The notes below the pieces were generated by a model. It saw only the letters and a program-made list of their open reading frames with translations, had not been told where the DNA came from and made no database searches. The translations under genes were made by a program, and so were the position numbers. A DNA stretch of 64,000 nucleotides from Bispira polyomma (lineage: Eukaryota): assembly GCA_965649765.1 (NCBI GenBank), contig OZ287758.1:19034001-19098000 (forward strand), in the 5' to 3' direction. Below are positions 1 to 64,000 of the stretch, piece after piece; position 1 is the stretch's first letter; every line of letters begins with the position of its first letter.

Positions 1-29
1 GTTATTCAGTTCATAGTCAGGGACAAGTA

Positions 30-1109
30 ATGTGCATGGTCAGTCCCCAAACAAAGTACATTGAAGGATTAATAGACCAATATTACATTGAACTAAGACA
101 AAACAAACCAGCTATGGCTCAAAAAGGAATTAGTTTTGATGAAAATCAGAGTGTTTATGAAAAGGAAAGTACACCTGTTAAATTTACCGAAGCAAAACAA
201 AATCGAATAACTTGTTTTTTTAAAGCGTTGGATACAACTCCAATTGTGATAGAAAGAGGCAGAATAAGTAAAAGGAAAGTGATTTTGCCTGTAACTGAGC
301 TTGGATTGGAAGACAGTGAAGAAGAAACTGATGATAACCCTGCGGTTTTGAATATAAGTAACAAGCTAAAGGCCTTTAAAGAGACATTGGATACTAACAT
401 GGGGATAGTGATGGAAAGCATAAAGCAGCAGCTGTCTGAAGACCTTGATAAGTTTAAAAAGGATATTGTAAATAGCGTAGAAAAGCAAGATAAACTGTAC
501 ACAGACAAAATAGAATCACTTCATTTGCAACTCAAGAATGTTAAAAGCTCACAGCAGGAATTAGATGAACTCAAAAGTGAAAACCAGTCGTTGATGAAAA
601 AATGTCAGTTACAAAAAAGTCAAATTGCAAAAAATGAGAAGGATATAGAATATTTGAAAGAAGATGTCCTTCAAATTCAAGCCAGATCAATGAAAGACAA
701 TCTTGTGTTTTATTACATTAAAGAAGAGTCCAGAGAAACAAATTAAGTAACCAAAGAACTGTTAATTAGCCGTATGAGAGATGAACTGAAAATACAAACA
801 CAGCATATACCATCTATTACCTTTGACCGAGTTCATAGATTGGGGAAAAAGATGCAACACAAGTCAAGACCCATTGTAGCAGAATTCAATCCCTACAGAG
901 GAAAGAAACTTATTCTACAGCATGTCAAGAACTTGGATAGAACAAAACGCTTTGGAGTCGGCGAACAACTTCCAAATAAGATGCAGAGTCGCAAGCAGAA
1001 ACTCATGCCTGTATTTCGTGATGCCAAACAGAAACAGCAAAAGACAAGGTGGTTTATGGATAAATTGCTTGTGAATGACCATATGATAGAACTCATAAAG
1101 GACATGTAA
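30..1109 (+). pseudogene. LINE ORF1 (coiled coil + RRM-like), one in-frame stop at 744-746
   Basis: ORFs 30-746 and 774-1109 are in the same frame. Motifs ARSMKDNLVF, FDRVHRLG, RPIVAEF and GEQLP are typical of L1/Tx1-type ORF1p. Confidence 0.8.
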
Positions 1110-3650
1110 ATATATCAATACATAATGAAGTATATATTATTTAGATAGAATTTTAAGCACTTTGAATATGGGATAAAAAATATGATGAATTTAACATGAA
1201 GTATTGTGAAGATTGGGTATGATATGAGTTAAACAATAATTATATGATGTATAATATACTGTTTCAATGATTATGAATATTGGATAAAATATATTGTCCT
1301 ACCAGAACTTTAAATATTATTAATATCGGATAAACCGTTAACAATAATTTATGCAAATGTAATATAAGTCAAACCCTGCCTGTTAAGTTAATTTCCCTGT
1401 TAAGTAGAATTGAATTTATGACTAAACAGGGTTTAACTCTCAATAAAAATTCATTAATTCTTAATCATTGAAACAGTATATAAGTGGAACATCTGCTCAT
1501 GCAACAGAACTCATTGTCGTCCCTTGTGTTTTGACTAAACATGGTTTAACTGTAGGGTTTTCAATAAAAATTCCTATTTAGATGGCGTAGCTAATCCTGT
1601 CAAGATAATAGATTTAAAGAGTAGACAGACACTCAGTAATTTGCAATTGTTAAAATGAATTTCTACTGAATTGATTTATAATGTTTTGTTTTTTTTGATA
1701 ATTGGTGAGCAGATATGGTTCATGCCATTCTCTCGATTACATGCGTCTTCATTGCTCTGTACTTTTCTACTGTTTTCTTATGTGTTTGTTTGTCTTTGTT
1801 AGGTTTATTTTTCTGAAATTTTAGTTTATGTTGTTACTTTACAATTATATACTCTGCAGAATATATTCTTTATGTGGAATAAACCACATCAAATGTTTGT
1901 ACTTTGAGGTAAATTCTTATTATGTCACAATGCTGTTAATAGAGAATCAGACTATTCAGAAATATCATTATAGAAGATAATTAAGCGTCCCTTGAAAAGG
2001 GCGCTTATTTGGTTTCACCTCTGGTTTCCTCGCTGCCGCCTGGTCCGCCTGTGCCGCCGCTGCCGCCGCCGCCACAAGGTCTTCCTTGAATATCTCCTTC
2101 AATATTATCTGCATCAAAATTATTTTTGGCAGTTCTCTTAACCAGGAGTGGGAAATCTTTTTCAAATTCTTGGCTTTAAACTTTGGCCTACTTAAATGTC
2201 AGATGACCCTGGGGGTGTAAAAGTGCTTGTCACTAGGTTTTCTCAAAAAGTATGTGTCATAGCTCAATGAAATTTGGCATGTAGCTTGGTAAGGGAATTT
2301 TCTGGACGGGAGACACTGATGAGATTAATCGGATAATAATTGACTGATTGCCAACCAATTGATTTTTTATTGAAATGCGAACATCAGTACTTTTTTGCTA
2401 TCTTGGAAACTATTGGGATTTTGGCTTTTTCTTGGTATAAGTTATTCATCTACTTTTTGATTTTATGAATGATGTAAAAGTCTCACAGTTCTCCAGTGAG
2501 TACTGAGTACTTTAAATGAGTAGTTTGCTCTATTTTGCTCTATCTTGCACTTTTACAAACTTTTCTTTTGAAGTACTTGTCATAGTTCAATGACATTTTG
2601 CATGCACATTGCAAATACCAAAACCTAGATATCCATAAATTTTGAGATCAATCTGGTGATAATTGACTGATTGACAGGGTGGATCAATCATAAAAAATGG
2701 GGGAAAAAGTGTTGGTAGGTGCTTTTTTGCGTGTGTGAGGATTTTTTTTATTTTCAATTTTAGACCAGTACATGCAATGCGTAACTTTTAAAGAATAGCC
2801 TGAACTTTTATTTATTTTTTACCCTATCCAAAAATATGCAATCATTACTGATATACGATTTCAATTTTAAAAATTTTGAAAATTTAGAGTTTTTTTGAAC
2901 GTCCATTATCTCGAAAACTGTGCTAGATAGAGCGATTTTGAGCTCATTTTCGACCCTGAGGGTTAACTTTTAGTCATGTTAATGTTTGAAGTAATTTTCG
3001 ATTTTGGCGGCCATCTTGAATTTATGCGTCTTTTCGAGTGCGGTGTCAGGGCACGGAACATGTCAGTCATGCACAAACTTAAGTCAGCTAAGTGTAGGGG
3101 ACCAGACTAATTTTAACAGGTAAAACTTAAGTAGGTAAACATCCCTCCCTGTTACTAAGCTAATTTGTTTACAGTGTATGCTGATTGGCTAAGCCAAATC
3201 AACAAGGGTATTGACTTATTATAGAGTGGTCAGTTTGAATTTGGTCACCAACAGAGTGACACAGAAAAAACGATTTATACATGAGCTGGTTTTATTTGGC
3301 TTGTGTTATAAACATTTTTAAACTATTTTACATATTTAGTGATTTTATACATTTTATACATTTTAAACAGACGGTCATTTAATGTATGTGTATGAATAGT
3401 GGAATAGTAACACTGGAGAAATAGTGGAAAGTAAAAGGACTTGTAGTAATCGACTGTGGTGCCTGCTGTAGCTCTCTTTTGACGACCTCATGCTTGGTTT
3501 GACCTTAAGTGGTCACATTTAAGGGACGGTCTAAACTTATTTATATTCATTCTTGCTATTGGGGTTTTAAAAATAGCCAAGCTGTGAAGTGGTCAAAACA
3601 AAGCGCTGAGGGTGTTTTGTGTATCATTTCAAAGACATTGACAATTAAAA

Positions 3651-4280
3651 ATGCTGAAAAAATCAAATTGCAGTAAGTGTGGTGATAAACATTACCCACC
3701 AACTGGAAAAAAATGTGCCTTTATACATGGAGTCGGGACTGAAATAAGTACTGAAAATAGCGGGACGTCACAGGATTCAACTGAGCATGTGATGACGGCT
3801 GAAGCAGAGGTGTCAGGACCAAGAGCGGTGGCTGAACAGTCAGATGGGCAGCTGCAGATACTCAGGGAGCTGAAGCGTGTCAACTCCAGACTCGACGTGG
3901 TGGAAGACAATATGGCGGAAGCTGGGAGTGGAAAACGCAGAGGCAAACTGGACAATCATGGTGTGTTAAGTAAGCAAACAAATCTATTGTGCACACACAC
4001 AGCACGAGTCAACAAACAATTCATTCAAAGCGACCAAAGTGACACGTTGAATGAAAACACCAGCAAGGTGGAAGTACAGGGTACACCCATTAACAATGAA
4101 ACAAAATCACAAAGTCCAAGTGGTTGTAAAAAGTTATTTGACATAAACAGGGATGACAAATTTGTTAATTTCATTTTATTCAATACAAACATGGGTGGTT
4201 CCAAACAAATATATTCTGAATGTGACAGTTTTGCCCTTTGTTGTGAGCAATCAGAGTTCTTGTTTGGTTTTGTTCTTTGA
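3651..4280 (+). pseudogene. YR element 1 gag N-terminus (CxxC..H..P.G..C), fused by deletion to the pre-RT region
   Basis: MLKKSNCSKCGDKHYPPTGKKC aligns with MPPVYHCSRCQEKHERPVGNAC of elements 2/3. The WPQNH core and C-terminal knuckle are missing. Confidence 0.7.
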
Positions 4281-5964
4281 CTGAACCAGTGGTATCACAG
4301 ATAGAAGACACGCAAAATGCACACATACATTGTCCTATAGAATTGCACAGAGCAGTGAAACAAAGGGGTGAACCCAATTATGTAGGAGCATGTATTCCTG
4401 TCAGTTCTCAGTTAAATATAGATCAGTGGGAAATTATGTTGGATGGGTACTGGGATAGGCAATTGATACAACTCATACAATTTGGTTTTCCCTTGGGGTT
4501 TAATCGGCGGTGTGCATTGCGTAGTGACATTGAAAATCAGAAAACAGCCACAGAATACTCAAAAGATGTGGATGTGTATATTGAGGAGGAAATTAAACAT
4601 GGAGCCGTAATTGGTCCATTTGAAAAAAACCCGATTAATAATTGCCATTCCTCTCCTTTCATGACTTGTCATAAAGCCGATTTGGATAATAGGAGAGTGA
4701 TAATTGACCTCAGTTAGCCAAAAGGCCAATCTGTTAATGCGGGAGTCGACAAAAATAGTTATATGGGGGCCGAATTTAATCTAAGTTTCCCAACTATAGA
4801 CGATTTGACTAATGAACTTACAAAATTGGGCAAGAGAGCTCATATATACAAATTGGACGTCAGTCGGGCGTTCCGACTTTTGAAAATTGACCCAATAGAT
4901 TATGACTTGCTTGGCCTAAATTGGAAGGGTTGTTATATTGACACTTGTCTGCCGTTCGGGAGTAGGCATGGAAGCCAATTTTTTCAAAGGGTTAGCGACG
5001 CAGTGTGTCACGTCATGCGTCACCACGGCCATAGAGTCATCAATTATCAATATATAGACGACTTTCTTGGTTACGGTACCCCCAAAGGGGCAAAAGAATC
5101 ATTTGATTGTCTATATGAAATTATGGAAAAATTGGGTCTTACAATCAGTAAAAAGAAAACTGTAACTCCTTGTACTAAAGCAGTATGTCTTGGAATATTG
5201 GTGGATATCATTGATGGTAGAGTATCCATACAGGGTGAAAAACTTGAGCAGATTAAACAAACAGTCAAGGAGTGGCAAACAAAAACATATTGCACTAAAA
5301 GGCAATTGCAATCTTTGTTGGATCAATTGTTATATGTCCATAAGTGCGTCAAACCAGCTAGGGTGTTTCTCAACCAAATGTTGGAGGTACTTAGGGGCAT
5401 TACAATAGCAATAGAGTTATACTGAGTGAAGAGTTCAAGAGGGACCTCAGGTTTTTCCAAAAATTCTTACCATTGTACAATGGAGTCTCAATGTATGGCC
5501 ACAAGATGATCGATCATACTTTGGAGTTGGATGCCTGTTTGATTGGGGGCAGATGGAGAAATAAAGTATATCATCTACCAATACCTCTAAATTTTAAAAG
5601 CTTCACGATAGTACATCTTGAAATGGTGAACATTGTTGTTGCATTAAAACTGTATAAAAACCATTGGAAGGGTACTAAAGTACTTGTTAAGTGTACCAAT
5701 CAGGCAGTGGTAAATGTGTTAAAATTTGGTAAGGCTAAGGACCCATTCTTGGCAGCCTGTGCTAGGAATATATGGCAGATTGCTGCTAGGGCTGATATTG
5801 ACCTGCAGTACGTGCACATATTAGGAAAAGAAAACAGAGTAGCAGACTTGCTATCAAGATGGACCAATTCTGTACAAAATATATGGGAATTAAACTCGTT
5901 GGTAGACAGCCCATTATGGCCCAGTACAAGTATTGAACTAACTGATATTGATGTAGAAATTTAA
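4277..5964 (+). pseudogene. YR element 1 reverse transcriptase-RNase H, disrupted
   Basis: RRVIIDLS*PKGQSVN, KLDVSRAFR, LPFG, YIDD; RNase H LDAC..HLEMVN..N.VADLLSRW. Stop at 4715 and a frameshift near 5400. Confidence 0.9.
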
Positions 5965-5975
5965 ATTATAACAAA

Positions 5976-6980
5976 ATGGTACTAGATACTATGCTTTGTG
6001 TTCTAGATGTGATGGCACTCAGAGGGTTGAAGCAAAAAGCCAGCCGTGGGACTCATACAGCCTTCAGACCTAAAACAAGAAAGTGCTACACTATGTTATT
6101 TAGAACATTTGTTGGCTTTTGTATATGTGTGAAAGTAGCATTGAATAAATTAACAGTAGATTGTATCATCTCATATCAAGAGTATCTTGTGAGTAATGGG
6201 GTGTCGTCCCACATGATTAACAATCATGTTTCAGCAGTTAAGGCAATGTGCATACTGTACGATTTGCACTTTCAATTATTGGAGCACCCAAAAATCAGGT
6301 ATTTCATAAAAGCTGTCAAAATAAATAGGCCCATGACTGTCACCAAGAGAAACATAATGGATGTTGACACTCTTACAAAATTGATTGAGAAGTGCCAGGA
6401 AACAAATAATTCCCATGTGTTCAAGGCAATCTTTTTGACAGGTTTTTTTGGTTTTCTCCGGGTATCAAACATTGCTCCGCATGCAATTGGTGAATTTGAT
6501 CACACGCGTCACTTTACTGGGGCTGATGTCTCCTTTCAAAAAACCACTGTTCAACTACTTCTGAAATGGTCTAAAACTATACAAACCAGGGACAAAGTTA
6601 AGGTTTTAACTTTTCCACGGCTGGGTAAAATTTGCCTGTACAAGGCTTTAAAAAGCTTATTTGACTTATATGCCCCGGAAAAGAACGCACCATTATTTCA
6701 ATATCACACTGCAACGAGTTGCCAAGTAGTTACAGACTCCAGGGTTAGAAAAATTTTGGCTAATCTTAATCAAAAGATGGGATTTCCTCCCAATTATTTC
6801 ACCTTTCACTCTTTCCGACATTCAGGTGCCTCCCTGACCTATAATGCCCATGTCCCAATTCAAGAAATTAAGGAACATGGCACCTGGACGTCGGACTGCG
6901 TTTGGACATACATACAAACAGATAACACAAAAGGATCGGATATGGCAACTACTTTCCAGAAGATATTGGCTATTGTATGA
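5976..6980 (+). CDS. Tyrosine recombinase of YR element 1
   Basis: Open 334-aa frame with FLR, KWSKT, HSFR, HGTW and WTY, i.e. the catalytic R-K-H-R-H/W-Y pattern. Confidence 0.9.
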   Translation: MVLDTMLCVLDVMALRGLKQKASRGTHTAFRPKTRKCYTMLFRTFVGFCICVKVALNKLTVDCIISYQEYLVSNGVSSHMINNHVSAVKAMCILYDLHFQLLEHPKIRYFIKAVKINRPMTVTKRNIMDVDTLTKLIEKCQETNNSHVFKAIFLTGFFGFLRVSNIAPHAIGEFDHTRHFTGADVSFQKTTVQLLLKWSKTIQTRDKVKVLTFPRLGKICLYKALKSLFDLYAPEKNAPLFQYHTATSCQVVTDSRVRKILANLNQKMGFPPNYFTFHSFRHSGASLTYNAHVPIQEIKEHGTWTSDCVWTYIQTDNTKGSDMATTFQKILAIV

Positions 6981-7961
6981 TGGGCACTACTCCTACTGTT
7001 GGGTTTGAGGGTCTGTAAATCATGCATATATTAAAAACAAGCCAAGGTCATTTTAACTGTAAACTGACCCTCAATTTAGGGTCACCCCAATTTTGAAAAC
7101 TCACTGTCTTCAAATATGTACCCGAAGCTAAGGTGACCTCAGCTTAAGGTTGTGAATATTATACTTAAAGTCGAATGTGTTAACCTTAACTTAAGGTTAA
7201 AAATGTTTAATTATGTACTTGAAGTGAATTGTGTAAACTCAACAGAGATGTACATACATATGGTAGTTAGGATATACATTATTAGAGAATTTCGTATATA
7301 TATAATAAAATCATATACCCTCACTCAGTGTTCTCATTCAGATTGATTGTGTTAGGCACTGTTCGAAAATGTCTGTTATCTCGAAAACGGTGCTAGATAG
7401 AGCGATTATGAGCTCATTTTCGACCCGCAGGGTTAATTTTCATTACATCTAAACTTTTTGAGTAATTTTTGTTTTTGGTGGCCGTCTTAAATTTCTGCAA
7501 ATTTCTTTCTTTTTTAAAAATGTCTGTTATCTCGGAAACGGTGCCAGATAGAGCGATTTCAAGCTTATTTTCGACCCACAGGGTTGATTTTGCTTGAATG
7601 TAAACTTTTAAAGTAATTTCGATTTCAGCGGCCATCTTGAATTTCTGTGTCTTTTTCAAAAACATCTGTTATCTTGGAAACGGTGCTAGAAAGGGCGATT
7701 TCGAGCTCATTTTCAACCCACAGGGTTAATTGTGCTTATTTGTAAATTTTTGAAGTAATTTTTGATTTTGCCAGCCATTTTGAATTTCTGTATCTTTTTT
7801 GAAAACATCCGTTATCTCAAAAACGGTGCTAGATAGAGCGATTTAGAGTTTATAATTGCTGCTTTTACGTCAACAATTTCAAACCTTGTACACTCAACAA
7901 CTTCATTATTATTTCAACTTCAGGGACGCTTCATTTTTGTTATCAAAAACCGTTTTCTCAT

Positions 7962-10900
7962 TTTAAGGTGTTGTCAGTAAACTGTCGAGGCTTAAGAGAC
8001 ACTAAAAAAAGAACAGATGTTTTACATTATTGAGAAAATTTAGGAACAGGAATAATTTGTCCACAAGACACGCATTTGTTTGATGTGAAATCAATCAAAC
8101 TCTCAAACAAATTTGGAGGGTCGATTGCATGTTGAATGGTCTAAGGTCCAATGCAAGAGGGGTTGCAATTCTGCTAAAAGGCAAAATACAATCAGTCTTC
8201 AGTGATGACAGTGAAAATCTCATCTCTCTTGATCTTCAATTAAGTAATCTCTCCATTAAGATTATTAATATTTACGTGCCAAACACAGACCTGATTTCTT
8301 TAAAAAACATTCAAGAAATGATCAATATTAGTCAGCAGGAATAAATAATAATATGTGACGATTTTAATTTGGCATTAGAACCCTCAGTTGACACTAGAAA
8401 CTATAAATACATCAATACCTCTAAAGCTCGCAACTCTTTACTCCACACAATGAATGTTTGTATCTTGACTGATGCATATTGATACTTTCATCCAAAATGT
8501 AAAAGATATACATGGCGAAGGAAAACTCCAATGCAGCAAGCGCGGTTAGATTATTTTCTTGTTTCAAATTCACTATTAGATCTGAAAAATTACTGTAAAT
8601 TAAGACCTGGCTATCGCACAGATCATTCAATAATTGAATTAAACCTGTTACTCTGCAAATTTGAAAGAGGCAAAGGAGTATGGATTTGAATTTGAATTTG
8701 GATATTTAACGTCCACTCTAGTACCTTTTAGTAGGTTATATTGGGACGGGTAGTTGGAAACGCTGGAAGAAACACTGCATACAGTCGGTCAAGGTTCTGC
8801 AGAGAAACCAGCGGCCCACAGTAAGGAACTACCACCTTTCCCACATAGGCATCGACGGGATTCGAACTCACGCCACCCAGAGGTGAGAGACCAGTGATTG
8901 TGAAGCGCCATGCTTGCTAACCACTAGGCCACCGCGGCCCCAGGAGTATGGAAGTTTAACTGTTCACTGTTGAAAGACCCCGATTATCTGAGGATGATAA
9001 ACACATTAATGAAAACTGCAAAGCAAGAGTCCGCTGTTCCAGTTTATAACTTTAAAAACTTTGATAAGATCCCAGATACAGAATTGATATTTATAATAAA
9101 TAAAGGTCTATTCCTTGAATTATTGCTTCTTAAAATGAGAGGTGAAGCAGTAAAATTTGCTTTAAGGTTAAAAAAGAGCTTGAATACGAAAGAAAAAGAG
9201 CTCACGGCGGAAATGCTAGAGAAAGATGTAAATTTACGTAATTTTGATCTGTTTGAGGACAAAAAGAAAGAATTGCAAGCAATAAGAGATGAAAAGGGTC
9301 AAAGGGATAGTTATAAGATCCAGGACCTAATGGTTAAAAGATGGAGAGAAACCCTCCAAATATTTTTGTGCATTAGAACGTTACAACTATCTTGAAAAAA
9401 CAGTAAAATGTGTAGTAAGACCAGATGGTCAGATTGTCACAGATCAAAACAAAATTTTATTAGAACTAAAAAACTTTTTTCAATTATTATTTAAAAATAA
9501 TGATAAATCTTTGACTGAAATAAATTTTGAAAATACTTTTCAAAACAATAATATAAATAAATTATCAGAAAGTGAATCACTTGAACTTAAAGGGCCTCTA
9601 GATGTTAGCGAACTTAGTGATGCTCTAAAATCATTGAAAAATGGAAAATGTCCTGGTATTGATGGTTTTCCTGCAGAATTTTTTAAAGTATTTTAGGAGA
9701 AACTAAAAATTTTCATTCTCAAAGCTTTGAACTATGCTTATGAAAGTGGAGAAATGTCTATTTCATTACACCACTGCATTATAAGTTGTCTATCCAAGGG
9801 TGACAAACCAAGAGAATTCTTAAAAAATTGGCGTCCTATATCCTTACTCTTTGTTATTTACAAAATTGGCTCTACTGCCATTGCTAATAGAATAAAAAAG
9901 TTTCTTAGAAAACTTATATCGAAAAATCAGTCAGGATTTATTAGCGGCCGTTATATAGGTGATTGCACCCATTTAATATACAACATAATACAGTATACCG
10001 AGCATGTAAATATTCCATGGCTTCTGATGCTTGTGGACTTTGAGAAGGCTTTTGATTCTGTTCCTATATTCAGTATTAAAATTCTTAGGTTTTGGTCATA
10101 GTATGATACATTGGATTAAAACTTTCAATAGAAATATTAAGGCAACTGTGATACAATGTGGTATATTGTCTGATTTTATAAAGATTGAAAAAGGTTGCAG
10201 ACAAGGCGACTCAATAGCATCATATTTATTTATTCTCTGTGCACAGATACTAATTCTTATGGTTGAGCAAAACAAAAGTATTAAAGGAATAACAATTGGT
10301 CAAAATGAGCTAAAGTTAACACAGTTTGCTGATGACACGACCCTAATGTTAGATGGCACAACTGATTCTCTGTTGGCAGCATTGAATATGTTAGAAATAT
10401 ATGGCTCAATATCAGGTTCAAAAGTAAACACTGACAAAACACAGTTCATATGGATAGGTAAAAAAAGATTTTCAAAAGACAAATTGAATTAGGTAGAAAT
10501 TTGAATTGGAAGTTGACCGAATTCAATTTGTTAGAAATATTATTATCAGTTGACTTCGATAATGTTGTTGATCTTAACTATAAACTGGTATTAATAAAAG
10601 TAGAAAAACTTTTGAACAGTTGGAAGAGCTGGTATTTAACACTAATAGGGAAAATCACAGTATTAAAAACTATAATCTTACCAAAATTTAATCATCTCTT
10701 CATTGCTATTCCAAGTCCTAAAATTGAATTGATACGGTAGCTGAACACATATTTTTATAAGTTTATTTTGGGTGGTAAACTGGATAAAATAACAATTGAC
10801 CTAGGGATACTTGCAAGAAGGATTGAAAGTGTTAGATCTCAACTGCTTTATTATAGGGCTTAAAGTATCTTAGCTTCATCGACTGCATTTAAACCATGGA

Positions 10901-11880
10901 GCTCCTTGGATGCACCTAGTTCCATTTAATCTAGATTCAGTTGATAAAATACTATATTTTGGGTCTCAGTGGTCTTTATAAGTTGCTCAAAAAACAGAAA
11001 ACAAATTTTGGAAGGATGTCTTTGCATCTTAGAGTAATGTAATAAAAAAACTCACAGAAATTGATAAAACTCCTGAAAGACTTGGTGGACCACTATGGTA
11101 CAATCAAAGTATCTCAAAAACTAACTCTTTTGTTCCACAGCTGTACCAAAAGGGAATTGTTTCACCTGCTGATCTTATCACAAATAAAGAAATCTTAATG
11201 ACCTGGCACTACATAAAGCAGCATTTGAATACATCTGTGGACTTCCTAACCTACCACAGGATACATTTTTCTGTTAAAGAATATTTGAGTATTGATTTGT
11301 CAAAATATCTTAATCAAAGACCATACCTCCACAATCATATCCATTTATTAATTAAATCAAAAAGAGGTAGTCAAGATTTTTATCGGGTTTTGAATGTTGA
11401 TGAAGGAACTGACAGTATGAAATATCTTAACAAGTGGGAGAGAGAGCTGATGATTACAATAGATCAAAATATATGGAAAAACATACATAAAATAATCTAT
11501 ACTTCTATTCAGGATAATGCTTTGATTTGATTCCAATATAAAATTATATGCACATTATTAGGTACAAAGTATTTTCGGCACAAAATTAATCAATCTGAAA
11601 GTTCTAAATTTTCTTTCTGTGGCCAGCATGATGAAACTATCCTACATTTATTTGCCTGCTGTAAAAAAACATTAACTTTTGGAATAACATCAAAATATGG
11701 CTTAAACAATCAATAGATAAAAATATTGATATTTTCACTGGCACCATTATATTTGGTGATTGGAAATTGTTTATACCAAATGCTCCTTTAAATGTCATCT
11801 ACATGACAGCAACACAGTATATTTTCCATTGTTCTAGAAAGAATGTGCAATTAAATATTTTTGAATATCAAGGTCAACTG
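7962..11880 (+). pseudogene. LINE ORF2 (APE endonuclease, reverse transcriptase, C-terminal Cys/His knuckle), frameshifted
   Basis: Motifs KVLSVNCRGL (from 7965), NARGVAILL, GKGVWKFNCSLL (split by SINE), PGIDGFPAEFFK, NWRPISLL, DFEKAFDSV, GCRQGD, QFADD and FCGQHDETILHLF. Confidence 0.9.
8685..8941 (-). mobile_element. tRNA-derived SINE copy 1
   Basis: A/B boxes, (AATTCA)n tail, 11-bp TSD AGGAGTATGGA (8674-8684 / 8942-8952). Removal restores GKGVWKFN in LINE ORF2. Confidence 0.9.
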
Positions 11881-12310
11881 AGGAGGGTTGGATTAAGACC
11901 TCAATGGGGGGTTGGCTGCGCTGCCTCAATAGGGTACTTTTATATGTCCTTTGTTGATGTATTTTTTGTGTTTTTTTTCATATTGTTTTTGTTTACTTTT
12001 CTTGTCTCTTTTGAGTATTGAGTAATTGTGTAACATTTTTTGTTTGTGTATTGTATTGTATTGTAAAAAAAAAAAAAAAAAAAAGTTCACTTGTAACAAC
12101 TTAAACTAAAGGTCCTAAGAGGCCATTATGATTTATTAATGTTGTAAAGATTGCATACCTTGAAATGCGTTGTGATTTGTTTATGTTAAAATGGATGTAT
12201 GAATAATGTTGGCTTTAGAGGGCCATTATGATACTGAATGGTTATATGTATTTCCTCTAACAGTTTGCCTAGGCTTCAGATAATTGGTGTAATCCAATAT
12301 GCTGTTATTA

Positions 12311-13606
12311 TTATTGTATCCACCGAAAAACTTTGGTGGATACTATAGATTTATCTTTGTCACACTGCCGACGCATCAGTGTGTGCAGAAATTTTACCAT
12401 TACCGCTCTCTTGGGAGAACTTTCACACCTACGCTCATGAAAATTACAGAAAATGTTTTCTTTTACAAAAGCTTGCCTGGGAGTAATTTTGGCCTCATTT
12501 TGAAAAACAAAATGGCCGCTACAGGCGTTTCTTTGAAAATAATCAGGGTTATAACTGTGTCTGTTTCTCAGCTGCAGAAGGTTGAATCTCTTTACGGGTG
12601 ACATATTTAATAGATATATATGTTCTGTATAAGCATACATACATTTGACCTCTAATCTTCCAATTCAATCTTTCCCAAAGTGCCCATATCTCGCTTAATA
12701 TTGGTCCTAGAGGTTTGGGATCTGAAACTAACCTATAGGAAATCATGGGCAGGGAATCTTTTGATGTGCTCAGATTTGACCTTGGCCTCTCTTTCAAGGT
12801 CAAACGGGGATGGCCAAACCTAAAAGTGCCTGCATCGCGCTTATTTTTGGTTAAACAGGTTTTGGATGTGAAACCAACCTATAAGAGATCATGGCCTAGG
12901 AATCTTTTGATATGGTCCAATTTGACCTTGGACCCCTCTTTCAAGGTCAAATGCAGATGGCTAAACTTAAAAGTCCCTATATCTCGTTTATCATTGGTCC
13001 TAGAGGTTTAGAATATGAAACCAACCTGTAGGAAATGAAGGCCTGGGAGTCTTTTGATGTGGTCTGATTTGACCTTGGGGCCCTTGTTGAAGGTCAAATG
13101 CGACGGTTAAACTTAAAAGTGCCTATATCTCACTTATTATTGGTCCCAGAGGTTTTGAGTGCCAAGCCAACCTATAGAAAACCATGGGCTGGGAATCTTT
13201 TGATGTGCTGAGATTTGACCTTGGGACCCTCGTTCAAGGTGAAATGCGAATGGCCAAACTTATAAGTGCCTATATATCTCTTATTATTGGTCCTAGAGGT
13301 TTGGAATATCAAACCAACTTGTAGGAAATCAAGGCCTGGGAATCTTTTGATGTGGACCAATTTGACTTTTGGCCTCTTGTTCAAGGTCAAACGAGTAGGC
13401 CAAACTTTAAAGTGCCTATCTCACACTTATTATTGGTCCCACATGTTTGCAATGTGAAACCCACTTGTGCGATTTAAGGCTTTAGCATAAATGCCCTATA
13501 GGAAATCATAGGCTTCTAGCTTGGGTGCTAACTCGGGTGCTTGTTACCTAGGGTGCTTTGTCTTTCTGTTGGATACAAATATGCATCGGTTCTCCAATGC
13601 ACTAGA
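12311..13606 (+). mobile_element. HINE/Helentron-derived element 2 with 146-147 bp satellite core
   Basis: 5' hairpin GTATCCACC..GGTGGATAC, 3' sub-terminal TGGATACAA, 3' hairpin TGCATCGG..CCAATGCA followed by CTAG. Units start at 12677, 12823, 12970, 13116, 13263 and 13409. Confidence 0.8.
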
Positions 13607-14414
13607 TTTTGTGTATTTTAATGAGGTTGCGATATTCCCTTTATATTATTGTTGTGATCACTTTTATGTGATGGGTCTTTTTAAAATTACTTCATCATTT
13701 AAAAATTGCTACACTTTTAACCCAACTTGTACATACATACTTAACTAACATGTATATTAATAATAAATACCTCAAACTTTAGTTTCACTGTCTTCTACTT
13801 ACATACACCAACTTACTGCCTTGATGTTTAATCTGACCTTCATATCTTTACCAGGGAGAACTGTGTTTACTATTGACCCATGATTATGCAAACCTCTTAC
13901 TAAGTATGACATACTTATTTGACAAGTATTTAACCTATTTATCCTTATCTGGAGGCTACAATGAAGATACACTTGTGTAGCTAAAAACTAATAAATTACA
14001 CACTTCAACATTGCACCTATTTTATTTGATAAGTGCCTGTTATCCTTAGTGACCATGTAAGTGCAAGTCATCAAGAGCAAGATAAATTCAAACAACACAC
14101 AGTCACAGTAATAGCCAAGAAAAAAATATTTAAATTAAATATTTGTCAGCGATAATGATACACATTTTGTGCGCTGGAGATGCCTTGTACTAATGAATAT
14201 TAGATCCTAAACTACAGGTCACTACTGTTATTATAGATAATAACTGGAGTGATTTAATAAAAGCATATTGGTTTATGGAAATAAATCTTGTTTATACGTT
14301 TATCAGTATGTATATTATGATACCATACGTTTAAGCAAGCTCAGTGATCTAAATTAAGTCAGATTGTATCATACAAATATTAGGTTGGATAGTTAGTGTT
14401 AACTTGTCAGTAGA

Positions 14415-14595
14415 ATGCCATCAGGGAGCAATAAACCCCCTGAGAAGGGAGGCTGCAGTGGGTTGAGTGGAGATGTGATCGAAGAGGACAGTGAGCTAAC
14501 ATGTGGCTACTGTTGGTGGAGGCCAGACTGGATCCAGATGTGTAACACACCTAGATTTCTACTGGCCTGTGTTAGCTGGTTTACATTCACACAAG
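14415..14595 (+). CDS. OATP exon 1
   Basis: ATG..CGYCWWRPDWIQMCNTPRFLL..FTQ G|gtttgt. Confidence 0.8.
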
Positions 14596-17500
14596 GTTTG
14601 TATACCCTATACTTATGACTGGATTCAGATGTGTAACACACCTAGATTTCTACTGGCCTGTGTTAGCTGCTTTGCATTTAAACAAGGTTTGTATACCCTA
14701 TACTTATGACTGGATGCAGATGTGTAACACACCTAGATTTCTACTGGACTGTGTCTGCTGATTTGCATTTGATCAAGGTTTGTTTTCCATATACTTTCAC
14801 GCAAGTTAATCAATACATTTATTCACCTCGCCCTTTGGGAGAGGGTATTGCTTTCGGTCTGTGTGTGAGTACAAACCATTATTACACAAAATCTACCATA
14901 TTAAATGCATTAAATTTACAAATATGTTTCAAAATGAGGACCTCTACATTTTCCAAATTTCATATAAATCGGTTGCGAACTGAGATTTCCTTTTTTATAA
15001 ACAAAACTACCACTGAAGATCTGTTTACTTTTGTGCCATAAAAAAGAAACAAAGACAGCAAAACCGAAGCTACACCCAATCCGAGATTGGTGATTATACA
15101 AAATATGATGAAGTCCAGTGGCGAAGCCACCATTAACGCCAGTACGCCCAGGCGTACCAAATTAATGATCAGAAAAAAAATTTAATAACATGAATTTTTA
15201 TAGTTCTAGATCAAATAGATTAAAGGTACTAAACCAAATAGAATAAAAAAGACTAATGACACAGACGAAATACATTTCTCCCCCCCACCCCCCCAATATA
15301 AATATATTTCTCTTATACATGGGGACTGATACAAGTTTTTTTTTACAAGTTTACAAGAAAAATTAAGGAATTAATTGATGTAGAAATACAATGTTTTATG
15401 TTGAAAAAGCTAGCACACTTTTTTTAAACTTCTGGGATTCTCGTGTCTGGTATTGCATCATAGATGATCCAATAGAAAGTAGGTAAAATCACAAGGAACC
15501 ATTTTGAAATGGTTAGTACTAAATCCCGGAACAAGAATAGACTCGCGAAAGTGTATGGACTTACATAACGTGCCCCTTCGACCTACATTTTTAAAGGCAA
15601 TTCTTGAATTTCTGTATTTCTTTTGAAAGTGTTCCAATACATTGCAACAAATTTATTGTGACAGGTTGTAATGTGTTGATTGAATTTGCCTGGGGCCATA
15701 TTCGTAAAAGATCTTTGACTTGAGCTTAAATTTTTTATTTGATTTTAGCCGAAAATGTTCAGATTTAGGTCTTAGTCCCAGTGACATTAAGTGGTAACTT
15801 TTCTCTAAACACTAAGACTAACAGTTCGCAGTCTTACATGTTTAGACATAAAATGTTAAGCTTAAGAAACATCATGGTGATGATATAACGGAGCCCAATA
15901 AACATAGCACTTTATCTTTGTAATTGTAGTGCATGCTTTAAACTTTAAAAATATTCAATTATTATCGACTCGACTTATTATGCTCATTTAAAAGGACTGA
16001 ATGATAGAAACTGCTATAGAAAAGTTTATTTAACAATGCCATGAAATTTTGATGTATTCAGTTTAGTTGATATCAGATTAATTGACTATAATTACCGTGA
16101 CATTTATATCATGTAATACTACCATGAAATTTTCCCTACTGGCATGAAATGTTGTGGATAGGGTTTCATCATCCAAGTGTGTAAGCATTCCCATTATTCC
16201 AAACAATAGGAAGTGGTATCCATGTGTCATCATTGTATAGTTGCTCAACATCCTTTTCATCCAAGGCGTTGCGAAAATGTCACATACTTGCAAAATCCAT
16301 GGTTACTAACTTTAATTCCGCAGGTGCTGTAGAGCATTTGATAACTTTATCTATAAAACTCTTCATGAATTCATAATATTTGAAAATTCACAGTTATTCG
16401 CATTCTTGACATAATGTTGAGGTTAATGTAAAAAAATGTTCCAACAAATGCTCAAGGATAGAAAGAACAAATGCCACAATTTAACCCAAACTTACACAAA
16501 TCAACACAAAAATACTTCGGTCGAAAAGTTGTTGATTTATCAAAGTGAGATGGGAGCACTATATGGCTATATATATCATAAACTGTGTAGATAATGTATG
16601 TTCAGTAACTACTTTCAGGTTTTGTAGTAAATGGTATAGTATATACAAACTTCACCTCGTGGGAGAGAAGATATGGGTTTTCATCAACTCAGCTGGCCTG
16701 GGTGGCAAGTTCTTATGATCTAGCCGCAGGTAATGAATTATGTCACATTATGCATATATAGCCAATTGAATATGTGTTAAACCTTAGAATTTATAAAAAG
16801 TATTCGATATTCACTACCGATATAAGCAATCTAACTAACTCTGAGAAGTGTTGACAGTGATCATAGTTAGACATGCAGCACTATCAAACTATTTACACCA
16901 CATTTATCTATTTCCAGCACTGTTCACCATCACATTTGGTTATATAGGACAATGGATGCACAATGGAAAAATTCTGTGTATTGCAGCCTACTTCATGAGT
17001 ATTGGGTCTTTTATAATGTCATTGCCACATTTTATTTCTGGTGAATACATACTTGGGCCTAGACCTGTCGAAATTTGTGACCTCCATGGTAAGATGTACA
17101 GTCTTATTGATCGATTAAAGATTCTTTGTATACTGTGAGACTATCCTAATCCAATAACTAGGAAGTCATTATCAGATTATTAGAAAACGAATGCTCTACA
17201 CATATTATGTATACATAAAATAATTGTTTTGGGACATTAAAATGTTCCAATCCTTCTTTTAGATAACCAGACTGAGGTCCCATGTGGAGAATCAGACAAT
17301 ACTTACTACAGCTTCTTTATTATCGCCCAGTGTTTTCATGGTATTGGTGGGGCAGCTGTATACACACTGGCAATTCCTTATATGGATGATCAGGTCAAGA
17401 CCAAAAATACACCACTCTACATAGGTATGAAATATATTAGATGAATTTTATTTCATCCAATAAAATAATGCTTAAATCCCTGCATATGCTCAAACATATT

Positions 17501-20500
17501 TTTACGCAAGTAATAAAGTTTATAAAACTTTAAACACAGGTTATATCAAACGTTTCTGTACAGACCATGTTCTGACGTCCATTGCACGAGGCTTGTATTG
17601 TTTCTTTCAGGCATAATGCAAGGCTTTGCTGCCCTTGGTCCTGCTTTGGGATTTATACTGGGAGGTCTTTTCATAAACATCTATGTTGATATCAACAAAG
17701 ACATACAGTTGGTATTATAGATTACTTGCATTCCTGACAGGATAAACATTCATTCATTTAATACATTATTAGGGAAAAAATACATCTTATTCCATTGAAG
17801 AATATGATACTTTGATGGCAAAATAAAAGAATGTACATCTCCATTATGATTGCCTAATTTATGACAGCACTAGTTCTTGTTAAAACAAATATTGAGAAAT
17901 AGATATATTGTAGAGTGATCTCTGTGTTTTTTCTTAGGGTGGATATAACTCCATCAGACCCCCGCTGGGTGGGTGCCTGGTGGATTGGACTACTGTACTC
18001 TGGATTTGCTGCTCTTACTGTGGGATTTCTCATTGGATGTTTTCCCAAAGAATTGCCAAGTATGAGAACAAAATTTAAATAGTGTCTAAACCGAATAAAC
18101 TTAAATATGATTACAAGGACCAGCGATTTAAAATAAATATGGGGGTTACCCCGTCACCCATTCACACACGCACCACGTGAATAATATTTAAAAGTATATT
18201 CTGAAAGTCAGTTTAAAATAAGTATCAGTTAAATAAATTCCAACATTTTCACAACAGTCTCCAATACTACTAGCAGATGAAAAAATTGTCTTTAGTGATA
18301 TAAGACACTTATATCAGAAAATGTTTTACTTAATTATCAAAACACTGATAAATATGAGTTTATTGTTCAGCTGCCAGAAAATATTGTGCAGAAAGAAAAT
18401 CTGAGGCATACAAGAATAGCAGTCTCAGTGCCATGGAAAGGGCAGATTACGGAAAATCCCTCAGTGATATGCTGAATATACTGAAAGACACATTCACCAA
18501 TGTACCCTGGATTATGCTAACGATTGCAGGAACTCTTGAAAGCGGAGTAATAATAGGATTTGCCACATTTTTACCCAAAATCATGCAGTTCCAGTTTGCA
18601 CAGCCTCCAGCAAGAGCCGCTGCCTTTGCTGGTAAGTTATTTAATTAGTTAAACAAAAATACATCATGCTTTTCAAAACTACTATGCAATATTTGTTTGA
18701 TTTATTTAATTGTTAGTGCTAATAATCATGTATAAATTTAAGTATAACACTGGTACCTGCGCTTGTAAGATAGTTAGCTATTCAATAACAATTTCAATAG
18801 TGATCCCTTCTCATATTGTGTCATATATGTTGCTATTGTTCATGATATTTGTTCATCAACCTGTCTCAACTCAGTGTTTTGAAGCAATGCAGATATCAAA
18901 TGTTAATGACAAAAATTTGATATCAGAAGTCAATTGAACTCTTTTTTTCCTGTGAGACTCATTGGCAACTCATTGGTTGACGAAGTTAAAGAACATTAAA
19001 ATATATTGTGATTTTAACCAGTGCTGTGTAAGGTATGTTACTACATTCACTGCTGCTTTGGTCAGTAGTATTTTAGACAACTGCAACTTTAGCCGTTTGG
19101 AAGTAGCAGACAATGTGACATTATAATATGTTCTGTACTGTACTATGAATCAGTTTCATTGTAGTTTGTACATCTCTCACATCTTCACGATTATATTTGA
19201 AGACAGTTGTACAGACACTTTTTTCAAATATAACATTATTAAGAAAACCAGCTGATCAGATATCAAACAGGTGGAACCACATTAAAAAGTGAACTCAACC
19301 CTAATCTTTTCAGCCTTATGATCCGGTCACACATACACGTAGCATCATATCCTAACGTCTATGATTAAGTTTGAACTTAGTAGGAATCTTAGTCAAATTT
19401 GTCACACTACGTCAATGATATATAACAAAAACATTACTTCACAGTAACCGGCTGATATGACCCGACATTTATACAGTGTTTCCAGGTACAATAACGGTTT
19501 GTCATGGCTAAGGTTATCTAAGGTACTGTAAACAGTAGAGTTGCGACAGTAAGGTTATTCCTCTGCAATGGGAGGTGGTAGAAGGTTGGTCTACGGCTGG
19601 GGGCATTGCTGTAACCGGTATACAATGTGTGCAGTTTCGAACATAGACTCATTTCAGTCGTCAATGTGTTTACATCAGACATATATAACAATGAATAGAC
19701 AGACTGCTCTTCATATTGCATTGCTGCAGAGCTTCATTCAGTTGAATTATATAAGCCAGAGAAACAATGTAGCTATCTACAATTAATTGAGAAGGAGGCA
19801 TGATAGAAGACAGAGAAGGAGAGCCAAATTTTGGCCAGTATGAAAACATCATGCAGGAGCTGGAGCTTAAAGACATGGGGTGCCTTTTAAAACTTTATTC
19901 ATATGAAGCCTGAGCTGTTTACAGAGCTGATAGAGAATAAAAGTACCTTTTACCACCAACCACGCTCTGTCACTTAGCCTCCATGGACTCATACAGAAGC
20001 TTGAGATTAGCTTTAGAATTGCTCATAACACCATCTCCACTGTCATCTGTGAGGTCTGTAAAGTCATCATTGAGGCCTACCAAGAAGAAGTGTTGCTATA
20101 CCCAAGCACACCCGCTGGATGGAAAGAGAAGGAAGAACTGTTTGGCAGTCGATAAAATTTCCACCATGTCATTGGAGCCCAAGATAGAAAGCATGTGGCC
20201 ATCAAGTGTTCCCCAAACTCAGGGTATCTCTACTATAATTATAAGGGATTTTTTTCTATTATCCTGCTGCCTCTGATGAACGCCGACTACAACTTTGTGT
20301 GGGTGGATGTTGGCAGTAAAGGTTGTTGCTCAGATGCCCAGGTGTTTAATGACTGTGATCTAAAGGAGGTCATACAAGATGGTACCCTTGGTTTCCCAGC
20401 TGCTGGTTAATTACCAGATGATTTCAAGGACATACTATATATCCTGGTTTCCTGACAATGCCTTCGGGTTGAATATTTGGTTGATGAAGCCATGCTTGGC

Positions 20501-22388
20501 CAGACATGTCACAGATGCAGAAAGCATATTTAACTATAGACTATCCAGGGCAAAGCGTATTGTTCAAAATGCTTTTAGGATTTTGTCAAAAAGATTTCGG
20601 TGCATCTTAACCAGAATGCAACAAGTTTTACAGACTGTCACCTCCATTGTTCTTGATTGTGTTGTATTACATCACAAAATTCAGAAGAGGTACCATACAG
20701 TCCGCAAAGGCCTCCGGGATAATACTGAGGACAACAGACACGTTGTTTTCCTTGAGCCTATACTCAAGGCAGGCTTACAGAATGCGCCAGGGGACAATTT
20801 TGCAAGCAGGGCTGGCAAGCCACAAAGGCTGTACCTGAATGACTATTACAACTCACCACAAAGAGCTGTATCCTGGTAGGACACAAGGATATAAACTTAC
20901 ACACTTGTTTACTCGGTTACATCTTTGTTATTATTATGGAGGCTGTACCTGAATGACTACTACAACTCACCACAAGGGGCTGTACTGTGGCAAGAGACAA
21001 GGATATAGACTTACACACTTGTTTACTTGGTTACATCTTTGTTATTATTATGGAGGCTGTACCCGAAGGACTACTACAACTTACCACAATGAGCTGTACC
21101 CTGGCAGGAGACAAGGATATAGACTTACACACTTGTTTACTTGGTTACATCTTTGTTATTATTATGGTGAAGAAATGGTAATTTCTTATAGCAGGTTGTT
21201 ATTATTCGGTTATTAACATAAATAATATTGTTAAGGTATTGTCATTCCACATGAAAAGGGCATGCATCACAATCAGCAACCAAAGTACAAACAGAAATTA
21301 AACACAAGGTCCAAGCAAACTCAAGGTACAAGCACAGCAAAAACTCAAGGTAAAAATAATCTCAAGGCACAAACACAAACTCAAGGTACAAACACAACAC
21401 AAGCTCAAGGTACAAACACAACACAAACTTAAGGTACAAACACAAACTCAAACACAAGGTCAAAACAAAACCAAGTTACTTGACCTTTAAGTTTAAACTA
21501 AGCATGTATACATGTCAGTGAAAAGGCATCACTGATAGGATGTATACACATGTATACATTCTTAGATAGATAGCCAAATCCTCTAAGACGTATAGACTGT
21601 CACATTTTTATTTTGTTTGTTGACCATTGCTATATCCAGGAATTCTGATATTGGATGCTTTAGACGACAACATTTACAATAACAACAGAAATTCATGCAA
21701 TAACTTTCTATTTTTAATTTTAAACAAAAGCCTCTAAAAAAACAATCCAAAATATACAAAAATAGCAACTCATAATACTTTTACATATTTATACTCATAA
21801 TATAAATAAGTAACCTCAGTCCTTATAGTCCTGGTATGTGACTTGTGGGTCATGTCTCCAAAGTCTCCCAGTGAACCTGGGGTCAGTCACATTGATCTCA
21901 TTGCATAAATATTGTCTGTCCCTGTACCAGTCGACACAGATGGGGTTGAAGGTAAGAGTCCAGGCCACAACAACCCACTGGTCCTGGCTTCAGAGATACA
22001 GGCCTGCTAGGTGATGGGGTACACGGCCTGTGGGGATGCATCAGACTGCAGAATATGGACGGAATGCTGGATGCCCTGAGAATTTAGGCTGCTGCACTAA
22101 GATCTGCTGTACTAAGATCTGCTTTTGTGGGGCCTGGTGCTGGGACACAGGCAGGGACTGCAGTGTCATTTGCTGCTGCAGCTGCTTCTCCTGCTTAATT
22201 ATGTTGGCAGACCACTACATAAAATTGTTCACCACTTTGTATACCGACCATATACAATTATACAGTTTGATATACAGATAGTATAAAAATCTTTCCCTAT
22301 ACACAAACCTCTCTATTTTTACACATAATACTATTTACATACATATTTCTCTAACATACTTACCACATACAAATTAAACTTTTAACAA

Positions 22389-22423
<35 letters not shown>

Positions 22424-25400
22424 CTTACATTACAAGACTGCCTGCTGGGCATTCAGGTAATATGTTTAGCAAGAAACTCCAACCTCGTGGAGATGTATTT
22501 ATCCTGGTCTGTCAAGTCCCTGCCCTTTTCCCTTAGAGCCACAGAGGATTTCTTGCTCCGGGTTGCATCAACGCCTTCACCTGCTTTCAATGACATACCA
22601 CCCCTTTACCACCGCTTCTGACTACTTGTCATTGTTTCAATCGGTGGGGATTAAGCCCCCTCACTGGGAATCTACAGGTTGGGACCGCCTCCAACATATA
22701 ACTACCTTAGACTGTAGCTTAACCGTGTGTGTAACTGCTTCTAACCACTTTCACCATCTATCACTGTGCTCCACCGCCATCAAATATTCCACCAACAGTA
22801 ATAGGGGTTAAAAGCAGACACAGACAGTTATAGTTACAGTTGAGCAAAAGTCTGAGGCGGTCAATCAATAGCGACAGGCAACAGACTTTGAACCGTCCCT
22901 GGAGAGCTGAAATTTTGAATATGTTTAAAACAATCAGAGGTGGTTGGACCAGGTATTGGCAGGTTGAGATAGTAGTACTGTAGGTTCCAGGTGATATGTG
23001 TACCATCCGGAACCGCCTTGCCATATACCACCAATGTGAGACCTGGGCTTAAATTACATATTTCCAAGCAATATGGTCGCACAGAGAAGGAATGTATGTA
23101 ATCTTATGCTACCTTCTAGTACCACCTACCATATCAGCAATGTGTGACCAAGGCATTACATGCACACATCTACAAACAAAGTCACTATTAACTAAATAAT
23201 GCTTACTAAAACATGAATTGAAAACTACCGTTAATTTTACTTTGTCAAAATTTTAGTGCATTGCTGGTGTGAGCTTTCAATTTTTAAGCTATTTTTGTGT
23301 CACTTTAGTTTGATGTGGGCCATCATGGATCTCACAGAGACGTTGAATAGTTCCCCTGCAGTTCTATGGCTGCTATTGAATTTACATGTACCTTCCTGAA
23401 AGTACTTACATGCAACACCATCTGTTTTACCTCACTTCAATTCAGTCTTGAAACTCATGTTTTCACTATTGACACTGTAAAATAATTGCAGTATAATCCT
23501 ACCTATGTATATTGTTTTCCCACATTCACATTTAATACACAGAATAAAAACCCCACAAAACCAGATACTGGCCAATTCGCCTTGAGTTGACCTAACATAA
23601 CCCAAAAGTAGAGATTCTGTTTTGGAAAGTCAATTTACTAGTTTGAACCTAACACTCCTTTTGTGCACAGAAACTTCACTATGTATTATTTGGACATTGT
23701 GTAAAGGGGCGAATAGACATGGCTTTTGCTTTCAAATCTGTCATCTGACGTCTGTTTCCAAATTTGCAGATACACTTCATCCGAAAAAAACTGACCGATT
23801 TACACATCCATAACATGGGAAACAATACTGATTAATACAGAAAAAAAACGTCACCAACGTCACAAAACAATGAAATTTACTTCAGATTCACGCCTGTCAT
23901 CCGAAAAAAAATCGGTCTTTTGGCCAGGTGTATTTTAGTTCTCTATTTTATTTGATTTAATTGTTTTCAATGGCGGAAAACGACATTTGATGATGGATTC
24001 GGAAATAAAATCGGCCATGTCTATTTGCCCTTTAAGTGTGTTGTCATTTGAAGTTTCTGTGGTCAGTGTTAGTTTGGGATTGTGAGAGCACAGATGTGTT
24101 AGAGGAACAAATGGGCCCAAGTCTTAAGATATTGAAAAAAGTGTTGATATGTACAGGTATGTTGATTAAAATTATTTTTTTATGTTAAAATGTCGTATAA
24201 ATATGATAGTTATGTAATGGATTAATTAAATAGATTACAATTGTCATAGTACGAGTATTTGATTTATTCTTCATTATAAAAACCGGAAGTGCCCATAGAA
24301 TACAAAAACCGCCAGTGCGCAATTCGTAGCCATACTTTATCTGGGAGAATAATGTACGGCTAAATAGTTTTGTCAGTAACTACAAAAACAGTTCACAATA
24401 GCTTGCAAAATATGTTATTATTTGCTTTAAATATACTATTGTCAGTCTTTATAATAGAAATAAAGTACTCAGGCTTGTACTTTATTGGCGAATATCGGCC
24501 CTCGTCCATTATTCCTCCGAAAGCCAGTCCTTTATTCGCCAATAAAGTATGCACCCTTGAAATTTATTTCTACATTAAACATGTATGTTAATGTTGATTT
24601 ATAAGGTATTGATATAGTAAACATTTAAGTATAAATGAGCGTGAAATATTGATTAATTTAAGCTTAAATATCTTAGTTGAAATGCAAAACACAATGATAC
24701 TTTTAGTAGTTAATGTTTAGATTAATGTTGTAGAGTTTTGAGTCGAGGATGGTTAAAGTGAAGGCGTTAGAACTCGTGCCAATATGAGTTTTGGACAATG
24801 AGACTTTGTATTAGTGTTGATTTATTGTATTTCATGAAAGTTAATATATGTATTGTACAAGTTTATGAATTTGTTTTACTCAAATTTGTTCTGTGAGAAA
24901 TAAATATCCGGAAATTAACAGACACCAGTACTACTAACTCATTGGAATTATGGTATTGGGCAAGTGCCCGTTGTATTCTGTCAACTTTCTCCATGTCAGT
25001 CCATCTGAGTTTGTCTAACTCCATGTTGGTTAAGAGTATGGCAGGCTTTTGCATCATCACACAAAAAATCGTGAGCATCGTCCATAAGGTTAGCCAGATA
25101 ATCTGGTATAACCTCACAAACGTCACTGATGTGTCGTCATAAATGGCGGAACTTTTTACTGATGCCCCCATATGGGATTTTCATTTACATTCTCTGCTGA
25201 TCTCATTTAACTGTTTTAAGTGTATCAAACATTGATCAACATGGTTTTGTAAACATTTATTTGAATGTAGGAATTTGAGAAGACGATACAATACCTATAG
25301 TCATTACTATCATCAATATTCTCAGTACCAAAGTTTACGGAGGTGTTATTTGTACATGCCCTTTTTTTGGTGCTGGGTTAACCACACAGCGCCGCCTCTG

Positions 25401-28400
25401 TGACCTGCACACATTGATCCAGGCTGTCCCTTTTTTGTTTGGTGCTTCTAGTTGGTGGAGAATTTTATTAGTAATGGTAACAGGGATACCTTCACATACA
25501 GTTAGACTAACAGAAGTTACTTTATTGACAGCGCCCGAAGGTCGCAGTAGCCTAGTGGTTAGCAAGCATTGCGCTTAACAATCACTGGTCTCTCACCTCT
25601 GGGATCAGCTGGCGTTGGTTCGACTCCCGCTGATGCCTATGTGGGAAAGGTGGTAGTTTCTTACTCTGGGTCACTTGTTTCAGTGCAGAACCTTGATCAA
25701 CTCTATGCAGTGTTTCCTCCGGCGTTTCAAGCTACCCGTCTAATATAACCTAAACAGGTACAAAAGTGGATGTTAAATATCCCAATTTAAATTCAAAATT
25801 CATTGACGGCGCCCTTGTTAACCTTGTTTTTGTAAACCTGAAGAAAACTAATAAAATTTGTTTAATCATACGGCATTGTAAGAGACTTGTAAAATAAATA
25901 AAAATGAAATGTAAGAAAAAAACGATGTGTTAAAATTGTGAACTTTATATACACAATAATGGCACCAATTAAAGGCAGCATCAGCTTTTATACTTTCCTC
26001 TGTGACTTTTTATGACCCAGTTCGCCTGGTACCAGACCTGATAGCTGTGTCGCCTAAGTGTCTTGATTAATTTCCCTCCTTAGTTTTACATATATTATTT
26101 GACAGAATTTTTGGCAGCCTTTCTTTATCATTAATAGTGTTATAAAAATTTGTTTAATTACTGTTTAAACTGTTTGACTAAAATTGCAATTTGTGACACA
26201 GTGCTCAACTATTTCTTTTCAGGATTGGTCGTTGTCCCTGGAGCAGCAGGTGGCCAAATAGTTGGAGGTCTAATCCCTAAGGTAATCCAAACTGTGACAA
26301 ATTTAAAACTAAATGGTTAAAATATAGAATATTTGTAACATATGCAGAAACGTGGGTAAGCTGACAAGGATTAATAATTCATCAGTTATGCAGGACAAAA
26401 TATGTCTTAATTATCAGCTTTAGACATTGTCACAGGTGCTTGGTTTACAAATGCGAGGTCTAGTGATGCAGTCCCTGATATGCAGTGTTTTAGCAATTGG
26501 ACTATCGTTTGAGTTTCTATTGAGGTGTGACACTATTCCAATAGCTGGGGTGACAGTGCCTTATTTTAATGAGTAAGTATTATGCTACAGTACAAAGTTT
26601 CACAAGTTATGCTAATGAGAATGTAGATGTATTACTCTTCATTACTCGATGCTAATTTACTAAACCAGTCCAAAATTCTAGCTATAGTATTTAAGTAAAT
26701 GTAAAATTTCAGTTCAATTTCTGAGTTGGATGTTGTTCATGGTTGCAATGCTGCCTGTAATTGTACCACAGAGAGCTATGACCCAGTGTGTGGTAGTGAC
26801 GACATAGAGTATTTTACACCCTGTCATGGGGGATGTACACAGACCTGGGAACAGAATGATGATGTGGTGAGTAAGCATAGACCTAGTATTTATACATAGA
26901 TTATTACAGTATTTATGATATTCTCTGTTACAGTAAAATATTGTTGAATGATTATACGTTATTAGAAAAATATTTTATGGCTAAACTATACAAAGTTAAT
27001 AGAAACTGAACATGAAAGTCAATAATTTATGTGTTTAATAATTATACACACCAGGTTTATACCAACTGCAGCTGCATTGGACAGTCCAGTGCTATCCAAC
27101 AGTCCTCTGGATTTGCTCAATCAGGAATCTGTGACAGTGACTGTAATATCTTTGGGATATTTCTAGCATTCTTCTTTTTCCTGTGTCTTGTCACATTTAT
27201 TTCCGCAACATCGGGTCAAGCTGCAACTATAAGGTATAAATTCTGGAGAAACTAATTGACATTCGAAACTTGCTTATGGTAGTCAGACTAGGTATCTAAA
27301 AGAATTTGGTTGTATTGTAAATGTAAAAGTAAAGCCATCCTGTATGTATGTACATGAATTACTACTAATATTAAGTTTAAATGATTTCAGATGTGTTCCA
27401 GATAAACAAAGAGCGTTTGCTTTTGGAATTCAGAGGACAATCGTTAGACTGTGTGGTAAAAGAGCTTTATTTTACTCAAATGACTGCTAATTTTAAATTA
27501 AAATTATGTCCAAATACCAAGCATAATGTTACTGCTATAATCTTTATCATATAGACATTTGACTGAGAAGTACTTTTTTGTAACTGTTATAAAATTTCAT
27601 CATATTGGCATTTGACTGAGAAGTGCTTTTCTGTTGCTTTCAGAAAACATGTAAAACTGGACAAACCTAGACTAAAATGTAGAACTCAAGTTAACAGTTG
27701 AACAATCTTTTGGAACCAGAAATTGCCAACATTCTTTATCTTGAATTAACCTGCCAGGCTGTTTGATTTCAAGGAAGAGAAAACTAATCATTGTAGTATG
27801 ACTTCCTTAAATATTTAAAAATATGATATTTTAAGAGTAGGATTGATCGAAATGTAAAACATTTTGCAGAGGTTTTTGAATGAAATTACCTGGATAGAAA
27901 AGACTTGTGACCCTATTCACAAATATTCTAAGTTTAATTCTGGTCTTAAAAACTATTTTATAAATGTTGCTTTGAATTCTTTATTTTATGGAAAACTATC
28001 ATAAAGGTTTTTTGCTTTTTATTAAAAAAATACATAAAAATACCTCAAAACTAAAAAATGCTGACAAGCTATCATTTTTTCCGAAAAATGCTTCAAACTA
28101 TCAACTGGAATGCTATTTTGTTTTGTTTTTTGTGGTTATTAATAATCACTTGCTTATCACAAAACGTAATTTTGATAACATAATAACACTAATTTGTTTC
28201 AAATTGCCCGAGACATTTTCTTGATAAATCCATTCCCAAACTGTATTTTTAACATTTTTTAACAAGGAAAACACTGTGTTCAACAAAAATTCATAAAAAA
28301 AGGTTATAATATGCAATGAAAGTGACACAGATTTGAACTATGTAGTAACAGTATGCTATATTTCTGTTCAAACTAACATTAAAGAGACAACAATGTTCTC

Positions 28401-28747
28401 GGTAGTATTTTTTCTTTATAATATTACCATCCAGTTTTATTGCAGGTAATGTTCCTGGTGCCATTGCAATTGGCGCAGTTTTTGATACAGCCTGTATCTT
28501 AATGCAAGAAAAATGTGACGGCAGTGGATCCTGCTGGATTTATGATACAGAGTTCATCTCGAGAGGAATAGTATGGACTGGTGTGATCGTGAAAAGCATC
28601 TCTAGCCTCTGTTTTCTGATCACATATATAATATACAGGTCATCCCCTACTACAGAAGAGCAGATAACAGTAGATGTTTTGCAAGAAGAAATACCCATTG
28701 GAGACTTTGTTTATGTTAATGATACAACATCTAAAACACATATATGA
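14415..28747 (+). CDS. SLCO: Organic anion transporting polypeptide (OATP/SLCO family, SLCO4-like), 13 coding exons, 666 aa
   Basis: Exons 14415-14595, 16619-16729, 16918-17088, 17263-17424, 17611-17707, 17938-18059, 18371-18631, 26223-26281, 26436-26572, 26713-26866, 27055-27233, 27391-27455 and 28446-28747. All introns are GT-AG with matching phases, total 2001 nt, no internal stop. OATP signature DPRWVGAWWIG, Kazal-like CNAACNC..YDPVCG..YFTPCHGGC, GSCWIYD. Subfamily not certain. Confidence 0.92.
14526..14796 (+). repeat. 3 x 91-bp tandem repeat spanning the OATP exon-1 splice donor
   Basis: Units start GACTGG at 14526, 14617 and 14708. Confidence 0.95.
16619..16729 (+). CDS. OATP exon 2
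   Basis: tttcag|GFVVNGIVYTNFTSWERRYGFSSTQLAWVASSYDLAA|gtaatg. Confidence 0.9.
16918..17088 (+). CDS. OATP exon 3
   Basis: ttccag|ALFTITFGYIG..GSFIMSLPHFISG..CDLH|gtaaga. Confidence 0.9.
17263..17424 (+). CDS. OATP exon 4
   Basis: ttttag|DNQTE..AQCFHGIGG..PYMDD..PLYI|gtatga. Confidence 0.9.
   Translation: MTRLRSHVENQTILTTASLLSPSVFMVLVGQLYTHWQFLIWMIRSRPKIHHST
17611..17707 (+). CDS. OATP exon 5
   Basis: tttcag|GIMQGFAALGPALGFILGGLFINIYVD..|gttggt. Confidence 0.85.
17938..18059 (+). CDS. OATP exon 6 (family signature)
   Basis: tcttag|..DPRWVGAWWIGLL..FPKELP|gtatga. Confidence 0.92.
18371..18631 (+). CDS. OATP exon 7
   Basis: gttcag|..GFATFLPKIMQFQF..AAFA|gtaagt. Confidence 0.9.
19770..20880 (+). 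pseudogene. Harbinger DDE transposase, frameshifted
   Basis: YYNYKGFFSIIL, WVDVGSKGCCSDAQVF, FNYRLSRAKRIVQNAF..RFR, QRLYLNDYYNS..VSW. Confidence 0.88.
20827..21167 (+). repeat. 3 x 114-bp tandem repeat over the transposase C-terminus
   Basis: Units start GGCTGTACC at 20827, 20941 and 21055. Confidence 0.95.
21830..22560 (-). pseudogene. Harbinger MADF/Myb-like partner gene remnant
   Basis: Minus strand reads KKSS..LTDQDKYI..EFLAKHI, then a gtaag donor and a Q-rich exon; convergent with the transposase. Confidence 0.55.
23705..24032. mobile_element. Tourist/Harbinger-type MITE
   Basis: 19-bp TIR AGGGGCGAATAGACATGGC / GCCATGTCTATTTGCCCTT (17/19), TAA on both flanks. Confidence 0.8.
24455..24572. 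repeat. Small palindromic (hairpin) non-autonomous element
   Basis: Nested IRs TAGAAATAAA / TTTATTTCTA and TACTTTATTGGCGAATA / TATTCGCCAATAAAGTA. Confidence 0.65.
25537..25801 (+). mobile_element. tRNA-derived SINE copy 2
   Basis: Same family as 8685-8941; 13-bp TSD ATTGAC(A/G)GCGCCC (25524-25536 / 25802-25814). Confidence 0.9.
26223..26281 (+). CDS. OATP exon 8
   Basis: ttttcag|GLVVVPGAAGGQIVGGLIPK|gtaatc. Confidence 0.88.
26436..26572 (+). CDS. OATP exon 9
   Basis: cacag|VLGLQ..CDTIPIAGVTVPYFN|gtaagt. Confidence 0.88.
26713..26866 (+). CDS. OATP exon 10 (Kazal-like domain)
   Basis: tttcag|..CNAACNCTTESYDPVCGSDDIEYFTPCHGGC..|gtgagt. Confidence 0.9.
27055..27233 (+). CDS. OATP exon 11
   Basis: accag|VYTNCSCI..GICDSDC..ATIR|gtataa. 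Confidence 0.9.
27391..27455 (+). CDS. OATP exon 12
   Basis: tttcag|RCVPDKQRAFAFGIQRTIVRLC|gtaaaa. Confidence 0.9.
28446..28747 (+). CDS. OATP exon 13 (terminal)
   Basis: tgcag|GNVPGAIAIGAVFDTACI..CDGSGSCWIYD..stop; AATAAA at about 29061 and 29287. Confidence 0.9.
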
Positions 28748-29399
28748 TTTAAAATAGCTGTAGTAAAACACATATACGATTTAAAAAACTGTAGTATAGC
28801 ATATAAGTTGAGTGAAAGCTGGAAAAATTGCATAAAACCATAAAGAAAAATCATTATACTTCACATGCTTCACAAAACTAGTATTTTCTTTTACTATTGA
28901 ATAAGGCTTGATTTCGTAAAGCTTTTAAAATTATGATTGATCTTAGTCAAATTTTTCACATTTTGTCGGCTATTTTAAATCCAAGCATAAAATTACACAT
29001 GGACCCTTGACCACTTAATGTTGATCTTTGAACATTCAACAAAATTAATTAAATGCACGAAATAAAAATGAAATAACTGTTTCTTCACAATTATTAAGCC
29101 TTAAAGCATTAATTGTATCAGCTTTTTCAATTCCAAATAACATTAAGTTTTACTTATAAGATTAATTTAAGGATTTATTCTACAATTTAGTATTATATAC
29201 AGGTAATATACTGTAAATTTACTAAACTCACACCTGTGGGTGTCTTGGTCGAGGATTATATACTAATGTACAGATTCTTGTAAAAAATAAATAAAATATA
29301 TTAATATGATTCTCTGATGTTGCTATCTTTAAAGTCTGTAACATTCTGTTAAAACACACCTTTGTACATGTAACAACTCTCCTAACAGATATTTAACTA

Positions 29400-30380
29400 T
29401 AAGGCAGGATCCTGATACAGTAGCCACTATTGTCCTGGCCTGTTGTACCCTGTACAATCTAATAAGGATACCCAGTAACCCATGCAATAGGGCAATTATA
29501 TGTGGAGATGGTGGATGGCATTACCTGACATTGGCCAACAAGACAGAGTAGGGGCTACAGATGCAGCCAAGTTGTAGCAACAGATGCAGCCAAGTTGTAG
29601 CAACAGTACCTGACAGGTTATGTGAACTATGCTGTGGGTTTAGTACGTTGGGAGGACCAGATGATTTGCTGTCATGTAATTCAAAGGGCCAATTCAAATA
29701 ATCGGCCCTTTTCAATCAAATCATCCCAAAACAGTTACTCAGTGCTTATTTGTAACCTCTTGGACATTACTCTTTACACCTTTCCCAAAAACAAAAACAA
29801 GCAATTACAAGGTGAAGTCCCTTAAATGTTCACTTAAATGTTCACTTAAATGTTTACATGATTGTCACTGTTGTCCCTCCTCCTCCCCGTCCTGAGGGTT
29901 TGTCACTGTCTAGGGGGAGGTGTGGCCATGTTCGATAGGAAGGCATTGTAATGAAACTCCCCCAGCACAGACAGTATGCTGTTCTCATATAAAGAGAAGA
30001 AAGGATTGTCCCTGTAGCAGCACCACCAGCTGCAGTTACAGAGGTGGTGCTGGTTGTGGCCCTCGAAGACAATTTCTGGTACTGGGGATGCTCTGTGTCT
30101 TTCTGTGTGTACCTGTTATGCGAAGGCACCTGTTATTGCGAGGGCACCTGTTATTGCGAAGGCATCTGTTGTTTGCGAAGGCATCTGTTGTTGCAATGGC
30201 AACTTTTGTTGTAACATCTATAACTATTGGTGGTGTTGTGCCATATGTTGGTGCTTCAGCTTGGGAGGCCCAGAGACACCTCTTTTTCTGGATATCTTTG
30301 TAATATTTTAATCCTTTCCTGTAGAATTCTCCTGCAGGGAATTGGCCATGGAGTCTTCAGTCGCATCATTTAAATCCTTG
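29400..30380 (+). mobile_element. Harbinger fragment (transposase C-terminus on +, Q-rich partner remnant on -)
   Basis: QDPDTVATIVLACCTLYNLIR and YLTGYVNYAVGLVRWEDQMI at 29400-29670; 18-bp coding-type repeats at about 30108-30195. Confidence 0.65.
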
Positions 30381-31969
30381 ACCACTGAAAAACCAACAAC
30401 GAAATGAATGAGTGTAACAATATTGGACCTCTTTTTTGGTAAAAGTCAGAATGCACTGTAAATGTGTAGCATATGCAATCATCAGCAATAAACATACTCT
30501 GATTTTAATGTGAAGGTGTGACATAAGCATAGAAGGTATTGAGTAACTACTTCAATGGCAATAGGTATGTCACAATAAAGAGATGTGCCACAAATCAAAT
30601 ATTTGACTTTGATGTTTGTATAAGATACCTTTGTTTGCATTATTTAAATAAACAATCGCAATGTGGTATGCGCCGGTACACACAGCAATCGCTGTTAAAA
30701 AGCTTGAGTTTTTCAAACCGTTCGCTGTAGTTATTCCACACGTACATAAGGATCGCATTACCTTCCCAGTAAAATCCTACTGCGTTCATCCTATATGACT
30801 GTAATATCACCTGCTGTGCAGCAAGTATTGTGAAGATTTAGAAAAGAACTAAACTTCTGCAATGGCCCTAGCATTGATAGCTTTTTTGTGATTTCAGACG
30901 GAAATCCCTGTGCTTACTCAGAACTCATAGGTTCTGTGCTCACTTTGAATGATTGCTATGTGACTGGCTAATCCCAGCAAACACAACGGCATCATTTTTT
31001 ATAACACGCATAAATGATAGGCCCGCATTAGTTTCTGCTGGGCAACTTTTAACTTGCATTTTAACCTGAACATTTTTTTAGTATACCTATGCACCAGAGC
31101 CTTTTAAATTGTTAAAAATGAGTTGTTTTACATTGTCGTAATTGCGTTTTTGCTTTGTCACCGCAATTAAAAATTATGATGTCATTGCTGTCAGTTATGT
31201 ATATCATTCCCTGACAAATTAATGTCCCATGTTTATAGCCCATCATAAGGGACAGGTCAAGAAATGTCCGTCTTCCCACTATCAAGTCTACAGTGTTTTA
31301 AGGGTGCGGGTAATATATGCCACTGTCCACTATTAGACGACGATTACCACATGGTTTTGGCCTAGTCATAACTGATGAATAGTAAATGTCCTTAAGGGGT
31401 AGTGTCTTTACTGGGATGGCTATGTTGTCCACTGCCCCTGTAGATTCTTAGGTTGATGTGTGGTTTTTGATGTGTTTATTAACTTTAAGTCATTAAAGTT
31501 AACACAAAGGGAAAACCCAAAAGTATTTAGGTAGTGATATGTCAGGGTCCCCTTTTAACACCACCCGTCAACCAGCAATATATACTTTAGAGGGGACCAC
31601 CACTCTATCTTCTTATACCCCTGTTCCACTATGCCGGACATAGCCCCTGTTCATTAAATTTTAAGATTGAGGCAATCATCTAGGAGGTTGGGGGCTTCTA
31701 ATGACTTTCCAATTGGGCAGGTCGCAGAGGGGGGGAATATGGGTGGCACGAGTGGCTCAGGGTTAATCGGGGCCAAACATAACCCACTTATCGTTACCTT
31801 CTAAAGACCTATCTTAGGGGGGGGCATTACGAGATAGGGGGCCATTACGAGTTATCTTTTTACCCCCTGAGTTATCGTGTCATATGTCAAAGATATATCC
31901 TTAGTTTTTTCCAGGATTGAAAAGATAACTCAGGGGAAACAAAAGCTAAGTAGTTAAGGACCAGGAAGA

Positions 31970-33000
31970 GGATGATATAGCATGTGGAGGTGCAGGATGG
32001 GGAGAACCGACAATTTAATGTGGTAATGTCTGTTGTCATCCCAGAAACACAGCTTTCTCGGCGTTCCCAGACCCTGGTGTTTGAGGAGCAGGCAACCCTT
32101 ATGTGAGATTGACAGAGCTGGGGATGGAGAGGTAACTTCCATATTAAGGAAACAGAAATACGGAAAGATGTGTACGGTATGTTTAGTGACGCAGAGGAGG
32201 AGGCACTGGTGGACTTTTTGTGGGACCATGAATTGCTATACAACAAGAGAGATAAAAAATACAAGGACACACAGGCTAAAGACATGTTGTGACTGGGGTT
32301 CTGCTCAGGCAAGGGATTTGACATGAAAGAAGTGAAGAATTGGTTTCAATCACAGAGAACTATCTACAGCAAGCTGAGCATCATGAAATCCAGCCAGGCA
32401 CCACCTGAATTGACAGAGAGGCAGCACTGCGTCAAGAACTTTTTAAAACCTCACATCATACAACATGTCTCGAGTACAGCTGACTTCAGACCCATCACAT
32501 CCGCTTGTTTTTCCATGACTCCAGGAGAATCCTCTCAGTGTTCCTTGCTGATAGAATTCCCTAGGACCATGTACATGTACCAGCAATCCCAGCAACGACT
32601 GCTACAACCTATTCAACCCTCACCTGTCAGAGAGCAGTCAACCGTCTAGGTGCCACACACACCAGCATCTAATTTAATATCTGGAAGCACCGTAGCCAGC
32701 ATCAGCCACCAGTATACAAACCCATCGTCAATGAAAGGAGTATCAGACCTACTGAATGCCTCGACAGCCTTAATTCTCTTCAGAGGTTTTAAGTCAGTTA
32801 CTGACAATCCCAGCTACCAGAACACTGCTGAGGCGTTCGCACCTTCTAATCCAGATCCACAGCAAAGGGATTCCACCCTGAACACTCCAAACAAAGACCT
32901 CCCAAGTACCAAGACACGAGCTAGCACTATGACCACCAATGTGTAGATGCCAGCCTCTCCTCATCCTGCTCCTCCTCCTTCATCAGTCTCAGTGGGGACT
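31970..33000 (+). pseudogene. Harbinger-type MADF domain gene remnant
   Basis: LSDAEEEALVDFL..ELLYNKRDKKYKD..KNWFQSQRTIYSKL..KSSQAPPELTERQ..FLKPHI across frameshifts. Confidence 0.7.
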
Positions 33001-33181
33001 AAGACCAAAAGGCCCCAAAACATCCAAAATCAATTTCTGAGCTGTTGTTGAAAAATCCCATAAAACCCCTCTTAACAAGAAGCATACTTATTATATTGTT
33101 ATTACAAAAATTTTGATCTGTATCAGTCGTTCCGTCGGCCGACTTGTCTTAGTTTCCAACAACTGAATCGAAACACCCTTA

Positions 33182-33436
33182 GGGGGCCGCGGTGGCCTGG
33201 TGGTTAGCAAGCATTGCGCTTCACAATAACTGGTCTCTTACCTCTGGGTGTCGTGAGTTTGACTCCTGTTGATGCATATGTGGGAAAGGTGGTAGTTCCT
33301 TACTGTGGTCCGCTGGTTTCAGTGCAGAACCTTGATCAACTGTATGCAGTGATTCCTCCAGCATTTCCAACTACTCGTCCCAATATAACCTAAACAGGTA
33401 CTAGAGTGGACGTTAAATATCCCAATTCAAATTTGT
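33182..33436 (+). mobile_element. tRNA-derived SINE copy 3
   Basis: A box TGGCCTGGTGG, B box GTTTGACTCC; 10-bp TSD AACACCCTTA (33172-33181 / 33437-33446). Confidence 0.9.
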
Positions 33437-33992
33437 AACACCCTTACAACATATATTTTGGATCGCAAGAAGTTATAACGACTTATCTTTACCAATCAGG
33501 GAGGTCAGCAGGAATAAATGTGATTGTGAAGACAAATCGGACCGATTGATTGTAATGCTAATGATATATCGAGGCGGTCGTACAACTTATCTTGTCAGAA
33601 GAAAAAAATGTGATCCTGAAGATCATTTTGTTACATGAGCTTGTGTTTGTATAATTCCAGCTGGGGCTTTTCTAGGTTAACTCGTGCAGTTTTATTTAGC
33701 TTCCCCGTACTTTTATTAATTTTGTATATACTATTTTCCATATATTTGGTTTATGCTATTTTAGTGCTATTTGCAGGACTACTTTCTACACCTACACGTC
33801 CACTTTTATTTGGCCCAAGGCACCCAGAAGTTGCTTTACAATTATGGGGCGATATATATTTCTGTGTGTGTAGAGAAAAAAGGCAACAGGGGAAAAATTT
33901 GCTCTCTAATTAATGTGTGTTTTATAGTAGTTTTGTGTGTTTTTGAATATTAAAAACCAAATAATATACAAGTTAAAATACTACAGATACTA

Positions 33993-34865
33993 TTGGTATT
34001 ACAATCTTGGATAAAAATGTTGTATTTGTTTCAAAAAAGTAAAAGGAAAATTTCAGTGGAATCTCCAAAAGAAGGACAGAAAGAAGGGAAACAAAATAAG
34101 ATGGCCACTTCCCCAGGCCAGGAAAGCATTCATGCACAACAAGAAGGTATAATAATTGGTTCACTTCACATTATAATGGAGGAAATTAAAGCCATTAAAG
34201 AAGGACAACAATTAATGGCAAGGCAAATATCCGAACAGATTGACAATAAAATAAACACTCTGAGAGATGAACTGAAAAGTGAAATTTCAACAAGGATTGA
34301 CCACTCGGAAACGTGCATGCGTAGTAAATGTATATTGCTGACAAACACAATAGACAAATTGACAGCAAAAGTGGGACAACAGGCACTAGAAATAGACCAA
34401 TTAAAGAGGTGTGAATCAACAAAGGAGGTAGACCCATTAAAAGACATTGACCTGACGGTGGTTGTGACAGGATTGCCATTGTACCCACAAGAGGACCCTG
34501 TATTATTAGCACAGGACTTGGTTAACAAACTTGGCACAGATCAGAACAATGTCCCAATTAGACAGCAAGTGAAGGTTATCAAGGCAGCTAGACTACCTAA
34601 TCAAAACACCAGAAAACCCCTATTGATGAAAGTGTGTTTTCAAACACTGGAAGAGAAAAAGCTTGTCCTGTTAAATAAAAAGAACCTACAAAATACTTGT
34701 TACAGCAAAAGTTACATTAGAAGTAGCAAATCGCATGAAACAAGGTTAATTGAATACAACACCCGTACTATCTTGCAAAATACCCCTCTAGGTAAAGATT
34801 TCAGAATCAATGTTAATGGTCGGCTTCTACCTAAACAACTATTTCCCACCGCAAACTTCTTCTGA
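33993..34865 (+). CDS. LINE ORF1 (coiled coil + RRM-like)
   Basis: 290-aa frame with coiled coil, VVVTGLP, AARL..KPLLMKVCF..K..VL..K, YIRSS. Probable ATG at 34101. Confidence 0.7.
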   Translation: MVLQSWIKMLYLFQKSKRKISVESPKEGQKEGKQNKMATSPGQESIHAQQEGIIIGSLHIIMEEIKAIKEGQQLMARQISEQIDNKINTLRDELKSEISTRIDHSETCMRSKCILLTNTIDKLTAKVGQQALEIDQLKRCESTKEVDPLKDIDLTVVVTGLPLYPQEDPVLLAQDLVNKLGTDQNNVPIRQQVKVIKAARLPNQNTRKPLLMKVCFQTLEEKKLVLLNKKNLQNTCYSKSYIRSSKSHETRLIEYNTRTILQNTPLGKDFRINVNGRLLPKQLFPTANFF

Positions 34866-35079
34866 TGGATATCCATATGATCTCAATCAAACCCACAGGA
34901 AAGAAACATTCCAAACAGCAGCTGCAAGTCACTCAGCAACATTAAATCATGGCACAACCAATTCCTCGACAGTACAGGCAAATGTATCACAGATGTCACA
35001 GTCTGGATCCCGGTGTGATGACATCCCCACTACTGATCCACAATATGTGAAAACAATTTAGGACATTTTCCAGCCCATT

Positions 35080-38020
35080 AAAATTAGTCAATGGAATATT
35101 AATGGTTGGACAAAAGCAAACAGTGTTTTAAGGGAGACAGTAATATGTAACCTTAATTCTGACGTCTTCTGTTTATCAGAGACCCACTTAGGAGGAGCAG
35201 ATACAATTAGTGTACCAGGATATCTGTGGATTGGGAATAACAGGTCATCTATGTATACTCGTGCACCAAAGCCTTCAGGAGGAGTCGGAATACTACTTAA
35301 AGAACAATTACTGTGTCACTACAGTATTCAGGTATTAGATAAACAATATGATGGAATATTAGTGATTGAAATTAAGAATAAGTTTACTGAATTTTCTTGT
35401 GTGATATTTTCTTGCTATTTGTCCCCACAAAACTCTGTTTGGGGTAGAGAAGTATCTAATTATTTTGTTAATGTCTTGTCACTAATTTATACATGCTCAT
35501 TTGCTGACTGTATCATTCTATGTGGTGACTTTAATTCTCGATTAGGAAAACAGGTTGATTTTATTCCAGATGTGGATCATTTAAATGAAAGAGTTATTTT
35601 AGATGAAGTAAAAAACTCGCATGGTACTTCAATTTTAGAACTATTGAAAGAAGGCAAACTGTGTGTTTTAAATGGCTGTATAAGTCCAGAAAAAGATAAC
35701 TATACCTTTATTTCACTCAGAGGTAAATCAGTAGTGTATTATTTTATACTCCCACATGATTGTTTGCAATTTTGTTCTGATTTTTTTTGTCACAACTGTG
35801 AATGAAGTTCTAGATCAGTTTAATCTATATGTATATGTCTCTGACAAATGTAAAGCTCCTGACCATTCTATACTCAGTGGTCAATTCAATTTGTCATATG
35901 TGCATTTTGTTGATGGTAAGAATGATGTCAGTAATTCAAAATATGCAGATGTAAAAAATAGTAATAGTAAAAAATGTTATAAATTTGTTGATGTACCACA
36001 AAGTTTTATGAACACAGAGTTATGGAAAAAACCCACCATACTGCGTTTAATAGAAAACATTGAAGAAACAAACTCTTTACAAAAGGGTTTTGGATAAATG
36101 GAAAAATAATTTCTATAACTTATATAACAACACAGAAGATTCACCTCATGATACGCAGTTTTACAATCAGGTTATTCATCAGAAAAAAATTCTAGAAAAA
36201 AGTGGCTATTTTGATTTTGAAATTCCCAATGACCCATTAAACAAACCATTCTCTTATGATGAGATAGAAAAGGTCCTAAATAAACTTAAGGTTAAGAAAT
36301 CAGTTGGATGGGATGGTTTACCAAATGAAGTGTTAAAAGAAAAATCGGTGTCATTGTTACTGCTAAAATATCTTCAGAAATGCTTTAACACAGGATTAGT
36401 GCCGACACAGTGGTTAAAATCTGTGATTTGTCCCATTCCCAAAAATGCTAAAAAGGACCCATATGTGCAGTTACATTGCCGTGGTATCAGTTTGTTATGT
36501 TGTATGTCTAAAGTTTATTCATCTCTGATTAACAACGGAATAACTACATACTTATCAATGTCAGACCTATTGGTAGATGAGCAAAATGGATTCAGGCAAG
36601 GTCGTTCATGTGAAGAACATATTTTTACCCTCTCAAGTTTAATTCAAAACCAATTTTCATCATCAAAGCCAATATTTGCATCTTTTATTGATTTGGAAAA
36701 GGCTTTTGATTGGGTTGATAGAGATTTACTTATGTACAAGATACTTTGTTATGGAATTAATGGAAAAATTTATAATGCAATTATGTCACTCTATAATAAT
36801 ACATTATCTAGTGTAAGAATAAATAACCTAATGACAGATTGGTTTCCTGTATCTTCTGGGGTAAAACAAGGAGATACCCTTTCACCTACTTTGTTTGCTA
36901 TTTATATAAATGATCTTGCTAAGTTATTAAAGGAAACTAACATTGGCATAGATGTAAATGGTTATAAAGTATGCATTCTGTTATACGCAGATGATTTAGT
37001 TTTACTTGCTGAAGATGAGAAAGATTTACAAACTTTACTAAATATTACATATCATTGGTGTTGTCAATGGAAATTAAATATTAATATCGATAAATCTAAT
37101 GTTATCCAATTTAGGAAACCAAGGAAGAAAAAGTCAGATTTTCAATTTTATTATGGCAATATATGTCTGACATATGTTAAGGAGTACAAATACCTAGGAG
37201 TATATTTTGATGAGCATTTAACCTTCAAACACTGCATTAATGCATTATCAGATGCTGGAAGTAGGACACTGGGTGCATTGCTATCTAAACTAAAAACGTT
37301 AAAGGATGTAAGGTATAAAACCTATACATCTCTATTTAATTCCCAAATATGCTCAATACTGGACTATGGCTCTTCTGTTTGGGGTCATAAAACAGCTAAA
37401 GAATGTGATGATGTTCAAAATAAGGCAATAAGGCATTTTTTAGGTGTACATAAATTCACGTCTCATGTTGCAATAAATGGGGAAATGGGGTGGTATCCAA
37501 GTAGGTATAGACGATATGTATCTATGTTTAGACTTTGGAATAGACTTATAAAAACAAATAAAGACAGGTTGTTAAAAAAGATCTTTCTCTGGGATAACAA
37601 TAACTGTAAATCAAATTGGTCGGCAAATATGAAAAATTTATTTAATGTTCTAAATATGGCACAAGCATATACGTCTAAAGTCTTGGTCAACTTGAATGAT
37701 GTCAAACGCCTTGTTCAATTTTGTACGGGCGTTCTACCTTTAAGAATAGAAACAGGGAGATACAATTTGACTAAAGATGTAAATACTGGAAAGTTTTGAA
37801 AGCTATTCCCTGAAGAACGATTATGTCTTGTTTGTAACAGTAATGTAATTGAGGATGAAATACATTTTCTTTGTAACTGCCCTGCCTATAGCAAACCAAG
37901 AAATATTCTATATAATGTTATACAGAAAAGTGTTCCTTCTTTTTTAACTATTCCTGATACTGAAAAGTTTGAAACTATTGTAAAACACTTTGACAAGGCC
38001 CTAGCGAACTACCTTTAAAC
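35080..38020 (+). pseudogene. LINE ORF2 (APE + RT), frameshifted with internal deletions
   Basis: WNINGW, SETHL, SGGVG, GDFNSR, PDHS; RT DEQNGFR, FIDLEKAFD, GVKQGD, LLYADD, YKYLG. Confidence 0.9.
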
Positions 38021-41000
38021 ATCTTGGAATATACGCAAAAAACTTTCTCCAAAAATAGTAATATGTAAATGGTAAACAAAATTTAACAGTAACTAAATTG
38101 TTTTGGTGTAAATCTCTTGTAAAAATAAAAAGTTAAATTTGGTAACCTAGTGCAAAAAAAAGAATGAAAATGTAAAATTTATGTGAAATTAATTTGTAAA
38201 ATTAAAAAGTTAAATTTAGTGCTTTAGTGCAAAACAGTGAAAGTGTGATGTTAAGGTAATTGTAGTAAAATAATGTTTACTTTGTTAATGTAATTTTTAT
38301 TAACTGCAGAATTCTGCAAATGTATTAGTCACACAACAAAAATATGTAGTAAGTTGAAGTGACATATAAGCCCATGTGGGCTGGGCAACACTATTAAAAA
38401 TCTATTGTATATGTATTAATGTATTAATGAAGTGCATGTCACTGTAATAAATAAATAAATAAATATATAGAAGACAAACAGATCACAATAAAATCAGACA
38501 ACATGATGTGCGGTCTTCACGTACCAGAGATGATTATCTCAGTTTATGTTTGAGAAACATATGGCTAATATGTGCTAAAAATTAAAGGTTATCTAAGTAT
38601 TTTAATAAAACATATACAGGATAAAATGAACATTTTAGCAGGCACCCTATCAAGACTGCAGAAACTAGAGAACCAGGCAATTAATATTAGAAACTTAATA
38701 AAAGCTAATTTTGTTTATTCTGACATTACCCTTGACATGTACATAATGGACAATTTAATTTAATTTAATTTCTGACACATAAAGACCGCTGTTATAAAGA
38801 CCAGTAAAGAGACTACAACAGACCTACAGACCAAGAACAAAGAAACACTCATTTTGATTCTTTTTTTTTGCATGATTATGCTAATAAGCATTGGCATAAT
38901 CATGCTATCCTATAGATTAAAGAGTGTAGCATAGTGGTAACCATGGTTACATGGTAAAATCTTGTAGACAGGGTAATCTCAGAACTCGCAAGGATTTCAG
39001 TTTTCATATTTGGCATACATATGAAGTCTGTTTCAGTGACGGTCCATTTTTATTTGGTGTTAATATAGCTAGAATTAAGTGAGACATAGACATTTTCTGT
39101 TTTGGGATCATGAGCTTTGATTGAATTGTCCATTACCACCCATTTCTCTCTGTGAACAGCATACCCCCTCCCCTATACAAACACCTCTCAATTCATTGTG
39201 TTCTCAGGGGGGAAGGGGTTATGTGCCTACAGCTTGTGCAGAATATGTATATAAACATACACATACACCTGTTTTGATTTTATGCTTAGGGTGTGTTGTA
39301 AACAGGTTTTACAGGCAACACGTTTTTTAATCTTTTACAAATCACTCTCAGTTGTAGTACAGTGCACGGGCCACCTTAGATAAGGGCAAAAATGATATAA
39401 GAATGATATATTAAACACAGTCGTATAGCACTTTGGGCATTTATTACATCATCTAACATCCAATGTTAATAGGTTACAACATATAACATTTACTACTAAT
39501 GTACATGAGGTGGTGAGCTTACATATTTAGGTCACCTTACATCTAGATTTTACCTCTAACAGTAAGTGAGTTAAGGTCACCATAACTTATTACAAAATGT
39601 TTTAGGTTTACTAAAACAAGTGACTTAAGGTCACCTTAACTTGAATACTTCTTTTAATCTTTAATTAAGTTTAATAAAGGTCACCATAAATTAGTGATAA
39701 GTTTTTACTAAAGTAAACATGGTGACTTTAGGCCACCTTAGTTTAAATACTGACTTTTAATTTTAAAGTGAATTTTAGATGAGCTTAACCAAGCTTTATG
39801 GTGAGGTTATCTTATTGTAACCTTTGAAATGTAAAGGTAAAGTTTTATTTTCTACTGCTACTGATGGTATAGACTATATATTATAAAATATAGTGTAAAC
39901 ATATAGTATTTACAATGCCCAAACGCCATACCAGATGTTAATGTGGTATTGTTTGTTGTAGAGATTTTGCTACAGATGCCGATGCATTAGGGGTGGACTG
40001 CAGGTATGCCCATGTCTAACCTTATATGCTGTTAGAGGCACTAATTTACCTTGAACTTTGTACATAAATACTGGCGAATCCGTTGTTTTTATTAATTCTG
40101 AACATAGTTTCAAGAGCTGCTACAGGACTTAACAGAGAACGTCCTAGCTCCAATAACTGTAGTACATGGAACTGATCGTACTTTTGTAAAGTTTTTGCCC
40201 ACCGAAGTACAACATGTATTCCCCATACAAAATCCTCACACGTCAAGTGCCTCTGAGGATTGAAATCACTAGCACTGGTTGAAACCGGGTTTAAGAGCCG
40301 AAAGAAACCGAAAAAGGCAGTTAAAATTAATGCCTTATAGACATATGCATGTGGGAATGCAGAAACATGATGAAGGACAGATGTGAGAATAGGGATGGTG
40401 ATTATCCCTTTTAATCTAGGAGCATAGGGGGTGGGAAGTGAGAGAGACTTGAAAAATAACTTTATTTGAGGGTGAGCAAAAACACTCCAATTGCTGAGAG
40501 GTAATTTCGAATGGAGGGTGGTTTTAGCCCCTGCTGAGCCATGTATTCACAAAATTGGAGGATGACTTGCAGGGATGTCGGTTCTGCTGTCCCAATGAAC
40601 ACAGCAAATGATCATGAAACCGACTGGAGTTAAGCCCTGCAACCCCAGCCCCATTATCACACCATAATTTGACAGTACAATTTTGGAAACATGTACCCCA
40701 TCCCCATAAGGCAACTAGTATATTCCACATTTCGAAGTGGACTATTACAAATGTTTTAGGTTTGTCATCCGGCAGGGCCGCAGAATACACATTATCAGCC
40801 CACATGGCTCCAATTCCCACCAGGGATGCATCAACAAATAACTCAAATACCGGTCTGTCTTTTAAATGCATTTCAACCACCACATTGAATTTTCCTAAAA
40901 ATTCATTGAACCAACTTAGGTCGGCCCTGATATCCCTGGTGAGGGTAATGTTTTTGCTGGGGTAGGTTTCCCTAAGCAGTCGTAACATTCTGTTGAGGAA

Positions 41001-42657
41001 AAGTCGCGCAGTTGCGACACACCGATGCACATACAGCAGCTTTCCCATAATTGACTCTAAGTCTCTTCTAGTACAATGAGTTTTAGAACACCATTGTTCA
41101 CATGTGGCCTTAATTTGTTCCAATTTGTCATTTGGAATTGTAAGCGTACCTTTTTGGGCATTAACTAGAATTCCCATACACACACATTCATGAGCCGGGG
41201 GAAATACTTTTTGGGGGTTTATGGGCAACCCTAAGCTTCAATTAACCGGTATAAGTGATCAAAGGAATCTTTTGCTTTTATCTTTTTTCTTTATAAATCC
41301 ATATTTGGTATTGTTTGTTTTTCATTAGATGTCTGATACTATCCGTGCCGTGTTTATACCCCTATATCATTAATACGACTGACTAACATGTCAACAGTGG
41401 GAAGGGTAAGAATGAATTCATCATAAATGCTATCTGTAACTACACTATTTACTGAGGTAGCGTCATCCCCTTTTAAAGCTTGCTGCCATGCTTCTATATT
41501 TAGTTCAGAGGGAACAGGCCTAAGTAATTAGGGCACCCCTCCCTAGTGACTGCATTATGTGCTACAATGGCCCATTGCTCTGACAAATCAAATTGCAAAG
41601 TTCTTCTTGAGTCTGGGATCCCCCCCCCCCCCCACAGCATTATAAATGCAATTGAAACCAAATGTTTCACTTGACTTTCCAGGGAACTCGTTTTTATTGT
41701 CATATGAGTGGTTTGAGGTGGTAATTTCCACCAAGCCCAAATTGCCAATTAGGGGTTCGGCCTGAAGGATTACTTTGTTTTTGACACTGCGTGAGTGACC
41801 CCTTGTGGGTGTATGACATTGATTGGAAGATTTTGGAGGGGGGGGGATCTTGTCCCCAGCTGTACAGAGGGGGAGGAGTTGCAACTACTACTATCAACTA
41901 ACTTTCATTCAACACTGTTCTAGATCTTACTGGCTGTCAGTTTTAAGCAGCCTTCTGAAAATCCTTGGAATGATTCTGAGTTTCTCCACAATGAATTTCC
42001 CTATGCAACTGTACACGCTTTCCCTGACTGTAGCACTTTGAACACGCATGTTTCAGAATCATGGTGCCAAAAACGTGGTCATCAGTCTGCCTACACATGC
42101 CCTTATTATAGGCACTGCACATGAGAATCGAACTTTTTACTTTTTTTTTTTGACCAGCACTTGCACCTTGAGGTGCCCGTTAGTAGAGGCATCCTTCAAT
42201 GTGCGTTGCATGAGGCGAGCCCTTAAGTCATGGATCTGACTTAAACTGGCCTTTCCCTTTCCCATCTCTAAGAGCACTTGACAATGGGCACTTCTTACGG
42301 TGTACCATGATGTTTCCAACCCATCTCTCATGAGCTGCATGGCATATTTTAGCATATTATCACGCATATTATTTTCTTTAAGGTTACTCCTAGCACTGAC
42401 ACAAAGTGCCGCGCATCTTCTGTAAGGCAGGGCCCTAGCTCTGGCGCTCTCAGTTCTGGGGGACCAGTCTTAGTCTTCACGCTTCAGTGCTTGCGGGCTG
42501 TATATAAGGCAGCTTCAGTCAAACGTCCCGCCATTTATAACAATAGTGTTCACAGAATAACAACTTTGGAACGGACATCTTGGAAATTCAAGTTTATGTT
42601 GCAGATTTTCTTTCTGTTTTAGTCTTTCAGTGTATTTTATCAGTTTTAAACTTTACA

Positions 42658-43683
42658 ATGCCTCCCGTGTATCATTGTTCGAGGTGTCAAGAGAAGCATG
42701 AGAGGCCGGTTGGCAATGCTTGTACTCTGGAAGCCGTGTCTGTTGAAGCCACTGCTAGCGCTGTTTCTGCTGAGGATTCATCCACTCTCCCTTCAAATTC
42801 GGGTTCAGATATTGTTTCTACTCAAATTTTACTGCAACTGCAGTCCATGGCCCAGATGATGGAGCGCATGGACCAGAGAGTTCAGCAGACAGAAGCAGCG
42901 CTGGCGGCGGACGTTCATAACAAGAATCAGGCTAGTATTGTTTCAAATTCTGTTGTTAACAGTAGTTCTGTGAGCACCGATACCAGTGAAGTTTTATCCA
43001 CTGAAACTGTAGTTCCGAATATAGAATTTTTACGGAAGAACAGTCAAATTCAAAGCCAGGTTGAATTAAGGCTGGCGGAGTTAAAACAGCTAAATGAAAA
43101 CCCACAGCAAGGTAAACTAAAGTCACAAAGGGGAGGGGGCGCTGATATATTGGTCAAGTGCGTCGTAGAATGGCCCCAAAACCACGTCTTGACGGGTAGT
43201 TGTAAATCAAGGCCCACATATGATGACTTATCAGTCAACCAATGGGTATGTGGTTTTACGCGCATCATCCAGGAAGAAAAGTCAAATGACATTAGGGAAA
43301 TTATGCTAGATTATATGGCTAATCTGATGGAAGATGCAGAGGATTTCTCTTGGGAGTCGGCAAAAGCTTGCCATGCGGTGGTGCTTACCCACATGGAAAT
43401 GGGGAAGGTTAAATGGTCAGAGGTCGAGAAGCTTGACAGATTCAGAAGGGCTCATGCCCAGAGACATATTGCTAGCAATCATTCTGGTAATAATAATCGT
43501 GGTTTGAATAAAACACAGGCCTCGGGTAAGCAGTCCACAGCGAACTGTAAGTTCTTCCAGGATGGTACGTGTAAGTTTCCCAACAGTCACAAAACCGGCA
43601 ATACCTACTTCAGGCATGGTTGCGAAACCTGTGGGGGGTCACACAAATCCACTGCATGTAGTAAGAAGAGTCTAAAAAACTGA
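42658..43683 (+). CDS. Gag-like ORF1 of YR element 2
   Basis: 341 aa from ATG 42658: N-terminal CxxC/H/C motif, WPQNH..YDDL..W..GF, FSWESAK..HA..L, C-terminal Cys/His cluster. Confidence 0.85.
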   Translation: MPPVYHCSRCQEKHERPVGNACTLEAVSVEATASAVSAEDSSTLPSNSGSDIVSTQILLQLQSMAQMMERMDQRVQQTEAALAADVHNKNQASIVSNSVVNSSSVSTDTSEVLSTETVVPNIEFLRKNSQIQSQVELRLAELKQLNENPQQGKLKSQRGGGADILVKCVVEWPQNHVLTGSCKSRPTYDDLSVNQWVCGFTRIIQEEKSNDIREIMLDYMANLMEDAEDFSWESAKACHAVVLTHMEMGKVKWSEVEKLDRFRRAHAQRHIASNHSGNNNRGLNKTQASGKQSTANCKFFQDGTCKFPNSHKTGNTYFRHGCETCGGSHKSTACSKKSLKN

Positions 43684-46193
43684 GGGGCCACTGCAATTCT
43701 GCAGTGGAAAATAGCAAAGACAAAATTTTTTCCAGAACTTTTTATAACTCAGAGTTTTGTAATTTGCAGTTATTTGATAAAGACGTAAGGGGTAAAATGC
43801 TCACTTACAATAAAGGTAAACGTGCATGCTGTTCATAAAGTGACGCATTACAAAATGTAAATAGCACAAACAAACAGGTCATTGTAAATAAAGGTAAAAG
43901 TGTCAAAATGTTCAGTGGGCGACTGGGGGATGCACGTGCAGCTGTGGATTTGACGCGAGCACACAGCCAGATACCCTCAAACGCCAATAGAACCTTGGGT
44001 GTAACACCTGTACATAAGGGTCGTGTTTACTTTGGCCCAGCCACGTGAAAAGCACAAAAGACCTGTGAGCGGGGGCAAAGTAAGCACACCAAGGAAACAA
44101 TACTTGGACGTACCAAGCCTATTATTGAATGTCTCCCGTATAAAGCACCAGTCAATAATAGTGTCCACGGAGATGCCTTGTGGCATAACAGATTTCAACC
44201 CCTATACCAAACCATTGTTGAACTCAACAATGGGGAGGTCAAGGATAGCGTGAACACAAACGAGAGTGTTAATGACAAGCCACAACAAGGTGTGAAAAAA
44301 CAAAGGCGGTTGATTAAACACAATGCTGGGAATCAGGGTAATGACAGAAATGTCAACACAAATCCAACATATCACTCAGTTGCCCCTTCAGACAAGTACG
44401 CTTTGGGGCTTAAGCAAAAACGCAAGAAAGGGGAGTTGCTAACTAAAGCCCGGACCGATGACACGTACAAGGCGTGGCATGAGCAGAATGACGTCGACTA
44501 TGGATTCATTCCACTTAACACTTTAGGAGAAAAAATTTGGGATAGGGGGGCGAAAAATCATGGCCTAAATACCTTCCAAATGCATGATAAATTAAGAGCT
44601 GATGGCAGACACAATTATAAGGGTCTCCAACTTGTGGTCGAATCGCAATTAAATGCCGACAAATGGCAAGATTACCTCGCTAAGTATTGGGACTGGCAAC
44701 TGCCCCTGCTCGTTAAGCACGGTTTCCCGTTAGACGTATGTCGAGCTAAAGTCAGTCAGTCGGACAATTGTAATCATAGTTCGGCGGAAACCTTCCCTGA
44801 ACATGTGGAGACGTATCTCAAGGAGGAGCGTAACTTTGGCGCTATATTGGGCCCCTTTAAGGACCCCCTATTAGGGACTTGCATTGTTCGCCGATGATGA
44901 CACGTGAGAAGTCCACCTCCGCTAATAGGAGAGTGATAGTCGATTTGAGTTGGCCACATGGTCAGTCGGTTAACGCAGGTGCTTCGGCTAACTCCTACCT
45001 TGACACTGATTTTATTCTATCATATCCTTCCATTGATAACATTACTATTGAAGTAACCAGATTGGGTAGAGGATGTCATATCTATAAGATTGACGTAAGT
45101 AGGGCCTTTAGGCACGTTCCCATAGACCCGGGTGACATCGATCTCCTTGGTTTAAAATGGAGAGAATTCTACGTCGATAAATGTCTGCCCTTCGGGTATC
45201 AGAATGGTAGTACCATTTTTCAGCGCCTTTCGGACGTGGTCAGATTTATAATGAAGGCGGACGGATACAAAGTTCACAACTATTTAGACGATTTTTTGAC
45301 CGTATCGTTGCCAAGTAAAATAACAGCCAGTTACGAACGTCTTCAGGCCTTGCTCAAGGAGTTTGGCCTCACGGTCAGTCAGAAGAAGTTGATTCCTCCC
45401 AGCACACGGGTAGTATGCCTAGGCATACTAATAGATACTGAAAATTATACCACCTCTATCCCGGACGAAAAAATGCAGGAAATCACGGCCAAGTGCGACA
45501 TGTGGCAAGGGAAAGAATTCTGTACTAAAAAGGAATTACAGTCGTTATTGGGCTCCCTCTTGTATGTAGCCAAATGCATTAAATATGCTAGAGTCTTTTT
45601 GAACCGCATGTTGCAATTCCTCAGAGACAATTATAGCAAAAGTCGGTTGATAGTCACTGAGGACTTCAACAGGGATTTAAATTGGTTTACAACCTTCATG
45701 AGGCATTTCAATGGCGTGTCTTTTTTCTCGCATAAGGCTACCCATGCACAGGTAGAATTAGATTTATGGTATGGGAGGCATCTGTGGCAATGACGTGTAC
45801 AAACTTAACGTACCCTCACACATGACCAGTGACAACATAGCGTCGCTTGAAATGATCAACATACTCGTTGCCCTTAAGCTATGGTCCAACGTGTGGCAAG
45901 GAAAAAAAGTTATGTTCAAATGCGACAATCAGGCAGTGGTTAGTGTCATGGAAACCGGGCGTACTCAAGATCCTGTTTTGGCTGCCTACATCAGAAACAT
46001 TTACATGTGGGCTAGCAAATTTAACATAGACATAAGAGTTATTCATATTTTGGGGGTTAAGAACAAGGTTGCAGACCTTCTCTCACGTTGGGATAAAGTG
46101 AATAATAATGAATACCTACTTGCTCAATGGGCGGGGCCGGTTAACTGGTTGCACACAGATGCCACCCTCCTAGACATTGACTACACAATTTAA
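43674..46193 (+). pseudogene. RT-RNase H ORF2 of YR element 2, with stops and frameshifts
   Basis: RRVIVDLSWPHGQSVN, KIDVSRAFR, YLDD, CDNQAVV, ADLLSRW. Breaks near 43838, 44870 and 45765 relative to element 3. Confidence 0.9.
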
Positions 46194-46230
46194 ACATGTT
46201 GTATCTTTCCTGTGGTACTATGTTTCAGGA

Positions 46231-47217
46231 ATGCAGCCGTTGGACTCCCTATTAACAAATAGAGCCTGTAAGAGACTGCATTTTGCTTTTGCTGAATCAA
46301 CAGCCAGGGCCTATGATGCCATGTTTAGACTGTTCCTGGCTTTTGGAGCTTTCATGCAATGGCCTTTATATCAGGTGACTGTATTCAGAATTTTGTCATT
46401 TTTAGAGTTTCTGACTTTTAATCACATGTCTGCTGCTCAAGTTGCAAATCATCTGTCGGCTGTTAAAGTTAAATGCATTCTTTTTCATGTAAATGTGGAT
46501 TGCTTTGCAGAGCCACGCTTATCTTATTATAGTAGGGCTCTTGCTATTAATAAGCCTTTACAAGCCAAACTTAAAACATTGTTTGATATTCCTTTGCTAA
46601 CTGCATTGGTTGCCAAATGCGACAACACATACATGGGTCAGATCTTTAAGGCTGTTTATCGGACCAGTTTTTTCAGTTTCTTGAGGCTTTCCAATTTGTG
46701 CCCACACTCTGTGGCTGGGTTCTCTCCATTGAAGCATTTGGCCAGAGGGGATGTGTTGTTTAAGCCTGGGTACATAACTCTTTTAGTGAAATGGTCTAAG
46801 ACCATGCAGGTGAACAATCAAATTAAACTGTTAAATATTCCAGTCCTGCGGAACTCATCCCTTTGTCCGGTAGCTGCGCTGAAAAATGTGCTGGCCCTTA
46901 CCCCTGTTGGCCCTAACATGCCTCTTTTTCAGTATAAGTTGGGTGGTGCTTGGGTTCCGTTGACGGATACCAGGGTTAGGCGTCACTTGAAGAATGTGCT
47001 GCAGCTCCTGGGCTGTGCTAATGCTAACCTTACTTTCCATGCGTTCCGGCGTTCAGGTGCCACATTTGCCTTTAACAATAATGTCAACATACAGGACATC
47101 CAGCGGCATGGCACTTGGACGTCGGACTGTGTCTGGAGGTACATCACGGATTCGGCCCAGACGGGGTCCCAGGTCGCTGATTGCTTCAAGGGTGCGCTTC
47201 AGCCTACTTCTAGGTAA
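46231..47217 (+). CDS. Tyrosine recombinase of YR element 2
   Basis: FLRLSN, KWSKT, HAFRRSGAT, HGTWTSD, WRY; frame is open. Confidence 0.92.
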   Translation: MQPLDSLLTNRACKRLHFAFAESTARAYDAMFRLFLAFGAFMQWPLYQVTVFRILSFLEFLTFNHMSAAQVANHLSAVKVKCILFHVNVDCFAEPRLSYYSRALAINKPLQAKLKTLFDIPLLTALVAKCDNTYMGQIFKAVYRTSFFSFLRLSNLCPHSVAGFSPLKHLARGDVLFKPGYITLLVKWSKTMQVNNQIKLLNIPVLRNSSLCPVAALKNVLALTPVGPNMPLFQYKLGGAWVPLTDTRVRRHLKNVLQLLGCANANLTFHAFRRSGATFAFNNNVNIQDIQRHGTWTSDCVWRYITDSAQTGSQVADCFKGALQPTSR

Positions 47218-48880
47218 CTCTGGTGTTTGGTGGTTTCACGTCTATAGGTCACCTGTGCAAAAAGAATATATAAATGTTATGGTATAATAAACATAAATTT
47301 GGACAGTTCACAACCCCCTTGTCCTTGGGCATAAGGTCACCTTATATCTCGGTACATTATGTACTCTTACATAATTTATCTTCCAATCACTTCGCAACCT
47401 CCATAGTATGCTTTAAATCAACCTTAAACTCAAGGTAGGGCCAACAGTTCGGGCCCATTTACTTCCATACTGACTTGAACTCAAGGTATGTTCACAATGA
47501 ACTTCAAATTTAAATCGGGCTCACTAACGGTGCCCCTTCATTGGCATACTCTTGACACATTGGTTGCTAGTCTTAAACTCAACTTAGGGCCATCGTTAGG
47601 CCCCCTCAAAATTCTTCTTGAAGGTGACCTTAAGTCTACCTTATTGTTATATAAAGAATTTAGACTGACTTTACGTTCACCTTAAACTTTCACTCACTGT
47701 AAGGTGACCTTATGCCCCTCAACTATAATCCGAAACTGTACATACTATACCTGTAGAACTAACCATGCTAGTCATTAATAAATATTTACCCGCAAGTGTT
47801 TTTCTGTGTTGCTAAAGGAATTATAAAATTATTAAGGTTTCTATTACTAACTTTCCCTTGGCCCACGGGGAACTGTACACTTTACTTTCCATTACACACA
47901 AGTTTTAAATGCTTTGTTTTGTGGCCAACCAAAAATCACTTGGGCTTCATCAGAACTAGAAAGTTATTATGGGCTGTGATGTGTGTGTATATATTGTAGG
48001 GGGTACTTTAGGATATCAATCTGAAACTATTTATATTTCACTGGGTACTTTTGGTAGTTAAATTTAAAATTTATATCAATATTTCTTTTGTTCTTTTCAA
48101 ATCGCAGAAGTGCCTCCTATAAAATGGTAGATGTGATCTCATTATTATTACAAAGTACTTTTGGGTAGATCCAATGACTTTTTCCTTTCACATGCTCTTG
48201 TTGCATAGTTCTACCTGTAGAGGGTGTAAAACAATTTTTTTTACATTAGATTAAATATAAAATACTTGCAGTATTAAATGGCCCATCAGTATATTATTTA
48301 AATTTTTAAGTTTGGGTTCTTTTCTCTGTTCCTTTGTTATCACCACGTCAATCTCTTATTAATTGTTCTCTCCAGCTCCAGTATTTGCAGGGCCAGCACA
48401 CTCTCCCACACTTATTTATTATTATTTAACCCCCAGTTTAAAAGTAAATACGTGATAAGATCATAAAAGAGAAAATCCAGTGTTGGCTCTGTATGTGTAA
48501 TTAGTTTGAAATTGTTTAATGCTGTATTTATGTAAACTTCCTATCTGGGAAATGAATGTCAGAAATGCAGGAATAAGATGCAGCAGTTAGTGTTGATAGT
48601 GTGAGGGTGGAGATTGGCAAGTGTGGAGGGTGTTGTGTGTGTGCTATAATGCATCTGTGCAAAAAATATATTAGATAGATTTATATTCTAGCACTAGGGT
48701 TTACATGTTTATTAATTCCAGCACATCCTAGATTCCTACATTAGTTACATATATCTTTTTGTAACTGTTATATATGTGGCCTGTTTTTGACAGTACATAC
48801 ATGTATAATCATTTCCGAATGAAGGTCGCTAGAGTAGAAAGATTATGTACATGTTTTCTGTGCCAATAATGTACGATATT

Positions 48881-49197
48881 TTTTATTAAAATCAAATATT
48901 AAACATATATAAGGGTACTTGCTTCTACTTGGGGTTTTTGCCTTTTTCATTTAATGAATATTCATATATTTCTAAGGAAAGCGATTTATCAAAAATCAAA
49001 TCTCGACAACCCACGTTTCTGTTTCCAATATAGTTACTTTGCAGTAAAGCTAAAATTTTAAGATTCTATGAAGTTGAATAGCATGCAGTAAAATATGTAA
49101 CATCACTTCACGACTCTGTTATAAAATGACAAAAGGAGAAACCCCCAAATAGAAGCAAGTACCCTTTATTTGTTTAATATTTAATTTTAATGAAAAA
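48881..49197. mobile_element. Palindromic non-autonomous DNA element (MITE-like)
   Basis: ~72-bp imperfect IR including AAGGGTACTTGCTTCTA / TAGAAGCAAGTACCCTT. Confidence 0.7.
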
Positions 49198-50237
49198 CGA
49201 GAGCCGTGAGCGATTATAGAAGTTAGATTCTGTCCCTGACAATGCTTTCTGGTAGCAAATCTCTTGTTTTGGAATTTAAATTTTTTTTTTTTAAAAATGA
49301 AAATGAGGACGAAAACGTAAACAGTATCTCTGATATTTCTAATATTTTGTATCATTGCCTACTTCAGACTGACCCTGTAGTGACTGTGTCCTTGTCAATT
49401 TCGACCGCTATATTATAGTGACTAGTTCACTATTTTCACACTCGTCAGTAACTTTCTCTGTGGTGACATTGTCATGATATGACCGCCAAGCCATTCTCTT
49501 CTTGTTTTCTACTTTGGAACGAATTATGGGTTTAGATAAGTACTAGTTTGTGATTTAATGTGCTATTTTGAAGAAATTAAGATGATTTCGGATTTAATAC
49601 ATGGCTTTTTTACAACAAAAACAGGGGGGGGGGGGGGGTCGATCTCCTATCTTCTTCTGTACTCCCGATAGCCATATTTTATTTACAATGCAGGGTTGCC
49701 TAGGAACGAGTTTGGGTGCATTTTGGTTTGCTACCCTCATCATAGCAAAAGTTGATCTTTTCGTGGTCGTCTTCATATCTTTGCAGAACTAGAACTTCAT
49801 CAGAGATCAAGTCGGCGACTCCTTTTTGCCTTCAAGCCCCTGTTTCTGAAGCCATAGAAGGAATATTGGGCCCATTTTGTGGAGGTGTAGCATTGGAATT
49901 CTTCACGGCTGGCATTGAATACACTCACCAGGACACCTGTGGAGAGCCATGTAGAGAAGAAAATCCCCTAGAAGCCATGGTAGCCATAGAAGAAGTCTAC
50001 ATCTAACCATTTTTGGTGATGGTTGTTGGTCATGCCTGGCTTTTTATTCACACATCATGAGCCAGGAAGTTAATGGAGCCATGGGAATGTTACAGCTCTC
50101 TGAGGTCCACGTCTCCATTTAAAGCCATGCAAGCTCTACAACTCCATGGAGAGCCACAGCAGTTACACGACTTCATGAAGAACCACTGCTGCTCCACGAC
50201 TCCATTGACACCCAACGTTACTCCACAACTTGATGAA

Positions 50238-50445
50238 AAGCCAAGGTTGCTCCACAACTTTATGGAAAGCCTAGGTTGTTCCCTAACTTCATGAAAAACC
50301 AAGTTTGCCCCACAACTTCATGGAAAGCCTATGTTGTTCAATAATTTCATGAAAAAACAAGGTTGCTCAACAACTCATTGAGAAGCCAAGGTTGCCCCAT
50401 GAGAAGCCTTGGGAGCTCCACAATTTCTTCAGAAAGCCATATTGT
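50238..50445 (+). repeat. Degenerate 29-bp minisatellite
   Basis: AAGCCAAGGTTGCTCCACAACTTCATGGA-like units at 50238, 50267, 50296, 50325, 50354 and 50383. Confidence 0.75.
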
Positions 50446-53400
50446 TCCATATGACACCCTGGTTTGTCCTTACTTCTATTCTTTTTGATGGAAGGCATCG
50501 CAGGTCCAAAGATTCAGGAATTAATACTGGTTCTAGGAAAGACCCTGGTTTATCCTGTCACAGCCATTGATCCTCAGTCTCAGGAAGTCATGCTGGCCTT
50601 ACGAAAGACACTGTCTTGTCTTTACACAGTCTTTTAGATTTCTACAGCCTTAGAGTGAGGTACAGTTTGATGATTAGTCTTGAGGAGTTTTAGAAATTTT
50701 TCTACTTTTTGTCCAGCACGTGCAGTTTTCCTGTTCCTCCTATAGTTTTGCCAGAAAATCTTCCAAGAAACCTTCATTTTTCATCACAGGACATATAAAG
50801 TTTGGCAGAGGCACAGTTTTTTTATTGGGTTAGCCAGTACCTTGTGTCATTACACCTCTGGAGCATTTTCCTGCTCAAGATTAAGTCGTCGGTAAAATCT
50901 TAAATTTTTAGGCCACACATCTTGGTTCAGAGGGGCTTCTTTCCTCAATCTCTTCTTCACTGGACACTGGTTTACAATGTTGTAGATTTAGCATATGATC
51001 ATTTAACGGTCACATCTCCAATGAAGTTTGTGTTTCTTGTAGAGACGATAGCTTCAATGGAGAAGCAGATTACATTAGTAAGGTGTCACCCGCGGCTTTT
51101 CCAGTAGTATATAAGAAAAGACTAGAATTTTCTCCTGTTCTTGGATCTGAGGGTTCCAGTCGAGTATGTCTTGTCTTGTTGACTCGTCTTAAATGATAGA
51201 ACAATCCCCACAATATTTTAAAGGAATTTCCACTCCATCCAGAAGAACATTATGTCTTGTTGATCACGGATGCCCTAGAGAATGGGTGGGAAACTAGCAT
51301 AGAAACCATCAGTGTAAGTGGTCCATGGAGATCCTCAAATGCACATCATCACATAAATCTGTTGGAAGATAAAGGCTGTGTTGGTTTTGAGGTTATTATT
51401 CTTGTTTTTCTCAGACAACACCACGGTGGTGTCTGATACATTCCATGGAATTCGGTAGTTTCAATTATGGCTAACATGGAGAAGAAATACCTTTGTCAAG
51501 GCGTCACCTCAGGCCATCCCAATGGTATCTCCTATGGTTATGGAACTATCACCAGTCTCTTGATCTGGGGATTCCAGTGGATTCCACTTTCTTCTTTTAT
51601 CTGAAATGGTGTAACAATTGCTAGTATGTTTGAATGGTTCATCTCTGTACCCGAAACATGTGTTGCTCTTCACAGCTTCCTCAGAGGGGGTATAGCGAAC
51701 TCGCATGAACATTCTTAGTGTAAGTGTTCTGTAGATTCCTTCATTAACACATATTCATTTTTATTAGAAATGAAAGCTGTTTCACTAACAGAGGCTACAT
51801 GTCACAGTGCTGTCTTATCTGATCATGTTAGGTGGAAGGTGTTAGGTGGAGAGTTAGAGCATGGACAAAATCCAATGTTTTTTGTCTTCATACATGCAGG
51901 GTCGTACCCAGGTAAGTGGTGTTCAAATGTTCTGGTTGGCTCCCTATCCAGGAGGTACAAGGACATTCAGAGTGTTCACTCCACTATCACGAGTTCACTG
52001 CAATCTGCAAAGGTTGGCATAGTTCACACATACACAGATTTGCAAGCATGCTGATAAGCTTCCTCTGTGCGTTTTAGTCAAGCTTGTCACTCACAATTGC
52101 CAGATATTTTTTGGGGCTCCAGGATGGCCATGGATTCCATGGTTCAGAATTCTAATAGATCATTCACCAGGGTTCTACTACTGTTGAGTCAGCTTCAACA
52201 GTTTTCACAACAGTCTGGATTTCCTGAACATTTGTGTAGTATTTCAAGTCAGACCACAATATTCGTGTTTTTCACAATCACGTGTTTTTCCAAGCACTGA
52301 CTGTTGTCTAAGTTACAAAATCTTTTGTTTAGTTTTGTTTCACACAAGGATTGAAAAATGGCCACAAGGTAATATTTTTGAGGCTTTTGGAAAGCTTTAA
52401 CAGAGAACTATTCCGTCTGGATGGTTTTAGTTTAGGCAGACGAAGGAATGAGATTCTCATTCTTCTCTCAGTTTTAACTTTTGGTCTCAAATTACTTTTC
52501 AACCGTATTTTTGTCAAAGAATCAGTAGCCTGATACCCTTTGACCAGCCCTTTAGACATCTCTTAACAAGCTTTACTTTTGAGGATGTCTCTTTGTGTAC
52601 TGTTAGAGTTCTTATGTTTTCTCTAGGTGGAACTAATGACTTCTGGACAGTTTCTTAAATCTTTTGCTTGCTTCCATGAACAGAATCACTCAAAAGATAT
52701 TTATTATGCTTATATTTCCTTCTGAATATTTTGATCAGGAGGTGCAATAAGTCTCTCAAGATAGGGCCTATGATATGAGGGCCTATTCCTTGTTCTTTGG
52801 AGGGTTTTGTCTTTTTATCAAGTTTTGGAAGCTTGTTTCTCAAGTTTCTTGCCACTTTCTTTTATTCTGTCTTAAACTTGTTCCTCTGGAATATCAGGGC
52901 ATTTTTAAGTTGGGAACTATTGTATCTGCTCAGTCTATTGTTTACAATAGTGGCTTGTTCATGATGTCTTAGTTCCTTACGAGTTTGTAACAGAGCTGTA
53001 TATGCATCTGTTATTAGCAGTATGCTGTAGTACTGATGACAGGGTTTTAATCTCCCTGATAAGAGTACTCTAACACTTTCCTGTTGTTAGTTAGTGATGG
53101 GATTGTTGGAAGTTTCCATGTTCTTCCATCAGCCATCATATTATGTTTGGTGAGTAAATATGATGGAATTTCACATATATTTACAATGTTTAGTTTTGTG
53201 TAATGCATTATAATTCTTTATGTATTCAAATGTTCTTTGTAGTATATTTATATATGTCTTTGGCATGGGTTTTTCTTATGTACTGGATGGGTTCCAATAT
53301 CTATTTGCTCATAGGTAATGTTTTCCTATTCCTTTTCCTGGACCGGAGATGGCCTCAAAGTTGGAGGGAAACCAGTTTAGGGTTGAAGCCAGTAATGGAA

Positions 53401-53729
53401 CAGATTTAGAGTTTGTGCACATTTGGGCATTTATTCTTAAATATATATTCATTAGTACATTAGTAATATTACAACATCAAGCTACGTTATTTACAGTTTC
53501 AAGTTTACTTTAAGGTCACCTCAACCTTATCTGAGCATAAAATTTGTAAGTAGGGTGACCTTAACTTAAGTTTAAGGCGGGTGTTTTTCCTTCTTAAATG
53601 TCACCTTTATAACGTTATTTAAATAAATATAAGGTTACCTTAAGAGTAACTTGTTTTAAGGTAAACTTAAGGTTTTTATATTTATACAAAGTGTAATAAT
53701 ACTGTTAAACTATGTGTAAAACTACATAT

Positions 53730-53733
<4 letters not shown>

Positions 53734-53782
<49 letters not shown>
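53734..53782. repeat. (TA)n microsatellite
   Basis: About 24 TA units replacing the YR C-terminus of element 5. Confidence 0.95.
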
Positions 53783-53784
<2 letters not shown>

Positions 53785-54135
53785 AGCCAACATGAGCCAT
53801 TATCGACTGAAACTCAACATTGTTATCAAAGGCCAGGGTGGCCCTCGACCTACGAAAAGCATGAAATGTAAATAAAGGAGGATTTAGTAACAATTTTACA
53901 ATAATTTCCCTTAATGTGCATCTTGCTTTTATAAGCAGTGAGGGGTATTGGCTGGTTGCCCAGTTTACACATGAATACCCAGTTTACACATGGATATCAG
54001 TGAATTAATACAGTTATTATTTATTCTAAACATTTTTCTGAGGACAGAAACAGGGCAAAGCTCCGAACAGCCCAAAGAGGGAATCTGGACCACATGATAC
54101 TGGTTGTATTTCTGCAAATTTTTGACTTTGACTTG

Positions 54136-54316
54136 TACCGGTGACCTTAATACATAAGCTCACCACCTCATGTACATTAGTAGTAAATGTTGTATGTTGT
54201 AACCTATTAACATTGGATGTTAGATGATGTAAAAAGTGCCCAAAGTGCTATACGACTGTGTTTTATGTATCATTCTCATATCACTTTTGCCCTTGTCTAA
54301 GGTGGCCCGTGCACTG
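54136..54316 (+). mobile_element. 181-bp mini-element equal to the 3' terminus of the element-4 family, inserted into the YR gene of element 5
   Basis: Closely matches the reverse complement of 39360-39536; ends GGCCCGTGCACTG. Confidence 0.85.
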
Positions 54317-56879
54317 GACCCCAGGTGGGTCCCACACAAAGTCCTTACTGGTAAGATGTCGCTCTGTGTCAAATTGGGACACACTTAAAGGTACTAAATT
54401 GGACAATCTAAAAAACCCAAAGAGGGCTGTTAAAAACAAAGCCTTATACATGTAAGAATGTGAGACGCCTTTACACTGATAAACAATAGCCCTAAGTATT
54501 GGGAGGGTGATTATCCCTTTAAGCTGTGGGGTGTAAGGGGTTAAGAGAGTTGGAGATTTTATGAAGAGTCTAATCTGGGGGTGAGTAAATGCTCCGCATG
54601 GATAGTCCCACAAGTGGAGCTGATGCTTTATAGCAGACATATAGTTCTGAATTGAGAGGGGCTTGAGCCCCTGCTGAGCTAAATACGGAGCATACATTTA
54701 AGTGACATGATACTTGTATTCCCCATGAATATAGAGAAAGCTAACAAAAGCCTAACACACTTACTATATGCTTGATTTGTTTTCGGTCTCGGGAGAACCT
54801 AAAATAAAAGAAATCTACAAATGCGATGGGATCACCTTGTCTACAACCCCTTTCTATATTTATAAACTTGGTAGTTATCCCACATTGCATCACTGTTGCT
54901 TTGACGTTTTTATTGAATGTTCCTTCCTATGGGCGGCTTGTGCTTTCGAAGACACGTAACACGATTAAAGACTGGCATGACTAGAGTATAGGAGAGGTTA
55001 AAATACTTAAAAAAAACAACTTAAAATAAAAGCACATAGACTGGAGAATTTAGTGGGGGCTGTCTTTTATAGAGAGACGAGCCATCCCATAATAGTAGCA
55101 GTCTGGTCCTCTGGAAATGACCCTGTTAACGCCAAGGCGCTACCTTGCACATTTTCCACCGTTGTTGAACCGTCCATACCATTTTGTCCATATTTTCAAA
55201 CGTACATTAGCAGTTTACGCCCAATCTCGCCCATTCATGACCCGTTGTCACCAGTACATACCAGTTTGCAAACCATTCTCCCACTCTCTAACGGTTTTAT
55301 CCCTATTTGTTTACGTTCTGCTTAAGGTTTTAGCAACGTAAACGCAAAAAAAACGATCCCCGATAACCACGTTATGTGTGCTTGAGCTTCTCAGAAACTG
55401 CACAATTTTTTCTTGGTGGCCTTAAATTCGATTTATAGATAACATATTTACATTTTCATGAGTAGAAATAATAAAGAATGACATATATTTTAATTATACT
55501 AATTCATATATTTTTCGTATCATTTTAAGTGGTATCTTGAGACATAAATACATATAGCAGTGTGCAATATTGTAACTAAAATGGGTAATATTTTCAAAGT
55601 ACATGCTTCACAAACGTGACACAATTCATATACCAAGAAGGGATCAATACTGAAGTATTGTACATGCATGACTAGAAAACTGAAAACATCAGCAATATTT
55701 TGAATAAATTTGTTTTTTAAAAAAAAGTACAACAACGGGGATCATTTTAGAAAAACTTCAAAGTTACACTCTTCTAAATAGAAAGATACTTTCTATTCTT
55801 TGTTTATATAACATAAGGAGACATAAATAAAAATGTAATTCATTCAAAACAATATACACATTTTTTAAAGTTGTGTAGCCTATATAATATCTTTATATAT
55901 GCTGTATCAATAATCGTATTGTGTCACAATAGAAAGGGCTCTCTGCGAGAAATGTTTACAAATATGACGTTCTATATAGAATTTGAAACTGTGTGACGTC
56001 ACAATACACGAATCCTCGTTTGGGTGTTTTTATGGTTTTATAGCAAAGTATTGAAGTTTTAAATTGTCTGCACATATAAAAATAGTTAAAAATTTATCTA
56101 AAGTGTCCTTTTAAAGCCATCATAGTTGTGATACAGAGTAGAAATGGCCATTCGTAAAACATCATACTTTATCCCCGACGTGTTTTTGTGTTTACGTTAC
56201 TAACGCCTTAAAAGGTAACCTAATTATCATAGCATCCTTTCCAGTTTGCGCACATCTATAAACAAGAATGCAGTGACCGCTAGCAGTCACAAATCAAGAA
56301 TTCATCAAGATAACGAAACAACAGATAAAAATGAGTTATCACCTCCTAGGTTAAAATTACAGCTAGCTATTGTTTTTCTTTGTATAAAGCCGCTGTCACA
56401 CTATGCCGACCGATCGGAATGAGACCCCAATAATGCAATCGGGAGCAATCTTTAGCATTTTGCTCCGATTTTAGAAAAATAGGCAGGAAATTTTATGTCT
56501 TACGACTATAATTGTAATGGTTCCCGAGTCTTACGATAGGTCGGGAGTAAGGCCCGATAAAACGGGACAGATCGAGAATTTTACCAAAAAAATCCTCTTG
56601 ACAAAAATAAGTCAGGGCGATCATAAAGATTGGTCGTTGTCATCCCCGATAGGTCGTTATCATCCCTGATAGGTTGGTACCTTGATCTCGATAGGTCGGT
56701 ACCTTGATCCCAATTACTCGCTACCTCAAAGACATAGATCTTGCAATTTTGCAATCGGGAGATGTACGGAACCGCTATAAAACCCTATATATAGGAAGAA
56801 AATCCACAAAATCCAGACAGTTTTTATTGAAACACAACCTGGTACCGCAAGGCACTCCCACCTGGACTGAAGATTGCAA

Positions 56880-57799
56880 TAAGTTTTAGACATTTGGCAA
56901 CTGGGGAGTCGTACACCTTACTTCAGTACGCATTCCGGGTGGGAAGGTCAACCATCACCCCGTTTGTTCCCGAGGTTTGCCAGGCAATCATCGACGAATT
57001 TCAGGATGAATTCCTCTGCTGTCCCACCACCCCAAAGGACTGGAAGAAGGTCGCAGCTGTATACAGAGACAACTGGCAAGTCCCCAATGCCCTGGGGGCC
57101 ATAGATGGCAAACACATAGCAATGAGATGTCAAAGAAAGGGGGGGGCGTGAGTTCTACAACTACAAGGGATTCCACTCCATCGTTATGCTGGCCCTGGTG
57201 GATGGTGATTACCGCTTCATGGACCTGGGTTAGGTGGACCTGGGTTCCAGTGGCTCCTGGTCTGATTCACAGATTTTAAACCAATCTGAATTGAAGGAAA
57301 AGATTAAGGACCAGTCTATCAACTTCCCCCACCTAAACCCATAAGCCCTGGTAGGCCCCCACCCCCTACTTCATCATGGTAGATGACACATTTGCCTTAA
57401 AGACCTGGATGATGAAACCCTTCTCCAGACGAGGCCAATCAATGAATGTTTAACTACAGGAAATCCCAGTGCAAAAGGGTGGTGGAGAATGCTTTTGGTA
57501 TATTAGTGGCTAGGTTTAGACTTTTCCTCTCGACGATGCAGCAGGAACCACCTGTAGTAGCCACCTTAACCCTAGCCGGTGTAGTCCTCCACAATATGCT
57601 CAGAAGTGAAATTATCAACCATGGAGGAGACCGCCCAAACCCAGCAGACCCCCCTGTTCCACAGGTTGCACTGATTAGAAATCAACACAACCCAGCCAAC
57701 ATCAGAAATCCTAGCTCAGTAACCAAGGAACAGAGAGACATCCTGATGGACTACTTCATGAACGAGGAGGCAGTGCCATGGCAGAATGACCGTGTTTAA
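56880..57799 (+). pseudogene. Harbinger DDE transposase, frameshifted and 5' truncated
   Basis: LATGESY..FRVGRST, GAIDGKH, YNYKGFHS, FNYR..RVVENAFGIL..RFR, VPWQ. Confidence 0.9.
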
Positions 57800-58290
57800 A
57801 GCCTGCCCTGAGCCTGAGGCAGAAAAAAACAATCAGCCATTTTAAGGGCCACCCAAAACATCCAAGAACATGTTCTGAACTTTTGTTACAAAATAAAATC
57901 AAACCCATGCCCCTCATGACAAAATAAACATTGGCCCCACACAAAAGATCCACCATACAGAGACAAAGAAAAAAACATTATTACCCCCCTTACATACTTA
58001 ATAAAATGAAATTCATAACTGTCCAAACCCTAGTAAGAACTTGTAAAATCCAATCTTAAACCCCTTTAAGTAGAACTCTCCCCTTTATTTTTAAAACCAA
58101 GAAAAAAAATAATGGTGAAACCCCCTTGTATAGAAGACTGTCAAATTATTTCCTTTTTTTTGGACAGTATAAAAATAAATTTCTCAGTTCTTTAAACTCT
58201 GTAAACTGCTTCAAGTAGAACTCTTAAAGGGACATTGTCTTTAAAAAATTTTACTAAAATGGGTTTTCAAATTTAAAGGGATTTTTTGTG

Positions 58291-58402
58291 GAAGGGCTTT
58301 ATATTATAAAGGGGATTACATTTGGAAGGGCTTCATATGATAAAGGGGATTATATTTAGAATGGCTTCATATTATAAAGGGGATTATATTTAAAAGGGCT
58401 TT
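58291..58402 (+). repeat. 3+ x 34-bp tandem repeat
   Basis: GAAGGGCTTTATATTATAAAGGGGATTACATTTG-like units at 58291, 58325 and 58359. Confidence 0.85.
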
Positions 58403-58528
58403 TGTATGTTTGAAAGTTTAGAAATTATTTTCATTTTTGGGTGTGGGAGCAAGTGTATTTTGTTTTGTGTATGAGTGAGACAAGTTATCTGTGGGGCCAG
58501 TACGCTTCTTGTAGTGAGGGTTTTTTCT

Positions 58529-59370
58529 TTATTTAGCAAACAGCTTTAGATAATGTTTTTGAAACAAAAGGATACCACTTGGTGGCTCTGCTGAATACCA
58601 CTGGTCCTGGGCAACAATGGTAATGTTTGCCTTGTAATCACATGTGGCACGGGCTGTGGCTGTGGAGGAAGCTGTGGTCTTGGTTGTTGCTGTTGTGGTG
58701 GTTGTTGTTGATAGATATAGTGTCCCTGCTGTGGTGGTTGAGGTATAAAAGCTGGAAGTCCCATCTGGTAGGGGGGAAGACTGTTGCTGTGGCTGAAAAG
58801 CTGATGTTGGAGCTAATGGACCTGCTGCCTTTTCCTGGAGTGTGGTTACTAGGTTGAGGGACTCCCTCTTGAACAGCAGGAAGGAAAGTTCTAGCAGTTT
58901 CTCCGTCTCCTTGCTCAACCAGTTCATATAGACTGCTCTAGCTCCCTCATCTTTGGATTTCTTTGCCTCCATCAGGATCCCAGTAATAGTCTCCTGCATA
59001 TTCCCAATGGAATCTTCAGAAAGTTCCTTCAGGAAGTCCACCACAGCCTCCTCCTGCTCATCGGTTAACAACATAGTCTTCATCTTCCCCTTCTTCTGTC
59101 TCTTACTGAAGGCGGCCACCTCACTGTCCGGGGTACCCCTACTATGCTGGATATCTTGAGTATCATGGGTCTCCTGGGTGTACTCCATTTCCACTACATT
59201 TAGAGTAGGCCGGTTCAACTGTTGCAAAAATTGTGGGACATCAGGTGACTGCTGTGTTTCTGGTATAATCCCCTCATCATCTGTATCCCTCCCTTCAAAC
59301 TCCCTCCCTCCTCCTGTCTTTGTTGTACCTTCCTTTTCTTTGTAACTCTCCTTTTTCCTGGCATATTTTT
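58529..59370 (-). pseudogene. Harbinger MADF-like partner remnant
   Basis: LTDEQEEAVVDFLKE followed by a deletion, then an acidic/Q-rich tail; convergent with the transposase. Confidence 0.55.
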
Positions 59371-59683
59371 TTGACTAGTCTCACTTATTCTTTATAAGAA
59401 AAAAATAGAAGCCTGTTGTAATCATATAACATAAAAATTGCAAGTTGTGAGGCAGGGCCCCAGCTCTGGCGCTCTCAGTTCTGGGGGACCAGTCTTAGTC
59501 TTCACGATTCAGTGCTTGCGGGCTGGATATAAGGCAGCTTCATTCAAACGTCCTGCCATTTATAACAATAGTGTTCACAGAATAACAACTTTGGAACGGA
59601 CATCTTGGAAATTCAAGTTTATGTTTCAGATTTTCTTTCTGTTTTTAGTCTTTTAGTGTATTTTATCAGTTTTAAACTTTACA

Positions 59684-60709
59684 ATGCCTCCCGTGTATCA
59701 TTGTTCGAGGTGTCAAGAGAAGCATGAGAGGCCAGTTGGCAATGCTTGTACTCTGGAAGCCGTGTCTGTGGAAGCCACTGCTAGCGCTGTCTCTGCTGAG
59801 GATTCATCCACTCCCGCTTCAAATTCGGGTTCAGATATTGTTTCTAGTCAAATTTTACTGCAACTGCAATCCATGGCCCAGATGATGGAACGCATGGACC
59901 AGAGAGTTCAGCAGACAGAAGCAGCGCTGGCGGCGGACGTCCATAACAAGAATCAGGCTAGTATTGTTTCAAATTCTGTTGTTAACAGTAGTTCTGTGAG
60001 CACTGATACCAGTGAAGTTTTATCCACTGAAATTGTAGTTCCGAATATAGAATTTTTACGGAAGAACAGTCAAATTCAAAGCCAGGTTGAATTAAGGCTG
60101 GCGGAGTTAAAACAGCTAAATGAAAACCCACAGCAAGGTAAACTAAAGTCACAAAGGGGAGGGGGCGTTGATATATTGGTCAAGTACGTCGTAGAATGGC
60201 CCCAAAACCACGTTTTGACTGGTAGTTGTAAATCAAGGCCCACATATGATGACTTATCAGTCAACCAATGGGTATGTGGTTTGACGCGCATTATCCAGGA
60301 AGAAAAGTCGAATGAGATTAGGGAAATTATGCTAGATTATATGGCTAATCTGATGGAAGATGCAGAGGATTTCTCGTGGGAGTCGGCAAAAGCTTGCCAT
60401 GCGGTTGTGCTTACCCACATGGAAATGGGGAAGGTTAAATGGTCAGAGGCCGAGAAGCTTGACAGATTCAGAAGGGCTCATGCCCAGAGACATATTGCTA
60501 GCAATCATTCTGGTAGTAATAATCGTGGTTCGAATAAAACACAGGCTTCGGGTAAGCAGTCCACAGCGAACTGCAAGTTTTTCCAGGATGGTTCGTGTAA
60601 GTTTCCCAACAGTCACAAAACGGCCAATACCTACTTCAGGCATGTTTGCGAAATATGTGGGGGGTCACACAAATCCACTGCATGTAGCAAGAAGAGTCTA
60701 AAAAACTGA
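59684..60709 (+). CDS. Gag-like ORF1 of YR element 3
   Basis: Intact 341-aa ORF, near-identical to 42658-43683. Confidence 0.88.
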   Translation: MPPVYHCSRCQEKHERPVGNACTLEAVSVEATASAVSAEDSSTPASNSGSDIVSSQILLQLQSMAQMMERMDQRVQQTEAALAADVHNKNQASIVSNSVVNSSSVSTDTSEVLSTEIVVPNIEFLRKNSQIQSQVELRLAELKQLNENPQQGKLKSQRGGGVDILVKYVVEWPQNHVLTGSCKSRPTYDDLSVNQWVCGLTRIIQEEKSNEIREIMLDYMANLMEDAEDFSWESAKACHAVVLTHMEMGKVKWSEAEKLDRFRRAHAQRHIASNHSGSNNRGSNKTQASGKQSTANCKFFQDGSCKFPNSHKTANTYFRHVCEICGGSHKSTACSKKSLKN

Positions 60710-63228
60710 GGGGCCACTGCAATTCTGCAGTGGAAAATAGCAAAGACGAAATTTTTTCCAGAACTTTTTATAACTCAGAATTTTGTAATTTGCAGTTATT
60801 TGATAAAGACATAAGGGCTAAAATGCTCACTTACAATAAAGGTAAATGTGCAGGCTGTTCATACAGCGACGCATTACAAAATGTAAATAGCACAAACAAA
60901 CAGGTCGTTGTAAATAAAGGCAAAAGTGTCAAAATGTTCAGTGGGTGACTGGGGGATGCATGTGCAGCTGTTGATTTGACACGCGCACACAGCCAGACAC
61001 CCTCAAACGCCAACAAAACCGTGGGGGTAAGATCTCTACATAAATGTCGCGTTTACTCTGGCCCAGCCACCCGAAACGAACAAAAGACCTGTGAGCGGGG
61101 CCAAAGTAAACGCACCAAGGAAACAGTGCTTCGACGTACCAAGCCTGTTACTGAATGTCTCCCATATAAATTACCAGTGAATAATAGTGTACACCGAGAT
61201 GCCTTGTGGCATAATAGATTTCAACCCCTCTACCAAACCATTGTTGAACTCAACAATGGGGAGGTCGAGGATAGTGTTAACACAAACGAGAGTGTCAATG
61301 ACAGCCCACAACAAGGTGCGAAAAAACAAAGGCGTTTGATTAAAAACAATGCTGGGAACCAGGGTAATGACAGAAATGTAAACACAAATCCAACATATCA
61401 CTCAGTTGCCCCTTCAGACAAGTACGCTTTGGGGCTTAAGCAAAAACGCAAGGAAGGGGAGTTGCTAACTAAAGCCCGGAGCGATGACACGTACAAGGCG
61501 TGGCATGAGCAGAATGAAGTCGACTATGGATTCATTCCACTTAACACTTTAGGACGAAAAATTTGGGATAGGGGGGCCAAAAATCATGGCTTAAATACCT
61601 TCCAAATGCATGATAAATTAAGAGCTGATGGCAGACACAATTATAAGGGTCTCCAACTTGTGGTCGAATCGCAATTAAATGCCGACAAATGGCAAGATTA
61701 CCTCGCTAAGTATTGGGACTGGCAACTGCCCCTGCTCGTTAAGTACGGTTTCCCGCTAGACGTATGTCGGGCCAAAGTCAGTCAGTCGGATAATTGTAAT
61801 CATAGTTCGGCGGAAACCTTCCCAGAACATGTGGAGACGTATCTCAATGAGGAGTGTAACTTTGGGGCTATATTAGGGCCCTTTAAGGACCCCCCTATTA
61901 GGGACTTGCATTGTTCGCCGATGATGACACGTGAGAAGTCCACCTCCGCTAATAGGAGAGTGATAGTCGAATTGAATTGGCCACATGGTCAGTCGGTTAA
62001 CGCAGGTGCTTCGGCTAACTCCTACCTTGACACTGATTTTATTCTATCATATCCTTCCATTGATAACATTACTATTGAAGTAACCAGATTGGGTAGAGGA
62101 TGTCATATCTATAAAATTGACGTAAGTAGGGCCTTTAGGCACGTTCCCATAGATCCGGGTGACATCGATCTCCTTGGCCTAAAATGGAAAGAATTCTACG
62201 TCGATAAATGTCTTCCCTTCGGGTATCAGAATGGTAGTACCATTTTTCAGCGCCTTTCGGACGCTGTAAGATTTATAATGAAGGCGGAGGGATACAAAGT
62301 ACACAATTATTTAGACGATTTTTTGACCGTATCGTTGCCAAGTAAAATAACAGCCAGTTACGAACATCTTCAGGCCTTGCTCAAGGAGCTTGGCCTCACG
62401 GTCAGTCAGAAGAAGTTGGTTACTCTCAGCACACGGGTAATATGCCTGGGCATACTAATAGATACTGAAAATTATACCACCTCTATCCCGGACGAAAAAA
62501 TGCAGGAAATCACGGCCAAGTGCGACATGTGGCAAGGGAAAGAATTCTGTACTAAAAAGGAATTACAGTCTTTATTGGGCTCCCTCTTGTATGTAGCCAA
62601 ATGCATTAAATATGCTAGAGTCTTTTTGAACCGTATGTTGCAATTCCTCAGAGACAATTATAGCAAAAGTCGGTTGATGGTCACTGAGGACTTCAACAGG
62701 GATTTAAATTGGTTTAGAACGTTCATGGGCCATTTCAATGGAGTGTCTTTTTTCTCACATAAGGCTACCAATGCACAGGTAGAATTAGATTCATGTCTAA
62801 CAGGTATGGGGGGCATCTGTGGCAATGACGTGTACAAACTTAAAGTACCCGCACACATGACCAGTGACAATATAGCGTCGCTTGAAATGATTAACATACT
62901 CGTTGCCCTTAAGCTATGGTCCAACGTGTGGCAAGGCAAAAAAGTTATGTTCAAATGCGACAATCAGGCAATGGTTAGTGTCATGCAAACCGGGCGTACT
63001 CAAGATCCTGTTTTGGCTGCCTACAGCAGAAATATTTACATGTGGGCTAGCAAATTTGATATAGACATAAGAGTTATTCATATCTTGGGGGTTAAGAACA
63101 AGGTTGCAGACCTTCTCTCACGTTGGGATAAAGTGAATAATAATGAATACCTACTTGCTCAATGGGCGGGGCCGGTTAACTGGTTGCACACAGATGCCAC
63201 CCTCCTAGACATTGACTACACAATTTAA
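60700..63228 (+). CDS. RT-RNase H ORF2 of YR element 3 (-1 frame to gag; single TGA at 60946-60948)
   Basis: ORFs 60730-60948 and 60976-63228 share a frame. YLDD, LDSC, LEMIN, CDNQ, ADLLSRW. Confidence 0.88.
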
Positions 63229-63265
63229 GGATGTTGTATCTTTCCTGTGGTACTATGTTTTAGGA

Positions 63266-64000
63266 ATGCAGCCTTTGGACTCCCTATTAACAAATAGAGC
63301 CTGCAAGAGACTGCATTTTGCTTTTGCTGAATCAACAGCCAGGGCCTATGATGCCATGTTTAGACTGTTCCTGGCTTTTGGAGCCTTCATGCAATGGCCT
63401 TTATATCAGGTGACTGTATTCAGAATTTTGTCTTTCTTAGAGTTTCTGACTTTTAATCATATGTCTGCTGCTCAAATTGCAAATCATCTGTCGGCTGTTA
63501 AAGCTAAATGCATTCTTTTTCATGTAAATGTGGACTGCTTTGCAGATCCACGCATATCTTATTATAGTAGGGCTCTTGCTATTAATAAGCCTTTACAAGC
63601 CAAACTTAAAACATTGTTTGATATTCCTTTGCTAACTGCATTGGTTGCCAAATGCGACAACACGTACATGGGACAGATCTTTAAGGCTGTTTATCTGACC
63701 AGTTTTTTCAGTTTCTTGAGGCTTTCCAATTTGTGCCCACACTCTGTGGCTGGGTTCTCTCCATTGAAGCATTTGGCCAGAGGGGATGTGTTGTTTAAGC
63801 CCGGGTACATAATTCTTTTAGTAAAATGGTCTAAGACCATGCAGGTGAACAATCAAATTAAACTGTTAAATATTCCAGTCCTGCAGAACTCATGCCTTTG
63901 TCCGGTAGCTGCTCTGAAAAATGTCCTGGCCCTCACCCCTGTTGGCCCTAACATGCCTCTTTTTCAGTATAAGTTGGGTGGTGCGTGGGTTCCGTTGACG
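63266..64000 (+). CDS. Tyrosine recombinase of YR element 3 (truncated by window end)
   Basis: MQPLDSLLTNRACK..FLRLSN..KWSKT..LCPV, colinear with 46231 onward. Confidence 0.88.
   Translation, partial: MQPLDSLLTNRACKRLHFAFAESTARAYDAMFRLFLAFGAFMQWPLYQVTVFRILSFLEFLTFNHMSAAQIANHLSAVKAKCILFHVNVDCFADPRISYYSRALAINKPLQAKLKTLFDIPLLTALVAKCDNTYMGQIFKAVYLTSFFSFLRLSNLCPHSVAGFSPLKHLARGDVLFKPGYIILLVKWSKTMQVNNQIKLLNIPVLQNSCLCPVAALKNVLALTPVGPNMPLFQYKLGGAWVPLT

What the first reader, a model, noticed from the sequence alone, without database searches (positions are those of the whole stretch)
39510..39840. Regularly interspaced TTAAGGT-C-ACCTTAA palindrome array downstream of a tyrosine recombinase gene (element 4)
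Seen: near-perfect 15-bp palindromes centred at 39533, 39578, 39632 (perfect), 39682 and 39734, i.e. steps of 45, 54, 50 and 52 bp, with degenerate copies at 39515, 39781 and 39803. They are separated by non-repeating AT-rich spacers. The whole block is bracketed by a perfect 10-bp IR, TTTGGGCATT (39432-39441, next to the poly(A) signal) / AATGCCCAAA (39914-39923, just after the YR ORF). The same motif recurs in three other divergent YR families in this window although the surrounding 3' sequence does not align. Inference: this is a conserved cis-module, possibly recombinase binding/recombination sites (integron- or shufflon-like), a Gag/RT recognition scaffold, or a repeat-spacer RNA processed into small RNAs. 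I know of no description of this in Ngaro/DIRS elements but cannot search.
Basis: partly seen in the sequence, partly recalled or inferred. Interest (0 to 1): 0.8.

Follow-up and report, generated by a model that had tools for sequence, protein, structure and literature searches.

The report
Palindrome cluster in Ngaro retrotransposon tails
A 14-base mirror-symmetric DNA motif (TTAAGGTSACCTTA) is repeated 2-9 times in the non-coding tail of a whole clade of tyrosine-recombinase (Ngaro-type) retrotransposons; selection clearly keeps it, most likely as a docking site for a paired protein, but what it does is still unknown.

Summary
TTAAGGTNACCTTAA (2 mismatches or fewer) occurs 12 times in the window against 0.65 expected. 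Perfect copies number 2,793 in the 1.04-Gb genome against 10 for a reversed control.

The array at 39510-39840 lies on the minus strand in the tail of a degraded Ngaro-type retrotransposon (42421 to 39360). This tail is the known "B" split direct repeat: elements read A1-ORFs-B1-A2-X-B2.

Thirteen families from two assemblies share one B layout, although their recombinases are only about 31-61% identical and their B sequences do not align:
- recombinase stop codon;
- 2-9 palindromes;
- AATAAA;
- a terminus like ..CACTG.

GGTSACC is the only strongly enriched word in B. Motif density is 68-fold higher inside B than outside.

Regular ~50-bp spacing is peculiar to this one family and partly reflects tandem duplication. 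The GGGCAT/ATGCCC bracket is not general. More distant recombinase elements lack the motif, so it marks one clade.

I found no support for CRISPR-like, integron-like or shufflon-like behaviour. Evidence for RNA pairing is weak.

Best reading (about 0.4): a cluster of duplex sites for a dimeric protein in a U3-like control region. I found no published description. Earlier scan notes on this same window agree on the closing stem of element 2.

The parts
39360..39919 (-). B split direct repeat (3' module) of element 4. Reading the minus strand, it holds the palindrome array, the poly(A) signal and the element's 3' terminus at 39360 (..GTGCACTG).
   Evidence: All genomic copies end at window 39360. 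About half start at 39917-39922, preceded by an unrelated X segment and the 5' A segment.
39526..39540 (.). Palindrome, 2 mismatches (centre 39533). It is the last site before the poly(A) signal on the element strand.
39571..39585 (.). Palindrome, 1 mismatch (centre 39578).
39625..39639 (.). Perfect palindrome TTAAGGTCACCTTAA (centre 39632).
39675..39689 (.). Palindrome, 2 mismatches (centre 39682).
39727..39741 (.). Palindrome, 3 mismatches, GGCCACC variant (centre 39734).
39802..39816 (.). Decayed site. Most other copies of the family carry ATAAGGTAACCTTAC here.
39440..39445 (-). AATAAA poly(A) signal, about 80 bp before the element terminus. It overlaps the inverted-repeat arm 39432-39441.
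39432..39441 (.). Distal arm (TTTGGGCATT) of the 10-bp inverted repeat.
   Evidence: I10
39914..39923 (.). Proximal arm (AATGCCCAAA) of the inverted repeat. It coincides with the start of B.
40015..40492 (-). Broken tyrosine recombinase gene of element 4, with frame breaks and a ~150-bp deletion at 40013 relative to other copies.
40524..41228 (-). Remnant of the RT C-terminus and RNase H region of element 4.
42366..42421 (-). 5' A segment of element 4. Its start at 42421 abuts the start of element 2.
6981..7361 (+). B module of element 1. Sites lie at about 7043, 7077, 7129 and 7176-7193. The element is inserted in a 150-bp satellite.
47228..47877 (+). B module of element 2. Sites lie at 47332-47344, 47620-47632, 47672-47684 and 47700-47712. 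An 18-bp perfect inverted repeat spans 47327-47344 / 47700-47717.
53360..53782 (-). B module of element 3 (3' limit approximate). Sites lie at 53511-53523, 53551-53563, 53630-53642 and 53657-53669.
54140..54316 (+). 177-bp partial B of the element 4 family. It starts at the GGTGACC core of the last palindrome and ends at the element terminus. It is cleanly inserted in the recombinase gene of element 3.

Best explanation
The array is a cluster of copies of one 14-bp dyad-symmetric site, TTAAGGT-S-ACCTTA. It lies in the B split direct repeat of one clade of Ngaro-type retrotransposons.

**Inferred mechanism.** The site is read as duplex DNA by a dimeric sequence-specific protein. B behaves like the U3 part of an LTR. 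It is transcribed as the 3' UTR just upstream of the poly(A) signal. At every B|A junction it lies directly upstream of the A segment, which carries the 5' end and, in some families, a TATA box. Such junctions occur at the internal B1-A2 join, in tandem arrays and at any circle junction. There the cluster would act as an upstream control or assembly platform, enhancer-like. The partner could be a host factor or a conserved element protein such as the Gag N-terminal zinc knuckle.

**Shown:**
- the motif;
- its selective retention;
- its position;
- its restriction to one clade.

**Inferred:**
- recognition as duplex DNA;
- the identity of the binding partner;
- the enhancer-like role.
For: **Sequence, not context, is conserved.**
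- GGTSACC words are 12-16-fold enriched and present in 8-10 of 10 B modules. No other word compares.
- The logo is symmetric from -6 to +6.
- Motif density is 68-fold higher in B than elsewhere in 163 kb, P about 1e-76.
- The perfect 15-mer occurs 2,793 times in the genome, against 10 for the control.

**Number, spacing and orientation are free.** There are 2-9 sites per module, with steps of 27-100 bp plus extra sites at +10/11. This is typical of homotypic binding-site clusters.

**No strand signature.**
- Centre C and G are equally frequent.
- G.T does not exceed A.C, either within arms (25 vs 34) or between paired sites (4 vs 9).

**Position is constant**:
- after the recombinase stop;
- before AATAAA;
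- 120-300 bp from the B|A junction.

The TATA box lies at +81 and +92 of A in two families.

**Derivatives keep it.** Non-coding A-X-B units keep all of B.

**The motif outlasts the proteins.** It is unchanged while recombinases fall to about 31-61% identity.
Against: - No binding data, and no RNA data for this organism.
- The 5'-most A1 has no B upstream, so an enhancer role applies only to junctions or must act at a distance.
- TATA boxes in A are seen in only 2-3 of 8 families.
- There is a slight asymmetry: T at -7 in 33/45 sites against A at +7 in 20/45. A purely symmetric duplex reader does not predict this.
- B modules fold better than shuffles, z -3.4 and -4.1. Sites also show somewhat more nested mutual complementarity than pseudo-modules, P about 0.03-0.045. 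A single-strand role is therefore not excluded.
- No known transcription factor site matches. The nuclear-receptor half-site AGGTCA explains neither the equally conserved second arm nor the A/T-centred sites, which make up 19 of the first 50 perfect genomic copies (my count from the list).
Confidence: 0.4

Rival explanations
1. Single-strand structure. In the genomic RNA, or in the single-stranded cDNA, the self-complementary sites pair with one another within or between molecules. This would build a rod-like 3' UTR element used for RNA dimerisation, packaging, nuclear export of unspliced RNA, or reverse transcriptase recognition.
For: - The array always lies in the transcribed 3' UTR upstream of AATAAA.
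- B folds better than shuffles, z -3.4 and -4.1.
- Minimum-energy folds pair sites in nested order (1 with 5, 2 with 4) with the spacers unpaired.
- Asymmetric variants come as complementary pairs, such as GGCCACC with GGTGGCC and TGAGGTCACCCTA with TAGGGTCACCTCA.
- The matching test gives P about 0.03-0.045.
- Centres are complementary in 16 of 23 nested pairs.
- Element 2 has an 18-bp perfect closing inverted repeat.
- DIRS-1 uses single-stranded cDNA intermediates (title of PMC7192593).
Against: - If structure alone mattered, the sequence would drift, yet one sequence is kept in all families.
- There is no G.U excess on the sense strand.
- Pairs with 12 or more of 13 matches are no more frequent than in pseudo-modules.
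- A palindrome with a 1-nt centre cannot form a hairpin by itself.
- In element 4 all centres are G on the element strand.
- No Rfam family matches.
- The asymmetric variant pairs may be inherited from a common ancestor of related families.
Confidence: 0.28
2. Recombinase sites. The palindromes are accessory (arm-type) or core-type sites for the element's tyrosine recombinase, possibly read through an added Gag N-terminal zinc knuckle. They would organise the complex that recombines the B|A junction, or be crossover sites themselves, with the 7-bp GGTSACC as the overlap region.
For: - The site is dyad-symmetric with a 7-bp core, and it lies 120-300 bp from the junction.
- The B terminus (AGG..CACTG) resembles a half-site and has an inverted copy 25-31 nt into A.
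- A clean 177-bp insertion begins exactly at the GGTGACC core and ends at the element terminus.
- One genomic copy has a ~146-bp insertion in the same palindrome.
- All families share a CX2CX3HX7C motif at the Gag N-terminus.
- An earlier scan note proposes a spliced GagN-recombinase fusion (not tested here).
Against: - The arms outside the core are only about 4 bp, short for recombinase binding arms.
- Number and spacing vary freely, unlike fixed recombination complexes.
- Only two breakpoints at palindromes were seen; other truncations are elsewhere.
- Copies show no unit reshuffling or inversion.
- Element ends and junctions do not fall at palindromes.
Confidence: 0.2
3. No function. The motif is a decaying short tandem repeat carried along by descent.
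For: - Within element 4, some units show residual similarity at a 102-bp offset.
- Family L063 has a 131-bp tandem duplication.
- Within a family, sites decay no more slowly than spacers: minor-base frequency is 0.045 against 0.036.
Against: - Between families nothing but the palindrome is conserved, while flanks and spacers cannot be aligned.
- The motif is present in all 13 families, with the same placement.
- Equal decay within a family is what is expected of dead copies.
Confidence: 0.07

Closest known systems
Ngaro retrotransposons with split direct repeats (A1-ORFs-B1A2B2)
   Same: - Gag, RT/RNase H and tyrosine recombinase ORFs, with no room for a methyltransferase domain.
- A1 = A2 and B1 = B2 at 99-100% identity.
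- Internal repeats lie downstream of the recombinase.
- Solo AB-type units occur.
(PMC4157794, PMC8547959, PMC9210276)
   Different: - A non-coding 0.75-2 kb segment X separates A2 from B2.
- B is long (340-720 bp) and carries the palindrome cluster. None of the papers I could read mentions such a cluster.
Enhancer repeats and transcription-factor site clusters in the U3 region of LTR retroelements; papillomavirus E2 sites and EBV FR EBNA1 sites (from general knowledge)
   Same: Multiple copies of a short palindrome for a dimeric protein, with flexible number and spacing, in the non-coding control region of a mobile element. The region is 3' in the RNA and upstream of the promoter after replication.
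   Different: - B is not copied to the 5' end of the integrated element.
- The binding protein is unknown.
- No transcriptional data exist.
Retroviral and Ty palindromes for RNA dimerisation, and the 3' UTR constitutive transport element of type D retroviruses (from general knowledge)
   Same: Self-complementary or two-fold symmetric RNA elements in non-coding parts of retroelement genomes, which fold with nested symmetry.
   Different: Those elements are single or double rather than 2-9 copies, and they are not sequence-identical across distant families. Here no wobble-pair signature of RNA selection is seen.
Integron attC sites, shufflon sites, lambda attP arm sites
   Same: Short imperfect palindromes next to a tyrosine recombinase gene. 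attC sites act as folded single strands, and arm sites are accessory sites near the crossover point.
   Different: - No cassettes, no variable spacers and no inversions among copies.
- Element ends are not at the palindromes.
- Arm sites have fixed spacing; these do not.

Membership tests
Ngaro superfamily (order DIRS) | Encodes a tyrosine recombinase together with RT/RNase H and a Gag-like ORF. | tested here: met
   Pfam RVT_1, RVT_3 and a weak Phage_integrase hit on element 2 ORFs. tblastn maps the same order in elements 1, 4 and 5. Gene calls in L052-L066 agree.
Ngaro superfamily (order DIRS) | Split direct repeats A1-[ORFs]-B1-A2-B2, with the internal repeats downstream of the recombinase. 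| tested here: met
   A1=A2 and B1=B2 at 99-100% in L052, L053, L054, L056, L058, L064 and element 5. There is an extra X segment between A2 and B2. Elements 1, 2 and 4 in the window carry a single B only.
Ngaro superfamily (order DIRS) | No methyltransferase domain, which separates Ngaro from DIRS1/PAT. | tested here: met
   The RT, RNase H and recombinase ORFs are contiguous or overlapping (44178-47217), with no spare coding room and no such Pfam hit.
CRISPR-like repeat-spacer array | Spacers differ between copies or lineages, being acquired sequences, and repeats are identical. | tested here: not met
   Spacers are the same, about 90% alignable, in 28 copies of the family. Repeats are imperfect.
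Shufflon / invertible segments | Segments between sites are found in both orientations or in different orders among copies. | tested here: not met
   No inverted or reordered matches inside B among 28 copies of the element 4 family and 20 of the element 2 family.
Integron attC / cassette system | Each palindromic site bounds a mobile cassette, and cassette content varies. | tested here: not met
   Unit content is fixed within a family. The only exception is one 177-bp piece bounded by a palindrome.
Integron attC / cassette system | Recombination through a folded single strand that the recombinase recognises. | not testable with these tools
   This needs biochemistry. The nested complementarity signal is weak.
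Simple tandem repeat (satellite in 3' UTR) | Whole units, spacers included, align head to tail. | tested here: inconclusive
   Tandem Repeats Finder finds nothing over the array. Only a ~25-nt core aligns across all units, though some spacers match weakly at a 102-bp offset. L063 has a 131-bp duplication.
Nuclear-receptor response element (extended half-site TNAAGGTCA) | AGGTCA half-site required; sequence 3' of it is free. | tested here: not met
   The second arm is as conserved as the first. A/T-centred perfect sites, which lack AGGTCA on either strand, are 19 of the first 50 genomic hits (my count from the list).

The most novel reading that the evidence does not exclude
The palindromes are recognition sites for the element's own recombination machinery, a recombinase carrying the Gag N-terminal zinc knuckle. 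They would be read either on duplex DNA as arm-type sites or on folded single-stranded cDNA in the manner of attC. This would be the first defined cis-acting recombination signal of a eukaryotic tyrosine-recombinase retrotransposon, and it would explain fragments that begin exactly at a palindrome core.
Probability: 0.15. Interest if true: 0.8.

Novelty: new variant of a known kind. Interest (0 to 1): 0.5.

Why it matters
How Ngaro and DIRS elements are transcribed, packaged, circularised and integrated is largely inferred from repeat geometry. No cis-acting protein-binding signal has been defined for them.

This motif is short, sharply defined and strongly selected. It is present in thousands of copies and in every family of a large clade. 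That gives a concrete handle for:
- pull-downs to find the partner protein;
- reporter assays on the B|A junction;
- better annotation of B repeats and solo A-X-B units in this lineage, where the genome holds more than 12,000 recombinase-gene candidates.

If the partner is a host factor, the motif would show many retroelement families keeping the same host regulator's site as they diverged.

Tried and rejected
**Readings tested and rejected**
- CRISPR-like spacer variability: rejected, because spacers are fixed within a family.
- Shufflon- or integron-like reshuffling: none found.
- Known RNA family: no Rfam match at E of 1 or less over 39300-48000.
- GGGCAT/ATGCCC bracket as a general feature: seen only in elements 2 and 4, and partly in 3. 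Other families have only a GGGCA-type word near the start and end of B.
- Helical phasing of sites: judged by eye from the step lists, the steps show no common period.
- Nuclear-receptor site: rejected (see the membership test).
- Extra conservation of sites among copies of one family: none, as expected for dead copies.
- TATA box in A as a general feature: present in only some families.
- X segment as coding or conserved: no ORF of 80 aa or more, and no similarity between families.

**Steps that were blocked**
- Expression or small-RNA evidence: no RNA run is on record for this organism.
- Goodwin and Poulter 2004 is not held.

The script printed a majority-rule line for the 566-nt non-coding B module while mapping columns. 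The stored column table was deleted.
Full report
**1. What is in the sequence**

Window 39510-39840 holds five good copies of TTAAGGT-C-ACCTTAA. They lie at 39526-39540, 39571-39585, 39625-39639 (perfect), 39675-39689 and 39727-39741, with weaker copies around them.
- With 2 mismatches or fewer, the window has 12 matches against 0.65 expected; none of 100 dinucleotide shuffles reached 12.
- In the whole 1.04-Gb assembly the perfect 15-mer occurs 2,793 times. The same pattern read backwards occurs 10 times.
- The 10-bp inverted repeat 39432-39441 / 39914-39923 is exact.
- Tandem Repeats Finder does not see the array.
- The repeat finder shows a 25-nt conserved unit with steps of 54, 50 and 52 bp. 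It also shows weak similarity of some spacers at a ~102-bp offset.

The spacers are therefore not wholly unrelated. Part of this particular array grew by tandem duplication.

**2. Context**

The window is a nest of retroelements.
- 35251-37799 (+) is an unrelated LINE, with endonuclease and RT.
- tblastn with the ORFs of the intact element 2 maps five tyrosine-recombinase elements:

| Element | Strand | Coordinates | Note |
|---|---|---|---|
| 1 | + | ORFs 3651-6980 | |
| 4 | - | 42421 to 39360 | recombinase remnants 40492-40015 |
| 2 | + | 42421-47877 | intact |
| 3 | - | recombinase 54694-53783 | |
| 5 | + | 59446 onward | 95% identical to element 2 |

- The array of the finding is downstream of the broken recombinase gene of element 4, on the minus strand.
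- All window motif hits with 2 mismatches or fewer lie in the tails of elements 2, 3 and 4. Element 1 has weaker copies at 7043-7193.

**3. The module is the B split direct repeat of Ngaro elements**

*Element 4 family.* Genomic copies of its tail all end at window 39360. About half begin at 39917-39922, inside the proximal inverted-repeat arm. Those copies are preceded by 300-560 bp of unrelated sequence, and before that by a 56-bp match to 42421-42366, the 5' end.

*Element 2 family.* Element 5 is followed head to tail by repeated units. Each unit is A (153 bp, equal to the 5' end), then X (about 745 bp), then B (650 bp, equal to 47228-47877). Of 18 full-length 3' ends sampled, 7 carry B1-A2-X-B2 and 11 carry only B.

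*A second assembly.* Relatives came from ENA assembly ERZ22147071, organism unknown to me. Their recombinases are 45-61% identical to that of element 2. They show the same structure with A1=A2 and B1=B2 at 99-100%.

This is the Ngaro architecture A1-[ORFs]-B1A2B2 described in PMC4157794, PMC8547959 and PMC9210276. The solo AB-type units reported for Cafeteria Ngaros are also seen here. The difference here is the non-coding X segment between A2 and B2, which cannot be aligned between families.

**4. A common layout in 13 families**

The families compared are elements 1-4 and L052-L058, L063 and L064. Every B reads as follows:
- recombinase stop codon;
- 60-130 bp of sequence;
- 2-9 palindromes, with steps of 27-100 bp and often a second overlapping site 10-11 bp on;
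- 60-130 bp of sequence;
- AATAAA, 58-120 bp before the end;
- a terminus of the type AGG..CACTG, AACTGT or CAATG.

Further measurements:
- An unbiased 6-mer count over ten B modules finds GGTGAC, GTGACC, GGTCAC and GTCACC enriched 12-16-fold and present in 8-10 of the ten. Nothing else compares.
- When sites are selected on the 9-mer core only, conservation runs from -7 to +6, giving TTAAGGTSACCTTA. The centre is C or G in 40 of 45 sites.
- Over 163 kb of window and loci the motif is 68 times denser inside B than outside: 77 hits against 18, binomial P about 1e-76.
- The ~50-bp regularity is a property of the element 4 family only. The GGGCAT/ATGCCC bracket is seen only in elements 2 and 4, and partly in 3.

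**5. Breadth**

Seventeen metagenome contigs encode recombinases 26-40% identical to the query alignment. In the eight with 350-2,600 bp of downstream sequence there is no GGTNACC array and no other repeated palindrome. The one exception is a GGTTACCGGTTACC doublet in L078.

In a maximum-likelihood tree the motif-bearing elements form one clade (support 91/92) and the motif-less ones fall outside it. The cluster therefore marks one Ngaro clade in this host lineage. This distribution cannot tell a host partner from an element-encoded partner.

**6. DNA or RNA?**

*For a single-strand role:*
- The B modules of elements 4 and 2 fold better than shuffles, z -3.4 and -4.1.
- Minimum-energy folds pair sites in nested order and leave the spacers unpaired.
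- Some asymmetric variants occur as complementary pairs.
- Nested complementarity exceeds that of pseudo-modules built from other families' sites, but only at P 0.03-0.045.

*Against a single-strand role:*
- The sequence itself is conserved, not just the ability to pair.
- Near-perfect pairs are no more common than in pseudo-modules.
- G.T mismatches do not exceed A.C, either within arms (25 vs 34) or in nested pairs (4 vs 9).
- Centre C and G are equally frequent.
- A 1-nt centre does not allow a hairpin.

The only strand asymmetry is T at -7 (33/45) against A at +7 (20/45). On balance I read the site as recognised in duplex form.

**7. Mechanism**

*Best reading (0.4).* The array is a homotypic cluster of sites for a dimeric protein in a U3-like region. 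B lies 3' in the transcript. At every B|A junction it lies just upstream of A, which has a TATA box at +81 or +92 in two families. Free copy number and spacing fit a site cluster better than a fixed recombination complex. The motif stays constant while element proteins diverge to about 31-61% identity. That suggests a host factor or a very conserved element domain. All families share a CX2CX3HX7C knuckle at the Gag N-terminus. An earlier scan note proposes that this part is spliced onto the recombinase; I did not test that.

*Rivals:*
- An RNA or cDNA structural element for dimerisation, packaging or export (0.28).
- Recombinase accessory or crossover sites (0.2). Two anecdotes favour this. 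A clean 177-bp insertion at 54140-54316 starts at the GGTGACC core and ends at the element terminus. One genomic copy has an insertion in the same palindrome.
- A functionless repeat (0.07).

**8. What was not possible**

- No RNA run exists for this organism.
- Text searches for the motif and for Ngaro palindromes or stem-loops found nothing relevant.
- The founding Ngaro paper is not held.
- The script printed a majority-rule line of the non-coding B module by mistake.

**9. Verdict**

- It is a previously undescribed motif cluster inside a known repeat type, so I class it as a new variant of a known kind.
- Interest is moderate, at 0.5.

Noticed in passing
window 42366-42480: Elements 4 (minus strand) and 2 (plus strand) start at the same base, 42420/42421, head to head with no spacer. 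This suggests insertion at or next to an existing element end.
   Followed up: partly
window 54140-54316: A 177-bp piece of the element 4 family tail runs from the GGTGACC core of the last palindrome to the element terminus. It is cleanly inserted in the recombinase gene of element 3, in the opposite orientation.
   Followed up: partly
L052-L064 and L051, B|A junctions; window 42366-42421 with 39360-39372: The last 6-9 nt of B (such as GGGGCACTG or GAGGCAATG) have an inverted copy 25-31 nt into A. The 5' and 3' ends of the element could therefore pair. The B terminus AGG..CACTG also resembles half of the palindrome.
   Followed up: partly
L051:7056-7799; L052:6517-7440; L053:6815-7977; L054:7609-8394; L056:7645-9623: A non-coding, family-specific segment X of 0.75-2 kb always sits between A2 and B2. 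The order is always ORFs first, then X. Tandem runs A-ORFs-B-(A-X-B)n occur, for example three B copies after element 5 and in L059.
   Followed up: partly
window 2871-3034 and 7362-7848: Element 1 is inserted in a ~150-bp satellite. There is no target duplication, and the junctions read ..TCTTTT|CGAGTG.. and ..GGCACTG|TTCGAAAA..
   Followed up: partly
window 42658-42723 (element 2 Gag N-terminus) and ORF1 of L052-L064: A conserved N-terminal motif MPxxFxCxxCxxxHxRPxxxxC (a CCHC knuckle) is present in all families, in addition to C-terminal CCCH/CCHC motifs.
   Followed up: no
L056:6318-6332: A perfect TTAAGGTCACCTTAA lies inside the recombinase coding sequence of one family. The position is taken from the hit list.
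   Followed up: no
own genome: More than 12,500 first-look candidates for this recombinase, spanning 47-91% identity to element 1. This is an unusually large and diverse Ngaro population.
   Followed up: no
window 40013: The window copy of element 4 lacks about 150 bp of the recombinase C-terminal coding region that other family copies have.
   Followed up: partly

What the first reader, a model, noticed from the sequence alone, without database searches (positions are those of the whole stretch)
42420..47877. Full-length YR retrotransposon with no split direct repeats and no ITR/ICR
Seen: both ends are fixed exactly, because removal rejoins the host gag in frame through a shared CTGTA and the left end matches element 3. 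By eye, the 660 bp after the YR stop hold no direct or inverted copy of the 5' ~230 bp. A TATATAA (42501) lies ~80 bp inside the left end and AATAAA (47777) ~100 bp inside the right end. Elements 1, 4 and 5 also show no 3' copy of their left-end motif. Established: Ngaro/PAT elements regenerate their ends through A1..B1A2B2 split repeats, and DIRS1-like elements through ITRs plus an ICR. Inference: a transcript from this TATA to this poly(A) signal would omit both termini, so this lineage may use a different cycle, e.g. YR excision to a circle followed by read-around (pararetrovirus-like) transcription, or priming from the structured 3' region.
Basis: partly seen in the sequence, partly recalled or inferred. 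Interest (0 to 1): 0.82.

Follow-up and report, generated by a model that had tools for sequence, protein, structure and literature searches.

The report
Retrotransposon lacking its end-rebuilding repeats
A jumping gene of the tyrosine-recombinase type sits here with both ends intact but without the internal repeats that its known relatives need to rebuild those ends, so either this lineage copies itself in an undescribed way or these copies are dead-end products of ordinary parents.

Summary
Observation confirmed. Element A (42420-47877) is a gag / RT-RNaseH / tyrosine-recombinase retrotransposon with no methyltransferase (Ngaro-type gene layout). It is flanked by a 5-bp direct repeat (CTGTA). 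It has no split direct repeats, ITRs or ICR, although a planted repeat of 30 bp or more at up to 10% divergence was detected in every trial. A second, divergent element (E1, YR 38% identical) with both ends fixed also lacks them, as do two partial relatives. The four families share end motifs, a poly(A)-site layout 60-100 bp inside the right end, and arrays of a TAAGGT(G/C)ACCTTA palindrome. The ends resemble those of Cryptons. Corrections: A's pol is broken; the host gag is decayed, so 'in frame' is weak evidence; copy B has no intact TATA. Best guess (0.45): loss of the repeats is a lineage trait, and ends are copied from RNA spanning the joined ends of a YR-made circle or tandem dimer. Strong rival (0.35): these are repeat-deleted or one-junction products of ordinary Ngaro masters. 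No other genomic copies could be obtained, so the mechanism is untested. No description was found in 8 literature searches.

The parts
42420..42424 (+). Left 5-bp direct repeat CTGTA (recombination core TG/TGT)
   Evidence: TGT shared with copy B and E5 left ends
42421..42657 (+). 5' noncoding end: AAGGCAGGGCC motif, GGACCAG(A/T)C motif at 42461 (also in B, E1, E5), TATATAA at 42501
   Evidence: promoter role inferred
42658..43683 (+). gag-like ORF, 341 aa, open, Cys/His-rich C-terminus
   Evidence: 83 homologues, best 51% identical
43674..43707 (+). Putative -1 frameshift signal: A AAA AAC at the gag stop plus hairpin CCACTGCA/TGCAGTGG
   Evidence: identical in A and B; pol lies in the -1 frame; 34 of 83 gag homologues end in KN and 10 of 120 pol homologues carry a KK(L/R)..C motif in their first 40 residues; function inferred
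43671..46193 (+). pol (RT + RNase H, no methyltransferase); broken by 2 stops and 2 frameshifting deletions
   Evidence: 116 of 117 scored homologues end within 60 aa of the RNase H motif; model of B's pol folds as RT-RNaseH
46174..47217 (+). Tyrosine recombinase ORF, open (first ATG 46231), overlapping the pol end by 20 nt; residues matching the recalled YR catalytic set (R, H-x-x-R, W, Y) present
   Evidence: 369 homologues at E<=1e-10
47218..47877 (+). 660-bp structured 3' noncoding region, no copy of the 5' end
   Evidence: RNA fold z -5.15; z -4.23; 6 control windows -1.39 to +1.05
47327..47717 (+). 18-bp perfect inverted repeat (47327-47344 / 47700-47717) closing a folded domain; palindromic TAAGGT(G/C)ACCTTA-type motifs at 47247, 47335, 47623, 47703; GGGCC..GGCCC hairpins at about 47437 and 47587
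47777..47782 (+). AATAAA with upstream TGTA copies and downstream GT-rich tract (poly(A)-site layout)
   Evidence: same layout in A, E1, H, E5; TGTA counts 3-4 vs 1.2-2.8 expected, so only mildly enriched
47873..47877 (+). Right 5-bp direct repeat CTGTA; terminus ..GGCCC..ACTG(T) shared with the H family
59445..64000 (+). Copy B of the same family, 95.6% identical, 3' end outside the window
   Evidence: codon differences syn:nonsyn 18:15 gag, 14:15 RT, 16:10 YR, consistent with purifying selection
3033..7366 (+). Element E1, divergent relative with both ends fixed inside a ~146-bp repeat array, 5-bp direct repeat TTCGA, no terminal repeats, decayed
39357..47927 (-). Host element H (decayed YR retrotransposon) into whose gag A is inserted in opposite orientation; its 5' end was not found
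53330..55151 (-). Element E5, internally deleted relative; left end fixed by motif only, right end not fixed
54140..54316 (+). 3'-terminal ~180 bp of an H-family element inserted inverted in the E5 YR gene; fixes the H-family right end

Best explanation
A genuine YR retrotransposon lineage with an Ngaro-type gene set and Crypton-type ends, in which the absence of long repeats is a heritable trait. Shown: gene layout, exact ends with a TG(T) core and 5-bp flanking repeat, no repeats in 2 of 2 fully delimited and 2 of 2 partial elements, conserved noncoding motifs. Inferred cycle: (1) the integrated copy makes a TATA-to-AATAAA mRNA for Gag, Gag-Pol (-1 frameshift) and YR; (2) YR joins right end to left end, by excising a unit circle (as proposed for Cryptons) or by inserting a copy at a sister's end to form a head-to-tail dimer; (3) an RNA crossing that junction, made by read-through of the poly(A) site or from a promoter in the 3' region with first-pass suppression as in pararetroviruses, contains both termini and a terminal redundancy; (4) RT copies it and switches template to give new unit circles; (5) YR integrates them at TG(T) targets, often inside other YR elements. 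Steps 1-5 are all inference.
For: No SDR, ITR or ICR in A with adequate power for repeats of 30 bp or more. None in E1, H or E5, whose YRs are only 27-38% identical to A's. No solo end fragment of family A elsewhere in the window. 5-bp flanking repeats of different sequence in A and E1 match the description of Crypton ends and their proposed excision as circles (PMC3212892, passages). Joining the ends would place the 3' palindrome array (13 of 14 window hits of GGT[GC]ACC lie in these 3' regions; 4.7 expected window-wide) upstream of the TATA. The lineage is successful: 120 listed pol homologues at 47-61% identity, in clusters of up to 62 members, most on long contigs.
Against: Only four 3' ends from one 64-kb window, all in defective copies. 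E5's right end and H's left end are not fixed, and B's 3' end is outside the window. An interior TATA plus interior AATAAA is what an A1..B1A2B2 element would also carry. There is no poly(A) signal in the 5' UTR to end a read-around RNA, and 3'-UTR TATA-like boxes are not conserved (4 in A, 3 in E5, 3 overlapping in E1, 0 in H). Precedents for repeats being missed or lost: 7 of 15 T. cruzi VIPER copies had SDRs and Repbase consensus sequences lacked them (PMC6681497); no SDR in the DIRS-54_XT consensus (PMC9210276). No circle, dimer or junction-spanning RNA was observed.
Confidence: 0.45

Rival explanations
1. Ordinary Ngaro-like family whose master copies carry A1..B1-A2-B2. The copies here are A-ORFs-B dead ends made by B1xB2 recombination, by YR recombination between the internal B1|A2 junction and the right end, or by integration of one-junction circles.
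For: Ngaro gene layout. Interior promoter and poly(A) signals fit the SDR model. SDR loss is common among copies in other families, and solo AB recombination products occur in Cafeteria Ngaros (PMC8547959). All elements here are defective.
Against: It needs the same loss in 4 of 4 observed 3' ends from four divergent families. A is young (4.4% from B). No solo A-B unit or A2 remnant was seen: the 5' GGACCAG(A/T)C motif has 0 of 5 window hits in a 3' UTR.
Confidence: 0.35
2. Ends are rebuilt from the RNA alone by very short cryptic repeats (hepadnavirus DR1/DR2-like primer jumps or a miniature ICR) held in place by the folded 3' region.
For: 9-nt copy of the predicted junction core at 47696 (p 0.012); gapped inverted junction match at about 47432-47457 (p 0.013); strong folding; the H-family fragment in E5 begins within a few bases of the equivalent internal site.
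Against: Post hoc, several tests run, not replicated in E1 under three junction models. The 9-mer is largely explained by the palindrome half-site plus a TGTA element. Matches of 9-17 nt cannot template the roughly 110 nt and 75 nt that would be missing.
Confidence: 0.08
3. The genomic RNA is longer than the element: it starts at or upstream of the left end (host read-through or an internal promoter at the GGACCAG motif) and runs past the right end; YR then trims the cDNA to a unit circle.
For: B lacks a canonical TATA and E1 has none. GGACCAG(A/T)C is better conserved than the TATA. The elements are densely nested.
Against: TATA is positionally conserved in A and E5 and the poly(A) layout in 4 of 4. 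No ribozyme match in Rfam at either threshold. The stretch from AATAAA to the terminus does not fold better than shuffles in 5 of 5 ends.
Confidence: 0.09
4. Assembly collapse of B1/B2 repeats.
For: Repeats were missed in short-read assemblies of VIPER and TATE.
Against: The window has no N and resolves 29-147-bp tandem arrays and two 95.6% identical 4.5-kb copies; four separate collapses would be needed.
Confidence: 0.03

Closest known systems
Ngaro-like YR retrotransposons
   Same: gag, RT-RNaseH, YR in one orientation; no methyltransferase; short pol/YR overlap (quoted for Ngaro in PMC13003380); nests in other elements
   Different: No A1..B1A2B2 split repeats (reported sizes 152-236 bp in DIRS-53_XT); no SGNH hydrolase ORF; phylogenetic placement not tested
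Crypton DNA transposons
   Same: No TIR or long repeat; 4-6-bp direct repeats at both termini; YR; circle excision proposed (PMC3212892)
   Different: Cryptons encode no gag or RT; this YR scores weakly with Pfam Phage_integrase and had no DUF3504 hit
DIRS1-like retrotransposons
   Same: YR + RT-RNaseH; trinucleotide shared by both ends; insertion into own kind (PMC7192593, PMC3266345)
   Different: No ITR, no ICR (published halves 24-110 nt), no MT; ends are TGT rather than NTT
PAT-like and VIPER/TATE elements
   Same: YR retrotransposons; VIPER lacks MT and its repeats were long overlooked
   Different: Both have split direct repeats; PAT has MT; VIPER is confined to kinetoplastids and has gag-YR-RT order
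Pararetroviruses (caulimoviruses, hepadnaviruses)
   Same: RT-RNaseH fold similar (best PDB Foldseek hit CaMV RT, E 2.7e-20); analogy for transcription around a circle (recalled)
   Different: Analogy only; they encode no YR; the conserved region before the RT motifs aligns with ordinary RT fingers/palm, not a terminal protein

Membership tests
Order DIRS (YR retrotransposons) | RT-RNaseH plus tyrosine recombinase, gag-like ORF1 | tested here: met
Ngaro-like | No methyltransferase after RNase H; YR downstream in the same orientation | tested here: met
   pol stops about 35 aa after the RNase H motif; 116 of 117 scored homologues likewise; no Dam hit in 18 long relatives; 3 of 13 long tails are YR, the other 10 unassigned
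Ngaro-like | Split direct repeats A1..B1-A2-B2 | tested here: not met
   (in these copies; other genomic copies unseen)
Ngaro-like | RT/RH phylogeny within the Ngaro clade | not testable with these tools
   all homologues returned were unnamed; the reference alignments of PMC6681497 are in files that could not be read
DIRS1-like | Inverted terminal repeats | tested here: not met
   no inverted pair joining the termini
DIRS1-like | Internal complementary region | tested here: not met
   only a gapped ~17-nt match in A, unreplicated
DIRS1-like / PAT-like | Adenine methyltransferase domain in pol | tested here: not met
PAT-like / VIPER-like | Split direct repeats, including internally placed A2B1 | tested here: not met
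   first and last 60 nt vs whole interior, p 0.41-1.0
Crypton | Short 4-6-bp terminal direct repeats, no long repeats | tested here: met
   CTGTA in A, TTCGA in E1
Crypton | YR-only DNA transposon without RT | tested here: not met
   RT-RNaseH and gag present
Crypton | Excision as an extrachromosomal circle | not testable with these tools
   needs reads or PCR

The most novel reading that the evidence does not exclude
A widespread, recently active fifth structural class of YR retrotransposon ('retro-Crypton'): no long repeats at all, with a two-stage cycle in which the recombinase excises a circle, joining the ends brings a 3' palindrome array to the promoter, and a junction-spanning RNA is reverse-transcribed like a pararetroviral pregenome before re-integration.
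Probability: 0.28. Interest if true: 0.87.

Novelty: new variant of a known kind. Interest (0 to 1): 0.62.

Why it matters
Every described YR retrotransposon group rebuilds its ends from an internal copy (ICR or B1|A2), and for DIRS-1 that copy is experimentally required. A thriving lineage without one would need a different replication cycle. It would link Crypton-like excision with pararetrovirus-like transcription and give a direct test (a circle-junction read) of how YR retroelements replicate. If the rival is right, it is still a warning that one-junction products can dominate Ngaro copies and mislead annotation.

Tried and rejected
Two GTDB scans with YR and RT alignments found no relative (0 of 46 and 0 of 51 pattern matches confirmed), so no outside loci were obtained. 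Source organisms and accessions of the homologues remain unknown. Rfam found nothing at gathering threshold, and only 7 sub-threshold miRNA/histone-like matches, none at the element ends. An HDV-like ribozyme across the junction was considered by eye from a recalled consensus and dropped, because no P3/L3 could be formed. A terminal hairpin looping out the poly(A) site (HTLV-1-like, recalled) was rejected: z -0.05 to +0.62 in 5 of 5 ends. The 3' region as one long degenerate palindrome or tandem duplication was rejected: p 0.36 and 0.32 once the short stems are removed. A terminal-protein priming domain was rejected for the modelled part: residues from 22 on align with retroviral RT; Atlas hits for residues 1-115 were unnamed; the poorly conserved N-terminal ~300 aa were not modelled. 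The mini-ICR and 9-nt repeat did not replicate in E1 (the E1 junction used was mis-cut and is superseded). The sigma-70 scan is irrelevant for this DNA. Folding is strong in A (z -4.2) and H (-2.7) but weak in E5 (-1.7) and E1 (-0.95).
Full report
Setting. The window is AT-rich eukaryotic DNA full of transposon relics. Its host is unknown; an invertebrate animal is my inference. tblastn finds a cluster of related YR retroelements: E1 (+, 3038-7361), gag remnants (-, 25449-24950 and 23431-23345), a host element H (-, to 39357), element A (+, 42420-47877), E5 (-, 55151 to about 53340) and copy B (+, 59445 to the window edge).

Anatomy of A. It has a 237-bp 5' region, an open 341-aa gag, and a pol with RT and RNase H. 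The pol is broken by two stops and two deletions relative to B. Then come an open YR ORF and a 660-bp 3' region. A slippery A AAA AAC plus an 8-bp hairpin at the gag stop, with pol in the -1 frame, is echoed in homologues. Pol ends right after RNase H in 116 of the 117 homologues where the motif was found (120 examined), so there is no methyltransferase. The AlphaFold model of B's pol (pLDDT 92.5) matches caulimoviral, retroviral and Ty3 RTs. Relatives are abundant: 369 YR, 1153 pol and 83 gag hits, all listed ones unnamed. A and B differ by about as many synonymous as nonsynonymous codons, which points to descent through active elements rather than neutral duplication.

Ends. The left end is fixed by B, which shares sequence from TGT onward. 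The right end is fixed by the repeated CTGTA and by its likeness to the H-family end. That end is seen twice (39360 and 54316), and the two copies diverge right after ACTG. Weaker support comes from the host gag's WPQN motif 50 nt beyond the end (p 0.012 at 10 aa, 0.20 at 13 aa; not found by HMM). That motif is in a different frame from the junction, so the 'in frame' argument is weak. E1 sits in a 146-bp array whose register is restored through a repeated TTCGA; its exact left base is uncertain by a few nucleotides.

Absence of repeats. For A, 14 of 14 shuffle-controlled tests were negative (p >= 0.08). BLAST at word size 7 and a seed-7 repeat search found no terminal pair. Planted repeats of 30 bp or more at up to 10% divergence were always detected. 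Published ICR halves are 24-110 nt (PMC3266345) and SDRs 57-381 bp, so canonical structures are excluded for A. E1, H and E5 gave 12 of 12 negative tests; for H only B-type repeats could be tested, and E5's right end is not fixed. Against this: A's 3' region has a 9-nt copy of the predicted junction core (p 0.012) and a gapped inverted match (p 0.013). Both are post hoc and neither replicates in E1.

Conserved noncoding signals. Despite YR identities of 27-38% to A, the families share several features. GGACCAG(A/T)C lies near the left end (A, B, E1, E5). AATAAA..CCC lies 59-106 nt from the analysed 3' ends, with TGTA upstream (4 of 4). Arrays of a TAAGGT(G/C)ACCTTA-type palindrome occur in 4, 4, 4 and 2 copies in A, H, E5 and E1 (loose pattern). 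13 of 14 exact GGT[GC]ACC hits in the window lie in these 3' regions and the other in E1's 5' region, against 4.7 expected window-wide. Their role is unexplained. They contain an AAGGTCA nuclear-receptor-like half-site (recalled), could pair with each other in RNA or ssDNA (A's region folds at z -5.15), or could bind YR or Gag. The TATA is present in A and E5 only.

Mechanism. A TATA-to-AATAAA RNA would lack about 110 nt and 75 nt of the ends, with no internal template. DIRS-1 without its ICR cannot retrotranspose (PMC7192593). So the template must span the joined ends, or these copies were made by parents that had B1-A2-B2. I put 'trait of the lineage' at about 0.6 overall, and the junction-spanning version (YR-excised circle or head-to-tail dimer, read through) at 0.45, because the ends look like Crypton ends, for which circle excision is proposed (PMC3212892). 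The Ngaro-derivative rival gets 0.35. The interior promoter and poly(A) site fit it equally well, and SDR-less copies or consensus sequences are documented (7 of 15 VIPER copies with SDRs; DIRS-54_XT; solo AB units). It has to explain 4 of 4 losses and the lack of solo units. All steps of the cycle are inferred; none is shown.

Literature. Eight searches of the held library returned no description of a YR retrotransposon group without long repeats. A 2026 paper still lists only ITR/ICR and SDR types (PMC13465315). An amphioxus Ngaro-like element has a 'distinct' SDR arrangement (PMC2632668). I saw matched passages only, never whole texts, of PMC9210276, PMC6681497 (supplement list 40 and supplement search 61, file 13 and the .fas files unseen), PMC7192593, PMC8547959, PMC2632668, PMC4157794, PMC3783388, PMC13465315, PMC8556966, PMC12440569, PMC3212892, PMC3266345, bioRxiv 10.64898/2026.05.21.726589 (69, uninformative) and PMC13003380. 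Goodwin & Poulter 2004, Poulter & Butler 2015 and Repbase reports were not read and may describe such elements. The labels A, B, E1, E5 and H are mine. YY1, CFIm, nuclear-receptor, HTLV-1 and pararetrovirus comparisons are recalled, not tested.

Verdict. The feature is real and carefully bounded. It works like a YR retrotransposon with an Ngaro-type body, but it fails the Ngaro repeat criterion in these copies and its phylogenetic membership was not testable. It is a new variant if it is a lineage trait, and ordinary decay if masters with split repeats exist. Interest 0.62.

Noticed in passing
window 43674-43707 (+) and 60700-60733 (+): Likely -1 ribosomal frameshift signal joining gag and pol, echoed in homologues (gag ending KN; pol frame KKL..HC).
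   Followed up: partly
window 46216-46231 (+) and 5988-6009 (+): Both A and E1 have a CTATG(Y)n..AG stretch just before the first YR ATG, resembling a splice acceptor; YR may be made from a spliced mRNA (by eye).
   Followed up: no
window 54140-54316 (+): H-family 3' fragment inside E5's YR begins within a few bases of an internal TGTAAGG site that lies about 180 nt from the right end in both A and H; possible secondary recombination site or microhomology deletion.
   Followed up: partly
window 3490-3530 (+): E1's long 5' region holds palindrome-like motifs (TGACCTTAAG, GGTCAC) similar to the 3' arrays, though it has no significant similarity to E1's own 3' region.
   Followed up: partly
window 42527-42536 (+): CCGCCATTT, a YY1-like motif (recalled), about 25 nt after the TATA; mutated in B.
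   Followed up: no
window 55162-55149 and 55117-55110 (-): The sequence just outside E5's left TGT (TGGAAAATG) is complementary to CATTTCCA before its GGACCAG motif; in A the right terminus GGAACTG is likewise complementary to CAGTTCT before GGACCAG (by eye).
   Followed up: no
window 8685-8941, 25540-25797, 33183-33433: Three copies (85-91% identical) of a ~250-bp SINE-like repeat; one interrupts the gag remnant region near 25540.
   Followed up: no
window 33954-37799 (+), 8000-11530 (+), 20364-20879 (+), 56500-59374: LINE with endonuclease and RT, another decayed LINE, and DDE_Tnp_4 (Harbinger-like) transposase remnants; copy B is inserted next to the last.
   Followed up: no
window 12666-13468, 7362-7853, 50108-50399, 14526-14798, 20826-21167: Tandem arrays with periods 146-147, 142-151, 29, 91 and 114 bp.
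   Followed up: no
proteins P0379, P0389, P0438: More distant relatives carry RT-RNaseH fused in frame to the YR.
   Followed up: partly
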